Below, in pieces: positions 1-64,000 of a stretch of 64,000 nucleotides of DNA. The DNA lies in assembly GCA_963845185.1 (NCBI GenBank), contig CAWJRG010000001.1, positions 96,001-160,000 of the forward strand. Direction: 5' to 3'. Numbering within the stretch: the stretch's first letter is position 1; each line of letters opens with the position of its first letter. The notes under the pieces are model-generated. The model was given only the letters and a program-made list of their open reading frames with translations, was not told the origin of the DNA and did no database searches. The position numbers were made by a program, and so were the translations under genes. The DNA is from an uncultured bacterium (GTDB lineage Bacteria > Oederibacteriota > PGYV01 > CAWJRG01).

Positions 1-19
1 ACCACTGAGCTACGCCAGC
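1..19 (-). tRNA. 5' part of a tRNA truncated by the window edge (probably tRNA-Thr)
   Basis: Reverse complement GCTGGCGTAGCTCAGTGGT is an acceptor-stem 5' strand plus D-arm; anticodon lies outside the window. Confidence 0.7.
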
Positions 20-82
20 ATCCTTTATCTACTTTCAAATTTCTATTATCCACTCTCTGATTTTTGCCTTAGGCAAAAATTC

Positions 83-161
83 TGGTGGGCGCTACTGGGA
101 TCGAACCAGTGACCTCCTGCTTGTAAGGCAGGCGCTCTAACCAAAACTGAGCTAAGCGCCC
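83..161 (-). tRNA. tRNA-Val(TAC)
   Basis: GGGCGCTTAGCTCAG...CCTGCC TTACAA GCAGG...GGTTCGATCCC...GCGCCCACCA cloverleaf with encoded CCA. Confidence 0.97.
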
Positions 162-167
162 TGATGC

Positions 168-545
168 TTCATTATATATTTTTTGCCTTCGGCAAAAATA
201 TGGTGGGGAGAGAAGGATTTGGCTACTCCGCTGCTACCCGCAGCTGCGCAGCCCCTCCTCGTCCGCCTTCCGCTCGCTCCTGCTCGCTTTTCATCCACAG
301 GATGCGGCGGACTCGTTTCGAATCCTTTACTTCATTATATAATTTTTGCCTGTGGCAAAAATATGGTGGGGAGAGAAGGATTTGGCTACTCCGCTGCTAC
401 CCGCAGCTGCGCAGCCCCTCCTCGTCCGCCTTCCGCTCGCTCCTGCTCGCTTTTCATCTACAGGATGCGGCGGACTCGTTTCGAATCCTTTACTTCATTA
501 TATAATTTTTGCCTGTGGCAAAAATATGGTGGGGAGAGAAGGATT
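168..545 (-). repeat. tRNA-linked tandem repeat, 163-bp period, about 2.3 units, each ending in the 3' 19 nt of tRNA-Tyr
   Basis: tggtggggagagaaggatt at 201, 364 and 527; the two full units are nearly identical; a tttttgcc-N3-ggcaaaaa hairpin in each unit. Confidence 0.93.
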
Positions 546-613
546 CGAACCTTCGAAGGCGCAAGGCCGACAGATTTACAGTCTGTTCCATTTGACCGCT
601 CTGGTATCTCCCC
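527..613 (-). tRNA. tRNA-Tyr(GTA)
   Basis: GGGGAGATACCAGAGCGG...ACAGA CTGTAAA TCTGT, long variable arm, GGTTCGAATCC...CCCCACCA. Confidence 0.97.
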
Positions 614-618
614 GGTAG

Positions 619-1338
619 TTAATTTTTTCTTTTACTCGCTTCATAAAAAGCTATGGCTGCGGCGTTTGACACATTCAGAGAGCCTATTTTCCCTTTTTGC
701 CTTATTTTCACCAAAAAATCGCACTTGTTTTTCACTATATCCCTCATTCCCCTGCCCTCGCTGCCAAAAACAAGCGCCGACTTTTTGTCAAAACTGCTTT
801 CATCAAGGAATTTCTCTGCTGCGGCGTCAAAGCCGTATATCCAGAAACCCATATCCTTTAATTTTAAAAGAACATTTACTATATTGGTTGCCTGAATTAC
901 ATCGACGTATTCCATGGCGCCGCTTGACGCTTTATATACTGTTTCATTCAGCGGAGCTGCCCTTTTTGAGCCTTGAATTATACCACAAACGCCAAATATT
1001 TCGCAACTTCTTATTATTGCTCCCAGGTTGTGCGGGTCTTCCACCCCGTCAAGCACGCATATTAACGCTTCCTGCAAATCTTTAATCTTGCTTAAAAAAT
1101 CCTCAATTCCAAGCGGCCGTATACCTTCCACTTTTGCAGCTATGCCCTGGTTTTTTTCGGTCCCTGTTATGTTTTCAAGTCCGTGCCTGCTCTCAAAAAT
1201 CGTGCTTATGCCGCGCTGCTGTATTTCCATTAATATATCGTCAGCGCCCTTTAAATCCTTTATCATGTAAACCGTATGGATTTTTCTCTTATTGTTTTTT
1301 AATACTTCGCGTATTACATTGCGGCCGTAGATTATCAC
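619..1338 (-). CDS. rlmB: 23S rRNA (guanosine-2'-O)-methyltransferase RlmB
   Basis: IYGRN N-terminus, LDGVEDPHNLGAIIRS, GSEGRG and SLNVSNAA SpoU motifs; follows cysS. Confidence 0.93.
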   Translation of the reverse strand: MIIYGRNVIREVLKNNKRKIHTVYMIKDLKGADDILMEIQQRGISTIFESRHGLENITGTEKNQGIAAKVEGIRPLGIEDFLSKIKDLQEALICVLDGVEDPHNLGAIIRSCEIFGVCGIIQGSKRAAPLNETVYKASSGAMEYVDVIQATNIVNVLLKLKDMGFWIYGFDAAAEKFLDESSFDKKSALVFGSEGRGMRDIVKNKCDFLVKIRQKGKIGSLNVSNAAAIAFYEASKRKN

Positions 1339-1364
1339 GGATAACCCCTTTATAGAGCTTTATT

Positions 1365-2741
1365 TCATGCTTGCTTTATTACAAAAGTGCCGTTGCGCGT
1401 GTCCTCAACCGAATATCCTTTTGTTTTCAATTCATCCTTGACTTTGTCAGCCTCGTTGAATTTTTTTTCTTTCCTGAATCCGTTCCTTTTTTCTACAAGC
1501 GCGGCTATTTCCCCTGTCGGCTGCTTTATTTCCGGTTTTATCTTCAGGACACCGGTCATTTCATCCATGGCTTTTGCATGCGTTTCAAAGTCCAGCATTG
1601 ACCTTACGCCGGCAAAAGGCTTGTTTATATCTGTCTTGACAATGTTAGCCAGCTTGAAAATTACGGACAGTGCCACAGGAGTATTAAAATCATTGTCAAG
1701 CGCGTCTACCAACTCATTAACGCATCCGCTTTTTGTTTCTGTCTCCTGGCCGGTCTTTTTAATTTGCACCAATATCTGCATTGCCGCGCTTATTTCATTA
1801 TACCCGTTTCTGATCGCGTCGATATTTTCTTTGGTGAAATCAATCGGGCTCCTGTAATGCGCCGACAAAATAAACATCCTTATAACTTCTGCCGGGTATT
1901 CTTCCAGCAAGTCGCGGCAAAGCACAATGTTTCCGATGGATTTCGACATTTTCTCGCCGTTTATGTTCATGAATCCGTTATGCATCCAGTAATTTACGAA
2001 TTTTTTGCCGCTCGCGGCTTCGGACTGGGCTATCTCGTTTTCATGGTGTGGGAATATCAGGTCATTGCCTCCGCCGTGTATGTCAAATGTATCACCAAGG
2101 TTCTTTGAAGACATTACCGAACACTCGATATGCCAACCGGGCCTGCCTTTGCCCCACGGGCTTTCCCACTCTGGCTCTCCCGGCTTTGAAAATTTCCACA
2201 GCGCAAAATCAAGCGGGTTGTTCTTTTTCTCGTCAACTTCCACCCTGGCGCCTTCCTTGAGCTCGTCGATGTTTTTATGCGACAGTTTGCCGTAATCTTT
2301 AAATTTTTCTACGCTGAAATAAACGCCGTTTTTCGAAACATATGCATAGCCTTTGTCCATAAGTTCTTTTATTAAGCCAATCATACCTTTTATCTCTTCC
2401 GTAGCTTTCGGACTCACATCAGGCCTTTTTATTTTCAGCTTATCAATGTCTTCAAAGTAGGCATCCGTATATTTTTTCGCGACCGAATCCCACGCAATGC
2501 CTTCCTCGGCAGCTTTTTTTATTATCTTATCTTCTATGTCCGTAATATTCTGCACAAATTTAACCTTGTAGCCTTTGTATTTCAAGTAATTCCTGAAAGT
2601 GTCAAAAACAATAAAAGGCCTGGCATTGCCTATGTGAAAATAATTGTATGCCGTAGGCCCGCACACATACATATTTACTTCATTTTCTTTTATGGGTTTG
2701 AACTCTTCAACTTGCCTTGTAAGGGTGTTATATATCCTCAC
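1365..2741 (-). CDS. cysS: Cysteinyl-tRNA synthetase
   Basis: YVCGPTAY, HIGN, GRPGWHIECS, DLIFPHHENE, KMSKS. Confidence 0.98.
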   Translation of the reverse strand: MRIYNTLTRQVEEFKPIKENEVNMYVCGPTAYNYFHIGNARPFIVFDTFRNYLKYKGYKVKFVQNITDIEDKIIKKAAEEGIAWDSVAKKYTDAYFEDIDKLKIKRPDVSPKATEEIKGMIGLIKELMDKGYAYVSKNGVYFSVEKFKDYGKLSHKNIDELKEGARVEVDEKKNNPLDFALWKFSKPGEPEWESPWGKGRPGWHIECSVMSSKNLGDTFDIHGGGNDLIFPHHENEIAQSEAASGKKFVNYWMHNGFMNINGEKMSKSIGNIVLCRDLLEEYPAEVIRMFILSAHYRSPIDFTKENIDAIRNGYNEISAAMQILVQIKKTGQETETKSGCVNELVDALDNDFNTPVALSVIFKLANIVKTDINKPFAGVRSMLDFETHAKAMDEMTGVLKIKPEIKQPTGEIAALVEKRNGFRKEKKFNEADKVKDELKTKGYSVEDTRNGTFVIKQA

Positions 2742-2790
2742 ATTTTCCGCCTTTATAAATTATGATTGTGCAATGGTATATATGTTCTCG

Positions 2791-3267
2791 TTATTTTTCC
2801 ATCAGCGTCGCCACAGCATGCGCTGCCACGCCCTCTTTCGCGCCTGTAAAGCCCAGCCCTTCTTCGGTTGTGGCTTTAATAGCCACCTGTTTCACAGTGA
2901 TTCCCAGGGTTTCGGCAAGCGTCTGCCTTATTTTATCTATATAAGGCGCGATCCTCGGGTATTCTGCCACGACTATGGCGTCTATATTGTTTATCTCATA
3001 TCCTTCTTTTTTTATAATATCGTTTGTTTGCTTCAGCAGTATGGTGCTTTTTATTCCCTTAAACCTCTCGTCGTTGTTCGGGAAATAATTGCCAATGTCT
3101 TTCAGCCCTGCCGCACCAAGCATTGCATCCATTATGGCATGAATGAGTACATCCGCGTCCGAATGTCCTTCAAGCCCGAATTCTGCTTTTTCAAACTCAA
3201 TCCCTCCCAGAAAAAGTTTCCTGCCCCTTGCCAGCTTATGGACGTCGTAACCTATGCCGACTCTCAT
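2791..3267 (-). CDS. ispF: 2-C-methyl-D-erythritol 2,4-cyclodiphosphate synthase
   Basis: GIGYDVH, GHSDADVLIHA, KATTEEGLGF. Confidence 0.97.
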   Translation of the reverse strand: MRVGIGYDVHKLARGRKLFLGGIEFEKAEFGLEGHSDADVLIHAIMDAMLGAAGLKDIGNYFPNNDERFKGIKSTILLKQTNDIIKKEGYEINNIDAIVVAEYPRIAPYIDKIRQTLAETLGITVKQVAIKATTEEGLGFTGAKEGVAAHAVATLMEK

Positions 3268-3319
3268 TTTGTTTAATCCTCCGGATATTTAATTGTGGTA
3301 AACTTTATTTAAAATGGTT

Positions 3320-4003
3320 TTACTTTTCCAGCATGTATTTCAGTATCTTCAGGTCCTGCTCGGTTGTTATTTTCAGGTTAAAACTGTCGTCCTCAAGCGC
3401 CTTTACGCGGTAACCAGCCCTTTCAAAAAGCACGCCCTCGTCAGTTGGCTTTGTCTTGTCAAGCCTTATCCTGTTGTACAGCTTTAAAAGTATTTTATAC
3501 CTGAAACCCTGCGGTGTCTGCGAAGTCCTCAAAAACTCCCTGTCAACGGTCTTTTCTACATAATTCGTACCTATCATTTTAACAGTGGCGAATATTCTTT
3601 TTACCGGTATGACTGCAGTTTCTTTGTTGAGCTCTTTTAAAATTTTCGATACAAGCGACTGGTCAATCAATGGCCTTGCACCGTCGTGTATCAGCACGTT
3701 CACCGGGTTGATTTTTCTCAGGTATTTAACTGCGTTATAAACCGAGGTGAACCTTTCTTTCCCGCCCACGATAACTGCCAGTACCTTGTCAAGCCCGTAT
3801 TTTTTGACTATTTTATCCTCAACAAAGTTCCTGTATTTATCCTCAACGACCACAAGTACGGCGTCTATACCTGCGATTTCCTCAAAACCTTCTATGGCGT
3901 GGGCAAGCATTTCCTTTCCCGCTACTTTTATATATTGCTTAGGGATTTTTGTGCCGAGCCTTTTTCCCTTTCCTGCCGCGACTATTATCGCCACGTTTTT
4001 CAT
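3320..4003 (-). CDS. ispD: 2-C-methyl-D-erythritol 4-phosphate cytidylyltransferase
   Basis: AAGKGKRLG..PKQY, GGKER, HDGARP, QTPQGF, NLKITT. Confidence 0.96.
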   Translation of the reverse strand: MKNVAIIVAAGKGKRLGTKIPKQYIKVAGKEMLAHAIEGFEEIAGIDAVLVVVEDKYRNFVEDKIVKKYGLDKVLAVIVGGKERFTSVYNAVKYLRKINPVNVLIHDGARPLIDQSLVSKILKELNKETAVIPVKRIFATVKMIGTNYVEKTVDREFLRTSQTPQGFRYKILLKLYNRIRLDKTKPTDEGVLFERAGYRVKALEDDSFNLKITTEQDLKILKYMLEK

Positions 4004-4047
4004 GTTTGCTTTGCTTTCTCCTTTTCAATATTTTCCTTGGCATGCCA

Positions 4048-4086
4048 TAAAAGGAGAGGGCTGCTGCTAGTTTGCCGCCCTCTCCG
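4048..4086 (-). terminator. Intrinsic terminator-like hairpin between yacL-like gene and ispD
   Basis: Minus strand GGAGAGGGC...GCCCTCTCC followed by TTTT. Confidence 0.6.
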
Positions 4087-4147
4087 TAATCTGGCGTTTA
4101 TCCTGCGTATTTCCGGTATGGGTTCACACCGAAACTTTTCAAATTCA

Positions 4148-4960
4148 TCAATGGTTGTGCCTGTGATTTTGGTTGTGGTTTTGCCCCTGGTTTTGGTTTT
4201 GGCCCTGGCCTTCAAATTTAGCAAAAATCATCCTGCCCGCCTCGGTCTGCAGGACATTTGTCACAACAACCTCTATCCTTTTATTAAGCATTTTCCTGCC
4301 GTTATCGACAACTATCATGGTACCGTCGCTCAAATAGGCCACGCCCTGCTCCCTTTCTTTGCCCTCCTTCATTACCTTTACATAAATTTTCTCTCCGGGC
4401 AAAAATATAGGCTTTATCGCGTTTGAAAGGTCGTTGATGTTTAAAACTTCCACGCCCTGGATTTCCGCGATTTTATTAAGGTTGTAGTCGTTTGTTATAA
4501 CCTTCCACTTAAACTCCTTTGCCATGAGCACGAGCTTCTCGTCAACCTGCCTTGTGGACGTATAATCCTTGTCAGTTATCACTATGTTGACATACTTGCA
4601 TTTCTTTAAATTATTCAGCACGTCCAGCCCTCTCCTGCCCTTTGTCCTTTTCATTGGCTCGGGCGAGTCAGCTATGTGCTGAAGCTCCAGCAGGACGAAT
4701 TTCGGCACCATCATGTTTCCTTCCAGAAAGCCGCTCTCGCAAAGGTCTGATATCCTGCCGTCAATAATTACCGACGTATCCAGGATCTTTGCGACAATTT
4801 CTGTACCATGTTTTTTCTTTCTATCAATAATAATTTCAATTATTATTAATATTAAAAATGCGGCTGCTGTGGATATGCCTACCCAAAGCGATTTTGGCAA
4901 AATGCCGAATCCCGCCACGCTTCCTATAATAAAATATAAAGCGTATAAAATGTATTTCAT
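4148..4960 (-). CDS. PIN/TRAM domain membrane protein (YacL-like)
   Basis: N-terminal TM segments, [45 protein letters not shown]; radA-yacL-ispD context. Confidence 0.93.
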
Positions 4961-4995
4961 TGTTTTTCACCTCCTTCCTTTATGGATTTAAACAC

Positions 4996-6357
4996 CTATA
5001 ATTCCTCCGTATCTTTTATTGAGCTGAATAAGTCTCCGATATTTTTCACTTTAATTATTTCTATCGCGCCCGGGACTGTTTTTGACCTGTCCGGGATTAT
5101 TGCCTGCTTAAAACCGAGCCTTTCCGCCTCCTGCACCCTCTGCTCTATAAATCTCACCGGCCTTATCTCGCCGTCAAGCCCAAGCTCGCCTATATACACG
5201 CTTTTTGTCGAAAGCGGCTTGTTTTTAAAACTGGAGTAAATTGCGGCCGCTACTCCCACGTCCGCCGCTGTTTCAGATACCCTTATGCCGCCTGCCACGT
5301 TGATAAAAACATCCTGGTTTTCAAGGTGCATGTTCAGCTTTTTTTCGATTATGGCGAGTATCAAAAGGAGCCTGTTGTAATCAATCCCGGTGACTGTCCT
5401 CTGCGGGTTGCCGAAGTTCCTCCGCGACGTAAGCGCCTGGATTTCAAGGAGTATCGGCCTTGATCCTTCCATTACGGTCACTATGCTGCTGCCTACTTTG
5501 TCGTCCTTTATGTTATCAAGCAGTATTTTTGACGGGCTTTTTATTTCGGTTATCCCTGCGGCGTCCATCTCAAAAACTCCGATTTCGTTTGTGGAGCCGA
5601 AGCGGTTTTTTTCGGCGCGTAATATCCTGAAATGGTAGTATTTCTCGGCTTCAAAATACATGACTGCGTCTACCATATGCTCGAGTGTTTTTGGCCCGGC
5701 AATCATGCCTTCTTTTGTGACATGGCCGATTATTATTATTGGTATGCCTGACTTTTTTGCAGTGTATAAAAGGTGGGCTCCGCTTTCCTTCACCTGCAGA
5801 AAACTGCCGGCTATGGAATCAACTTCTTCCTTGTATACGGTTTGTATGGAATCTATTACTGCCACAGCGGGTTTTTCTTTCTCTATTATTTTTGTTATTT
5901 TTTCCACGGATGTCTCTATTACGAGGAATAAATTATTTGAATTTATTTTTATCCTGGATGCCCGCATCTTTATCTGTTCATTTGATTCTTCGCCTGACGC
6001 ATAAATGACTTTTTTGCCCTGTTCCGCTATTTTCTGCGCTATTATGAGGGCCAGGGTTGACTTTCCTATGCCAGGCTCGCCTCCTATCAGAGTAACTGAG
6101 CCTTTCACTATCCCACCGCCGAATACACGGTCTATTTCCTCCAGGCCGGTCTTCAGCCTTTCATCCTTTCCAGTCTCTATATCTGCCAATGAACTCATTT
6201 TTGTATCGTCAAATTTCCTGTAGGAATCGTCTTTTTTTCTCTCGACCTGCTCTTCTTCCACGAAAGTATTCCACTGGCTGCATGACGGGCACTGGCCGAG
6301 CCATTTTGACGAGCTGTAACCGCAGTTACTGCAAAAAAATACTGTCTTTTTCTTCAT
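4996..6357 (-). CDS. radA: DNA repair protein RadA/Sms
   Basis: CSNC..CPSC zinc finger, GEPGIGKST Walker A, KNRFG; ATG at 6357 chosen. Confidence 0.97.
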   Translation of the reverse strand: MKKKTVFFCSNCGYSSSKWLGQCPSCSQWNTFVEEEQVERKKDDSYRKFDDTKMSSLADIETGKDERLKTGLEEIDRVFGGGIVKGSVTLIGGEPGIGKSTLALIIAQKIAEQGKKVIYASGEESNEQIKMRASRIKINSNNLFLVIETSVEKITKIIEKEKPAVAVIDSIQTVYKEEVDSIAGSFLQVKESGAHLLYTAKKSGIPIIIIGHVTKEGMIAGPKTLEHMVDAVMYFEAEKYYHFRILRAEKNRFGSTNEIGVFEMDAAGITEIKSPSKILLDNIKDDKVGSSIVTVMEGSRPILLEIQALTSRRNFGNPQRTVTGIDYNRLLLILAIIEKKLNMHLENQDVFINVAGGIRVSETAADVGVAAAIYSSFKNKPLSTKSVYIGELGLDGEIRPVRFIEQRVQEAERLGFKQAIIPDRSKTVPGAIEIIKVKNIGDLFSSIKDTEEL

Positions 6358-6416
6358 TAATTTTATAAGTCCTTTCGCTGCGGTGATTCCTTCAACGAAC
6401 ACCGCTTTACGTCTAA

Positions 6417-8336
6417 TTATATATTAATATCTTTATCCTTTATTTTTTTAAGGAGCATATCAAGGAAGGCAGCGGGATTTACTCCCTTTTCCTCTTCCCC
6501 TGACCTTTTTCTCACGGACAGAGTCCCTGCCTCGACTTCCTTTTCGCCTATTATAAACATATATGGTATTTTCTGTAAAGTGGCATTTCTTATTTTTGCC
6601 CCGATTTTTTCATTGTCATTGTTAAATTCAACCCTTATGCCTGCCTCTTTATATTTGTCATAGATTCCCTTCGCGTATTGTTCCACTTTTTCATTTATGG
6701 TGAGTATGCTCACCTGTTTTGGCGAGAGCCACACAGGGAAAGCGCCTTTGTAATGTTCGATTAAAACCCCGAAAAACCGCTCAAAAGAGCCGAGCAATGC
6801 CCTGTGTATCATAACTGTCCTGTGTTCTTTGCCATCGCTGCCAGTATACATCAGGTCAAACCTCTCGGGCAAATTAAAGTCCACCTGTATGGTTGAGCAC
6901 TGCCATGTCCTGTTCAATGCGTCTTTTATCTTTATGTCGATTTTGGGGCCATAAAAAACTCCTTCGCCTGGGTCTATCTGAAAGCTAAGTTTAGTCTTTT
7001 CAAGCGCGGATTTAAGCGCATTTTCGGCCTTTTCCCACATTTTTAACTCCCCAACCGAGTTTTCCGGCCTTGTGCTCAAATATACCTCATACCTGTCAAA
7101 ACCAAAAACCTTGAGCACATAAGTGACGAAATCTATCAGGCCCACTAGCTCGTCTTCAAGCTGGTCCTCCCTTAAAAATATATGCGCGTCATCCTGCGTA
7201 AACCCCCTGACTCTCATGAGCCCGTGGAGCACCCCTGATTTTTCATATCTGTATACTGTGCCGAGCTCGCACCAGCGCAAAGGCAGGTCCCTATAGCTTT
7301 TCATGCTGTTTTTGTAAATCTGAATATGAAATGGGCAGTTCATCGGCTTTAACTGGTATTCAACATCGTCCATTTGCATTGTCGGGTACATGTTTTCTTT
7401 GTAAAACCCCGTATGTCCCGAAGTGTGCCATAAATCAATTTTTGCCACATGGGGCGTATAAAGTATATCGTAATCCCTTTTTAAATGTTCGTTTCTCCAA
7501 AAATCCTCAATTTCTTTTCTTATTATGCCACCTTTTGGATGCCAGTATATGAGCCCGGGCCCGAATTCCTCGTGCGTGGAGAATAAATCTAGTTCTTTGC
7601 CCAGCTTCCTGTGGTCTCGCTGTTTTGCTTCCTCAATCCTGAAAAGGTATTCTTCCAGCATTTTCTTGTCCGGGAATGATATTCCGTAAATCCTTTGTAG
7701 CATTTTGTTCTTTTCACTACCGCGCCAGTATGCCCCTGCGACTTTTAAAAGCTTGAAGCTTTTTATTTTTCCGCTGGACTTTACGTGCGGCCCGCGGCAG
7801 AGGTCCGTAAATTTATCCACCGTGTAAAGGCTTACAATATCATCCTTTATTTCGTTTATGATTTCCACTTTGTAATTTTCCTTCATGTCAGAGAACATTC
7901 CTACAGCCTCTTTTTTCGAAATTTCCCGCCTGGAAAAATCATGGTTTTCCTTTACAATTTTTTGCATTTCTTCCTCTATTTTTGCTAGTTCGTCTTCTGT
8001 AAAAGGCCTGTCCCTGTCAAAATCGTAGTAAAACCCCTCCTCTATCGCAGGGCCTATGGTTACTTTCACGTCCGAGTAAAGCCTTTTCACCGCTGCCGCC
8101 ATTATATGAGAAGTGCTGTGCCAAAAAATTTCTTTTCCTTCAGGCATGTCGAACGAAACAGGCTCCAGTTTCCCAGCCTCTTTTATTCTGGAATACAGGT
8201 CTACCAGTTTGCCGTTTGACCTTACCGCTATGATATTGGAAAAATCCTCATTTATTCCCTTTAAAAAATCAAATATTGACTGTCCGACCTCTGTTTCATA
8301 ACTTTTATCCTTGTATTCAATCTTCAACTTGCTCAT
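6417..8336 (-). CDS. thrS: Threonyl-tRNA synthetase
   Basis: TGS domain, HSTSH, DLCRGPH, RDHRKLG, KPMNCP, FYGPKID. Confidence 0.98.
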   Translation of the reverse strand: MSKLKIEYKDKSYETEVGQSIFDFLKGINEDFSNIIAVRSNGKLVDLYSRIKEAGKLEPVSFDMPEGKEIFWHSTSHIMAAAVKRLYSDVKVTIGPAIEEGFYYDFDRDRPFTEDELAKIEEEMQKIVKENHDFSRREISKKEAVGMFSDMKENYKVEIINEIKDDIVSLYTVDKFTDLCRGPHVKSSGKIKSFKLLKVAGAYWRGSEKNKMLQRIYGISFPDKKMLEEYLFRIEEAKQRDHRKLGKELDLFSTHEEFGPGLIYWHPKGGIIRKEIEDFWRNEHLKRDYDILYTPHVAKIDLWHTSGHTGFYKENMYPTMQMDDVEYQLKPMNCPFHIQIYKNSMKSYRDLPLRWCELGTVYRYEKSGVLHGLMRVRGFTQDDAHIFLREDQLEDELVGLIDFVTYVLKVFGFDRYEVYLSTRPENSVGELKMWEKAENALKSALEKTKLSFQIDPGEGVFYGPKIDIKIKDALNRTWQCSTIQVDFNLPERFDLMYTGSDGKEHRTVMIHRALLGSFERFFGVLIEHYKGAFPVWLSPKQVSILTINEKVEQYAKGIYDKYKEAGIRVEFNNDNEKIGAKIRNATLQKIPYMFIIGEKEVEAGTLSVRKRSGEEEKGVNPAAFLDMLLKKIKDKDINI

Positions 8337-8371
8337 GACAATATGCCTCCTGTATCAATCCCTAAAAATAA

Positions 8372-8995
8372 TTATTGCTTGTTCGTTAAGAAAAACGTCA
8401 GTTGCTCCATCTCAAGCCCAAGGTCAACGTTCCTTATAATAATATTTGCCTCGTCCATCAGGTGCTTCCCTGCAAAGTTCAAAATGCCTTTTATGCCTGT
8501 ATTTTTAAGCCTTTCCATGACCGTTGCAAGCGAGTCTTTTGGGGTTGTAATTATTACTATTTCAATTTTTTCCTTTTTTATTATTTTCTCTATGTCCTGG
8601 AAATCGTAAATCTTGACATCGTCTATTTCCCATCCTATTTTATCCTGGGCCGTGTCGAATCCGGCCACTACTTTAAATCCTCTTTCCTGAAACCCTTTAT
8701 ACATTGCCAGCGCACTGCCTAGTTTCCCGACTCCTACGACGCCCACCCTCCATTGTTTATGCGTTCCAAGTATTCTTGATATATGCTCTTTCAACTGTGT
8801 CACATGATATCCAACGCCCCTACGCCCGAACTGACCGAAATACGCCAGGTCTTTTCTCACCTGCGCAGCGTTTATGCCTATGCATTTTGCAACTTCCTCA
8901 GAAGACGCATATTCGACGTCCTGGCCGGTGAGTTCGGAAAAACATTTCAAATACAGCGAAAGCCTGTTGACTGTGGACGGCGGTGTTTTTTTCAT
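8372..8995 (-). CDS. rex: Redox-sensing transcriptional repressor Rex
   Basis: RLSLY, QVRKDLAYFGQFGRRGVGY, GVGKLG Rossmann motif, GILNFA. Confidence 0.96.
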   Translation of the reverse strand: MKKTPPSTVNRLSLYLKCFSELTGQDVEYASSEEVAKCIGINAAQVRKDLAYFGQFGRRGVGYHVTQLKEHISRILGTHKQWRVGVVGVGKLGSALAMYKGFQERGFKVVAGFDTAQDKIGWEIDDVKIYDFQDIEKIIKKEKIEIVIITTPKDSLATVMERLKNTGIKGILNFAGKHLMDEANIIIRNVDLGLEMEQLTFFLTNKQ

Positions 8996-8996
8996 A

Positions 8997-10617
8997 TTAC
9001 TGTCCTTGTTTTTCTTCCTGTTTTTCCACGTCGCCGAAATTCACTATATCATTCATTGTTATTTTATGTTCGTGGGTTTTAATGTAATTATCAACTTCCT
9101 TTTTTTCTTCAAGACTTTCAAGCTCTTTTGAACTCAGGTAAACCTTTTTCTGGTCTTTGTCAATTTTGTTTATTTTTGCCTTGATAATGTCGCCTTTTTT
9201 ATAAGGAATTTTATTCTTGTTTTTTATCGGCAGCCTTCCGTTTACACCTTCGACTATCTGGCACAGGATTGCCGCGTCGTCAATCTCAAGGATTTTTACG
9301 TCTATGAAACTCCCTTCCTTGTATTTGTGCATAAAACTGTCCCATGGCGATGCTTCCATCTGTTTTAGGCCAAGCAGTATCCTGTATTTTGCCTTGTCAA
9401 TGCCCAATACCCTGAATTCCCTTTTGTCACCGATTTTTAAAACATCCGCTATTTTGCTAAAAGAAAACCACGATATATTTGAAATATGCGCGAAAGCATC
9501 GGCATTTTCCTCTATCTCGACATCAACGCCTTCGCCTTCCCTTATTTCCTTGACCGTGCCCACGAGCCATGCATTCACCGGATATTCTCTCTTCCATGTT
9601 TGCCCACGGATTCTTCTCGGTCCTTTTCACGCTCAAATATATTTTGCTTTCCTGCTCGTCTATTTTTACTATGACTACTCCAACCTCGTCTCCGGCCTTG
9701 TAAAAATCCCCAATATTATTTATCCTGCGCAAATAAGACAGTTCTGATATATGGACAAACCCGTCAAGGTCCGGAGAAAGTTCGACAAGCAGGCCTTCGT
9801 TTAAAATTTCTTTTATTTTCACTTTTATTTTATCCCCGGGCTTCTTGTCCTTAATAAAATTTACAAACGGGTTTTCCGTGAGTTTCTTCATGCTGAGCAG
9901 TATTCTATCCCTTTCGTTGCCGATAACGAGCACGTCAACCACGTCTCCGGCCTTAAATTTTTCCCCCAGGTTGTGTATCCTTGCCCATGATATTTCATGG
10001 GTTGGTATAAAACATTTAATGCCTTCTTTTTCAGCCTCAAGCCCGTTGTCCTTTACCTCGGTTATTGTAAGCTGTATTTTTTCGCCCGTAGGGAAAAGTT
10101 TTTTTACTTTCCCTTCTTCCGCCTGCTGTTTCGCAGCCATGTACTCTTTATAAGACACAACTACGTTCCTTCTTTCCTCGTCTATCTGTATAACTTTCAA
10201 AGGCAGCACCTTGCCTATTGCATCTCCCTCATACGATTTCGAATGTGATATGGGTAAAAAAGCGGTAACATTTGCGCCAAAGTCCACGATATATCCGCCC
10301 TTTATGGCTTTTATTACCTTGCCGTCTATTGAACCGCTTTCTTTATAGGCTTTCCTGATATTGTTGAATATGATTTTTTTATCTACTATTATTTTTGAAA
10401 GCAGCACATTGCCTTCGTCGCCGTCTATTTTCTTGATATATACTTCTATTTCGTCGCCTTCCTTAAGCGCGTCAAAATAAGTATATTTAATTGTCTCGTC
10501 CTTCGGTATTATGCCTTCAGACTTATAATTGATATCGACAAAAACGTCTCCGTCGGATTTCCTTACTACCCTGCCTTTTATGACCGTTCCTTCTTTTATT
10601 CCATTAAAATCTTCCAT
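8997..10617 (-). CDS. rpsA: 30S ribosomal protein S1, split by a +1 frameshift near 9585 (ORFs 9523..10617 and 8997..9578)
   Basis: Tandem S1 domains (VDINYKSEG, AFLPISH, GFVHISELS, AFAHISNISW); removing one A gives NPWANMEERYPVNAW, joining both ORFs. Confidence 0.88.
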
Positions 10618-10618
10618 T

Positions 10619-11482
10619 TTATTCCGTCCCTGTCTCCTTTAGCTTTTTTATCACGGCGTTAATAATCCATGATGGTGTAGAAGCCCCAGCGCTTATTCCT
10701 ATGTTTTTTTTACCTTTTAGCCATCGCTTTTTTATTTCTTTTTCCGTCTCTATGTGGTGAACTTCTTTTAATATTTTCCTGCTTAATTTGTAAAGCCGTC
10801 CCGTGTTTGCGCTGTTTTTTCCGCCTATTATTAACATGGCGTCCACTTTCCCGGCAAGCTTTATGGTAGCTTCCTGGCGTTTTTGCGTCGCATCGCATAT
10901 GGTGTTGAAGATATGTATGTCCGAGTAATTTTTACAGAACGCCTTTTCCAAAATTCCATTTATAATATCCCTATATTCAGCTGCGTTTTGAGTGGTCTGG
11001 GAAACAACACCTATTTTATTTTTCAAGACGGTTTTTTTTAAATCTTTTTTCCCGCTTATTACAACGCCGTTTCCTTTTGCGTAACCCTGGATCCCCTTGA
11101 CTTCAAGATGGCGCTTATCTCCAACAATTATAACCTGATAACCACCGCTGGTCAATCTTTTTACAATATTGTGTATTTTTTTTACATAAGGGCATGTGGT
11201 GTCAAGGATTTTTACATTTTTGCTTTTAAGAATATTTTCCTCGCGCGGCGTTGTCCCGTGCGTGCTTATAATAACCATTGTGCCGGGCTTTGCCTCATCG
11301 ACTTTTTCAATACGCTTTATACCTTTTTTTTCAAGCCGCGCCTCCTCCTGGTGGTTATGTATAATTTGTTTCAGGGAATATACCTCGCCTGTTTTATTTT
11401 GCCCTGCGTATTCATACGCCATTTCCATGGCCCTTTTCACGCCGAAGCAGAAGCCCGAACCGCGGGCAATGTGTATTTTCAT
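10619..11482 (-). CDS. ispH: 4-hydroxy-3-methylbut-2-enyl diphosphate reductase
   Basis: GFCFGVKRA, DTTCPYV, SQTTQ, NTICDAT, SAGASTP. Confidence 0.97.
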   Translation of the reverse strand: MKIHIARGSGFCFGVKRAMEMAYEYAGQNKTGEVYSLKQIIHNHQEEARLEKKGIKRIEKVDEAKPGTMVIISTHGTTPREENILKSKNVKILDTTCPYVKKIHNIVKRLTSGGYQVIIVGDKRHLEVKGIQGYAKGNGVVISGKKDLKKTVLKNKIGVVSQTTQNAAEYRDIINGILEKAFCKNYSDIHIFNTICDATQKRQEATIKLAGKVDAMLIIGGKNSANTGRLYKLSRKILKEVHHIETEKEIKKRWLKGKKNIGISAGASTPSWIINAVIKKLKETGTE

Positions 11483-12150
11483 TATTTTACCGCCTTCTCC
11501 ATATATTCGCTTTTTAATTTTCTTATTTCAGACATGATTTTTCCTGTAATTTCAATATATATTTGCTTGTTTTCTTGCCTGCCGTAATACTCGTCAAAAC
11601 ATAAAGGCTTGCCAAAGGTTACCGCTATACGTACTCCGAATAACCTCGGAATCTTTTTATGCCTTGGGAATGCCGTGTACGAATTATTAATATATACAGG
11701 CACAACAGGAACCTTTGCCATACATATAAGCATGCCTGTTCCTGGCTTACCGTCATGTATTTCGCCGTCGCTGCTCCTGGTGCCTTCAGGGAAAAATACC
11801 ACTCCATAACCTTTCTGCGTGTAATTTTTAAAAACTTCCCAGGCTTCCCTATCAATTGTTCCCCTTTTTAATCTGAAAGAACCCCATGATTTTAAAATAA
11901 AACTTATAAGTGGATTTTTAAAAAGTGTGTCTCTTGCCGTGTATTTTAGCTGTCTGGGAAAAATGCAGCTTCCGATAAGCGGTGGGTCCAGATGGCTTTG
12001 ATGGTTTGACGCCAATATGAATCCTCCTGCCTTCGGCAGGTTTTCAAGCCCGTAGGCTTTAAGCTTGTAAAAAAACTTGAACAGTGTAAAAAAAACAAAC
12101 CAGCCGATAAAGTACGAAACAGCGCTGAAAATCCTGTAAAATAAGTTCAT
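11482..12150 (-). CDS. plsC: 1-acyl-sn-glycerol-3-phosphate acyltransferase
   Basis: SNHQSHLDPP and FFPEGTRS motifs. Confidence 0.9.
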   Translation of the reverse strand: MNLFYRIFSAVSYFIGWFVFFTLFKFFYKLKAYGLENLPKAGGFILASNHQSHLDPPLIGSCIFPRQLKYTARDTLFKNPLISFILKSWGSFRLKRGTIDREAWEVFKNYTQKGYGVVFFPEGTRSSDGEIHDGKPGTGMLICMAKVPVVPVYINNSYTAFPRHKKIPRLFGVRIAVTFGKPLCFDEYYGRQENKQIYIEITGKIMSEIRKLKSEYMEKAVK

Positions 12151-12151
12151 G

Positions 12152-13438
12152 TCATTTTTTCAGGTTTTTTAATATGTTGAAAAACTCTGGGAAAGAAGTA
12201 TTTACACATTCGACATCCTTTATTAAAAGCCCGTTATCCGACACAAGCGCGGCTATTGCAAAAGACATGGCTATCCTGTGGTCTCCGTAAGAATCTATAT
12301 CCGCGTATTTAAACGGCCGTCCGTTGCTGCCGTATATTATCATTCCGTCTTCTTTTTCCTCCACTTTCACGCCCATTCGCTTTAAATTTTTTACAACAGT
12401 CTCTATCCTGTCAGTTTCCTTTACCCTGAGTTCTTTCGCATCTTTTATTATTGTCCTGCCTTCTGCAAACGCTGCTGCTACGGCGATAACCGGTATCTCG
12501 TCGATAAGTTTCGGAATAAGCCCGCCTTTTATAACCGTGCCTTTTAAACCTGATGTTTTGGCAATAATATCGCCTACGGGCTCGTTGTTTCTCATCTTTA
12601 TATTTTTAAATATTATTTTCGCTCCCATTTTTTTCATTACTTCCACAATTCCTGTTCTTGAAGGGTTTAAGCCTGTTTCTCTTATTGTAATTTTCGAGTT
12701 TTTCATAAGCAACCCTGCGATTATAAAATAAGCCGAGGACGATATGTCGCCCGGAACATAAATATTCCGCGCTTTTAGCTCTTTGCCCGGTTTTATTTTT
12801 ATCCGGTTTTTCGACATTTTTATATCTGCACCGAAATATTTGAGCATGCGCTCGGTATGGTCCCGCGATGGCATTGGCTCGATTATTTCCGTGCTTTTTT
12901 GCGCGTGCAGCGCCGCAAGCATAATTGACGATTTTACCTGTGCGCTTGCCACTGGCATCCTGTATGTTATGCCGCGTAGGCTCGTTCCTGTCACTGTCAC
13001 CGGAGCATGACCGTTTGTGCTCTGGAATTTCGCTCCCATCTGCGACAGCGGTAGTATTACACGGTTCATGGGTCTTTTCTCCACCTGCGCATCGCCTGTT
13101 ATGGTGGATGTAAAATGCTGGCCCGACAGTACCCCGAGTGTCAGGCGTATGGAAGTCCCTGAATTTCCTACGTATAATGTCTTTGACGGTTCCCGAAAAG
13201 AAAACAGCCCGTTACTTTCCACCGAATATATGTCCTTTTTCTTTTCTATCCTTATTCCGAGTTCCCTGTAGACATTTATGGTGTCAAGGCAGTCTTCTGC
13301 CTCGAGAAAATTTTTAATTTTTGTAGTCCCCTTAGCAAGGCTGCCTATTATTACCGCCCTATGTGAGATCGACTTGTCGCCCTGCACCCGGATGGTTTTA
13401 TTGCAGTTTTCGACAGGCTCCACGTAATGCTTTTTCAT
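12152..13438 (-). CDS. aroA: EPSP synthase
   Basis: GDKSISHRA, GNSGTSIRL, ASAQVKS, KETDRI, GDHRIAMSF. Confidence 0.98.
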   Translation of the reverse strand: MKKHYVEPVENCNKTIRVQGDKSISHRAVIIGSLAKGTTKIKNFLEAEDCLDTINVYRELGIRIEKKKDIYSVESNGLFSFREPSKTLYVGNSGTSIRLTLGVLSGQHFTSTITGDAQVEKRPMNRVILPLSQMGAKFQSTNGHAPVTVTGTSLRGITYRMPVASAQVKSSIMLAALHAQKSTEIIEPMPSRDHTERMLKYFGADIKMSKNRIKIKPGKELKARNIYVPGDISSSAYFIIAGLLMKNSKITIRETGLNPSRTGIVEVMKKMGAKIIFKNIKMRNNEPVGDIIAKTSGLKGTVIKGGLIPKLIDEIPVIAVAAAFAEGRTIIKDAKELRVKETDRIETVVKNLKRMGVKVEEKEDGMIIYGSNGRPFKYADIDSYGDHRIAMSFAIAALVSDNGLLIKDVECVNTSFPEFFNILKNLKK

Positions 13439-14289
13439 TTATCAAGTGCCTCCCTTAAAAGCCTCGAGCTTTTTATTATTTTCATCAGCCGTAGCCTTTT
13501 CCGACCCGCCACCAGCGCCCTTAATTTCCGCACTTCCCTTATATAAGCATCGGTTTTTTTTACAAGTTCTTTATTGTTGGTTATAAATATGTCTGACCAA
13601 ATCTCCTCGCCCGAAGCCGCTATTCTGGTTGTATCTTTAAAACCTTTACCTATAACCTTTTTTAAATTCGTAATTATATCTTTCTGAGAGTTGGTGAGCG
13701 CAAAAGCCAGCAGGTGCGGCAAATGGCTTATACCTGCCACATAACCATCGTGTCCGGCCGGTGAAAGTTCTATGGTTTCCATACCCATTGCGCGCCAAAA
13801 ATCTTTGATTATGCCGGTTTTTTTCTTGTCAGAATATTTATCGGGAGTGACTATGCAAACTCCGCCTTCGTACAAATTATCCTTTATATTATTCACGCCT
13901 CTTTTTTCAGAGCCAACCATGGGGTGTGAACCTACAAAAAGCCTGTGTTTGTCAGTCCTGCGTATATTGTCGACAATATATTTTTTTACGCTTCCAACAT
14001 CCGTCACTGCGGTTTTTGCCTCAATATAAGGATACATTTCTTTATATTTTTCCGGTATAAGCGTCACATTCTGGCATAAAACCACGATGTCAGAGTATTT
14101 CACCGCATCCTCTATGTTCGTAGTAAAATCTGTTATTGCGCCTTTTTGACAGGCTATATTCAGTCTTTCCGCGTCCTTGCTGAACCCTTTAACTACCCTT
14201 GCAAGCTTTTTTTTCTGAATTTCCAATCCCAGACTGCCTCCCATGAAACCCATGCCTGCGATGGTAATTTTATTGTATTTAAAGCTCAT
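13435..14289 (-). CDS. tyrA: Prephenate dehydrogenase
   Basis: GMGFMGGS, TDVGSVK, SHPMVGSE, SHLPH, GFKDTTRIA. Confidence 0.93.
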   Translation of the reverse strand: MSFKYNKITIAGMGFMGGSLGLEIQKKKLARVVKGFSKDAERLNIACQKGAITDFTTNIEDAVKYSDIVVLCQNVTLIPEKYKEMYPYIEAKTAVTDVGSVKKYIVDNIRRTDKHRLFVGSHPMVGSEKRGVNNIKDNLYEGGVCIVTPDKYSDKKKTGIIKDFWRAMGMETIELSPAGHDGYVAGISHLPHLLAFALTNSQKDIITNLKKVIGKGFKDTTRIAASGEEIWSDIFITNNKELVKKTDAYIREVRKLRALVAGRKRLRLMKIIKSSRLLREALDK

Positions 14290-14308
14290 AATGACTCCTT
14301 ATTTTAAA

Positions 14309-14398
14309 AGTGATAACTGTTATGTGTCATGTGGTAAGTGAAAAATTTAAATCTCTAAACTAACCACTGTCCACTTATCACCTACCACTTACCACATG
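14309..14398. repeat. Inverted pair of degenerate heptamer arrays with a 13-bp perfect inverted repeat
   Basis: catgtggtaagtg (14328-14340) vs cacttaccacatg (14386-14398); ccactgt-ccactta-tcaccta-ccactta-ccacatg periodicity. Confidence 0.7.
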
Positions 14399-14400
14399 TT

Positions 14401-15417
14401 TTATATGCTTCTACCCACTGCCGCCGCCACTTTTTTCAATTCTTTCACAAGATTTTTATAATCATCCGGAAGCATCGATTGTTCGCCGTCGGAAAAAGCT
14501 TCTTCAGGTTTTGGATGCACTTCGATAAGAATTCCGTCCGCACCTGCGGCGACCGCTGCCTTTGACATGACCCCTACAAGCTCTCTCTTGCCTGTGGCAT
14601 GCGACGGATCTACCATTACAGGCAAATGGCTCAGCTGCTTTACTACAGGCACTGCTGAAAGGTCGAGCGTATTCCTCGTGGCTGTTTCAAATGTCCTTAT
14701 ACCCCTCTCACACAGGATTACGTTCATATTGCCATTTGCAAGGATATATTCCGCCGACATCAGCCATTCGACTATTGTAGCCATCATACCTCTTTTTAAA
14801 AGCACGGGTTTTCTTGTTTTGCCTACTTCTTTTAACAGCTCAAAATTCTGCATGTTCCTGGCACCTATTTGAAAAACATCGGCGTATTTGTTTATAAGTT
14901 CAACATGCCTTGTATCAAGCACTTCAGTGACTATCGGGAGGCCGTATTTTTCCCTTGCCTGCGCAAGTATCTTCAAACCTTCTTCGCCCATACCCTGAAA
15001 CGAGTAAGGAGAAGTCCTCGGTTTGAAAGCTCCGCCGCGCAAAAGGTGCGCGCCTGCTTCTTTTACAAGTTTCGCGACCAGCATGAGAGGTTTTTCTCCT
15101 TCCACTGAGCATGGTCCCGCGACCAGTATGACCCTGTTGCCGCCTATCTCTATACCGTCTTTAATTCTTACAACAGTATCAGTCTTTTTAAAATCGCGGC
15201 TAGCGAGCTTATAAGGCTTTAATATCTGCATGACTTTTTCAACGCCCGGGAAGCTCTCAAAAGGTACTGCCTGCAGTACCCTTTCGTCTCCTATGATTCC
15301 TATTATTGTGCGCTCGGTGCCCTTTGATATATGCGGTTGAAGTTTATATTCTTTAATTTTATTGACAACCTCATCCACGTGTTTTTTCGTGGCTCCTGGC
15401 TTTAGCACTATTATCAT
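14401..15417 (-). CDS. aroF: DAHP synthase (type I-beta, N-terminal ACT-like domain)
   Basis: [44 protein letters not shown]. Confidence 0.96.
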
Positions 15418-15467
15418 CTCTTGCCTCCTGGAAAATTTTGTTTTTAGCCTTTATTTCGGCTTTTAAT

Positions 15468-16550
15468 TTAAAGCACTTGCTTTAAAGCTTTTATGAGCCT
15501 TTTGTTTTCCTCCATTTTGCCTATGGTAATCCTGGCAAAATTGTCAAAAACAGGCCTTATTATTATACCCTTTTTCAGCAGATTTTCAAAAACAATTTTG
15601 CTGTTCTGGTTAAATATAGTAAATATAAAATTTGCATAGGTTTCTACATACTTTATACCGAATTTTTTAAATTCCTTATAAAGATATTTTTTACCCTCTT
15701 CATTTACTTTGATTGTTTCTTTCACATGCTCCCTGTCTTTTAAGGCAGCTTCAGCCGCTGCCTGTGCCGGTATATTCGTATTAAAAGGTGCCCTTACCCG
15801 CTCAAGAATTTCTATAATATCCTTGTCAGCCGCCGCAAAACCTATGCGCAGGCCTGCCAGACCATATATCTTTGAAAATGTCCTTAAGACCACAAGGTTT
15901 GGATATTTTGCCATATATTTTAGTCCGTCCGGGTAATTTTTGTCATGAACGTATTCAAAATACGCCTCGTCAAGCGCAACTATTGTTCGTGATGATGTTT
16001 TTTGCATAAACTTTTCAAACTCGTCTTTTGTTATAATGGTCCCTGTCGGGTTGTTCGGGTTACAAATGAAAACAAGTTTGGTTTTTGGCGAAAGCCTTTC
16101 TATAAAAGCATCCATATCATGCCTGAAATTTTTATGCGGTATTACGATTGATGTAGCGCCGGCCATATCTGCTACTATAGGGTAAACAACAAAAGAAAGT
16201 ACAGAATACATCACCTCATCGCCGGCTTCAACAAAAGCCTGGGCAAGCATGATTTCAAGCTCGTTTGAGCCGTTGCCGAATATTAAAGTGCGTGGGTCAG
16301 TTTTTAATTGTTTTGCCAGCGATTCCCTTAAATAATAAGCCGATGTCTCCGGATATAAATTAATTGTTCTCAACTTTCCTTCTATTGCCTTTACTGCCTT
16401 TTTTGACGGACCAAGCGGGTTTTCATTTGACGCAAGTTTAATAACATCCCTTATTTGTAACTCCCTTTGCACTTCCTCAATCGGCTTGCCCGGAACATAA
16501 GGCTTTATCTTCATAACGCTCTCTTTTGCTGTATTTTCAAATTTATTCAT
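15468..16550 (-). CDS. hisC: Histidinol-phosphate / aromatic aminotransferase
   Basis: KLASNENPLG, CNPNNPTG, DEAY, RTFSKIYGLAGLRIG; ATG at 16550 preceded by GGAGG. Confidence 0.93.
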   Translation of the reverse strand: MNKFENTAKESVMKIKPYVPGKPIEEVQRELQIRDVIKLASNENPLGPSKKAVKAIEGKLRTINLYPETSAYYLRESLAKQLKTDPRTLIFGNGSNELEIMLAQAFVEAGDEVMYSVLSFVVYPIVADMAGATSIVIPHKNFRHDMDAFIERLSPKTKLVFICNPNNPTGTIITKDEFEKFMQKTSSRTIVALDEAYFEYVHDKNYPDGLKYMAKYPNLVVLRTFSKIYGLAGLRIGFAAADKDIIEILERVRAPFNTNIPAQAAAEAALKDREHVKETIKVNEEGKKYLYKEFKKFGIKYVETYANFIFTIFNQNSKIVFENLLKKGIIIRPVFDNFARITIGKMEENKRLIKALKQVL

Positions 16551-16668
16551 AATGCCTCCAAATATACGCTGTCGTGTGTCCGTTTCACTCCTGTGCATGT
16601 GGCTAAATTTTGTCCCGTATCGTAAAATACTTTGTGCCATCAATTCACAATCTTTGCTATAGAACTAT

Positions 16669-16697
16669 ATTATAAACTTATTTATTGGGATTTTCAA
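16669..16697 (-). promoter_or_regulatory. Sigma70-like promoter for the hisC-aro run
   Basis: TTGAAA-17 bp-TATAAT on the minus strand. Confidence 0.55.
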
Positions 16698-16733
16698 CGG
16701 TAAAAATTGCGAATTGGATTTTACAAAGCTGGA

Positions 16734-17585
16734 TTAAAATTCAACCTTTATAATATCCACCTTGTACTCATCCGTGGATTTTATGAATTTCTGCGTTTCA
16801 TCATCATTAAATTTGTTTGCCGATACCACGGAACCATATACGCTTGACAAATAAAAGAAAATCTCTGGTATGCCGAATACAACTTCCATTACGTTCTCAT
16901 TGCGTATATGAACCTCATAAATATTATATATGCAAAACGCGTTAAGCAGAAGCGAAAATATTCCATCCGACCATCTGCCGCAGTACATATGTCCGCTCCC
17001 CGGGATAATAAGCGACAATATGCCGGAAATTACCGGCAAGCGTGTAGGTATTTCATTGCTTTTATTTAAAACCGCCCTGATTGACGCAGACGACCCGCTA
17101 AGCTCAGTTCCGCTTATTTTAGCGAATTCAGCGTCAGACGCCTTAAAATCCCCCTGATTCATGTAGTTAAAAGCCGTGATATAATGCGCCTTATCCAAAT
17201 ATTTCGACGCCACGTTGTCGTTCAAAATTCTGGCAGCCACGGATGTCGAATACACATAATCTTTTTTCGAAGCGGCCGATAATGCTTCGCCTATCAAGGA
17301 AAGGTATTTTAAATCCCCGCTGTACTTTAAAGAAATGCCATCAAAAGAATCCACAGCTTCATCATATTTACCTGCCATTAAATACGACAGAGCGATTTTA
17401 TATACCGCATTTTTTACAAACTTCCCCTGTTCATTGTAAAATATGTATCTTTTGTACTCCGTAATAGCCCTGTAGTAATCACCAGAATCATAAAGGGCGT
17501 CAGCAAAGTTCATCTGTTTTATATCCTCGGCGAATATGTTTAATCCACAAAATATCAGGCCACATATTAAAAGTATCCTTTTCAT
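16734..17585 (-). CDS. Secreted TPR protein with C-terminal hydrophobic TM2/DUF5683-like segment
   Basis: Signal peptide, TPR helices (FADALYDSGDYYRAITEYKRY), LSLIIPGSGHMYCGRW, terminal VEF. Confidence 0.75.
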   Translation of the reverse strand: MKRILLICGLIFCGLNIFAEDIKQMNFADALYDSGDYYRAITEYKRYIFYNEQGKFVKNAVYKIALSYLMAGKYDEAVDSFDGISLKYSGDLKYLSLIGEALSAASKKDYVYSTSVAARILNDNVASKYLDKAHYITAFNYMNQGDFKASDAEFAKISGTELSGSSASIRAVLNKSNEIPTRLPVISGILSLIIPGSGHMYCGRWSDGIFSLLLNAFCIYNIYEVHIRNENVMEVVFGIPEIFFYLSSVYGSVVSANKFNDDETQKFIKSTDEYKVDIIKVEF

Positions 17586-17607
17586 AAATCCTCCGTTTAT
17601 TTATTTG

Positions 17608-18042
17608 CTAAAAGTTCAGCCAGTCAAATATAAAGTTCAATGTATCATTGCTTTCCACTGAGTCTGATAAAAGGCCGTGTTCATAATCAATAGGGTAACC
17701 TGCCGTATAAGCGTACCAGTTACACCTCATGATCCTGTCGATTGCCATTATCGAACCCTTAATTGCTCCGAATTTTTTTACAGCGGTAAACCCGTAACGC
17801 GAACAGCTTGGATAAAAATTACATTCACCGCCTGTTTTTCCTGATAGTGTTAACTGATACAGCCTGATTAACCCCAGTGCCAAAATCTTGGGCACCGAAG
17901 TTTCTCCAGCCAATGCTTTATTAAGGGCTTCCGGGGAATATCTGTCATTTACAGGCGTTATATCCCATTCGCCATCCCAGTAAGCGTTTAATGCGGAACC
18001 TGTTAATAATAGAACTAAAAGCAAAAAACAAGCGTGTTTCAT
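17608..18042 (-). CDS. YidD-like (haemolytic domain) protein with signal peptide
   Basis: LIRLYQ...CNFYPSCSRY...GAIKG...DRIMRCN motif after a hydrophobic N-terminus. Confidence 0.82.
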   Translation of the reverse strand: MKHACFLLLVLLLTGSALNAYWDGEWDITPVNDRYSPEALNKALAGETSVPKILALGLIRLYQLTLSGKTGGECNFYPSCSRYGFTAVKKFGAIKGSIMAIDRIMRCNWYAYTAGYPIDYEHGLLSDSVESNDTLNFIFDWLNF

Positions 18043-18743
18043 TAAAATTTTACCTTTGATATTTTAGCGTCTTCAGGTATTTTAAAATTTTGTATTATTT
18101 CCGGCAATTTTGAATTTTCCTTAAAATTTGTTATTTTGATCATTTCCTCATAGCTGCCCTTATCCCCGCCCGCGTAAGTCTTTATAAAAAAAGGTATTTG
18201 CTTATTACCGATTTTTACATAATCCTGATATTCGAGTCTTGTCATGACATTGCCGTCCTTTCCTTTCATTTCCATCTTAAGCAAACGTCCTTTTCCGTCC
18301 CTTTCAAGCAGTATGCTTTTTATCGGCACCCCTACTATATTTCCCGGAGCCCATACTTCCTTTGATCCCTCCTTGCTCTTTTTCGAGTCCACAAGCTTGA
18401 ATCCAAGACTTTTTAAGTCCATCTTTTTTGTTGCGGGCTCCATAAAATTTACTTTTGAAATGTCCTCGCTATTTTCCATAATAATTGCTTTTTTTTCGTC
18501 CGGGTAATATACCTGCGTTTCTTTTTTTGAAAGCACCATTATCTGGTTTACGGGATAAGTAATATGAAAATAAATATTATTCGCCTCTGAACCGCTGCCG
18601 GCTTTCATGTAAATAAAACCGCCTATTTTTTCCAGCTTGCCGTTATCATAAGACTCTTTATAAAAATCAAAAGTTAAATTCCCTGCCTTTATCGAGCATG
18701 CACATAAAGCCAGCATAAAAAAAAGCGTTATTTTTCTTTTCAA
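18042..18743 (-). CDS. Exported protein, LolA/lipoprotein-sorting-like fold (tentative)
   Basis: Signal peptide; beta-rich with VYYPDEKKAI and LEYQDY...QIPF patterns; TTG start after GGAGG. Confidence 0.55.
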   Translation of the reverse strand: MKRKITLFFMLALCACSIKAGNLTFDFYKESYDNGKLEKIGGFIYMKAGSGSEANNIYFHITYPVNQIMVLSKKETQVYYPDEKKAIIMENSEDISKVNFMEPATKKMDLKSLGFKLVDSKKSKEGSKEVWAPGNIVGVPIKSILLERDGKGRLLKMEMKGKDGNVMTRLEYQDYVKIGNKQIPFFIKTYAGGDKGSYEEMIKITNFKENSKLPEIIQNFKIPEDAKISKVKF

Positions 18744-18760
18744 TTCTTCCTCCCAAAATA

Positions 18761-18797
18761 ACTAAAGTGGGGCCTTGTAAAAAAGCCCCACTTTAGT
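18761..18797 (-). terminator. 13-bp stem hairpin (terminator/attenuator) between 18829..19287 and the LolA-like gene
   Basis: actaaagtggggc...gccccactttagt, followed by TATTTT on the minus strand. Confidence 0.65.
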
Positions 18798-18828
18798 CTA
18801 TAAAAATCGATGTTTGAACTATTTGTGA

Positions 18829-19287
18829 TTAACCACCACTGCTCATGCCAAACAGGGCGGCACCTAAAACAACAACATAAACAACATAAAATATGATTGA
18901 ACAAACGCACTCTGTTACGCAACCCCACACTGCCATCATTCCGTTCTCGTTCTTTGTAAACTCCTGATAGCATCTTGTGTACTCTTCCACGTAAGCCGAT
19001 GATTTTCCCATTACTCTGTTATTGGGAACCGCCATCGGTATAAAAAAACCGCCTATAATCCCAATAAAACCTAATAAACATCCGGCGCCGAACCATACCC
19101 ACTTCATTCCCGAATTGTCAACAGTTGCGTCAGCTTTTGCTTGCGCGCATACTTCGTCCTCCCCTGCAGTTTGGGCAACTGCCGTAGTCGCCGTTTGCGG
19201 ATGAGACAAATGTGCCGCAAGTGACAAAACCGGCGAGCATACAACCAACGAAACAGCAATCAAAAAACAAATAAAAGCTTTTTTCAT
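18829..19287 (-). CDS. Hypothetical exported/membrane protein with Cys-flanked Gly-rich hydrophobic hairpin
   Basis: Signal peptide, WFGAGCLLGFIGIIGG, MGKSSAYVEEYTRCY, C-terminal TM; GGAGG RBS. Confidence 0.8.
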   Translation of the reverse strand: MKKAFICFLIAVSLVVCSPVLSLAAHLSHPQTATTAVAQTAGEDEVCAQAKADATVDNSGMKWVWFGAGCLLGFIGIIGGFFIPMAVPNNRVMGKSSAYVEEYTRCYQEFTKNENGMMAVWGCVTECVCSIIFYVVYVVVLGAALFGMSSGG

Positions 19288-19491
19288 TCCAATATCCTCC
19301 TTTTTAAAAGTTTTATATGCATATTAATATCATACATATTTGACAAAAAATTATCATATTTTATGGCCTTTGTCAACAATTTTTTCGACAACTGTTGTTA
19401 ACTATTAGGTTTCTTAAACCTTCTATTTCATTCCAACATAAAAAATATCAATGGTTTTCTCAATCGACGGCTTTTATTTATTTATAAACCC

Positions 19492-20274
19492 TTACAAACC
19501 TAATCCATGCAATATATAGTTAATAGTAAGTCCTAATAATACTCCAGCGCAACCGGCACATGCATCTTCCCACTGCTGCGTTTTTGCTGAATTCTTATAA
19601 CAATTTGTAAAACCGGTTACATAATCCGCGGATTTGCCCATAAGATATTCAGGCGGAACTTGAGGCTCTATTACTAATCCTAGAAGTATTCCTATTGGTC
19701 CAAGGAAAATCCCTGCAATACTCCAGCCAACCGCATTAACATCAATATTTCCCTTTATGGCTCCATCGTTACAGCCTGTTGTATAATCTCCAAAAACAGA
19801 AGCCATTACTTTTGAAGTATTTTCCGAAGGCGCTGTGTCTGAAGACTGTTTTAACTCTGCCGCTGTTGAGTTCGAGCCTGCAGCAGATGCATACTCATCC
19901 TTCCGTATCTCTGCTATAAATGCTCTTATCTGCTTGTCCGGTATTAGCCTCTCAGCCCGCCGGAAATAATCAAGAGCCTTGACGTAATCTTTTTGGGTGT
20001 AATTTTCGTATCCTTCATGAATAAACATCATGCTTTTTTCCTCATTAGAATCCGGCTGTTCGCCCTTTTTTAGTTTTGTCATAAATGCCTCTATTTGCCG
20101 ATCCGGCATTATTTTATCCGCCTGCTGAAAATAATCAAGAGCTTCATCGATTTTATTATCCTTATAGCTTTCGTAAGCGTCATGAATAAGTGCAAGACTT
20201 TCTTCTGCATTATTTTCAGAAAAAATAAAAACAGGAAGAACAACTATCAGTACAACAAATAAGGTTTTTTTCAT
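19492..20274 (-). CDS. Hypothetical exported protein: two TPR-like repeats plus the domain shared with 18829..19287
   Basis: MKKT start after AAGGAG; SLALIHDAYESY repeats; WSIAGIFLGPIG...MGKSADYVTGFTNCY. Confidence 0.8.
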   Translation of the reverse strand: MKKTLFVVLIVVLPVFIFSENNAEESLALIHDAYESYKDNKIDEALDYFQQADKIMPDRQIEAFMTKLKKGEQPDSNEEKSMMFIHEGYENYTQKDYVKALDYFRRAERLIPDKQIRAFIAEIRKDEYASAAGSNSTAAELKQSSDTAPSENTSKVMASVFGDYTTGCNDGAIKGNIDVNAVGWSIAGIFLGPIGILLGLVIEPQVPPEYLMGKSADYVTGFTNCYKNSAKTQQWEDACAGCAGVLLGLTINYILHGLGL

Positions 20275-20421
20275 ATTTTCTCCTTTAATAGAAGCAATAA
20301 ACTCCATTAGCTTCCTTTCTTAATATTTATCTATTTAATTATAGTGTTTTTCTAATTTATGTCAATTCGTTATCATCCAAAAAAAATAAATAATCCGCAA
20401 TTGGTATTAAAAATATATTTC

Positions 20422-20449
20422 TTGACTTAAACATTTTTTAGGATAAAAT
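20422..20449 (+). promoter_or_regulatory. Sigma70-like promoter
   Basis: TTGACT-16 bp-TAAAAT upstream of the 20491 lipoprotein gene. Confidence 0.45.
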
Positions 20450-20490
20450 TAGTGTGTTAAAAGAAAGCATAAAAAACGAAAGGAGTATGA

Positions 20491-21006
20491 ATGATGAAAA
20501 AAAATAGTTTGTTTTTTGCATTAATCGTTCTTATCTTTGCAGTTTTATTCACTTCGTGTGGTCCTGTCTTTAATTCCGCATACCTTATTAAGGCGGATTC
20601 TCCGGAAAAACAAAAAATATGCAGGGAATGCATGAATACCGCGCAGCTCACTACAAAGAATATACTTGGGTCCTGGGTTGCTATGGATGCCTGCCTGGAA
20701 ACTGAGCCTTCCATTAGCTTTATTCACGGATATGTGGAGACCAAAAATCCCAATGAAAATTCAAGAGGATTAGCTGAAGAAGACATATTAAACGATGCCG
20801 TCCAAACAGGTTTCAAATATACTTCTGCGGGCAATGACACAAGTAAGCTTATTCACTATGTTTTCAATTATAGCGGGTCTAATAACGATTTCAAACAAGT
20901 CAAAGCGCCAAATCCCGACGATAGCAGGATTAAGATTAAGGGCGATGGCTGGATAGTTTTTGAGTTTTATGAAAACAATATTAACTACGATATCTGGAAA
21001 AAATGA
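20491..21006 (+). CDS. Hypothetical lipoprotein
   Basis: Lipobox-like LFTSC after hydrophobic stretch; AAGGAG RBS. Confidence 0.75.
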   Translation: MMKKNSLFFALIVLIFAVLFTSCGPVFNSAYLIKADSPEKQKICRECMNTAQLTTKNILGSWVAMDACLETEPSISFIHGYVETKNPNENSRGLAEEDILNDAVQTGFKYTSAGNDTSKLIHYVFNYSGSNNDFKQVKAPNPDDSRIKIKGDGWIVFEFYENNINYDIWKK

Positions 21007-21119
21007 ATCATTACCGGTTTTTGGCTGTTGTGGCAGAGCCGGTTTGCAGATATTTTTGTAAAAAATCACCACAGGTATAAATGGTTTTTTAAAATCAAAT
21101 TACTGCTTAAGGAGGAGAC

Positions 21120-21875
21120 ATGAATAAAATTTTATTGGCGTTACTGGCTGTTATAATCCCTGTTCTAATTTTTGCCGAGACTGAAGAAGAAAACTGGCTG
21201 GCTTATGGAAACGATATGTATGCGCAAAAAAATTATCAAAAAGCTTCTGTGGCTTTTAAAAAAGTCCTCAGTTTAAACCCGAAGAACTTCGAGGCGCTTG
21301 TTAAAGAGGGTTCCACAATGTATGCGCTGAACGACAATGAAAAAGCAGCCGATTATCTGGAACAGGCACTCGCTATAAATTCGGATCCGGAACTGGAAGC
21401 GTTCCTGGCTAAGTTAAGGCCGGATTCCCATATGTTGGGAAGGTCAAACGCTGCAGCGGAACCAACCTCAGTTGCGACAGCCGCAGCGGCTCCAAACACA
21501 TCTACAGTTCCGGCTTCATCCGTATCTTCTTCAGCAATAACTGCCGATGAAGATCAAAGCTTGGCTCTTATTCATGACGCTTACGAAAGCTATACTCAGA
21601 AAAAAACTGACGAAGCTCTTGATTACTTTCAGCAGGCGGATAAGTTGATCCCCGACCAGCAAATAAAGTCATTTATGACAAAACTGAAAAAGGGTGAGCA
21701 GCCGGCTGATAATGAAGATCAAAGTATGGCTCTTATTCACGATGCTTACGAAAGCTATATGCAGAAAAATTACAGTGAGGCTGTGGATTATTTCCAACAG
21801 GCAGAAAATCTGATTCCTGACCAGCAAATAAAGTCATTTGCGGCAAAGGTAAAAAAAATAAAGGGTCCCAAATAA
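21120..21875 (+). CDS. Exported TPR protein with Ala/Ser linker and two SLALIHDAYESY repeats
   Basis: Signal peptide, two TPRs, 54-aa C-terminal duplication; AGGAGG RBS. Confidence 0.82.
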   Translation: MNKILLALLAVIIPVLIFAETEEENWLAYGNDMYAQKNYQKASVAFKKVLSLNPKNFEALVKEGSTMYALNDNEKAADYLEQALAINSDPELEAFLAKLRPDSHMLGRSNAAAEPTSVATAAAAPNTSTVPASSVSSSAITADEDQSLALIHDAYESYTQKKTDEALDYFQQADKLIPDQQIKSFMTKLKKGEQPADNEDQSMALIHDAYESYMQKNYSEAVDYFQQAENLIPDQQIKSFAAKVKKIKGPK

Positions 21876-22035
21876 GGTTTGAGCCTCGATATAGCGTTAA
21901 CAACGGCAAAAAGACTCATTCATTCAGGGTTGCAGTTAAAAAAAATTAACAGTTAAATTCACAACTTGTTTTTAGTCTAATAATATAATGTTTTCTTACT
22001 TTTATTTTTCAAATATATACGGCAAGCTTTGCCGC

Positions 22036-22065
22036 TTGACATCATATAGTTCATTATGATATAAG
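22036..22065 (+). promoter_or_regulatory. Promoter of rpmB
   Basis: TTGACA-18 bp-TATAAG with extended -10 TG. Confidence 0.55.
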
Positions 22066-22112
22066 CTTAAAATACGTAGTTTCACGAAACATTAATGCCT
22101 AAGGAGAAAACA

Positions 22113-22304
22113 ATGGCAAAAGAATGCATCGTATGCAAAAAAAAAGCAATTTCAGGACACCTTGTGTCCCACGCCAACAATAAAACAAATACAAGGATAA
22201 AACCCAATTTGCAAAGAGTTACAATAGTTATTAAAGGAAGAGTATCCCAGGAATGGGTCTGCACAAGGTGCTTGAAAGCCGGAAAAGTCAGCAAAGCTTC
22301 ATAA
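22113..22304 (+). CDS. rpmB: 50S ribosomal protein L28 (zinc-ribbon type)
   Basis: MAKECIVC...VSHANNKT..IKPNLQ...VCTRCLKAGKV; AAGGAG RBS. Confidence 0.95.
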   Translation: MAKECIVCKKKAISGHLVSHANNKTNTRIKPNLQRVTIVIKGRVSQEWVCTRCLKAGKVSKAS

Positions 22305-22497
22305 TTTCCTAATTTTGTATTTTTAATGCCTGTTAAACTATTTAAAAATTTATCAAATGCAGAATATTATTTATTATAAGTTCTCATTCCCGTGGTATTA
22401 TGGCATATAATAGACTATCCAGCAAAAAAACCATAAAAACTAGTAATTTTTTGGTTTTATGTGACAAAACTAATCTGTTTTTACCGCCTGCTAACAG

Positions 22498-22525
22498 TTG
22501 ACTTTTAAATTAATATTGTTATAAT
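22498..22525 (+). promoter_or_regulatory. Sigma70-like promoter
   Basis: TTGACT-16 bp-TATAAT with extended -10 TG. Confidence 0.6.
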
Positions 22526-22570
22526 TTATCTATGTTTGGAATTATTCAAAAACTTAAAAAGGAGGAAAAG

Positions 22571-22903
22571 ATGAAAAAGATATTTCTGGTTTTTCTTGCA
22601 GTACTTATTGTTTTTGTTTTTATGTCGTGCTCTACAGTAAAAGTTGCAACACCAAACAATTCCTTTGCTTATCTAATGCCCGACCAGGCAAAATGGCAGG
22701 TAAAGGAAGTCCGCAGTAAAATGAATTTTTATATTTTATGGGGGCTTATACCGCTCGGTGATAATAGTTCACAAGACCTTATTCGGCCGAAAGAGAAAGT
22801 CAGGGTAACCACATCCGTGACCATCGTAAATTGGATTCTTAACTGCATTATAGGTTGTGTTACACTTAGCACAAACACTACTGAAGTAGAGGTTATTAAA
22901 TAA
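22571..22903 (+). CDS. Bor/Iss-like lipoprotein
   Basis: MKK start after GGAGG, lipobox FMSC, FYILWGLIP motif, terminal hydrophobic segment followed by TTEVEV. Confidence 0.7.
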   Translation: MKKIFLVFLAVLIVFVFMSCSTVKVATPNNSFAYLMPDQAKWQVKEVRSKMNFYILWGLIPLGDNSSQDLIRPKEKVRVTTSVTIVNWILNCIIGCVTLSTNTTEVEVIK

Positions 22904-22916
22904 CCTACAGCGTTAG

Positions 22917-22952
22917 AAAAAGGGGCGGCTATTTATTAGCCGCCCCTTTTTT
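22917..22952. terminator. Bidirectional intrinsic terminator
   Basis: aaaaaggggcggcta-tttat-tagccgcccctttttt between convergent genes. Confidence 0.88.
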
Positions 22953-23048
22953 ATTTACAGGCTATTGAATAAAACTTATAGTGAATTTTAAAATAATAAA
23001 ACCAGGGCATACAGCGAATGCGCGCAAATGAAGAAAAGCACGGAGTTG

Positions 23049-25187
23049 TTACACATCTATTCTTTCCACTGTCGATAAGTCCTTAACTTTCCTTAATAAA
23101 TTCATTATTTCATTAACATGCGCCTGACTTTTTACTTTCAGTGTCAATTCTCCTGTCAGGCTGCCGTCGCTCGCCGCATGTGAATTTAACGATGTCACAA
23201 AAGCACTATTATGGTTTACTGCATTTAAAACATCATTTAAAAGCCCTTCCCTGTTTTTCCCTGTTATCTTTATCCTGCTTTTAAAATAGCTGCTGACTTC
23301 ATCGCCCCAATTTACAGCGACAAACGGCGCTATGGGCTTGTTTGAATCAAGGGTCTGACAATTTTTCCTGTGTATTGAAATACCCCTTTTAGTAAATATT
23401 CCTGTGATGTCGTCCCCGGGCACCGGATTGCAGCACTTGGCGAACCTGTAAGCGATGTCCGAATATTCGCCCTGCACTATTATCTCACCCTTTACTGTTT
23501 TCTTCTGAGCATCAGTCGCGGGCGCTGTCTGCTTTATTTTTTCTGTAATCATATTGACTATATTATTCGCTATTTTAGCCTCGGAAAATTCGCCGTAACC
23601 CACTGCAGCCAGTAAATCTTCGTCTTCTTTTAAATTGTAATTCTCCTTAATTTTTAACCATATTTCTTTCGGCACGTCGTCGAGCTTAATGTCCTGCTTT
23701 AGAAGTTTCCCGGCAATAAGGTCTTTTCCCTTTTCTATGTTCTCCTTCATATTCTGGTTTGTCCTCAGCCAGTGCCTGATTCTGTTTTTTGCCTTTGTTG
23801 TTTTTACCGCTTTAAGCCAGTCAATTGTAGGGTGTTGCGTTGAAGATGTGACAACCTCGGCTATATCGCCATTTTTGAGCTGATATTTTATATTAACCCA
23901 TTTGCCGTTTACTTTCCCGCCCGCGCATGTGTCGCCCAGGTTTGAATGTATGCTGTATGCGAAATCCAGCAGTGTCGCGCCTGCTACAAGTTCTTTTACT
24001 TCTCCCTTTGGTGTGAAAACAAAAACTTCCTCTTCAAACAGGTCGAGCTTTAATTCCTTAATAAATTCATCCGCGCCTTTTAAGTTCCCCTGCCACTCCA
24101 GCACCTGCCTTATCCACGCGAATGTAGTATCTGTTTCCTTGTCAAAGGGTTTTTGCTCTTTATAGCTCCAATGCGCGGCTATCCCATCTTCCGCGCCTTT
24201 TTCCATGTCGTATGTCCGTATCTGAAATTCAATAGGCTTGCCCTTCTCGTCGAGCACCGTGGTGTGAAGCGACTGGTACATGTTTGACTTAGGCATTGCT
24301 ATATAATCCTTAAACCTTCCGGGTATAGGCTTCCACATTTTATGTATTATACCTACGGCAGAATAACATTTGCTCACGTCATCGGTTATCACGCGTATGC
24401 CTAGCAGGTCGTAGATTTCCTCGAAACTTTTGTTGTCTTTTTCCATTTTCTGGTAAATGCTGTAAAAATGCTTGGGCCTGCCTGTTATTTCCGCTTTTAT
24501 GCCGGCGGTTTCAAGCTCTTTTCCTACCTGCGATTTTATTTCTATTACGCGCCTTTCGCGTCCTTCTTTTTTCTCAGATATTTTTATAGCTATTTCCCTG
24601 TAAGCCGCCGGGTTTAATATCGAGAACGCTACATCTTCAAGCTCTGCCTTGACCTTTGCCATGCCGAACCTGTGCGCAAGCGGCGCATAAATATTAAGTG
24701 TCTCGTCAGCTATAATTTTCCGCCTGTCCTCCGGCAGGTATTTTATCGTCCTCATGTTATGAAGCCTGTCCGCGAGCTTTATTATTACTATCCTTATGTC
24801 GTTTGCCATGGCAAGGAACATCTTGCGCAGGGAATCGCTGAAAATTTCTCCCTTTGACTGGAAAACTTTAGCCGTTACATGGGTAAGCGCCTCTACAAGG
24901 AAAGCCACCTCCTCGCCCGCTATGCTTTTTATTTTTTCAGGCGTGCTTCCCGTGTCTTCTATTACGTCGTGTAAAAGCCCGGCGCTTATTGTAACCGCGT
25001 CCATTTTCATTTCTTTTAAAATTTTCGCTACTTCAATGCTGTGGGTTATATACGGCTCGCCCGACATCCTCGTCTGTCCGGCATGAGCGGATTTCGCGAA
25101 CTCGTATGATTTTCTTATAAGTTCCCTGTCTTTTTCGTCAAAACCCTCAATGACATCCTTTATTTCATGGTATGTTTCTTCCGTCAT
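23049..25187 (-). CDS. rel: Bifunctional (p)ppGpp synthetase/hydrolase Rel (long RSH)
   Basis: HDVIEDT HD motif, KLADRLHNMRT, GRFKDYIA..K.NMYQSLHTT, EFQIRT, TGS, CCNPVPGD, ACT. Confidence 0.96.
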   Translation of the reverse strand: MTEETYHEIKDVIEGFDEKDRELIRKSYEFAKSAHAGQTRMSGEPYITHSIEVAKILKEMKMDAVTISAGLLHDVIEDTGSTPEKIKSIAGEEVAFLVEALTHVTAKVFQSKGEIFSDSLRKMFLAMANDIRIVIIKLADRLHNMRTIKYLPEDRRKIIADETLNIYAPLAHRFGMAKVKAELEDVAFSILNPAAYREIAIKISEKKEGRERRVIEIKSQVGKELETAGIKAEITGRPKHFYSIYQKMEKDNKSFEEIYDLLGIRVITDDVSKCYSAVGIIHKMWKPIPGRFKDYIAMPKSNMYQSLHTTVLDEKGKPIEFQIRTYDMEKGAEDGIAAHWSYKEQKPFDKETDTTFAWIRQVLEWQGNLKGADEFIKELKLDLFEEEVFVFTPKGEVKELVAGATLLDFAYSIHSNLGDTCAGGKVNGKWVNIKYQLKNGDIAEVVTSSTQHPTIDWLKAVKTTKAKNRIRHWLRTNQNMKENIEKGKDLIAGKLLKQDIKLDDVPKEIWLKIKENYNLKEDEDLLAAVGYGEFSEAKIANNIVNMITEKIKQTAPATDAQKKTVKGEIIVQGEYSDIAYRFAKCCNPVPGDDITGIFTKRGISIHRKNCQTLDSNKPIAPFVAVNWGDEVSSYFKSRIKITGKNREGLLNDVLNAVNHNSAFVTSLNSHAASDGSLTGELTLKVKSQAHVNEIMNLLRKVKDLSTVERIDV

Positions 25188-25190
25188 GAT

Positions 25191-25844
25191 TTAACGCAGC
25201 GCCTCCTCGCACTCTTTGTCTATGCGCAGCATTTCTTCCTGCAGCCTTTTCCTGTATATTTCAATGTCCGCCGTGCCAGCCGGGACCTTAAGCGGCTTGC
25301 CGAACACTACAACGCCTTTTGTAAATGGCAGCGGTATCAAAAACCTGTCCCAGGAACCGAGCTGCATTTTCCACTTCGCATCAAAAGCAAAAGGCACTAT
25401 TTCCTTTCCTGTCAATTTCGCGAGGTACAGTATTCCGTTACCTACTGTATTCCTAGGCCCGCGTGGACCGTCCACTGTTATCGCTATGTCCCTGCCTTCA
25501 TCTGCCAGTTTCTTTAAATACATCAGCGCTTTTGCCCCGCCCCTTGTCGTCGAGCCGCGCACAGCAAAAAAACCGAAGCGTTTAACCATTTCAGCGGCTA
25601 TCTCCCCGTCCTTATGCATGGACGCCAGAACTACTGCGTTAAAATTCCTGTAAAAATGCAGGCTCGCGAGCATCCTGGAATGCCAGAAAGCGAATAAATA
25701 ATTGCCTTTATTTTTTTGGTAAGGGCTTAATCCGGCTCCGTTTAGTTCTTTAAAACGGTAGGTAAAAGCTATTATTTTATAAACAAAAGCCGCGAGCGGT
25801 ATGGCAATCTTGAAAAGTAAAAAATCAGAAAAATCTTTTTTCAT
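25191..25844 (-). CDS. DUF374 / lysophospholipid acyltransferase family protein
   Basis: FAFWH, SMHKDGE, VRGSTTRGG, TVDGPRGP, SWDRFLIPLPF. Confidence 0.88.
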   Translation of the reverse strand: MKKDFSDFLLFKIAIPLAAFVYKIIAFTYRFKELNGAGLSPYQKNKGNYLFAFWHSRMLASLHFYRNFNAVVLASMHKDGEIAAEMVKRFGFFAVRGSTTRGGAKALMYLKKLADEGRDIAITVDGPRGPRNTVGNGILYLAKLTGKEIVPFAFDAKWKMQLGSWDRFLIPLPFTKGVVVFGKPLKVPAGTADIEIYRKRLQEEMLRIDKECEEALR

Positions 25845-25892
25845 ATAAAGTTAAAGTTTTTCTCCTTCCCTGCTTGAAAAATCATTACAAAT

Positions 25893-25925
25893 AAAAAAGG
25901 GTGCGGCATTCACCGCACCCTTTTG
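25893..25925 (-). terminator. Intrinsic terminator after the LysM gene
   Basis: aaaaaagggtgcgg-cattca-ccgcacccttttt. Confidence 0.85.
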
Positions 25926-25951
25926 CCTGCATATATGTTTTAAATTATTCG

Positions 25952-26626
25952 TCAGCTTTTATTGGCTTCCTCTTCGTCTTCATCTTTCTTTCTTTGCATT
26001 GTCAAGAATATGGTTATGCCTGCGCCAAAGCACGCAAGAACTAGTATTACCAGCATCATATTAATACCGCCCTTTTTCTGCGCGCCCTTTGGCGGTTCAG
26101 GTATTGGCGTGGGCTGCTCTTCCATCGTTCCTTCCTCGGAACCGGCTGCTTTGCCTGCCTTGGACGCTAAATGCGTTTTGCTCCCGGCCTGCTCCTCTTT
26201 ATTTACAAGGCCTGCAACTTCGCCTTCTCTCTTTTCCTTTGGCGGCACGCCAAGTTCCATCGCTCTTTCTTTTGCCGCTTCTATTTCAACCGCGCTGACA
26301 TTGCGCGGGATTATTAATTTTTGGCCTTCTTTGACGTCTTTATAGGAATTTAAAATATCCCTGTTTGCATCATAAATCAGCGGCCACTGCCACTTTGTCC
26401 CGTAAATACTGGCTTTCTGGGAAATACCCCACAGGGTATTGCCAGCCTTGACGTCATAAGTTGTCGGCAACTCTTCTTTCTGTACTTCCTTTGATTCCTC
26501 GTTTATTTCCTGGTTTTCGTCTGCAGCGCCGTTTATCTGCTGGCTTTTCCCGCCTCCGCAGCCTGCAAAAATCAGCAATCCTGTTATGAAAAATCCCGTA
26601 GTCAAAAGCGTAAAAAATTTCTTCAT
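25952..26626 (-). CDS. LysM-domain lipoprotein with C-terminal TM anchor
   Basis: Lipobox FAGC, YDVKAGNTLWGIS...WPLIYDANR...GQKLIIP, C-terminal hydrophobic helix then RKK. Confidence 0.88.
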   Translation of the reverse strand: MKKFFTLLTTGFFITGLLIFAGCGGGKSQQINGAADENQEINEESKEVQKEELPTTYDVKAGNTLWGISQKASIYGTKWQWPLIYDANRDILNSYKDVKEGQKLIIPRNVSAVEIEAAKERAMELGVPPKEKREGEVAGLVNKEEQAGSKTHLASKAGKAAGSEEGTMEEQPTPIPEPPKGAQKKGGINMMLVILVLACFGAGITIFLTMQRKKDEDEEEANKS

Positions 26627-26669
26627 GCTTTCCTCCTGTTAATTATTTGAATATTTCTTGATTTTTTAA

Positions 26670-26697
26670 ATTATAACATTTTAGCCCCTCTTGTCAA
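26670..26697 (-). promoter_or_regulatory. Consensus sigma70 promoter of the LysM gene
   Basis: TTGACA-16 bp-TATAAT with extended -10 TG. Confidence 0.65.
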
Positions 26698-26726
26698 GAT
26701 TTTAATATTTGGCGCTATTTTTACAT

Positions 26727-28254
26727 TTATACAGTGCCCTTTCTGTCCAGCTTTGTCGGGTCAGTATAAAGCACCCCGTATTTTTTGGATATCATATTCG
26801 ACGAAATCCTGCCTGATTCGTATATGGTAGGCAGTCCCGAACCCGGATGCGTGCCTCCGCCCACAAGATAAACATTATCAAGGCATTCAAACCGGTTTCT
26901 TGGCCTGAAATAAAGCATCTGCTGAAGATTATGTCCCAGGTTAAATGTGGCTCCGTAGTACACATTCAGGTCGTCGCGCCAGGTGTCAGGCGTGTAAATC
27001 TTTTCCACCTCAATGTTTTCCCTCAAGTCCTTCATCTCTGTGCGCTTTACAACCTCATCAAGCACCCTTTCCTTAAAGGCATCTTTTTCTTTTTCCCAAT
27101 CTATATTTGCTTTTAGATTTGCCACTGGCACTAATATGTATATGGTTGATTTGCCTTCAGGCGCCAGCGTAGGGTCGGTCATTGACGCGTTCTGTACATA
27201 AAATGATATTCTGGTCGGAAAGTATAAGACGCGTGAATATATCCTCCACGTTCTTCCTGTAATCCTTGGCAAAAAATACATTATGATGTGGAAAATTGTA
27301 CTTTTTCTTCACGCCCAGGTATAACATAAATGTAGAACATGAATATTTTCTCTTTGCCAGTTTCCCCGGACTGTATTTTTTAACGCACTTTTTATCCATA
27401 AGGGCCGTGGCAGCATATGAAAAATCAGCGTTAACTATGACTTCGTCCGCGTTTATCATTGTGCCGTCTTCAAGCTCGATTCCTTTTACTGACTTACCTT
27501 CATTTACAAGCCTTTTAACTTTTGTGTTGAGCCTTAACCTGCCGCCTTCTTCCTCAAATACCTTTGCCATGGCCTGGGATATTTTATTCAACCCGCCCAT
27601 GACATGGTATATCCCCCACGCATGCTCTATAAATGCCACCATGGCAAAAGCCGCCGGGCATTCCCATGCCGACATCCCCAGATATTTTGACTGAAAGGTG
27701 AAACAGAACTTTAGGTTGTCGATTTCAAAATACCTTCCAAGCGCCTGAAACACGCTCAAATGAAGGTCAAGTTTAGGAACGGCCTTTAAAAAAGGATTAA
27801 CAAGCATATCCTTGAACGAACTGTACGGTTTCTGCAGGCACGGGAAAAGGTAGTCAAACCTTTCCTTCTCTTTTTTCAGGAATTTCTTCAGACCGCCTTC
27901 CTATCCGGGAAACTCCCTTTTTATCTCTAATTCCATCTTATCATGGTCGTCATAAGCCCTGATTTCGTTGTCGTAAAATTTCAGCCTGTACATAGGGTCG
28001 AGCCGCCTGAAATCAAGGTAATCTTTTGCCTTCCTGCCTGTTTCCTCAAACATCTCTTCAAGGATAAAATTCATCATCAAAAAAGTAGGGCCGATATCAA
28101 AAGTAAACCCGTTAATTTTAATCGGCGCGTTCCTGCCGCCGGCAATAGGTTCTTTTTCAAATATTTCCACATCAAATCCCCTGTGTGCCAGTATCATGCC
28201 TGCCGTTAAACCGCCAGGCCCAGCTCCTACTATAGCTATCTTTTTCTTTTCCAT
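26727..28254 (-). pseudogene. Phytoene/diapophytoene desaturase (CrtI/CrtN family), interrupted by an in-frame TAG (27901-27903) and a +1 frameshift near 27210
   Basis: GAGPGG FAD motif, FDIGPTF, TFQSKYLGMS, SCSTFMLYLG, YLVGGGTHPGSGLPTI spread over three ORFs. Confidence 0.85.
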
Positions 28255-28279
28255 TTTTCCTCCAAAATAATAATTATAA

Positions 28280-28738
28280 TTAAAAATTAAAATTCATTCT
28301 TAACCCTAAGGTACACACATTCATTTCTTGATCCGTGTAGCTAAACGGTGTAATAAATAATATATTACTAAATTTTGACTCATCTAGCAATCCTGATATC
28401 CAATTGTAAGTCCCCCATAACGAAAGAACGATTCCGACAGTAGCAGCCGCGATTATCCATGTCATATTATTTTTTAATATATTCGTTGTTCCTTGGCCAT
28501 AAAATGAGTTCATCGAGTTCGTCATGCTCTGAAAAGACCAATAATAAAAATCTGCTCCCAGGATTATGCAGCCGCCGCCCGTCATTAAAATCCCTGAAAA
28601 TATTTTTACGTTATCAGCTTTGATTTCATTCTTTATTTGCTCTTGGCTAAGGGTTGTTCCCTCATCAGCAGCAATAACCGGTAGAGAAAAAACGATGACT
28701 ATGGAAAAAACTAGAATTACTATTACTAATTTCCTCAT
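28280..28738 (-). CDS. Hypothetical exported/membrane protein with terminal Phe
   Basis: Signal peptide, two hydrophobic helices, ends LRMNFNF; AGGAG RBS. Confidence 0.7.
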   Translation of the reverse strand: MRKLVIVILVFSIVIVFSLPVIAADEGTTLSQEQIKNEIKADNVKIFSGILMTGGGCIILGADFYYWSFQSMTNSMNSFYGQGTTNILKNNMTWIIAAATVGIVLSLWGTYNWISGLLDESKFSNILFITPFSYTDQEMNVCTLGLRMNFNF

Positions 28739-28864
28739 TTTCCCACTCCTTTGATTATTTTTTTATGTCATAAAATTTTATTATAAAAATAAAGTTTTAA
28801 AAGTTTGTTTTATTTGTGCTGGTAAATTTGTATTAAAACAAATATATTTTATAAAATTTATTTT

Positions 28865-29872
28865 TTAGAATTGCACGTTCAGGCCGATTTTATTGTTATT
28901 CCCCAGTACCCCGTATGGTATAAACACATAGTCAAGCCCGTAGGAAATTTCCCCGGCCTTCATTGAAAATCCGGCTCCCAGTGAAAGCCCGCTAGCTGTC
29001 CTGTCAACAAAGTTAAGGTCTTCCCCTGCCCTTAGCGCAAAATTATAATTACCCAAAACTGCCTGCAGATATTCAGCACCTACCTTTACGTCTGCTCCAT
29101 AGCTGAGCCCGTACCCTGTGTCCAGGCTCACGCGTACACGGTTGTTCTCCACAACCATGTTTTTCCACTGCGAATACGCTCCTATGTTAAATGTCATCGG
29201 CGTTATGCCGTTTTCAAAGCTTGTCCCGAGGTTCATGCACGATATACCGAACCCTATCTTGTTCCATATCATTTCTCCCCTGTTCTCCATAAAATCCGCT
29301 TCCTGCAGTGTTATTGTATATATCGCTCCTATGTCTGCTGTTATCCCTGTATTGCTGTATGCGTTTCCAAGGCTCTCTCCGCTCACCTTGAGCTCCATGC
29401 CAAGGTCTATATTTTTTAATGCATCGCTTTTCGTGAATTTATCCAGGCTGCTCCCGTATGCAACTCCTAACAGATAATCATAGCTCCCCACCGTTGCCCC
29501 CTGTCCTCCGTATGTGCCGTTTACGTTCTCGTTTGTCTGCGTGATTTTCCCGCCTGATAGGTACTTAAACGCCGCCCCTATTGTCCCGGCTCCTTCCAGC
29601 GCCTGCTCGTAATAGCCCGAATCAAAAAATACGTCTTCAAAATATATGTCGTGAATAAACGATGCCTCGTGCGCGCCCATAAGTCCAAGCCCTGCAGGGT
29701 TTATGTCAAGCGCGTCTGTATCGTCGCACACTGCTGTGTATGCCCCTCCCATGGACTGGCTTATTATTCCTGCTGGTACTTTCAGGATATCTATTGCTCC
29801 TGTACCCGGCCCTGCTTTTATCAGGCTTATTGCCGTCATCACCGCTATTGCTGTTATTACGATTCTTTTCAC
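28865..29872 (-). CDS. PorV/PorQ (UPF0164)-like outer-membrane beta-barrel, copy 1
   Basis: Signal peptide; SMGGAYTAVCDD...INPAGLG N-terminal motif; alternating beta-strands; ends GLSLGAGF...LDYVF.PYG.LG...NVQF. Confidence 0.85.
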   Translation of the reverse strand: MKRIVITAIAVMTAISLIKAGPGTGAIDILKVPAGIISQSMGGAYTAVCDDTDALDINPAGLGLMGAHEASFIHDIYFEDVFFDSGYYEQALEGAGTIGAAFKYLSGGKITQTNENVNGTYGGQGATVGSYDYLLGVAYGSSLDKFTKSDALKNIDLGMELKVSGESLGNAYSNTGITADIGAIYTITLQEADFMENRGEMIWNKIGFGISCMNLGTSFENGITPMTFNIGAYSQWKNMVVENNRVRVSLDTGYGLSYGADVKVGAEYLQAVLGNYNFALRAGEDLNFVDRTASGLSLGAGFSMKAGEISYGLDYVFIPYGVLGNNNKIGLNVQF

Positions 29873-29960
29873 TTTTTACTCCTTATAGTCCGTTGATTTT
29901 GCCAAGCATATCTTTTGCGAAGCCAAAAATCTTATGGACTCTTGTACCCGAAGTGGTACT

Positions 29961-32900
29961 TCACTTTGTCAGATATATCTTGCCTTTATAAGTACCATTT
30001 GTTGTGGTCACAATGTAGAAATATATGCCTGCTGCAACCTGTTCCCCATTTTTATTCTTTCCGTCCCATTCTATCCTGCCTGTTACCCCGTTTATCTCGT
30101 ACATCTTAAAGCCTTCTATATTATATATAACCACATTGCTGTTTGGAGGTAGGAAATCAAATTTCAGGGTGTGGTTAAAAGCCGTTTCCCTGTTATATGG
30201 GTTTGGATAAACTGCTATTACATCCGGTGTCGGCGTCGGCGACAGGTAAGGCGTGATGGTTGCACTTACGCTTATTGTCGGCGTTATCGTGTATGTGGGG
30301 GTTATAGTATATGTGAGTGTTATCGTGTATGTCATTGTTATTGTATAAGTCTGCGATATTGTCGGGGATATTGTCATTGTCGGCGTTAAAGTCAGAGTTA
30401 ATGTTAAAGTTTGTGTCATTGTAATTGTCTGTGTTATGGTGTTTGTCCATGTAATAGTCGGCGTTATTGTGCATGTTGGCGTTATTGTCCATGTATATAT
30501 AGTTGCTGTATATGTCGGGGTTATTGTAAAAGTCTGTGTTATTGAAGGTGTATCTGTTATTGTAGGCGAATTGGTCAAAGTCTCGGTTATAGTGTAAGTC
30601 GGCGTTTCTGTGTATGTGTCCGTACATGTATCTGTTGCAGTTAATGTTAGGGTCAGCGTCAATGTCTCTGTTTCTGTTATTGTCGGCGTATCTGTGTATG
30701 TAGGCGACCATGTAGCTGTATCCGTGGCAGTAATCGAATATGTAGGCGTTATTGTAGCTGTCTGCGTTATAGTACCAGTCAATGTAATAGTAGGTGTTAC
30801 TGTATAAGTTTGTGTGATTGTCCACGTAAATATAGTAGATGTATATGTAGGTGTTATAGTATAAGTCTGTGTTATTGACGGCGTGTCTGTTATCGTCGGC
30901 GAATTCGTAAATGTAACGGTTATTGTAAAAGTATATGTTGATGTAAAAGTGCATGTCCATGTAGGCGTAGCCGTCGGCGTCCAAGTCTGAGTATTTGTTG
31001 GCGTCCATGTCTGCGAACTTGTTGGCGTCCAAGTCTGAGTATTTGTTGGCGTCCATGTCTGCGAGCTTGTCGGCGTCCAAGTCTGAGTATTTGTTGGCGT
31101 CCATGTCTGCGAGCTTGTTGGCGTCCATGTCGCCGTATTTGTCGGCGTCCGCGTTGACGAGCTTGTTGGCGTCCATGTAGGCGTATTTGTCGGCGTCCAT
31201 GTAGGCGAGCTTGTTGGTGTCCATGTAGGTGTATTTGTCGGCGTCCATGTAGGCGAACTTGTCGGTGTCCATGTCGGTGTATTTGTCGGCGTCCGTGTCG
31301 GTGTATTTGTCGGCGTCCATGTCGGTGTATTTGTCGGCGTAGCTGTCGGCGTCCATGTATATGTCGTGGTGGCTGTTGGTGTCCATGTAGGAGAGTTTGT
31401 TGGCGTGGCTGTCTGCGTCCATGTCCTTGTCGCTGTCCTGGTGGCAGTGTTTGTATAGGTTGCTGTAGGAGCGCTGCTAACCACTATATTATTGCTTGTA
31501 CCGGTTTCTGATGAATATGTCGTATCGGTTACACTTATTTTCTGGGTTCCGTTTGTATTCAGAGTTGCCGTAAAAGAATGCACTCCGTTATCTGTACCTA
31601 TAAATGTATAATTGGAAGGCAGGGTTGCACTGCCGTCAGTAGATGTAAAATGCACCGTACCTAAGTAATTTGCTACCGTGACACCGTAAGCGTCCCTTGC
31701 CCTGACTATCACGTTAAATGACTGGCCTCCGTAAACCGAGAATGGCGCAGACACATCAAATGATATTAAAGGCTGGGAAGTTATTGTCGCGGACACGCCT
31801 GCCCCGTCCGGGTTTGACATGTTGGCTGTTACCCAGTGCTTGGCTCCCTGCACAATTGAAAGTGTAAGGTTTACTATTGCTTGTCCGTTCGCGTCGGTGT
31901 TATTTGTTAAGGGCGCAACTGTGCCGTTGTTTGTGGAGAAAGTCATTGGTACATTTTGTATGCCTACCGTATTTCCTTTTTCATCCACAATTCTTGCTGT
32001 TATGGATATGTTTGTTCCTGCTGTGGCTGTGACCGCTATGCTTGGCGACACCCAAATATAATAACCTGTCGTAACCGTAATGACATCGTTTACTGAGGTA
32101 AGCGCACCTGTTGTATTTTCATCCATAACTGTCATTGTATATGAGCCTTCAACAAATGACTTTATATACACCTGCCCCGCACCGCTCGAATTAAGCATCA
32201 CTGCAGTGGAAGTTGCCCAGTTTACTCCGTCGGTAGAAAAGTCAAAAGTACCTATAGTATCGCCTGCAGGAATGTAAATAAGGTCAGTCGTATGCCCACC
32301 GGGTGCAGGTGCGTTAAAGCCGCCCGCGTCTTTGGCGTTAATATAAAGTATGCTTACTTTTGGCGCACCTGTCGTCGAGCTTGCCGCTATTGAGTCGGGG
32401 CTCGGCAATATGGAAAGGTGCGTAGCCGCGCCTGAGCCTGCTATTGTAAGTGTGGTTCCAAGCAATCCGGGCGAATTAATTACGCAATAATTTTCACCTG
32501 CTGTTGTGCTGGTCCTGAAATATATTGTTATCTGGCCCGATGCGTTTGTTGTGTTTGATAATGATGATACAAAAGATGTCCCGTTTTGTGCCAATGCTGT
32601 TGCTGTGACCCATTGCCCCTGTATTACGTTTCCATAGGCATCCGTCACCTGTGCTGTAATTGTCACCCACTGGCCTGCTGTAACCGCGTAATAGTTTGAT
32701 GTTGCCGAAAGTATCGCTGCAGAGTTTGGAATTATTGTCTCGTAGGCTGTACCTGTTACCAGTCCGGGTGAAGTAGCTGTTATCGTGAGATTGCTTCCGA
32801 CTATTGTGTCCCTGTAATATACGTTTGCGTTTCCATTATTCAATGTGACGTTTAAAGTGGTGTAGTAGTTTGAATTGTCTGTTGAAAACATCATATTACT

Positions 32901-35900
32901 TACAGGCGAACTTAAAAGCACATTTACTGTTGAATAAGCGTCGTTGCCGCCTGAATCTTTTGCCTGTACTGTGAATAATTTACCAACGCCTGCCTTGGCT
33001 GTGCTTGTGACAGGCAATATCGCCAGCGTTACGTCCTGTGCGTTGTTGACAAATACCGTGGCGTTTCCTGTAGTCAATCCAGAGGCTGTAGCCGAAACAT
33101 AAGCGCCTGTTATATTTGGCTGGGTGTCCTTTACAAGTATATTGTTCGGCGCTGCGCCTGAAAGATTAAGAGTGGCATGCCATGTCGTACCGTTATCGCT
33201 CGAAAAAGACATGTTTGTGTCGTTTGCCGTTACTGTAATCGGCTGAGATGAAGACGTTACGTTTCCGTAGGCGTCTTCTATCCTTACAAGCATGGACCCG
33301 TTTACGTTTGTCTGAGTGGTAAGCGTATTTGGTATTATATCTACTTTCGCAGCCGACCCTGCCACAAAATTCACTGTTATTATGCTTGTAAGGTGCGCTG
33401 AACGTACTGTCACTACAGCAGGGCCCGCAGCAGTAGAACTTATCAGGTTGTACGCGTATCCACCGGGCGCATTTGTAACTGCCAGTGTGTCAGCCGCTGT
33501 CGTAAGTATAGGCGTTATTGAATCCTGTGACCTGTTTGATGTGCAATTTACAAGTGCGTAAGGTATTCCTGCGGCACCCCCTGCAACTTGCCCGACAGAT
33601 AAAAGCTGCGCTGTAATTGTGACATATGCCCCTCCTACTTGAACAGTTCCTGTCGGTACCTGGCTGACAGCCAGGCTTTTTACTATCCATATATAATTAT
33701 TCAGGGGTGCCGGCGTGCTTATGCCTCCGTTGCCCTGGCTGGTTGCTCCATTGACTGATGTTGCACCGCTGTAAGGTATAGTATTAAAATCAGAAAAGAA
33801 GTTTTCCAGTATGTTTCCGCTTGAATTGGTGAAAACTATATTGTCATACACTGCATTAAAAGTACCGGCCTTGTTTGAGGGTGCGCCATTATACCCGATA
33901 TTGCCTGTGTCCTGCGACAACTCTGCCTGGTTGTAACTAGACCCCGACAGTGCGCCTATATTAAATTTCCTGTGGTACCATTGACCGTTTGCATAAGCTC
34001 CAAGGTCCATAGACGGATGGCACCTGATTCCATTCTGGTCTATTATATAACTCTGTGTCGCCTGCCCGTAATCACGCATCTGGTTGCCCGTCCAGGTGCC
34101 CTGGAACTCCGTGCCTGTGTAAAAATCAACGTTATAAGATGGCATAAAAACATTATACTGAAGGTAGTCGCCAGCCGCTATTGCCGTATTTGCAGGTGCT
34201 GAAATCAGGATATAAACAAATTCATAGGTATCCGCAGCTGTAAGATATGAAGTCAAAAGCAAAGGCTGGCTGTATGAAGTGCCGCCGGATAGCACGGTTA
34301 TGTTGTTGCTTATGCCTGTTATAGCTCCCGATGTCGCGGTTATAGTCTGTGTACCTGCGGTTACAAGCGTTGCAGCAAATATCCTGCTGCCTGAATCGCT
34401 TGTCTGGAATGTATACGCTGAAGGCAGCACAACACCGCTGCCTGTATCGCTTGAGGAGAAACTAACCGTCCCCGTAAAATTTGTAACCTGGTTGTTGTAT
34501 TGGTCCATGGCCGTCACAACAAAATTAAACGCCACTCCTGAGTTTACTGTGGACGGAGCTGTTACCGTGAATTTATACAGTGATCCCGCAATGACATTTA
34601 TAGCGTTGCTTGTGCCGAAAATTGACGAGTTTATTATATCAGTACCGGTTATAGTCTGTACCCCGGCTGTCACAAGAGTTACTGCAAGTACTTTCGTACC
34701 CAGATCCGACGCCAGGAAAGTATAGTCAGCAGGCAATGCTTTGCTGAGGCTCGGGTCAGTGGATGTGAAGGCTACCGTACCTGTGTACCCAGTGGCGACG
34801 TTATTGTAGTTATCTTTAGCCGTTATTGTTATCCAGAATTGCTGCCCAGCTGTCACCTGGGAAGGTGCGGATATTGTGAAATATACCGCGCTGCCTCCAA
34901 GCACAATCACGCTTGCCGTGCCGCTGACATTGGTCTGTACCGTGTCGTTTGCTGTGATTGTCTGTGTTCCCGATGTAACCAGTGTCACTTGAAATAAATG
35001 AGAGCCGCTATCAGTTGTTGGTATGTAGGTATAATTTCCAGGCAAGGTGGCTGCGAGGTCGCTTGAAACAAACTGCACCGTGCCGTTATAATTATTAACA
35101 ACCAGATTATCGAGTGTTTCAGCAGTCACAGTTATAAAAAAAATGGCTCCTGCCGTAACCGACACTGGCGCGGCTACAACGAAATGGTCTACTGCCTTTG
35201 TCGGCGTATATGTGGGCGTTGGAGAATTCGTGGGCGTAATTGTAAATGTATAAGTTAAAGTCACCGTCAAGGTCAGTGAAGAAGTCAACGTTACTGTAGG
35301 GGTATAAGTCGGCGTCATTGTCGGGCTGGCAGTAAATGTGTATGTTGGCGTATTTGTTGGCGTCCATGTCGGTGTCCATGTCGGCGTTTCTGTCGTTGTA
35401 TTCGTGAAGGTAGGCGTCCATGTTGGTGTACATGTATATGTCGGCGTTACAGTATTTGTTGGTGTCCATGTCGGCGTATATGTAGGCGTGTTAGTCGGCG
35501 TCCATGTCGGCGTTTCTGTAGGTGTCCATGTCGGCGTATATGTAGGCGTCCATGTCGGCGTATCCGTCGGCGATGTGGTTTCTGTCGGTGTAACCGTCGG
35601 CGTCCATGTTGGTGTAGAAGTAAACGTCGGTGTCCATGTCGGCGTGGCTGTTGGTGTACCTGTAGTCGTATTCGTCGGTGTCCATGTCGGCGTGGCTGTT
35701 GGTGTCCATGTTGGCGTATTCGTCGGTGTCCATGTAGGTGTTTCTGTCGGTGTCCATGTCGGCGTATATGTCGGTGTCCATGTCGGCGTATTTGTCGGCA
35801 ATATCGTGTATGTAGGGGTATTAGTCGGAGTCCATGTCGGCGTTGCTGTATATGTTGGTGTCCATGTCGGCGTATTTGTCGGTGTCCATGTAGGCGTATT

Positions 35901-38582
35901 TGTCGGCGATATCGTGTATGTAGGGGTATTAGTCGGAGTCCATGTCGGCGTTGCTGTATATGTTGGTGTCCATGTCGGCGTTGCTGTTGGCGTATTCGTC
36001 GGCGTATTAGTCGGTGTCCATGTATTCGTATCCGTTAAAGTCCAAGTTGGGCTGTTTGTCGGTGTAGCAGTGAAAGTCGGGGTATTTGTACCTGTCCATG
36101 TAGGCGTAGCCGTAGGAGTCCATGTAGGCGTATCAGTTTGAGTTGGAGAATTGGTAGGCGTAGGCGAATTCGTGTATGTCTTGGTTATTGACGGTGTAGC
36201 CGTGAACGTCGGCGTTATTGTATATGTAGGCGTTATTGTAGGCGTGTATCCGGGATTCCTGGTAAAATTAATTGTTACCTGGCTGATGTACGGCGAAACA
36301 AAATTATTAAAAGTTTTTAAAACCGCCTTCCATAAAAGCTGTGTTCCAGCGCCTAACGCAACTCCCACTCCCGGTGTTACCTGCTGCCATGTAGTCCCGT
36401 TGTTCGCAGAAAGATAATAACTTATTACCTGGTTGTTTAATGTCTGGTTGGCTGTCAATGTGGCGTATGCATATCCTGCGGACCACGTGTCTATTGCCAA
36501 AGACTGCGCCACGCCCGTGGATAAAAAATACAAGCCGTATATGTTCAGTTTAGCGTTATCCCCTCCCACCAAAAACGACCCGTTACCAAAGTCCACTGTA
36601 TTTATTGTTGACTGGTTGAAATTCACAAGGCTGCTGCTGTCGTTTGTGTAAGTACCGCCCGGTCCTCCTGGATTATTTATTATCTGCGCCCCTGTTCCTC
36701 CTATAAACCAGTTTGAGCTCGACGGGTTTACATCAACGCCGTATATGTTGTTGCCAGAACCAAAACTCAGGGCGCTTGTATCCGAATAATAACTGAGTTG
36801 CGACGAATCATAATGCCCCATCTGCCCGCTGTTGCATCCAAACCGAGTTATATTGATTCCATCGCATTTTATGCTGTTTATACCATAACTTCCGCCCAGC
36901 GCGCCGGAAAGTAATCCGCTTGCGTCACTGAAACTGCTGCCGCCGTCATAAGTATTTAATTCCCCGCCGCTGCCTCCTATGAACCACCAGCCATCGCCGC
37001 TGACGCCGTCCCAGTCAGCTGCTTTTACAGCGTCGCCGCTGTTCCAGTTCGTCAGCCCTGACGACTCGTCTGTAATTGTAGTACCGTTGTATATTGCCAG
37101 GTGTTGACTGTCACCGCCTATAAGCCACTGTCCTCCGTTTGCGCTTGTCCATTTTACAGCGTTTATGTTTATGTTTGATGAACTCCAGCCTAATGCTGAA
37201 TTCAACGAAGTGAATGTTGTGCCGTCATACTTTGAAATATATCCTCCCGCACCGCCTATCAGCCAGTATGAGCCGTTCCATCCCACTGCCAGTACGTTGT
37301 TTGCTCCAAACCCGAGGCTTGACCTCAAATCGTAAAACATATAAGTGCTCGCGTCAATTGTGTTCAGGTCTCCGTCCGCCCCGCCTATTATCCAGTATGC
37401 CCCGTTATACCCGGCGCATTTTATCGAATCCGCACCAAAATCCGTTATATTGTGTGATAAATCCGTATTTGTCGGTGAGTTATAAGTCCCGGTCCTTTCC
37501 AGTATTTTGCCGTTTTGGCCACCGATTAAATTTGTCGCGCTTGACTGCTTGTCCGTTCCTATTGCCCATATCGGACCTGTTGAAAAATATGACGGCATTG
37601 TCTGCAAATTGTAACTTGCGTCACCTGCTGTCTGCGGGCAGTATAGCGCTGTATTAGAGCCGTTATTCCCTCCTATCATCCAGTAGCTGCCGTTCCATTT
37701 TATCGCCCATATTGAAGAGAATGTTACTTTGCTGCTCTCGTCCGTAAAGCTCGTCCCCCCGTTATAAGTCGCAAGCTTGCCGCTGCCTCCACCAAGCATC
37801 CATATCCCCGCAGTGCTGTTATAGTCAATCGCATATATGTCATAGGATGTGCCACCCCATGCGGTATTAAGATATGTTGTTAAATCTGTAAACGTGCTGC
37901 CGTTATAACTTACTATCCTCCCGCCTGTTAATCCTATCAGCCAGTTCCCACCGCTTCCGTATGAGACCGCCCTTATGTCGTAAGTTGAAATCCCTGAAGG
38001 TAGTGATGCTTTAAGGCTGGTCCAATTTGTGCCGTCATATTTGTTTATCGACCCGCTGCTTCCGGCTATCAGCCAGTAAGCTCCGTCGGGATTATAGCCT
38101 ATAGTGTATATATTGCCGCTGAATGTTTGAAGGTTCCCCTTGTAATCTGTCCATGTGGTGCCATCCCACTTGTTTAATGTTATATTGTCTCCACCTATCA
38201 GCCAGTAACTGCCGTTATACTTGATAGAGCGGATGTTGCTGTTCCCAAAATTCACCAGGTTCGACGAAAAGTCTATGAAATGCGCGCCATCCCATTCATT
38301 AATTTTTGCCTGCAATCCGCCTATTAGCCACTGGGTAGATGACGCATACTCTATGGCTGTTATCCCGCCTCCCCAGTCTATAACTCCTGTTGTTCCTAAA
38401 AATCCATTTGCTTTTGCGAGTATGGCATAATGGTCAATAATATCCCAGTTTGCTGTCGTACTTGCAGTATTTTCATAAGTAGTGGCATTAAAATTTTCGG
38501 TAAATGTAATAGCCCGCAGCGACATTATAGCGCACAATAATATAGAAAGTGTAAAAACTGTAGTAAATACTTTTCTTCTCAT
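29961..38582 (-). CDS. Giant secreted surface protein A (about 2870 aa): 14-repeat predicted beta-propeller head, TPT linkers, Ig/invasin-like stack, T9SS/FlgD-like CTD
   Basis: ATG 38582 after GAGG; signal peptide; WLIGG..YDGT repeats; Ig repeats [53 protein letters not shown]. Confidence 0.88.
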
Positions 38583-38616
38583 TCTTATTACCTCTTTATT
38601 TGCTATATTACTTACA

Positions 38617-38645
38617 ATTTTACCACAAAATTCCAACAATTTCAA
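38617..38645 (-). promoter_or_regulatory. Promoter of module A
   Basis: TTGAAA-17 bp-TAAAAT. Confidence 0.5.
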
Positions 38646-38748
38646 TTTAAAATTAAAGGTTTAAGATGAATAAATAATAGATAGGGTATAAATTTTAGGA
38701 TGATTTAGCAATAAAGCATTCATGATAAAAGAAAAAGATTTCCTTTTG

Positions 38749-39756
38749 TTAAAATTGCACGCTCAGGCCAATTTTATTGTTATTCCCCAGTACCCCGTAT
38801 GGTATAAATACATAGTCAAGCCCGTAGGAAATTTCCCCGGCCTTCATTGAAAATCCGGCTCCCAGTGAAAGCCCGCTAGCTGTCCTGTCCACAAAGTTAA
38901 GGTCTTCCCCTGCCCTTAACGCAAAATTATAATTACCCGAAACTGCCTGCAGATATTCAGCACCTACCTTTACGTCTGCTCCATAGCTGAGCCCGTACCC
39001 TGTGTCCAGGCTCACGCGTACACGGTTGTTCTCCACAACCATGTTTTTCCACTGCGAATACGCTCCTATGTTAAATGTCATCGGCGTTATGCCGTTTTCA
39101 AAGCTTGTCCCAAGGTTCATGCACGCTATACCAAACCCTACCTTGTTCCATATCATTTCTCCCCTGTTCTCCATAAAATCCGCTTCCTGCAGTATTATTG
39201 TATATATCGCTCCTATGTCTGCTGTTATCCCTGTATTGCTGTATGCGTTTCCAAGGCTCTCTCCGCTCACCTTGAGCTCCATGCCAAGGTCTATGTTTTT
39301 TAATGCATCGCTTTTCGTGAATTTATCCAGGCTGCTCCCGTATGCAACTCCTAATAGATAATCATAACTCTCCACCGTTGCCCCCTGCCCTCCGTATGTG
39401 CCGTTTACGTTCTCGTTTGTCTGCGTGATTTTCCCGCCTGATAGGTACTTAAACGCTGCCCCTATTGTGCCGGCTCCTTCCAGCGCCTGCTCGTAATAGC
39501 CTGAATCAAAAAATACGTCTTCAAAATATATATCGTGGATAAATGATGCCTCGTGCGCGCCCATAAGTCCAAGCCCTGCAGGGTTTATATCAAGCGCGTC
39601 TGTATCGTCGCACACTGCTGTGTATGCCCCTCCCATGGACTGGCTTATTATTCCTGCTGGTACTTTCAGGATATTTATTGCTCCTGTACCTGGCCCTGCT
39701 TTTATCAGGCTTATTGCCGTCATCACCGCTATTGCTGTTATTGCCATCCTTTTCAT
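38749..39756 (-). CDS. PorV/PorQ-like outer-membrane beta-barrel, copy 2
   Basis: 335 aa, about 9 residue differences from copy 1 by eye. Confidence 0.85.
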   Translation of the reverse strand: MKRMAITAIAVMTAISLIKAGPGTGAINILKVPAGIISQSMGGAYTAVCDDTDALDINPAGLGLMGAHEASFIHDIYFEDVFFDSGYYEQALEGAGTIGAAFKYLSGGKITQTNENVNGTYGGQGATVESYDYLLGVAYGSSLDKFTKSDALKNIDLGMELKVSGESLGNAYSNTGITADIGAIYTIILQEADFMENRGEMIWNKVGFGIACMNLGTSFENGITPMTFNIGAYSQWKNMVVENNRVRVSLDTGYGLSYGADVKVGAEYLQAVSGNYNFALRAGEDLNFVDRTASGLSLGAGFSMKAGEISYGLDYVFIPYGVLGNNNKIGLSVQF

Positions 39757-39784
39757 TTTTCCACTCCTGCTAATATTAATATCG

Positions 39785-42700
39785 TCACTTTACCAGGTAT
39801 ATCTTGCCCTTATAAGTGCCGTTTGTCGTGGTCACAATGTAGAAATATATACCTGCCGCTACCTGCTCCCCGTTTTTATTCTTCCCGTCCCATTCTATCC
39901 TGCCTGTTGCACCGTTTATCTCGTATATTTTAAAACCTTCTATATTATATATAACCACATTGCTGTTTGGAGGCAAAAAATCAAATTTCAGGGTGTGGTT
40001 AAACGCCGTTTCCCTGTTATATGGGTTTGGATAAACTGCTATCACATCCGGCGTCGGTGTCGGTGTCAAATACGGAATTACTGTAGGCGTTATGCTTATT
40101 GTCGGTGATATAGTGTATGTGGGGGTTATCGTATATGTAAGTGTTATCGTGTATGTCATTGTTATTGTATATGTCTGCGATATCGTAGGTGTTATGGTGT
40201 AAGTAAAGGTTACCGTCTCCGTGCTCGTAGAAGTCTTGGTTATTGTGCTTGTCCATGTAATGGTCGGCGTTATGGTGCATGTTGGTGTTATTGTCCATGT
40301 GTATATGGTCGCCGTGTATGTAGGCGTTATTGTAAATGTCTGAGTTATTGTTGGCGTATCTGTAATTGTAGGCGAATCCGTTGATGTCGGAGTTATTGTA
40401 TAAGTTGGCGACGCTGTAAATGTTGGGGTGCTTGTAGGTGTCCATGTAGGCGTGTCTGTTGGCGTGATTGTCGGCGTATTTGTATTTGTATTAGTCGGCG
40501 TATTCGTTGGTGTGGCTGTCGGTGTACCTGTACTTGTCGGCGTGACCGTGGAGGTTGCTGTGAATATTACAGCTGTTGTGTGTACGTCATTTGAATAAGC
40601 CGCAAAATGCGTCGGCCCTGTCTGGTAAACAGCGTAGCTTGTGTTATCCCATCCTGCTGCTGTACCGAGCAAATATGTGACTGTAACGCTGCCTGATGCG
40701 TTGATATCAAGCGCTCCCAGGTTCCATACAACCATGCCGCTTGCAGTCGTTGTGTTCCCGCCTCCGGTTGAGGAAACATATGTCATATTCGCCGGTATTG
40801 TATCGTAGATCGTAACATTATAAGCGATCCCGGAAACGTTCTGGTAATTGATTGTGTATGTAATCGGCCAGCCTATCTGGTCCTGGGCCGGCCCTGATTT
40901 CGTAACATACATCTGCGGGACTGTTTCAGATGTGTTTGGCGATTCAAACAAAGAATTGAAAAAATACCTCATAGCCGGTCCCTCGGCATTTCCTGTGTAC
41001 GGAAGCGTGTAAGCTGACTGGTGCTCGCACATATATGAAACCTTGCCGCAGCTTGTTATGCCGTGGTAATAACCGGTCATGTACATATTAGGGTAAGTGC
41101 CGCCCGAAGAAGCCAGGTTTACCTGTATAACCGATGATGAACCTCCGTAAAAAACACTGCCCGGTGCCAGTTGGAATGCAGTCTCAGCTCCGGTGGCGTT
41201 TGTCCACTGGCCCGTGGCCTGGCCAAACGGCGAGTCCGGAAGAACATTGGCTGTCCTGGTGATGTTCTGGGCTGTTGATGTAAGGCCAAGTGTTGTCAGC
41301 CAGTGGCCGTGGCCTCCGTAAATCCAGTTTGCCTGCGATGTAGGCGTGGTTGATATAATATCATTTTCAAAAGCGTCCACAGAAATACACTGCGCAAAAA
41401 CATGCGAACCGGGATATTTCACATATGTTTCAATCTCAGCTATTGCCTCGGCGTCATTCGCGGTTGTTTGCGAATTGGGGCAGCCGTCATAGCCTGCGTC
41501 GCAGCTCGGTCCCACGGGATATGCGGCCCAGTGCTCGTTGATAAGCGTGCAGTATTTAGGCAGCCCGTCCGGAGTTAAAAACAACGCGCCGTCATGATGG
41601 TCTGTTGTAGTCGAACCCGCAATCTGCGCCGCTGTAAGGACATCCGGCGAAGTGACTGGCCATGTAGCATTTCCTGTGGAATCCGGAATGCCCGCGTTAC
41701 TTAAATAAGTTGCCGCTATCTGCCATGTACCGCGCGGGTCGTCGTTTGCGAAAAGCGCGATTCCCGGTGCTGCCCTTAATCTTCTGAATACCGGCGCCCC
41801 AAATGTCCCGGTACCTGTGTACTGGTGCACCTGCACAATATTGGTAGTCTGCCCGTTGTTCCATGCCGTAATAATGGCCATTGCCGCGACAGTATTGTCT
41901 TTAATGTCTATTATAAAAGGCCCGCCGTCGTAAACAGGGTTTGTATATACCGCGGCTGTACGTACATCAGTTGTCTGGCTGCAGGTAAAATCCGTGGCTT
42001 CATAAGCTTTATAGGATTTAATGGCCCAGTTAACAGGGATGCCGTGAAGCAATAACTGATAAACAAGACCATACGCTCTCCACATGCTGTTATTCTGGTT
42101 TGTCCGCCCGGCCGTGGTATCCATTGGTATAATCAAAGAACCTGTGCCAAAAGTTACAGTCGGGTTCTGGGTCGCTGTCGGGCTGGCGGTCCATGTCGGG
42201 GTAATCGTATATGTGACTGTAATGGTAGTGCTGAAAACAGGTGTTGAGGTCAATGTCGGAGTAATCGTCGGGGAATTGGTGTATGTATAAGTTTGGGTAA
42301 TACTCGGCGTTCCCGTAAATGTGGGTGATGGTGTCGGAGTATTTGTTAATGTTATTGTATCGGTCGGCGTCCATGTAGGAGTGACTGTTTGCGTCCATGT
42401 CGGCGTGGCTGTTTCTGTGTCTGTTGGCGTCGGTGTATTTGTGGATGTTGATGTGTAAGTAGGCGTCCATGTATACGTTGGCGTAGCCGTAGGTGTCCAT
42501 GTTGGTGTGGCTGTTTGAGTTGGGGAATTTGTGGGCGTAGGTGAATTCGTGCATGTCTTGGTTATTGACGGCGTAGGCGTTATCGTCGGTGTTATTGTGT
42601 ATGTTGGCGTTATTGTGGGTGTGTATGCTGGGTTTCTGGTAAAATCAATTGTTATCAGGCTGACGTCCGGAGAAAAAATGTTGTCACTGGTCTTTAAAAC

Positions 42701-44959
42701 CGCCTTCCATATAAGCTGCGAACCAGTAACTGTCAAAGTAATGCCAGTGCCGGATATCACCTGTTCCCAATTGGCTCCATTGTTGTCGGAAAGATAATAA
42801 CTTATAGCCCCGTAACTGCCTAAATTCTGTGTCGCGGTTAAAGTGACGCTTGAATATCCCGAAGCCCATGCGTCTATTGTAATCGATTGCGCGACGCCTG
42901 GTGATAAATAATTCAACCCGTATATATTCAGTTTTGCGTTGTCCCCTCCTATTATAAACGACCCGTTTCCAAAGGCAATTGTATTTATAGTTGACTGGTT
43001 GAAGTTCACAAGGCTACTGCTGTCATTTGTGTAAGTACCGCCTGGACCACCTGCATTATTTACTATTTGCCCGCCCGTACCGCCCATAAACCAATTTAAA
43101 CTCGACGGGTTTACATCCACGCCGTATATGTTATTGCCAGAACCAAAACTCAGGGCGCTTGTATCCGAATAATAACTGAGTTGCGATGAATCATAATGCC
43201 CCATCTGCCCGCTGTTGCATCCAAACCGAGTTATATTGCCGCCGTCCCATTTTATGCTGTTTATACCGTAACTTCCGCCCAGCGCGCCGGAAAGTAATCC
43301 GCTTGCGTCACTGAAACTGCTGGTGCCGTCATAAGTATTTAATTCCCCGCCGCTGCCTCCTATGAACCACCAACCATCATACGGGTTGCCGTCCCAATCC
43401 GCCGCCTTTACAGCGTCGCTGCTATTCCAGTTTGTCAAACCTGATGACTCGTCTGTAATTGTAGTACCGTTGTATATTGCCAGGTGTTGACTGTCACCGC
43501 CTATAAGCCACTGGTTATTTGCCCATTTTATAACGTTTATGTTTATGTTTGATGAACTCCAGCCTAATGCTGAAGTCAACGAACTGAATGACGTCCCGTT
43601 ATACGATGAAAGATATCCTCCAGCGCCTCCTATCAGCCAGTACGAGCCGTTCCATCCCACTGCCAGTACGTTGTTTGCTCCAAACCCGAGGCTTGACCTC
43701 AAATCGTAAAACATATAAGTGCTCGCGTCAATTGTGTTCAGGTCTCCGTCCGCCCCGCCTATTATCCAGTATGCCCCGTTATACCCGGCGCATTTTATCG
43801 AATCCGCACCAAAATCCGTTATATTGTGTGATAAATCCGTATTTGTCGGTGAGTTATAAGTCCCGGTCCTTTCCAGTATTTTGCCGTTTTGGCCACCGAT
43901 TAAATTTGTCGCGCTTGACTGCTTGTCCGTTCCTATTGCCCATATCGGACCTGTTGAAAAATATGACGGCATTGTCTGCAAATTGTAACTTGCGTCACCT
44001 GCTGTCTGCGGGCAGTATAGCGCTGTATTAGAGCCGTTATTCCCTCCTATCATCCAGTAGCTGCCGTTCCATTTTATCGCCCATATTGAAGAGAATGTTA
44101 CTTTGCTGCTCTCGTCCGTAAAGCTCGTCCCCCCGTTATAAGTCGCAAGCTTGCCGCTGCCTCCACCAAGCATCCATATCCCCGCAGTGCTGTTATAGTC
44201 AATCGCATATATGTCATAGGATGTGCCACCCCATGTGGTATTGAGATATGTTGTTAAATCTGTAAACGTGCTGCCGTTATAACTTACTATCCTCCCGCCT
44301 GTTAACCCTATCAGCCAGTTCCCACCGCTTCCGTATGAGACCGCCCTTATGTCGTAAGTTGAAATCCCTGAAGGTAGTGATGCTTTAAGGCTGGTCCAAT
44401 TTGTGCCGTCATATTTGTTTATCGACCCGCTGCTTCCGGCTATCAGCCAGTAAGCTCCGTCGGGATTGTAGCCTATAGTGAAGACACTTCCGCTAAATAA
44501 TATAAGGTTTGCTTTATAATCGCTCCACGTAGTGCCGTCCCATTTGTTTAATGTCGTGTTATCGCCGCCTATCAGCCAGTAACTGCCGTTATATTTGATT
44601 GAGCGGATGTTGCTGTTCCCGAAATTCACCAGGTTCGACGAAAAATCTATAAAATTTGTCCCGTCCCATTCATTTATCTTTGCCTGTAATCCGCCGATTA
44701 GCCACTGGGTAGATGACGCGTACTCTATGGCTGTTATCCCGCCTCCCCAGTCTATAACTCCTGTTGTTTCTGCAAATCCATTTGCTTTAGCAAGTATGGC
44801 ATAATGGTCTAAAATATCCCAGTTTGCCGTGGTACTTGCAGTATTTTCATAACTGGTGTTAGTAAAATTTTCAATAAAAGTATTTGCCCGCAGCAGCACT
44901 GCAGTGCATAATAATAATATGGAAGCTGTAAAAACTGTGGTTAATATTCTCTTTTTCAC
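39785..44959 (-). CDS. Giant secreted surface protein B (1724 aa): same head and CTD as A, different central domain plus DUF11-like domain
   Basis: GTG start after GAGG; paralogous propeller repeats; central SLIIPMD...RAYGLVYQLL..G.PV.WAI domain; VTKSGP..ITYTINYQN..DTIPANMTYVS; near-identical CTD. Confidence 0.88.
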   Translation of the reverse strand: MKKRILTTVFTASILLLCTAVLLRANTFIENFTNTSYENTASTTANWDILDHYAILAKANGFAETTGVIDWGGGITAIEYASSTQWLIGGLQAKINEWDGTNFIDFSSNLVNFGNSNIRSIKYNGSYWLIGGDNTTLNKWDGTTWSDYKANLILFSGSVFTIGYNPDGAYWLIAGSSGSINKYDGTNWTSLKASLPSGISTYDIRAVSYGSGGNWLIGLTGGRIVSYNGSTFTDLTTYLNTTWGGTSYDIYAIDYNSTAGIWMLGGGSGKLATYNGGTSFTDESSKVTFSSIWAIKWNGSYWMIGGNNGSNTALYCPQTAGDASYNLQTMPSYFSTGPIWAIGTDKQSSATNLIGGQNGKILERTGTYNSPTNTDLSHNITDFGADSIKCAGYNGAYWIIGGADGDLNTIDASTYMFYDLRSSLGFGANNVLAVGWNGSYWLIGGAGGYLSSYNGTSFSSLTSALGWSSSNININVIKWANNQWLIGGDSQHLAIYNGTTITDESSGLTNWNSSDAVKAADWDGNPYDGWWFIGGSGGELNTYDGTSSFSDASGLLSGALGGSYGINSIKWDGGNITRFGCNSGQMGHYDSSQLSYYSDTSALSFGSGNNIYGVDVNPSSLNWFMGGTGGQIVNNAGGPGGTYTNDSSSLVNFNQSTINTIAFGNGSFIIGGDNAKLNIYGLNYLSPGVAQSITIDAWASGYSSVTLTATQNLGSYGAISYYLSDNNGANWEQVISGTGITLTVTGSQLIWKAVLKTSDNIFSPDVSLITIDFTRNPAYTPTITPTYTITPTITPTPSITKTCTNSPTPTNSPTQTATPTWTPTATPTYTWTPTYTSTSTNTPTPTDTETATPTWTQTVTPTWTPTDTITLTNTPTPSPTFTGTPSITQTYTYTNSPTITPTLTSTPVFSTTITVTYTITPTWTASPTATQNPTVTFGTGSLIIPMDTTAGRTNQNNSMWRAYGLVYQLLLHGIPVNWAIKSYKAYEATDFTCSQTTDVRTAAVYTNPVYDGGPFIIDIKDNTVAAMAIITAWNNGQTTNIVQVHQYTGTGTFGAPVFRRLRAAPGIALFANDDPRGTWQIAATYLSNAGIPDSTGNATWPVTSPDVLTAAQIAGSTTTDHHDGALFLTPDGLPKYCTLINEHWAAYPVGPSCDAGYDGCPNSQTTANDAEAIAEIETYVKYPGSHVFAQCISVDAFENDIISTTPTSQANWIYGGHGHWLTTLGLTSTAQNITRTANVLPDSPFGQATGQWTNATGAETAFQLAPGSVFYGGSSSVIQVNLASSGGTYPNMYMTGYYHGITSCGKVSYMCEHQSAYTLPYTGNAEGPAMRYFFNSLFESPNTSETVPQMYVTKSGPAQDQIGWPITYTINYQNVSGIAYNVTIYDTIPANMTYVSSTGGGNTTTASGMVVWNLGALDINASGSVTVTYLLGTAAGWDNTSYAVYQTGPTHFAAYSNDVHTTAVIFTATSTVTPTSTGTPTATPTNTPTNTNTNTPTITPTDTPTWTPTSTPTFTASPTYTITPTSTDSPTITDTPTITQTFTITPTYTATIYTWTITPTCTITPTITWTSTITKTSTSTETVTFTYTITPTISQTYTITMTYTITLTYTITPTYTISPTISITPTVIPYLTPTPTPDVIAVYPNPYNRETAFNHTLKFDFLPPNSNVVIYNIEGFKIYEINGATGRIEWDGKNKNGEQVAAGIYFYIVTTTNGTYKGKIYLVK

Positions 44960-44994
44960 TCTAATTCGCCTCTTTATTATTCTTAATTATAATA

Positions 44995-45023
44995 ATTCTA
45001 ACAATAAATTTTTATAATTGCAA
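44995..45023 (-). promoter_or_regulatory. Promoter of module B
   Basis: TTGCAA-17 bp-TAGAAT with extended -10 TG. Confidence 0.5.
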
Positions 45024-45294
45024 GTTTTGAATTACCTGTGATTCTCCAGAATATTTATTCTTTTTTCCCGTCAAAGAACATTTTGCAACTATTTTGTATA
45101 GCAGCATTTTCTGTGCCTTAAAAAATCTCTTCAAATAAAGGCTTTAAAAACATACCTAAAATAGTTTTTAGCCTTTTGGCACATTATAAAAATATCTGTG
45201 CCTTTTGGAACAAACCTGTATTTGCAGGGTTTGGGCAGGTATTGTATCAATTCATGATTGCATTTTAGACTTTTTCAATTTATAATTCCTCATC

Positions 45295-46461
45295 ATGGAA
45301 AAAAATATTTTTATGAAAAAACTCATATTTAACACTGCATTATTTGCGCTGGCATCTGCCCTGTCCGACGGATTTGTCAATGTTTTTATCTGGCGGCTGA
45401 AAGGCGACTTCACGTTAATTGCCCAATACATGCTTTCCACTTATATTGTTGTGCCTTTTGTATTTTATTTATGCGGCTATATCGCCATGCGCATTGACCG
45501 GGTTTCTATTTATAAAACAGGCATATTTTTCTACCTTCTATATTATCTTATCATCCTGCTGTTAAATCAGAAAGTTACTGATTATCTTATACTTATAGGA
45601 ATTGTGCGCGGCGTCGCCATGGGCCTTTATTTTTTCGGTTACCATATACTCACGATAGATTTTACTTCAACCCATAACCGGGATTCTTTTTACGGTACGA
45701 CCAGTTTGCTGAGCGGCATTGCGTCGATAGTCGCGCCATCGCTTGCAGGTTTTATTATAATAAAATTTGCCGGTTTCAGGGGATATTATACCGTTTTTAT
45801 TTGTTCTATGCTGATATTTGTTACTGCGGCTGTAATGTCAGGAGCCTTTGCGTCAGGCTCGCTTATTAAAAAGCCCTACAAAATCAGGGACCTTATCTTT
45901 GCGGGAAACAGAAAATGGCGCAGGACAATGATGGCGTATTTTTTCATTACGGCAAAAGACACAATCATGGCTCTGCTCATAGGCGTGCTTATTTATAAAT
46001 CGACAGGCAGCGAATTCACTCTTGGCAAATACGCGACTTTCGTTTCCATCATTGCGATTGCCGCTTCATACATTGTCGGTAAAATATCAAAGCCTGAAAC
46101 AAGGGGTTCCCATATGCTTGCCGGCGCGGTTTTATATTTTCTCGCCAGCTTTTTGCTTGTTTATAAAATCGAGTTTATAACGCTTTTGATTTTCGGCATG
46201 ATAACAGCGGTTACGGACCGGCTTATAGGTATTCCAATGTCCGCTTATTCAATGGACCTTATTTCCAATGATGCCAATGCCCAGGAACGAAAAATGGAAT
46301 ACATAGTTGCCAGGGATGTGCCGGTTGCTGCTGGCAGGATTACAATCCTGCTCCTTTTTATCCTTCTTATCCGTTATATGCCAATAAGCGGCATTAAAGC
46401 AATTATTTTGCTTGTTTGCACTTTTCCGCTCGCAATGTATTTTTCAATATATAGAAAGTAA
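45295..46461 (+). CDS. MFS transporter (YqgE-like); start may be 45313
   Basis: About 12 hydrophobic segments; FVNVFIWR and EYIVARD motifs. Confidence 0.8.
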   Translation: MEKNIFMKKLIFNTALFALASALSDGFVNVFIWRLKGDFTLIAQYMLSTYIVVPFVFYLCGYIAMRIDRVSIYKTGIFFYLLYYLIILLLNQKVTDYLILIGIVRGVAMGLYFFGYHILTIDFTSTHNRDSFYGTTSLLSGIASIVAPSLAGFIIIKFAGFRGYYTVFICSMLIFVTAAVMSGAFASGSLIKKPYKIRDLIFAGNRKWRRTMMAYFFITAKDTIMALLIGVLIYKSTGSEFTLGKYATFVSIIAIAASYIVGKISKPETRGSHMLAGAVLYFLASFLLVYKIEFITLLIFGMITAVTDRLIGIPMSAYSMDLISNDANAQERKMEYIVARDVPVAAGRITILLLFILLIRYMPISGIKAIILLVCTFPLAMYFSIYRK

Positions 46462-46534
46462 TATTTTTGGCTGTTTTGTGTCCTGAATTTTTTATTGAAA
46501 ATTGATAATTGCCAAGTGAAAATAATGCTTCTCT

Positions 46535-47701
46535 TTAAATTAGGTGGTCCTTTACAAACGTAACATCCTGCTTCTGCTTTATCATTTCCTGCAGTTTGCT
46601 TGTGTCTTTTGTGTCTCCGAGCAGTATGGCGCCTGTTATTTTGTTGTCTTTCAGGCATATTTTTTTATAAACTTCTTTCCCCTTTTTTACCAGCACTTCT
46701 GAACCCTCTCCCGCCTCTATTGAACCGAGCGAGACAAAATCAATCTCCATGACCTTTAATTTAGTCGCCTGCACTGTGCCTGCGTACTCGGTCCTGCGGC
46801 CTGTTGAGTTAAGCCCGGCAAAATACCCCTGGTCTTTGGCCGCGGGCCATATTCCATAAACAACGCCGTTAAATTCCGCTATGTCGCCGCATGCAAAAAT
46901 ATTGTCGCTGTTTGTTTTGAGGAAACTGTCCACTTTTATCCCCCTGCCTGATTCCACGGAAGTATTTTTTATAATGCCGAGGTTTGGCTTTATGCCGGTC
47001 GATATTAAAATCATGTCCGTTTCCAGCACGCTTGAGTCCTTGCATTTCACGATAAGTTTGCCGCCTGCCCTCGTAACAGCAGCAGCCTGCTTGTTTAAAT
47101 AAAATGAAAGCCCCCTTGCCTCAAGCATTTGCTGCATTACCAGCGCGCCTTCGCTGTCAAGCTGCCGCGGCAGTAGCCGCTCGAAAAATTCCGCGACCGA
47201 GACGGTAAGCCCGAGCGCCTTTAGGCTGTTTGCCGCTTCTATGCCGAGAAGCCCGGCGCCCAGGACAAGCGCTCTTTTTTTATTTTTGGCGTAATCCTTT
47301 ATTACGTTGGCATCATCTATCGTTCTAAGCGTAAAAACCCCCTCCTGGTTTACATTTTCAATTGGAGGCACAAGCGATGCTGCCCCTGCCGCTATGATGA
47401 GTTTGTCGAATTTTATTTTTTCGCTCGAGATTAAAATTATTTCCCTGTGGCCTTCGTCTATATTGCCCACCGTAACGCCGAGTGAAAGTCGTATATTTTT
47501 TTCATCGTACCAGTTCTTGTTGTGCAGTACCAGCCGTTCTCCCTGAATTTTATTTCCCAGAAATTCTATCACGCGCGGCCTGGAATAATAATAGTGCTTT
47601 TCCGTGCTCAGTACATGTATTTCAGCGTCCTTATCAACGCTCCTTATTGTCTCTGCCGCGGTGATGCCCGCAACTCCGTTTCCTATAATAACAAAACGCA
47701 T
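46535..47701 (-). CDS. NAD(P)/FAD-dependent oxidoreductase (NADH:rubredoxin oxidoreductase / NirB N-terminal-like)
   Basis: GNGVAG, YYSRP, LRTIDDA, GAGLLGIE, IFACGDIAE, TKLKV. Confidence 0.9.
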   Translation of the reverse strand: MRFVIIGNGVAGITAAETIRSVDKDAEIHVLSTEKHYYYSRPRVIEFLGNKIQGERLVLHNKNWYDEKNIRLSLGVTVGNIDEGHREIILISSEKIKFDKLIIAAGAASLVPPIENVNQEGVFTLRTIDDANVIKDYAKNKKRALVLGAGLLGIEAANSLKALGLTVSVAEFFERLLPRQLDSEGALVMQQMLEARGLSFYLNKQAAAVTRAGGKLIVKCKDSSVLETDMILISTGIKPNLGIIKNTSVESGRGIKVDSFLKTNSDNIFACGDIAEFNGVVYGIWPAAKDQGYFAGLNSTGRRTEYAGTVQATKLKVMEIDFVSLGSIEAGEGSEVLVKKGKEVYKKICLKDNKITGAILLGDTKDTSKLQEMIKQKQDVTFVKDHLI

Positions 47702-47722
47702 TTTTACCTCTTTGTTTAAAAT

Positions 47723-47759
47723 AAAAAAAGGCGACGCCTTATGGCCCGCCTTGTTTTTT
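47723..47759 (-). terminator. Probable terminator after rplS
   Basis: Imperfect aaggcg..gcc-ttat-ggc..cgcctt hairpin with flanking A/T runs. Confidence 0.5.
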
Positions 47760-47768
47760 ATGTAAGGA

Positions 47769-48266
47769 TTACTTTTGGGGCTGCTGCTGGGCTTTTTTCT
47801 CTGCTTTTGCTTCTTTTGCCGCCTGCTTCTCTGGCGCCACTGCTCCGGTTATTTCAATTTTCTGTTCGGATACCGCTATGGTTCCCTCTCCGGGGGCAAG
47901 CATGTCGCCCTCAAACCTCATTGCTTCTTTTCTTACTTTTCTTCCAAAAGCTTTTCTCATGTAAAAAAGCTTTGCCCTCTTTGCCTCGCCCGGTTTCACG
48001 ATTTTAATGCTCTCCACCATCGGTGAGTGAATCGGGAATGTCCTCTCCACGCCTATGCCTCCGTAAGAAATTTTCCTTATGGTCAGCATTTCGTTTAATC
48101 CGGAGCCTTTTTTCGCTATTAAAATGCCTTCAAACACCTGTATCCTCTCTTTTCCCCCCTCGACAATCTTGGTGTTCACTTTCACCGCGCTTCCGATGGA
48201 AATATCCTTAAACCCCTTGCCTTTTTTCATATATTGTTTTTCAACAATAGCTTCTATGTTCCTCAT
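47769..48266 (-). CDS. rplS: 50S ribosomal protein L19 with C-terminal extension
   Basis: KIVEGGKERIQVFEG, IRKISYGGIGVERTFPIHSP, RAKLFYMR. Confidence 0.96.
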   Translation of the reverse strand: MRNIEAIVEKQYMKKGKGFKDISIGSAVKVNTKIVEGGKERIQVFEGILIAKKGSGLNEMLTIRKISYGGIGVERTFPIHSPMVESIKIVKPGEAKRAKLFYMRKAFGRKVRKEAMRFEGDMLAPGEGTIAVSEQKIEITGAVAPEKQAAKEAKAEKKAQQQPQK

Positions 48267-48991
48267 TTTTTCCTTGCTCCTTTCCTGGTATCTTCCAAAT
48301 TTTTTTTATTCATACCGGATTCTTTCAGGATATCCGGCCTGTTTTTCAAGGTCTTTTTCAGCGCTTCTTCCTGACGCCATTGCTTTATCTTCGCATGGTT
48401 CCCCGAAAAAAGTGTCTCAGGCACTTTCAGCCCTTTAAATTCCCTCGGCCGTGTGTATTGCGGATAATCAAGCAACCCTGTGGTAAAGGATTCGTTTTTA
48501 CTTGATTCCTCGTTGCCCAGGACGCCGGGTAATAACCTTATTATTCCTTCTATGACAACCATTGCGGCAAATTCCCCGCCGCTCAGGACATAATCGCCTA
48601 TTGACAGTTCCTCGTCCGCGTAACTCAGGAGCCGTTCGTCTACGCCTTCGTACCTGCCGCATATAAGCACGATATGCTTCAGTTTTGCGAGCCCCTCGAG
48701 TTTTTTCTGCGTGAGCTTTTTGCCTGAAGCACTTAAAAGTATCACCCTGCTGTCGTTTCTGCGCACGGACTCCAGCGCGCCGGATAACGGCTCAATTTTC
48801 ATCACCATGCCTTCACCGCCGCCGAAAGGCGCGTCGTCTGTCGTCCTGTGCCTATCTTTCGCGAAGTCCCGGATATTCGTTATGTTAAAATCAGCGGCAC
48901 CTTTCTCCCTTGCCCTTTTTATCGTTGAAAAATCAAGGGCACCATTTAAAAAAACTTCCGGAAAAATCGTAAGAACGTCAATCAGTATCAT
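48263..48991 (-). CDS. trmD: tRNA (guanine37-N1)-methyltransferase
   Basis: DDAPFGGGEGMV, CGRYEGVDER, SIGDYVLSGGE, LDYPQYTRP. Confidence 0.97.
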   Translation of the reverse strand: MILIDVLTIFPEVFLNGALDFSTIKRAREKGAADFNITNIRDFAKDRHRTTDDAPFGGGEGMVMKIEPLSGALESVRRNDSRVILLSASGKKLTQKKLEGLAKLKHIVLICGRYEGVDERLLSYADEELSIGDYVLSGGEFAAMVVIEGIIRLLPGVLGNEESSKNESFTTGLLDYPQYTRPREFKGLKVPETLFSGNHAKIKQWRQEEALKKTLKNRPDILKESGMNKKNLEDTRKGARKK

Positions 48992-49226
48992 TATCTACAA
49001 TTTCAAGTGGTATTTTTTTCTTTAAGCCTTTATTAATGGAAGCCATGCTTATCAGGCTCCTTATTGCCTTTATGGTTTTGCCTTCCCTGCCTATTATATT
49101 TTTAATATCGTCTTTGCCCACCCTGACAATGTACTTTCTCATTAGCCCGTCGTCGAATTCCTTGACCTGAAGTTTGTCCTGGTCGTTCACTATCTGTCCG
49201 GCCACATACTTTAAAAGTTCTTTCAT
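48978..49226 (-). CDS. khpA: KH-domain RNA-binding protein KhpA
   Basis: MKELL..., IIGREGKTIKAIR; directly after rpsP. Confidence 0.88.
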   Translation of the reverse strand: MKELLKYVAGQIVNDQDKLQVKEFDDGLMRKYIVRVGKDDIKNIIGREGKTIKAIRSLISMASINKGLKKKIPLEIVDNDTD

Positions 49227-49229
49227 TTT

Positions 49230-49475
49230 TTATTTTATTTCCATTTTTTTCAGTATTGATTTCAGGGTCAGTGATACTGCCGCGCCTCTTTTAATCCACT
49301 TGTCGACTTTTTCTTTATCAATTTTGACAATGGCCGGGTTTTTTGTCGGATTATAATACCCGAGTTCCTCTATATATTTTCCGCCTTTTACCGAGCGCCT
49401 TTTGTCGGCAGCGACAATCCTGAAAAACGGGGACTTGTTCTTTCCCATTCTTTTCATCCTTAAAACTATAGCCAA
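49230..49475 (-). CDS. rpsP: 30S ribosomal protein S16
   Basis: LRMKRMG...PFFRIVAAD.R...IEELGYYNP...WIKRGA; TTG start after GGAGG. Confidence 0.96.
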   Translation of the reverse strand: MAIVLRMKRMGKNKSPFFRIVAADKRRSVKGGKYIEELGYYNPTKNPAIVKIDKEKVDKWIKRGAAVSLTLKSILKKMEIK

Positions 49476-49573
49476 CTTAACACCTCCTGATTTTTTGTTT
49501 CGTTTTCTTTATTCCTTTCAATTTCAATCCCGCAATTCCCAATAGTGGCGAACCGGCGAAATCCGCAATTCAA

Positions 49574-49649
49574 TGGAGCCGATGACCCGATTCGAACGGG
49601 TGACCCACGGTTTACGAAACCGTTGCTCTAGCCTCTGAGCTACACCGGC
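49574..49649 (-). tRNA. tRNA-Thr(CGT)
   Basis: GCCGGTGTAGCTCAG...ACGGT TTCGTAA ACCGT...GTTCGAATC...CGGCTCCA. Confidence 0.95.
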
Positions 49650-49712
49650 GTATTTTATTTCTGCAAATAATTGCCATTTTTCAATCGTGTAGCGTGCCAG
49701 CGTTCTACGGGA

Positions 49713-49788
49713 TGGTGCCGAGAGACGGAATCGAACCGCCGACGCACAGATTTTCAGTCTGTCGCTCTACCGACTGAGCTATCTCGGC
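49713..49788 (-). tRNA. tRNA-Phe(GAA)
   Basis: GCCGAGATAGCTCAGTCGGTAGAGC ACAGA CTGAAAA TCTGT...GGTTCGATTCC...CGGCACCA. Confidence 0.97.
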
Positions 49789-49828
49789 TCCCAATTTTAT
49801 TGTTATAAGTTATGCTGGTAGATTCAAA

Positions 49829-49857
49829 AGTATAAAAGAAATAGGTATAAATGTCAA
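49829..49857 (-). promoter_or_regulatory. Promoter of the tRNA-Phe/tRNA-Thr/rpsP unit
   Basis: TTGACA-17 bp-TATACT. Confidence 0.65.
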
Positions 49858-49939
49858 TTTTTATTTTATATTTACCGGCTCAAATCCGCTGCAAAAAGAT
49901 ATATGTTTTTAAGGATTCCCTTCGGTTACGGCTCTGTTC

Positions 49940-52900
49940 TTAATATTGGCGTAAATATTTAAATACCACAGCCATCTTTACTATTTTCCTTTCAATTCCT
50001 CCATTATCATTCTTGGCCTCCACGACGCAGATATATAAACCGTTGCTTACTGTCTGCCCGCTCGGCGTCCGTAAATTCCATGTTATTTTTGTATCGGCAG
50101 GATCGGCTTCAAACCACCTGATAAGTTCTCCTGCAATATTGTATATTTTGATTTTTACTGTGCCCTGCCATACATTTGACCATGTTATAGATACCTGAGC
50201 ATTATTTGCTGCAATTCCGCTTGCTATGTAAGGGTTCGGGATTACTTTTATATCGCCAAGCATGTTGCTGTTCCCTTCATTCAATACTGTGATTGTTTTG
50301 GTTTCAACCTCTGTATAGCCGTTTGCTTCTTTCACCACAAGCTGTACTGTGTACGTGCCGTTGTCAACTACCCTGCCCTGGCTGTTTGTACCGTTCCAGT
50401 TTATTGTATTTCCCGCGCCGTAACCTATGGCCAGGTTATTGGTGCTGCCCTCGCCGAATACAGCAGTATCGTTTACCGACAGTTGGACGTTGAAATTTAC
50501 GTTTACATCCTTTTGCAGCCTTTGCACAAGCTCGCCCGCGCTGTTATAGATATTTATCTGCACATACTGCTCCGTACTTAAAACCTGTATGCTCTTGCTA
50601 ATCGTAGTTGCGTGCCCTACCGAATCTATTACGGTTACCTTTACATAGTATGAGCCGTTTGCCACTATCTGGCCGTTGTTGCTTGTGCCGTCCCATTCAA
50701 ATTCCGTTTTTCCGTCATTTCCGCCGGAAACCTGCTCGCCCGGCAGGTCTATTTTTAATTGCCCTTGTCTCGGGTCAAAAACAGTCGCTCCAGAACCTGC
50801 CTGCGACACAAGTAAAACATCGCTGAGGTTATTTGTTACCGTAGTTTCCGTGATTGTCTTTACCAGCTCTCCTGCCTCGTTATATATCCCTATCTGTATT
50901 GTATAAGGATACACAAGCGGCGTTGGTGTTACTGTTGATGTCGGTGAAATTGTAGGGGTAACCGTGCTTGTCGGGGTTTGTGTGTACGTGTTGGTTATTG
51001 TGTATGTACATGTAATTGTTGGCGACGGCGTATATGTGAATGTCTGGGTACTTGTGGACGTCCAGGTATATGTTTCTGTTTGTGTATATGTCGGCGTAAA
51101 AGTATAAGTATTTGTACCTGTCGGTGTATTTGTCGGTGTGCCTGACGGTGTCCATGTCGGCGTCCACGTTGGAGTATCTGTCGGTGACATTGAGTTAGTC
51201 GGTGTCCATGTAGGTGTCCATGTGGGCGTCGCAGTGCTTGTAGGCGTCCACGTCGGCGTATCTGTAGGCGTATCTGTCGGCGTATCTGTCGGTGTCCATG
51301 TCGCCGTGTCTGGCGGTGTCCCTGTAGGCGTTACCGTATTTGTAGGCGTATCTGTAGGCGTATCTGTCGGGGTATCCGTAGGTGTATCTGTTGGTGTAAA
51401 TGTCGGCGTAAAAGTCGGCGACATTGAGTTGGTCGGAGTTGCTGTCGGCGTCCATGTCGGTGTATCTGTATATGTCGGTGTCCATGTTGGTGTGTCCGTT
51501 AGCGTATATGTAGGCGTATATGTCGGTGTATTTGTCGGCGTAGCTGTTGGCGTATATGTCGGTGTATCTGTCGGAGAGTCTGTCGGTGTGCCAGTAGTTG
51601 TATTTGTCGGCGTGTCCGTCGGTGAATTTGTTGGCGTGCCTGTCGGCGTAAATGTCGGCGTGTCTGTTGGCGTATCAGTCGGTGTACCTGTCGGTGTCCA
51701 TGTTGGTGTCCACGTCGGCGACATAGAGTTGGTTGGTGTTGATGTTGGTGTCCACGTCGGTGTATTAGTTGGTGAATCTGTCGGTGTCCCCGTCGGCGTA
51801 TTCGTCGGTGAATCTGTAGGTGAATCAGTCGGTGTACTTGTAGGCGTATTAGTTGGTGAATTTGTCGGTGTTCCAGTTGGTGTATCCGTCGGTGTATTTG
51901 TCGGTGTATCTGAAGGTGTACCTGTCGGCGTCCATGTCGGCGTGTTTGTCGGCGTGTTTGTCGGTGTATCTGTTGGGGTCCATGTTGGCGTCCAAGTCGG
52001 CGACATTGAGTTTGTCAGCGTTACCGTCGGCGTCCAAGTCGGCGTGTCCGTATCTGTCGGAGTATTTGTAGGTGTATATGTCGGCGTCCATGTCGGTGTA
52101 TCTGTAAGCGTATTTACTGACGTATCCGTTGGTGTACTTGTCGGCGTGTCTGTAGGAGTCCATGTTGGTGTGCCTGTAGGTGTATCCGTCGGTGTACTTG
52201 TCGGTGTATTTGTTGGCGTACCCGTCGGTGTATCTGTCGGTGTCCATGTAGGTGTATCTGTCGGTGTGCCTGTCGGCGTCCACGTAGGCGTAAATGTCGG
52301 TGACATTGAGTTAGTCAGTGTTGCTGTTGGTGTCCACGTCGGAGTTGCTGTATCAGTCGGTGTCCATGTTGGCGTATCTGTTGGAGTATTTGTCGGTGTA
52401 TCTGTAGGCGTGCCCGTCGGCGTATTTGTCGGCGTATCTGTCGGTGTATTCGTTGGTGTGCCCGTCGGCGTGTTCGTTGGCGTCCACGTAGGTGTATTTG
52501 TCGGCGTACCTGTCGGCGTATTTGTTGGTGTGTTTGTTGGTGTCCCTGTTGGCGTATTTGTCGGCGTCCACGTTGGCGTATTTGTTGGCGTACCTGTCGG
52601 CGTATTTGTTGGTGTATCCGTAGGTGTTTCTGTCGGCGTAGCTGTAGGTGTCCATGTAGGTGTAAATGATGGTGACATCGAGTTCGTCGGTGTAGCTGTA
52701 GGTGTCCATGTAGGCGTGTCTGTATCTGTAGGTGTCCATGTAGGCGTATTTGTAGGTGTACCTGTTGGTGTGTTTGTAGGCGTCCATGTCGGCGTATCCG
52801 TAGGCGTGCTTGTCGGCGTATTGGTAGGTGTATCTGTCGATGTTGCTGACGGTGTATTTGTCGGCGTGTTCGTCGGTGTGTCTGTCGGCGTGTCTGTGTA

Positions 52901-55900
52901 TGTGGATGTCAGCGTCACTGTATCTGTGTATGTAGATGTATATGTAACTGTCAGTGTATATGTCGGCGTCAATGTCAGCGTGTATGTGTATGTCGGCGTA
53001 TTCGTCGGTGTGTTTGTCGGCGTAAATGTAGGCGTCCACGTCGGCGTAAATGTCTGCAATATCGTGATTGTCAGTGTTGATGTAGGTGTCCATGTCGGCG
53101 ACGCTGTATCCGTTGGAGTTTCCGTCGGTGTGTCTGTCGGCGTGTCTGTGTATGTGGATGTCAGCGTCACTGTATCTGTGTATGTAGATGTATATGTAAC
53201 TGTCAGTGTATATGTCGGCGTCAATGTCAGCGTGTATGTGTATGTCGGCGTATTCGTCGGTGTGTTTGTCGGCGTAAATGTAGGCGTCCACGTCGGCGTA
53301 AATGTCTGCGATATCGTGATTGTCAGTGTTGATGTAGGTGTCCATGTCGGCGACGCTGTATCTGTTGGAGTTTCCGTCGGTGTGTCTGTCGGCGTGTCCG
53401 TGTATGTGGATGTCAGCGTCACTGTATCTGTATATGTAGATGTATATGTAACTGTCAGTGTATATGTCGGCGTCAATGTTAGCGTGTATGTGTATGTAGG
53501 CGTATTGGTCGGTGTGTTCGTCGGCGTAAATGTAGGTGTCCATGTCGGCGTAAATGTAGGCGACATTGAGTTAGTCAGTGTTGCCGTAGGCGTCCACGTC
53601 GGTGATGGTGTATTTGTCGGCGTTTCCGTTGGTGTATCTGTCGGCGTGTCTGTGTATGTGGATGTCAGCGTCACTGTATCTGTGTATGTGGATGTATATG
53701 TAACTGTAAGTGTATATGTCGGCGTTAATGTCAGCGTGTATGTGTATGTAGGCGTATTGGTCGGTGTGTTCGTCGGCGTAAATGTAGGTGTCCATGTCGG
53801 CGTAAATGTAGGCGACATTGAGTTGGTCAGTGTTGCCGTAGGCGTCCACGTCGGTGATGGTGTATTTGTTGGAGTTTCCGTTGGTGTATCTGTCGGCGTG
53901 TCTGTGTATGTTGATGTCAGCGTCACTGTATCTGTATATGTGGATGTATAAGTAACTGTAAGTGTATATGTCGGCGTCAAAGTCAGCGTATATGTGTATG
54001 TCGGCGTATTCGTCGGTGTATCTGTCGGCGTAAATGTAGGCGTCCACGTGGGCGTAAATGTCTGTGATATCGTGATTGTCAGTGTTGATGTAGGAGTCCA
54101 TGTCGGCGACGCTGTATTTGTCGGCGTATTCGTTGGCGTCCATGTAGGTGTGCCTGTATATGTGGATGTCAGCGTCACTGTATCTGTGTATGTGGATGTG
54201 TAAGTAACTGTCAGTGTATATGTCGGCGTCAAAGTCAGCGTATATGTGTATGTCGGCGTACTTGTAGGTGTATTTGTCGGCGTACCTGTCGGCGTCCACG
54301 TCGGCGTAAATGTAGGCGACATTGAGTTAGTCAGTGTTGCCGTAGGCGTCCACGTCGGTGATGGTGTATTTGTTGGCGTGTTCGTTGGTGTCCATGTAGG
54401 TGTGCCTGTGTATGTGGATGTCAGCGTCACTGTATCTGTGTATGTGGATGTATAAGTAACTGTAAGTGTATATGTCGGCGTTAATGTCAGCGTGTATGTG
54501 TATGTAGGCGTATTGGTCGGTGTGTTCGTCGGCGTAAATGTTGGAGTCCATGTAGGCGTAAATGTAGGCGACATTGAGTTGGTCAGTGTTGCCGTAGGCG
54601 TCCACGTCGGTGATGGTGTATTTGTTGGAGTTTCCGTTGGTGTATCTGTCGGCGTGTCTGTGTATGTTGATGTCAGCGTCACTGTATCTGTATATGTGGA
54701 TGTATAAGTAACTGTAAGTGTATATGTCGGCGTCAAAGTCAGCGTATATGTGTATGTCGGCGTATTCGTCGGTGTATCTGTCGGCGTAAATGTAGGAGTC
54801 CACGTGGGCGTAAATGTCTGTGATATCGTGATTGTCAGTGTTGATGTAGGAGTCCATGTTGGCGACGCTGTATTTGTCGGCGTATTCGTTGGCGTCCATG
54901 TAGGTGTGCCTGTATATGTGGATGTCAGCGTCACTGTATCTGTGTATGTGGATGTGTAAGTAACTGTCAGTGTATATGTCGGCGTCAAAGTCAGCGTATA
55001 TGTGTATGTCGGCGTACTTGTAGGTGTATTCGTCGGTGTATCTGTCGGCGTCCACGTCGGCGTAAATGTAGGCGACATTGAGTTGGTCAGTGTTGCCGTA
55101 GGCGTCCACGTCGGTGATGGTGTATTTGTTGGCGTGTTCGTTGGTGTCCATGTAGGTGTGCCTGTGTATGTGGATGTCAGCGTCACTGTATCTGTGTATG
55201 TGGATGTATAAGTAACCGTCAGTGTATATGTCGGCGTCAATGTTAGCGTGTATGTGTATGTAGGCGTATTGGTCGGTGTGTTCGTCGGCGTAAATGTTGG
55301 AGTCCATGTAGGCGTAAATGTCTGCGATATCGTTATTGTCAGTGTTGATGTAGATGTCCATGTCGGCGACGCTGTATTTGTCGGCGTTTCCGTTGGCGTC
55401 CATGTCGGTGTGCCTGTGTATGTGGATGTCAGCGTCACTGTATCTGTATATGTAGATGTGTAAGTAACCGTCAGTGTATATGTTGGCGTCAAAGTCAGCG
55501 TGTATGTGTATGTCGGCGTATTTGTCGGCGTGTTAGTCGGTGTAAATGTAGGCGTCCACGTCGGCGTAAATGTCTGCGATATTGTTATTGTCAGTGTTGA
55601 TGTAGGAGTCCATGTAGGCGACGCTGTATTTGTCGGTGTGTTCGTTGGCGTCCATGTAGGTGTGCCTGTATATGTGGATGTCAGCGTCACTGTATCTGTA
55701 TATGTAGATGTGTAAGTAACCGTCAGTGTATATGTCGGCGTCAAAGTCAGTGTGTATGTATATGTAGACGTATTCGTTGGCGTGTTAGTCGGTGTAAATG
55801 TAGGCGTCCACGTCGGCGTAAATGTCTGCGATATTGTTATTGTCAGTGTTGATGTAGGAGTCCATGTAGGCGACGCTGTATTTGTCGGTGTGTTCGTTGG

Positions 55901-58900
55901 CGTCCATGTAGGTGTGCCTGTATATGTGGATGTCAGCGTCACTGTATCTGTGTATGTAGATGTGTAAGTAACCGTCAGTGTATATGTCGGCGTCAAAGTC
56001 AGTGTGTATGTATATGTAGACGTATTCGTTGGCGTGTTAGTCGGTGTAAATGTAGGCGTCCACGTCGGCGTAAATGTCTGCGATATTGTTATTGTCAGTG
56101 TTGATGTAGGAGTCCATGTAGGCGACGCTGTATTTGTCGGTGTGTTCGTTGGCGTCCATGTAGGTGTGCCTGTATATGTGGATGTCAGCGTCACTGTATC
56201 TGTGTATGTGGATGTGTAAGTAACCGTCACTGTATACGTTAACGTTAATGTCAGTGTGTATGTATATGTAGACGTATTCGTTGGCGTGTTAGTCGATGTA
56301 TATGTCGGTGTCCACGTCGGCGTAAATGTCGGCGACATTGAGTTTGTCGGTGTCGCCGTGGGCGTCCATGTCGGCGTTCTTGTAGGTGTATTTGTCGTCG
56401 TATTCGTAGGTGTCCATGTAGGTGACGGAGTATTTGTAGGCGTATTTGTCGGCGTCCATGTCGGTGTGCCTGTGTATGTGGATGTCAGCGTAACTGTATC
56501 TGTATATGTGGATGTATAAGTAACTGTCAGTGTATATGTCGGCGTCAATGTCAGCGTGTATGTGTATGTCGGTGTATTCGTTGGCGTATTTGTCGGTGTA
56601 TTTGTTGGAGTCCACGTCGGCGTATATGTAGGTGACATCGAGTTTGTCTTCGTTGCCGTCGGCGTCCATGTTGGCGTCCATGTAAATGTCGGCGTATTTG
56701 TTGGTGTCCAGGTCGGTGTCGCCGTGTATGTTGATGTCAGTGTCACTGTATCTGTATATGTGGATGTATAAGTAACTGTCAGTGTATATGTCGGCGTCAA
56801 TGTCAGCGTGTATGTGTATGTCGGTGTATTCGTTGGCGTATTTGTCGGTGTATTTGTTGGAGTCCACGTCGGCGTATATGTAGGTGACATCGAGTTTGTC
56901 TTCGTTGCCGTCGGCGTCCATGTTGGCGTCCATGTAAATGTCGGCGTATTTGTTGGTGTCCAGGTCGGTGTCGCCGTGTATGTTGATGTCAGTGTCACTG
57001 TATCTGTATATGTGGATGTATAAGTAACTGTCAGTGTATATGTCGGCGTCAATGTCAGTGTGTATGTGTATGTCGGTGTATTTGTCGGCGTGTTAGTCGG
57101 TGTATTTGTTGGAGTCCATGTCGGCGTATATGTAGGTGACATCGAGTTTGTCTTTGTTGCCGTCGGCGTCCATGTTGGCGTCCATGTAAATGTCGGCGTA
57201 TTTGTTGGTGTCCAGGTCGGTGTCGCCGTGTATGTGGACGTCAGGGTTACTGTCACTGTATAAGTGTATGTGTACGTAACTGTCAGTGTATATGTCGGCG
57301 TAGGTGTTAGTGTATATGTAAATGTCGGCGTATTTGTCGGCGTGTTAGTCGGTGTATTTGTTGGAGTCCACGTTGGCGTAAATGTAGGTGACATTGAGTT
57401 TGTCTTCGTTGCCGTCAGCGTCCATGTCGGCGTCCATGTAAATGTCGGCGTATTTGTAGGTGTCCAGGTCGGTGTCGCCGTGTATGTGGACGTCAGGGTT
57501 ACTGTCACTGTATAAGTGTATGTGTACGTAACTGTCAGTGTATATGTCGGCGTAGGTGTCAGTGTATATGTAAATGTCAGCGTATTCGTTGGTGTCCATG
57601 TCTTCGTATTTGTCGGCGTCCATGTAAACGTAAATGTCGGCGACATTGAGTTAGTAAGCGTTGCTGTCGGCGTCCACGTCGGTGTATTGGTCGGAGTCCA
57701 TGTAGGTGTATTCGTCGGCGTATTTGTAGGCGTATATGTTTTTGTCGGGGAATTTGTTGGGGTCCACGTGGGTGTTCCTGTCGGTGTGTTTGTAGGCGTG
57801 TTTGTCGGAGTCCATGTCGGTGTTCCTGTCGGCGTGCTTGTCGGAGTCCATGTTGGCGTATACGTCGGCGTCCAGGTCGGTGTATTTGTCCTGGTATATG
57901 TCGTTGACACTGTAATTGTAACTGTCGGCGTCCAGGTAGGCGTATTGGTCGGCGTATCTGTAAGCGTGTATGTGTATGTCGGCGTCTGCGTGTACGTATA
58001 TGTCGGCGTCAAAGTATTAGTGTACGTCGGCGTCCAGGTCGGTGTATTCGTAGGCGTCCATGTCGGTGTATTTGTCCTGGTATATGTCATTGACACTGTA
58101 ATTGTCACTGTCGGTGTCCACGTGGGCGTATTTGTCGGCGTATCTGTCAGCGTGTATGTGTATGTCGGGGTCCGCGTGTATGTATATGTGGGTGTCATTG
58201 TGTTTGTGTACGTCGGTGTTGCTGTCGGCGTATCCGTCAGTGTCCACGTCGGCGTATCTGTTTTTGTATATGTCAGCGTCACTGTAATTGTCACTGTCGG
58301 TGTCCATGTGGGCGTTGCTGTCGGCGTATCTGTAAGCGTGTATGTGTATGTCGGCGTCTGCGTGTATGTGTATGTGGGCGTCCGCGTGTCTGTGTATGTC
58401 GGTGTATTGGTCGGCGTCCATGTCGGTGTTTGGGTCGGCGTCCATGTCGGCGTATATGTAGGTGTAGGCGTATTTGTCAGCGTAGGTGTTTTTGTATATG
58501 TATATGTGTATGTAGGTGTCGGCGTGTATGTATACGTAGGCGTCGGTGTGTATGTGTATGTAGGTGTCCGCGTGTATGTGTATGTCGGCGTCGGCGTGTA
58601 TGTATACGTAGGCGTTGGTGTGTATGTGTATGTAGGTGTCGGTGTCACTGTAAATGTCATAGTACCGCACTGGTCCTGCATATTTACCGTGGATACCGGC
58701 GATGCCACCTGCCCGGGTAGGACAGCGAAGCATTGTTGTGCCAAATGCAGGTACTATATGCCGAGTTGTTGCCTAAATACATTTCCCATGTAAAGCATCC
58801 TGTAAATCCAGCTGCTGTCGGCGCCAGTATGAATGTCGCTATGTTACTGCTCGAGGAACCGGACAGTGATGTTAGTCCTGGCGCGGGAGAGCCGGTATAA

Positions 58901-60351
58901 TACGGACCTTGATATTGCCACCCATCGCCTGCGTCACTCGAGTAATCGTCAATAACTGTAATATCCTGCGTCGCAGCGCCGCTGTTGTTGCATATTGCGA
59001 GAGTGAAAGTAAGGTTGGTATTTGTGGAACTGATTGTCGTTAAGCTGGATGTTTTTAACAGCGTAAATGCAGGCGTGGGTGTTACTGTAAATGTCCGCGT
59101 CGCTGTCGGTGTCGGTGTATATGTCGGGGTTACAGTCGGAGTGAAAGTTTTTGACGGGCAGAAATTGGAAAACGGCACGCCGCTGTATGCATATGCCCAT
59201 GCAGAACCTGTGTTATATGTCAGGGTAACGCTGTTGTACCAGCTTACGCATTCAACCACGTTCCATGACTCGCATGCCCATGTAAAATCATAGCAGGGCG
59301 TGCCGCAAGTACCCCCCGTACAGGTAACTCCTGGAAACCCCTCTTCAAAAATAAGGTATGGGTTCAGGTTGGCCGCAAGGGCGTTAGATGAAATATCGCC
59401 GTAATAAAACCCGTTTATAAGGCCTCCGGTATTGGGACCGTATGGCCCCTGGTATTGCCACTGGCTGGCCGCATCGCTCCATTGGTCATTTGTCCAGACC
59501 GTGGTTGTGGTGCCGCCGCCTGTGTTGCATATATGGAAGGCAAAACTGATGATATCCTGCGAGGCTGATACAATAGTATTGCTCGCCACAGATTTTACTA
59601 TTGTCATGTTCGGCGGCGCGGGCGTTGGCATCTCATTTAAGTTAAACCCCTGCCTGAAAAATAATTGCTGGCACCCGGTAGATATGCTTCCAAAGCCCAA
59701 AGGCATCAGTGGATTATGGAACTGAAAAGAGCCTATTTTCTGGCCGTATTCCGTACCGTTATAAATTATGCCTGTAGCAGAAGACCAGCCCGATTCTGTA
59801 TAGTGAGGGTTATACCATGTGTAAGTCCCGTCGTTAGGCCCTTTATCACAGGATGTCGGCGGTACAGTTGCATTACAGCATGAATTGGTATCCTCAAGAT
59901 AATCAACCCCTGCGCCGTTGTCGCTGTCAACATAACTGTGCGCCCCTCCCTGGCAAGTGATATCCATTGACCACGTTGCCCACATTTCACAGCATTGCGT
60001 GTTCTGGTCATGCACTGCTATTACATTTCCTGTTGGTGCCAGCCCGAGTGTCCCAAGCTCTGCCGAACTCAGGGTCATGCAGGGGGGAGACTCCTGGCCT
60101 GTCAAGCTCACGTCCACGTATCCGAAAGTCCCCAGGTATATCCCGTTGATATAAATGTCTGCTATGTCGTCAACAGCTGCGCATATAATGGCGGATTGGG
60201 GCGTGCAGACAATTGCTGCCGCATGCAAACTGAAATTTAATAAAACAAAAAACAAAAATAAGAACAAAATTATTTTTGTTTTACTGCCAACCCCCCTTTT
60301 GGCAGCATGTAACAGCTTTGAATCCCTGTGCCTGATTTCTCCAGGGTTCAT
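49940..60351 (-). CDS. Giant secreted protein C (about 3470 aa if the -1 frameshift near 58712 is repaired): Cys-rich head, two DUF11-like domains, about 2570-aa Thr-alternating stalk, triple FlgD/T9SS-like Ig C-terminus
   Basis: ORFs 58684..60366 and 49940..58744 overlap at CCCGGG and join as [15 protein letters not shown] 60351 after GGAGG; three IYN.AGEL..W(D/N)...G.Y modules. Confidence 0.8.
52860..57650 (-). repeat. About 19 tandem 252-bp (84-aa) coding repeats with higher-order structure
   Basis: Antisense ORF ends recur at 252-bp steps (53951, 54203, 54455, 54707, 54959, 55211...); unit contains [23 protein letters not shown]. Confidence 0.93.
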
Positions 60352-60682
60352 TACTAATGCCTCCATATTATTAAAATGACGTTTCTTTTTCTTCTATTTC
60401 ATTTCTTCAATAATTATAATTAAGTTTCGCTATTTTATCAAGGGAATAGTCAAGCCAACATTTTTTCATTTGTCAAAATGAGCGTTCCATACTTTATTGT
60501 TTCATTAATTCAATTATGTCTGGTTATTAATTGGCTTTTCTTGAAATTTCCCTTTCGCTGTTGATAACTCCTTTATTTTTAACTATTCAAAAAATACTTT
60601 ACATATTATTTGACAACATAAATATTAAAAAGTTCTGGTATTTCAATGTATTTGTGTTTATTATTTGAAGATATCACATAAC

Positions 60683-60707
60683 AAAAAATGCGGTATTTTC
60701 ATACCGC
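60683..60707 (-). terminator. Intrinsic terminator after protein D
   Basis: Minus strand GCGGTAT-GAAA-ATACCGC-ATTTTTT. Confidence 0.75.
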
Positions 60708-60757
60708 TGCTATTAAACTGAAACATTTCCTGAACACAAAACAACTGAATTGTGGTG

Positions 60758-63700
60758 TTAATAATTTTGGAACTGATGCAAACCCTTTAACACAACGGCT
60801 ATCTTGACTATTTTCCTCTCATACCCTCCCGTATCATTTTTAGCCTCCACTACGCAGATATATAAACCGCTGCTTGCAGTCTGACCTCCCACCGTTTTTA
60901 AATCCCACGCTGTTTTTGTGTCGGAAGGATCTGCTTCAAGCGTCCTGATAAGTTCTCCCGCAACATTGTATATCCTGATTTTTACTGTGCCCTGCCACAC
61001 ATTCGACCATGTTATCATTAATTGCAGGTTGTTTATTGAAATTCCGCTTGCTATGTACGGGTTCGGGATAACTCTTATCTCACCAAGCATGTTGCCGTTC
61101 CCTTCGTTCAATACGGTGATTGTTTTTTCGTCAACCTCCGTATAGCCGTTTGCCTCTTTCACCACAAGCTGCACAATGTACGTGCCGTTGTCGACTATCC
61201 TGCCCTGGCTGTTTGTTCCGTTCCAGTTTATTGTATTCCCCGCGCCGTAGCCTATGGCCACATTATTGCTGCCGCCGTCGCTTAATACAACGGTACTGGG
61301 TACCGACAATTGTGCGCTAAAATTGACGTTTACATCCTTTTGCAGCCTTTGCACAAGCTCGCCAGCACTGTTGTAAATATTTATCTGCACATACTGCTCC
61401 GTGCTTAAAACCTGTATGCTCTTGGTAATTGTGGTTGCCCGCCCCTGTGAGTCTGTTACTGTCACCCTTACGTAATACGAGCCGTTTGCCACTGTCTGGC
61501 CGTCGTTGCTCGTGCCGTCCCATTCAAATTCGGTTTTGCTGTTAACCGGGCTGCCCATTACCTGTTCTCCCGGTATGTCTATCTTCAGCGGCGCTTCTCT
61601 CGGGTCAAAAACAGTCGCGCCCGAGCCTGCCGGTGTGACAAGCAAAACATCGCTTAGGACATTTGATACCGTTGTTTCCGAGATTGTTTTTACCAGTTCT
61701 CCCGCCTCGTTATATACCGATATTTTCATTACGTAAGGATAAAGCACTGTCGTAGGCGTTATGGTTGCTGTCGGCGTAATTGTCGGGCTATCAGTGCTTG
61801 TCGGGGTTTGCGTGTACGTGTCTGTTTTTGTGTCTGTCCATGTAATCGTCGGCGTCGGTGTGTGTGTGAATGTATGCGTGTCTGTAGGCGTCCAAGTATA
61901 TGTTTCCGTCCGCGTATATGTGGGCGTGAACGAAGAAGTACGCGTGTTTGTCGGGGTATCCGTAAGCGTGTCCGACGGCGTATTTGTCGGTGTATTTGTC
62001 GGCGTGCTTGTTGGAGACGTAGTCTCTGTCGGTGTCCATGTCGGCGTAAATGTCGGTGTATCTGTAGCTGTCGGTGACCACGTCGGCGTGCTTGTCGGCG
62101 TATCTGTTGGTGTCCATGTTGGTGTATCTGTGCTTGTCGGCGTATCTGTCGATGTATCTGTCGGTGTATTTGTCGGTGTCCACGTTGGCGTATTTGTCGG
62201 TGTATCCGGTGATGTTGATGTAGGTGTTACCGTATATGTCTGTGTTGCCGTTGGTGTCCATGTTGGCGTACCTGTAGGTGTACCTGTCGGTGTACTCGTT
62301 GGTGAATCTGTCGGAGTATCAGTCGGTGTCCATGTCGGTGTATCTGTTGGAGAATCTGTAGGTGTTCCTGTCGGCGTGCTTGTCGGTGTATCTGTTGGTG
62401 AATCTGTCGGCGTATCTGTTAATGTACTTGTTGGCGTCCAGGTTGGTGTATCTGTCGGCGTACCTGTTGGCGTATTCGTCGGCGTATCTGTCGGTGTGCT
62501 TGTCGGTGTATCAGTTGGTGTGTCTGTCGGTGAATCTGTCGGTGTCCCTGTCGGCGTATCTGTCGGTGTAATTGTCGGCGTATCTGTCGGTGTGCTTGTC
62601 GGCGTGTTCGTCGGCGTCCACGTCGGCGTATCTGTTGGTGTGTATGTTGGCGTGCTGGTCGGAGAATCTGTCGGCGTACCTGTCGGCGTGCTCGTAGGCG
62701 TATCTGTTGGCGTATCTGTTGGTGTACTTGTCGGGGTATCTGTTGGTGTATCTGTCGGCGTATCTGTTAATGTACTTGTTGGCGTCCAGGTTGGTGTATC
62801 TGTCGGCGTACCTGTCGGCGTACTCGTAGGCGTATCTGTTGGCGTATTCGTCGGTGTACTCGTTGGTGTATCTGTTGGTGTATTCGTTGGCGTGCTTGTC
62901 GGCGTATCTGTCGGCGTGCTTGTCGGCGTATTTGTTGGCGTACCTGTCGGCGTGCTTGTCGGCGTATTTGTTGGCGTATCTGTCGGCGTGCTTGTCGGTG
63001 TATCTGTTGGCGTATCTGTCGGTGTATCTGTTGGCGTGCTAGTTGGCGTATCTGTTGGCGTCCATGTCGGTGTATTTGTCGGTGTATTTGTTGGCGTATT
63101 CGTCGGCGTATCTGTCGGTGTCCCTGTTGGCGTATCCGTTGGTGTATCTGTCGGCGTATTCGTCGGTGTGTCTGTTGGCGTATTTGTTGGCGTCCATGTT
63201 GGCGTATTCGTCGGTGTATTTGTCGGTGTATTCGTCGGCGTCCATGTCGGTGTACCTGTTGGCGTCCATGTTGGTGTGTCCGTCGGCGTCCATGTTGGGG
63301 TGTCCGTCGGCGTCCATGTTGGTGTGTCTGTTGGCGTCCATGTTGGTGTGTCTGTTGGCGTCCATGTTGGCGTATCTGTTGGCGTGCCTGTTGGTGTCCA
63401 TGTCGGTGTATTTGTAGGTGTCCATGTTGGTGTGTCCGTCGGCGTATTCGTCGGCGTCCATGTTGGCGTATCCGTCGGCGTATTCGTCGGTGTATTTGTA
63501 GGCGTCCAGGTTGGCGTATTCGTCGGTGTATCTGTCGGTGTATTCGTCGGCGTCCATGTCGGTGTACCTGTTGGCGTCCATGTCGGTGTATTCGTAGGCG
63601 TCCATGTTGGCGTATCTGTTGGCGTCCATGTTGGCGTCCATGTTGGTGTATTCGTTGGTGTATTCGTTGGCGTACTTGTTGGTGTCCATGTCGGCGTATT

Positions 63701-64000
63701 TGTCGGTGTGCCTGTCGGTGTCCATGTCGGTGTATTTGTCGGTGTCCATGTCGGTGTATTTGTCGGTGTCCATGTCGGGGTGTTCGTCGGTGTCCATGTC
63801 GGTGTATTTGTCGGCGTACTTGTCGGCGTATTTGTCGGTGTATTTGTCGGTGTCCATGTTGGCGTATCCGTCGGCGTCCATGTCGGTGTATTCGTCGGCG
63901 TCCACGTTGGTGTATTCGTCGGTGTCCATGTTGGCGTATTTGTCGACGTCCATGTTGGTGTATTTGTCGGTGTATTTGTCGGTGTCCATGTTGGCGTATT
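60758..64000 (-). CDS. Giant secreted protein D (5' end beyond window): TPT(W/N/D/G/S) stalk plus the same triple Ig C-terminus as protein C
   Basis: The Thr-Pro frame upstream of 61747 is in phase at the points checked (62263, 63991); last about 330 aa closely paralogous to the protein C C-terminus. Confidence 0.85.

What the first reader, a model, noticed from the sequence alone, without database searches (positions are those of the whole stretch)
28865..44959. Tandem 'giant cargo + dedicated PorV-like barrel' modules: a T9SS-like adhesin display system apparently outside Bacteroidota
Seen: two head-to-tail copies of [giant secreted protein -> PorV/PorQ-like barrel], each with its own candidate promoter. 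Both cargos end in an almost identical about 85-aa CTD ([37 protein letters not shown]), and the barrels differ at about 9 of 335 residues. Known: in Bacteroidota T9SS, PorV shuttles type A CTD cargos, and type B cargos are co-encoded with cognate PorP/SprF barrels. Inference: here type-A-like CTD cargos carry cognate co-encoded PorV-like partners in a genome whose housekeeping order (radA-yacL-ispD-ispF-cysS-rlmB, rpsP-khpA) looks non-Bacteroidota, suggesting a divergent or minimal T9SS-like export/anchoring system. No SprA or PorK-N genes are visible in this window.
Basis: partly seen in the sequence, partly recalled or inferred. Interest (0 to 1): 0.82.

Follow-up and report, generated by a model that had tools for sequence, protein, structure and literature searches.

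The report
Duplicated stalked protein with carrier barrel
An uncultured Goldbacteria-type bacterium carries two recent copies of a giant stalked surface-protein gene paired with a PorV-like outer-membrane barrel gene, part of a type 9-like export system that has the pore but no detectable motor, in a lineage where published reviews say this system does not occur.

Summary
In detail: two head-to-tail [giant CTD protein -> PorV-family barrel] units. Barrels differ at 10 of 335 residues, CTDs at 3 of 85. The tandem is a recent local duplication with a swapped middle module. The single pair is conserved in 16 of 23 other genomes of the order. The host groups with Ca. Goldbacteria, not FCB. Its genome encodes 38 PorV-family ORFs (26 directly behind a CTD gene), 154 CTD proteins and one SprA-fold barrel. 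GldL/M/N models found nothing, while a Bacteroidota control rang. The modelled barrel-CTD complex passed (0.84, best control 0.05; may reflect solved look-alikes). Best reading: SprA-exported stalked adhesins held by an uncleaved CTD on a co-encoded barrel, as in PorQ-PorZ. Strict one-to-one specificity, promoters and true motor absence are not shown. The same gene order occurs once on a Rhodothermus plasmid. This scan noted the system before, in this genome and in others. Verdict: new variant of T9SS.

The parts
39785..44959 (-). Cargo B, 1724 aa: signal peptide, ~750-aa repeat head (probable double beta-propeller), Thr/Pro stalk (766-942), ~520-aa swapped module ending in DUF11, second Thr/Pro stalk (1456-1643), CTD
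   Evidence: propeller inferred from weak hits only
39788..40051 (-). CTD of cargo B (last 88 aa): TIGR04183 23.8 bits (cut-off 23), CHU_C 35.6 (cut-off 27); nearly invariant Lys in the last strand; best solved match PorZ CTD (5M11, E 2e-8)
38749..39756 (-). Barrel B, 335 aa, PorV/PorQ-family 14-strand outer-membrane barrel with N-terminal plug and C-terminal Phe
   Evidence: NF033709 87.5 bits, cut-off 90; model pLDDT 82.8; top fold hit 8GL6_F, TM 0.70
29961..38582 (-). Cargo A, about 2873 aa from the ATG at 38582 (ORF runs from TTG 38645): same head (86% identical to cargo B), Thr/Pro stalk, ~1240 aa of Big_1/invasin-like Ig repeats, second Thr/Pro stalk, CTD; the architecture found in most relatives
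29964..30227 (-). CTD of cargo A (97% identical to that of cargo B); TIGR04183 22.4 bits, just under cut-off
28865..29872 (-). Barrel A, 335 aa, 97% identical copy of barrel B
44995..45023 (-). Sigma-70-like site upstream of cargo B (9 of 12, TG extension); not above chance
38617..38645 (-). Sigma-70-like site upstream of cargo A (10 of 12, TG extension), in the duplicated block; not above chance

Best explanation
Each unit is a two-gene export-and-display module of a reduced type 9-like secretion system in a Goldbacteria-type diderm. The cargo crosses the inner membrane by Sec (signal peptide; inferred). Its CTD enters the single SprA-fold pore encoded elsewhere (G000:C9:181574-188011; fold shown, transport inferred) and binds the outer loops of the co-encoded PorV/PorQ-family barrel (modelled). 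The barrel then leaves the pore and, with no PorU-type sortase detected, stays bound to the uncleaved CTD as a non-covalent anchor, as PorQ does for PorZ and SprF-like barrels do for type B cargo (inferred by analogy). A probable beta-propeller head is held off the cell on Thr/Pro stalks and Ig repeats, so the cargo is most likely an adhesin (inferred). No GldLM motor or GldN ring was detected, so release is either unpowered (tight CTD binding plus diffusion) or uses another energiser such as ExbBD/TonB (open). The tandem is a recent duplication in this lineage, followed by a swap of the middle module.
For: PorV fold of the barrel. CTD families and PorZ match. SprA match by profile (E 2.7e-41 to 6H3I_A) and by fold (top four hits all SprA, E 6e-37 to 8e-32, next 2e-6; 26 long strands in the C-terminal half). 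26 of 38 barrel ORFs follow a CTD gene directly, 3 of 38 precede one, and CTD genes are 5.3% of genes. In 16 of 16 orthologous loci a CTD gene ends within 60 bp of the barrel, and the two window CTDs are its best two matches among 154. Complex model: score 0.84, best of 3 controls 0.05, runs agree in at least 97% of contacts, partner pLDDT at least 88; that mark was reached by 116 of 157 solved complexes and 2 of 215 mismatched pairs (roughly applicable, own alignments); contacts include the conserved last-strand Lys83, which echoes the Lys-PorV bond in PMC10994853 (passages). PorV family in 99 of 99 and SprA-like in 92 of 99 phylum genomes; GldM 0 of 99, GldN 0 of 99, GldL 0 of 31, with a Parabacteroides record ringing for all three. 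PorU model matches only CTD positions, bar one weak stretch.
Against: No experiment. PorV-CTD complexes are solved (8GL6 and others), so the model may pass from memory, and close cousins of a true partner also pass: it does not show cognate specificity. No barrel-CTD co-divergence beyond recent co-duplicates (Mantel r 0.09, p 0.14, n 25; r -0.01, p 0.54, n 19). 128 of 154 CTD genes have no barrel behind them. The SprA-like protein is so diverged that P. distasonis SprA alone does not find it and the SprA model scores only 29-69 bits per stretch, so an equally diverged motor could be missed. One CTD-bearing C25 peptidase exists, so CTD cleavage is not excluded. In F. johnsoniae release from the pore needs the motor (PMC10994853 passages). 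Barrel scores (86-88 bits) are just under the NF033709 cut-off of 90.
Confidence: 0.68

Rival explanations
1. A complete but highly diverged T9SS: motor and ring exist but escape the models, and the barrels are recycling shuttles that hand cargo on for cleavage or release.
For: SprA-like protein is far below its cut-off and invisible to a single-sequence search; FGE-domain lipoproteins and a CTD-bearing C25 peptidase are present; release needs energy in the model system.
Against: No hit in 99, 99 and 31 genomes although SprA and PorV models ring across the phylum. No GldK-like hit has GldLMN-like neighbours. A topology screen that the control GldL/GldM pair satisfies gave 0 pairs at the strict and 3 unconvincing pairs at the loose threshold. 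No motor-like gene is conserved beside sprA in 21 loci. A recycling shuttle would not need 38 paralogues.
Confidence: 0.17
2. Class-level, not gene-level, pairing: each barrel serves a class of CTDs, so the window's barrel also carries unpaired cargos, and the adjacency is co-expression kept by descent.
For: The window CTD falls in a cluster of 14 (75-bit links) of which 11 are unpaired; several large CTD clusters have only 1-3 paired members, some none; no deep co-divergence; three orphan type B cargos share one shuttle in F. johnsoniae (PMC12618676, abstract and passages).
Against: Paired CTDs are mostly private classes (median 1 neighbour against 10 for unpaired, p 1e-5, paralogues not independent); the unpaired members are only 35-43% identical to the window CTD, orthologous CTDs 45-65%. 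This rival is compatible with most of the best explanation and changes only the word 'dedicated'.
Confidence: 0.4
3. Two-partner-like export: the 14-strand barrel exports or inserts its cargo without SprA, or the barrel is a FadL-like small-molecule channel unrelated to the cargo.
For: FadL/TodX channels follow PorV in the fold search (TM 0.41-0.59); fixed cargo-barrel adjacency.
Against: PorV scores clearly higher (TM 0.70); a plugged 14-strand barrel is too narrow for folded domains (established knowledge); SprA-like gene in 92 of 99 phylum genomes; modelled contacts are on the loops.
Confidence: 0.07
4. The tandem is an assembly artefact of one locus.
For: Metagenome-type assembly, long low-complexity Thr/Pro repeats; relatives show one copy.
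Against: Copies differ at 30 of 1008 nt in the barrel and about 12% in the head, and carry unrelated middle modules, both reading frames intact; cargo B's module has a 68% match in another genome.
Confidence: 0.04

Closest known systems
PorQ-PorZ sub-complex of the Porphyromonas gingivalis T9SS
   Same: PorV/PorQ-family barrel (NF033711 45 bits, NF033709 86-88 bits); CTD closest to PorZ's (5M11); PorZ keeps its CTD (PMC11285876 passage) and is anchored by PorQ, proposed to collect it from Sov (PMC10947112 passages). PorZ also has propeller domains (recalled).
   Different: Here the cargo is 1700-2900 aa with stalks and Ig repeats, the genes are adjacent, there are 38 barrel paralogues, and no PorU sortase partner was detected.
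SprA-PorV-type A CTD translocon of Flavobacterium johnsoniae (PDB 6H3I, 8GL6, 8GL8)
   Same: SprA-fold pore, PorV-fold barrel, CTD with conserved last-strand Lys.
   Different: One PorV serves all type A cargos and release needs GldLM. Here GldL/M/N were not detected, the SprA-like protein is shorter (2145 vs 2403 aa) and starts with FN3 domains, and 23 of 38 barrel ORFs carry C-terminal extensions.
Type B CTD cargo with cognate PorP/SprF barrels (SprB-SprF and others)
   Same: Barrel gene directly downstream of a large adhesin-like cargo; some orphan cargos (PMC12618676). The CHU_C model scores above cut-off on both cargos.
   Different: Barrels are not PorP/SprF (PF11751: no match in G000); TIGR04131 did not match the two cargos; none of 154 CTDs has the PNxDGxND-type motif (motif recalled).
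Rhodothermus marinus pRMAR01 locus RMAR_RS14115-RMAR_RS14110
   Same: CTD protein directly upstream of an annotated PorV/PorQ family gene; CTD homologous to the window's (hhalign 97.5%, E 7e-12, 34% identity).
   Different: Inside the FCB group, next to a TonB-dependent receptor; one record, annotation only, and I found no paper on it.

Membership tests
Canonical T9SS | SprA/Sov giant barrel translocon | tested here: met
   Profile E 2.7e-41 to SprA, fold hits E 6e-37; below the TIGR04189 cut-off; full strand count not modelled (residues 946-2145 only)
Canonical T9SS | PorV-family carrier barrel | tested here: met
   14-strand model, top hit PorV TM 0.70; window copies 86-88 bits vs cut-off 90, most paralogues above it
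Canonical T9SS | Cargo with signal peptide and C-terminal CTD | tested here: met
   signal peptides read by eye
Canonical T9SS | GldL/GldM (PorL/PorM) motor | tested here: not met
   PF12081 0 of 99, TIGR03513 0 of 31, TIGR03517 none in G000; control rang; very diverged forms not excluded
Canonical T9SS | GldK/GldN (PorK/PorN) ring | tested here: not met
   PF19841 0 of 99, control rang; GldK model matches only FGE-domain stretches, at most 45 bits vs cut-off 350, without operon context
Canonical T9SS | PorU sortase / CTD cleavage | tested here: inconclusive
   NF033707 matches only CTD positions and one 31-bit stretch; that protein is a C25 peptidase with CTD; activity untested
Canonical T9SS | SprE, SprT/PorT, PorG, PorW, Plug | not tested
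   no search run for these
Canonical T9SS | Host in Bacteroidota/FCB | tested here: not met
   RelA's nearest clade (55-84%) holds three records named Ca. Goldbacteria/Goldiibacteriota, next tier Bacillota; barrel homologue named Goldiibacteriota; no concatenated tree built
Canonical T9SS | CTD-dependent secretion across the outer membrane | not testable with these tools
   needs experiment
Type B cargo / PorP-SprF pair | Barrel gene directly downstream of cargo | tested here: met
Type B cargo / PorP-SprF pair | PorP/SprF-family barrel (PF11751) | tested here: not met
   no match in G000 or on the window barrels
Type B cargo / PorP-SprF pair | Type B CTD (TIGR04131, conserved motifs) | tested here: inconclusive
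   CHU_C above cut-off but no TIGR04131 match and recalled motif absent
Type B cargo / PorP-SprF pair | Specific recognition of cognate CTD | tested here: inconclusive
   complex model passes but cannot tell cognate from cousin; co-inheritance 16 of 16; no deep co-divergence
PorQ-PorZ-type anchor | Uncleaved CTD bound to a PorV-family barrel on the surface | not testable with these tools
   suggested; needs proteomics

The most novel reading that the evidence does not exclude
A whole non-FCB phylum runs a motor-less, sortase-less type 9 pathway: one SprA pore plus dozens of PorV-family barrels that act as an address code, each catching its own CTD class and staying on as the permanent surface anchor. 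This would be the simpler state from which the PMF-driven Bacteroidota T9SS and gliding machine were built, and would show how kilo-residue folded cargo leaves SprA without GldLM.
Probability: 0.35. Interest if true: 0.85.

Novelty: new variant of a known kind. Interest (0 to 1): 0.62.

Why it matters
A 2024 paper states that T9SS genes are absent from bacterial phyla outside FCB (PMC11285876 passage), and motor-driven release is held to be the energy-requiring step (PMC10994853 passages). Here the pore, carriers and tags are phylum-wide without a detectable motor, and CTD-tagged genes fill 14% of this genome. If true, it gives a minimal natural system (SprA-like pore, barrel, CTD) for testing what the motor is for and how carrier specificity is encoded, and a likely route for surface enzymes in a cellulose-binding lineage whose describing paper does not mention T9SS in its main text. 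The tandem in this window is only a recent duplication of one member; the interest lies in the system, not in the repeat.

Tried and rejected
Ribosomal L19 scan for taxonomy: best matches at most 60% identical and scattered over phyla, uninformative. Promoter scan: not above shuffles. Mirror (Mantel) test of barrel vs CTD identity in 25 pairs (one split barrel dropped), and 19 after removing near-duplicates: no correlation. Single-sequence searches with P. distasonis GldL/M/N/PorP found nothing, but its SprA also failed to find the SprA-like gene, so these negatives carry no weight (first try timed out). The GldN control needed four handle searches: 0 of 5, 0 of 5, 0 of 5, then 1 of 5. FGE-domain protein against plasmids: only generic SUMF1-type hits among the 60 of 284 listed. 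ESM Atlas: head region best 0.89, middle module of cargo B best 0.82, both leads only. Sequencing runs: none was listed, so no read check of the junction or of expression. Literature searches for prior description: T9SS+Goldbacteria 0 papers; candidate-phylum names; Elusimicrobi+type IX secretion 5 papers, none describing it by listing; broader term sets showed none in the listings seen (25-30 of 32-290 hits each). Subscription journals and supplements were not searched. Rejected: 'two different modules' (recent duplication); 'arrangement unique to non-Bacteroidota' (Rhodothermus).
Full report
OBSERVATION. On the minus strand the order is cargo B (44959-39785, 1724 aa), 28 bp, barrel B (39756-38749), cargo A (38645 or, more likely, ATG 38582 to 29961), 88 bp, barrel A (29872-28865). 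The barrels differ at 10 of 335 residues (one is the start codon) and 30 of 1008 nt; the last 85 cargo residues differ at 3; the first ~850 residues are 86% identical. Three DNA blocks are duplicated: head plus upstream region (87.7%), tail (81.9%) and barrel (96.8%). The middle parts are unrelated. Promoter-like sites exist upstream of both cargos, but the count is below shuffles (33 vs 38.7) and both lie in the duplicated block.

ANATOMY. Barrel: NF033709 PorV_fam 86.3 and 87.5 bits (cut-off 90), weaker PorQ and PorV equivalog hits. The model (pLDDT 82.8) has an N-terminal plug and 14 strands. The top fold match is PorV 8GL6_F (TM 0.70); 6H3I_F scores TM 0.66, FadL-type channels 0.41-0.59. 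CTD: TIGR04183 23.8 and 22.4 bits (cut-off 23), CHU_C 35.6 and 33.4 (cut-off 27). A profile of 18 orthologous CTDs finds PorZ (5M11, E 2.4e-8) first of 13 solved sequences listed; Lys83 in the last strand is nearly invariant. Cargo: ~750-aa head with ~44-residue repeats whose weak matches are beta-propellers (Aip1 and Ycf48 at E 5e-5 to 1e-4; propeller families in at most 3 of 14 members; Atlas leads under 0.9). Thr/Pro stalks flank a middle module: Big_1/invasin-like Ig repeats in cargo A, an unassigned ~400-aa region plus DUF11 in cargo B. No catalytic domain was found, so 'adhesin' is inference.

HOST. The closest RelA homologues (55-84%) include three named Ca. Goldbacteria/Goldiibacteriota; the next tier (45-48%) is named Bacillota where named. 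One barrel homologue carries the same name. PMC7031533 (passages) places Goldbacteria beside Firestonebacteria and Elusimicrobia and has no T9SS mention in the main text; its supplements were not read. G000 is 99.4% complete and has lipid A and O-antigen genes (lpx labels by resemblance). I built no concatenated tree.

GENOME CONTEXT. Iterated profiles find 38 PorV-family ORFs (two are halves of one split gene) and 154 proteins with a terminal CTD, 14% of the genome. 26 of 38 barrel ORFs have a CTD gene directly upstream on the same strand, 3 of 38 directly downstream; CTD genes are 154 of 2898 genes, and 35 of 154 follow another CTD gene. One 2145-aa ORF (C9:181574-188011) matches TIGR04189 in four stretches of 29-69 bits, single copy. 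A 21-sequence profile hits F. johnsoniae SprA at E 2.7e-41 (titin scores alike through the FN3 part). A model of residues 946-2145 (pLDDT 83.7, pTM 0.51) shows 26 long strands in its C-terminal half, and its four best fold hits are SprA (E 6e-37 to 8e-32, next 2e-6).

WHAT IS MISSING. Across the phylum PorV-family genes occur in 99 of 99 genomes (10-64 first-look candidates each) and SprA-like genes in 92 of 99 (7 over cut-off). GldM matched 0 of 99, GldN 0 of 99, GldL 0 of 31. A P. distasonis record with annotated gldLMN rang at E 6e-58, 6e-64 and 1e-70. GldK matches are FGE-domain lipoproteins without gldLMN-like neighbours. PorP/SprF did not match G000; it matched 12 of 31 sampled genomes, mostly weakly. 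PorU matched CTD positions only, plus one 31-bit stretch in a CTD-bearing C25 peptidase. Limits: the control is a canonical member, and P. distasonis SprA alone misses the SprA-like gene, so a strongly diverged motor is not excluded. A topology screen gave 0 strict and 3 loose, unconvincing gene pairs. G000 has five MotA/ExbB matches, one flagellar by context, which are candidate energisers, untested.

IS THE BARREL DEDICATED? For: orthologues (E under 1e-110) occur in 16 of 23 other genomes of the order, one each among the 22 or fewer candidates scored per genome. All 16 have a CTD gene ending within 60 bp, and in all 16 the window's two CTDs are the best matches among 154. Among 13 more distant barrels, 5 had an upstream CTD gene. 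The cargo is orthologous too: 14 of 16 have cargo A's Ig middle, one has cargo B's module (68% identical against 42% for the head, suggesting a module swap) and one is too short to tell; no second copy lay in the fetched stretches, some cut by contig ends. Paired CTDs are mostly private classes. The complex model scored 0.84 against a best control of 0.05 (3 controls; contacts agree at least 97%; partner pLDDT at least 88; mark reached by 116 of 157 solved and 2 of 215 mismatched pairs, roughly applicable here), with barrel residues 107-123 against the CTD's first and last strands. Against: like complexes are solved and close cousins pass, so the model shows likeness only; co-inheritance of neighbours is expected from descent; there is no deep co-divergence; 128 of 154 CTD genes are unpaired and 11 of them cluster with the window's CTD.

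MECHANISM. Shown: gene order, folds, phylum-wide co-occurrence, non-detection of the motor. Modelled: CTD on barrel loops. Inferred: Sec export, passage through the SprA-like pore, retention by an uncleaved CTD, adhesin function. The nearest precedent is PorQ collecting PorZ from Sov and anchoring it (PMC10947112 passages; uncleaved CTD, PMC11285876 passage), combined with the gene order of type B pairs (PMC12618676 abstract, outline and passages). How cargo is released without GldLM is open, as PMC10994853 (passages) makes release the powered step.

KNOWN OR NEW. It works like the outer-membrane half of T9SS but fails membership of the canonical system on motor, ring and host. PMC11285876 says T9SS genes are absent outside FCB; PMC11205867 (abstract, passages) confines it to FCB; PMC8542988 (passages) adds only a CTD in Cloacimonadota. 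My searches (listings only, except papers named here) showed no description for Goldbacteria. The cargo-then-PorV order with a homologous CTD is present on R. marinus pRMAR01, so the arrangement is shared with at least one FCB member. SprA-like homologues also carry Elusimicrobia and Coatesbacteria names. Earlier notes of this scan describe the same system in this genome and others; they are unchecked AI notes and I did not count them as support.

VERDICT. Real; a new variant of a known kind. The tandem is a recent duplication of one conserved cargo-barrel pair; the phylum-wide, apparently motor-less system is the finding of value. Interest 0.62.

Noticed in passing
window 49940-60366 (-): A giant CTD protein is split into a 560-aa signal-peptide/DUF7507 ORF and an overlapping 2934-aa ORF in another frame; long internal repeats (many offsets of about 252 bp) and three CTD-like domains at the end.
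   Followed up: partly
window 60758-64000 (-): Tail of another triple-CTD protein whose Thr/Pro repeat region reads in a shifted frame, suggesting a frameshift or assembly slip in the repeats. A cluster of 13 related CTDs has no adjacent barrel.
   Followed up: no
window 26727-28254 (-): Three consecutive ORFs look like pieces of one phytoene-desaturase-like FAD oxidoreductase (family label by resemblance).
   Followed up: no
L115:15548-18958 (G000:C9:188047-191457): An FN3-repeat CTD protein lies directly behind the sprA-like gene in 17 of 21 loci across the phylum: candidate housekeeping partner (Plug- or PorZ-like role untested).
   Followed up: partly
L186-L202 (G000 barrel fusions): 23 of 38 barrel ORFs have C-terminal extensions; of 16 scanned, 6 carry TPRs, 3 FlgD_ig plus OmpA, 3 FlgD_ig only, 2 FN3, 2 nothing known. 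OmpA fusions would tie the barrel to the wall.
   Followed up: partly
L185:879-5852 (G000:C5:17878-22851): A 1657-aa C25 (gingipain-family) peptidase with CBM_3-like region and CTD; the only candidate for PorU-like activity.
   Followed up: partly
G000:C9:136504-142003: A split PorV-like gene lies about 4 kb from a split exbB-like gene; another exbB sits beside a large secreted protein and a barrel-ended protein at C10:531502-536958.
   Followed up: no
L167:5537-11596: A relative whose only cargo has cargo B's middle module at 68% identity against 42% for the head: possible lateral module exchange.
   Followed up: partly
L205:2989-12936 (R. marinus pRMAR01): FG-GAP protein with FlgD_ig tail, TonB-dependent receptor, CTD protein and PorV/PorQ gene in a row.
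   Followed up: partly
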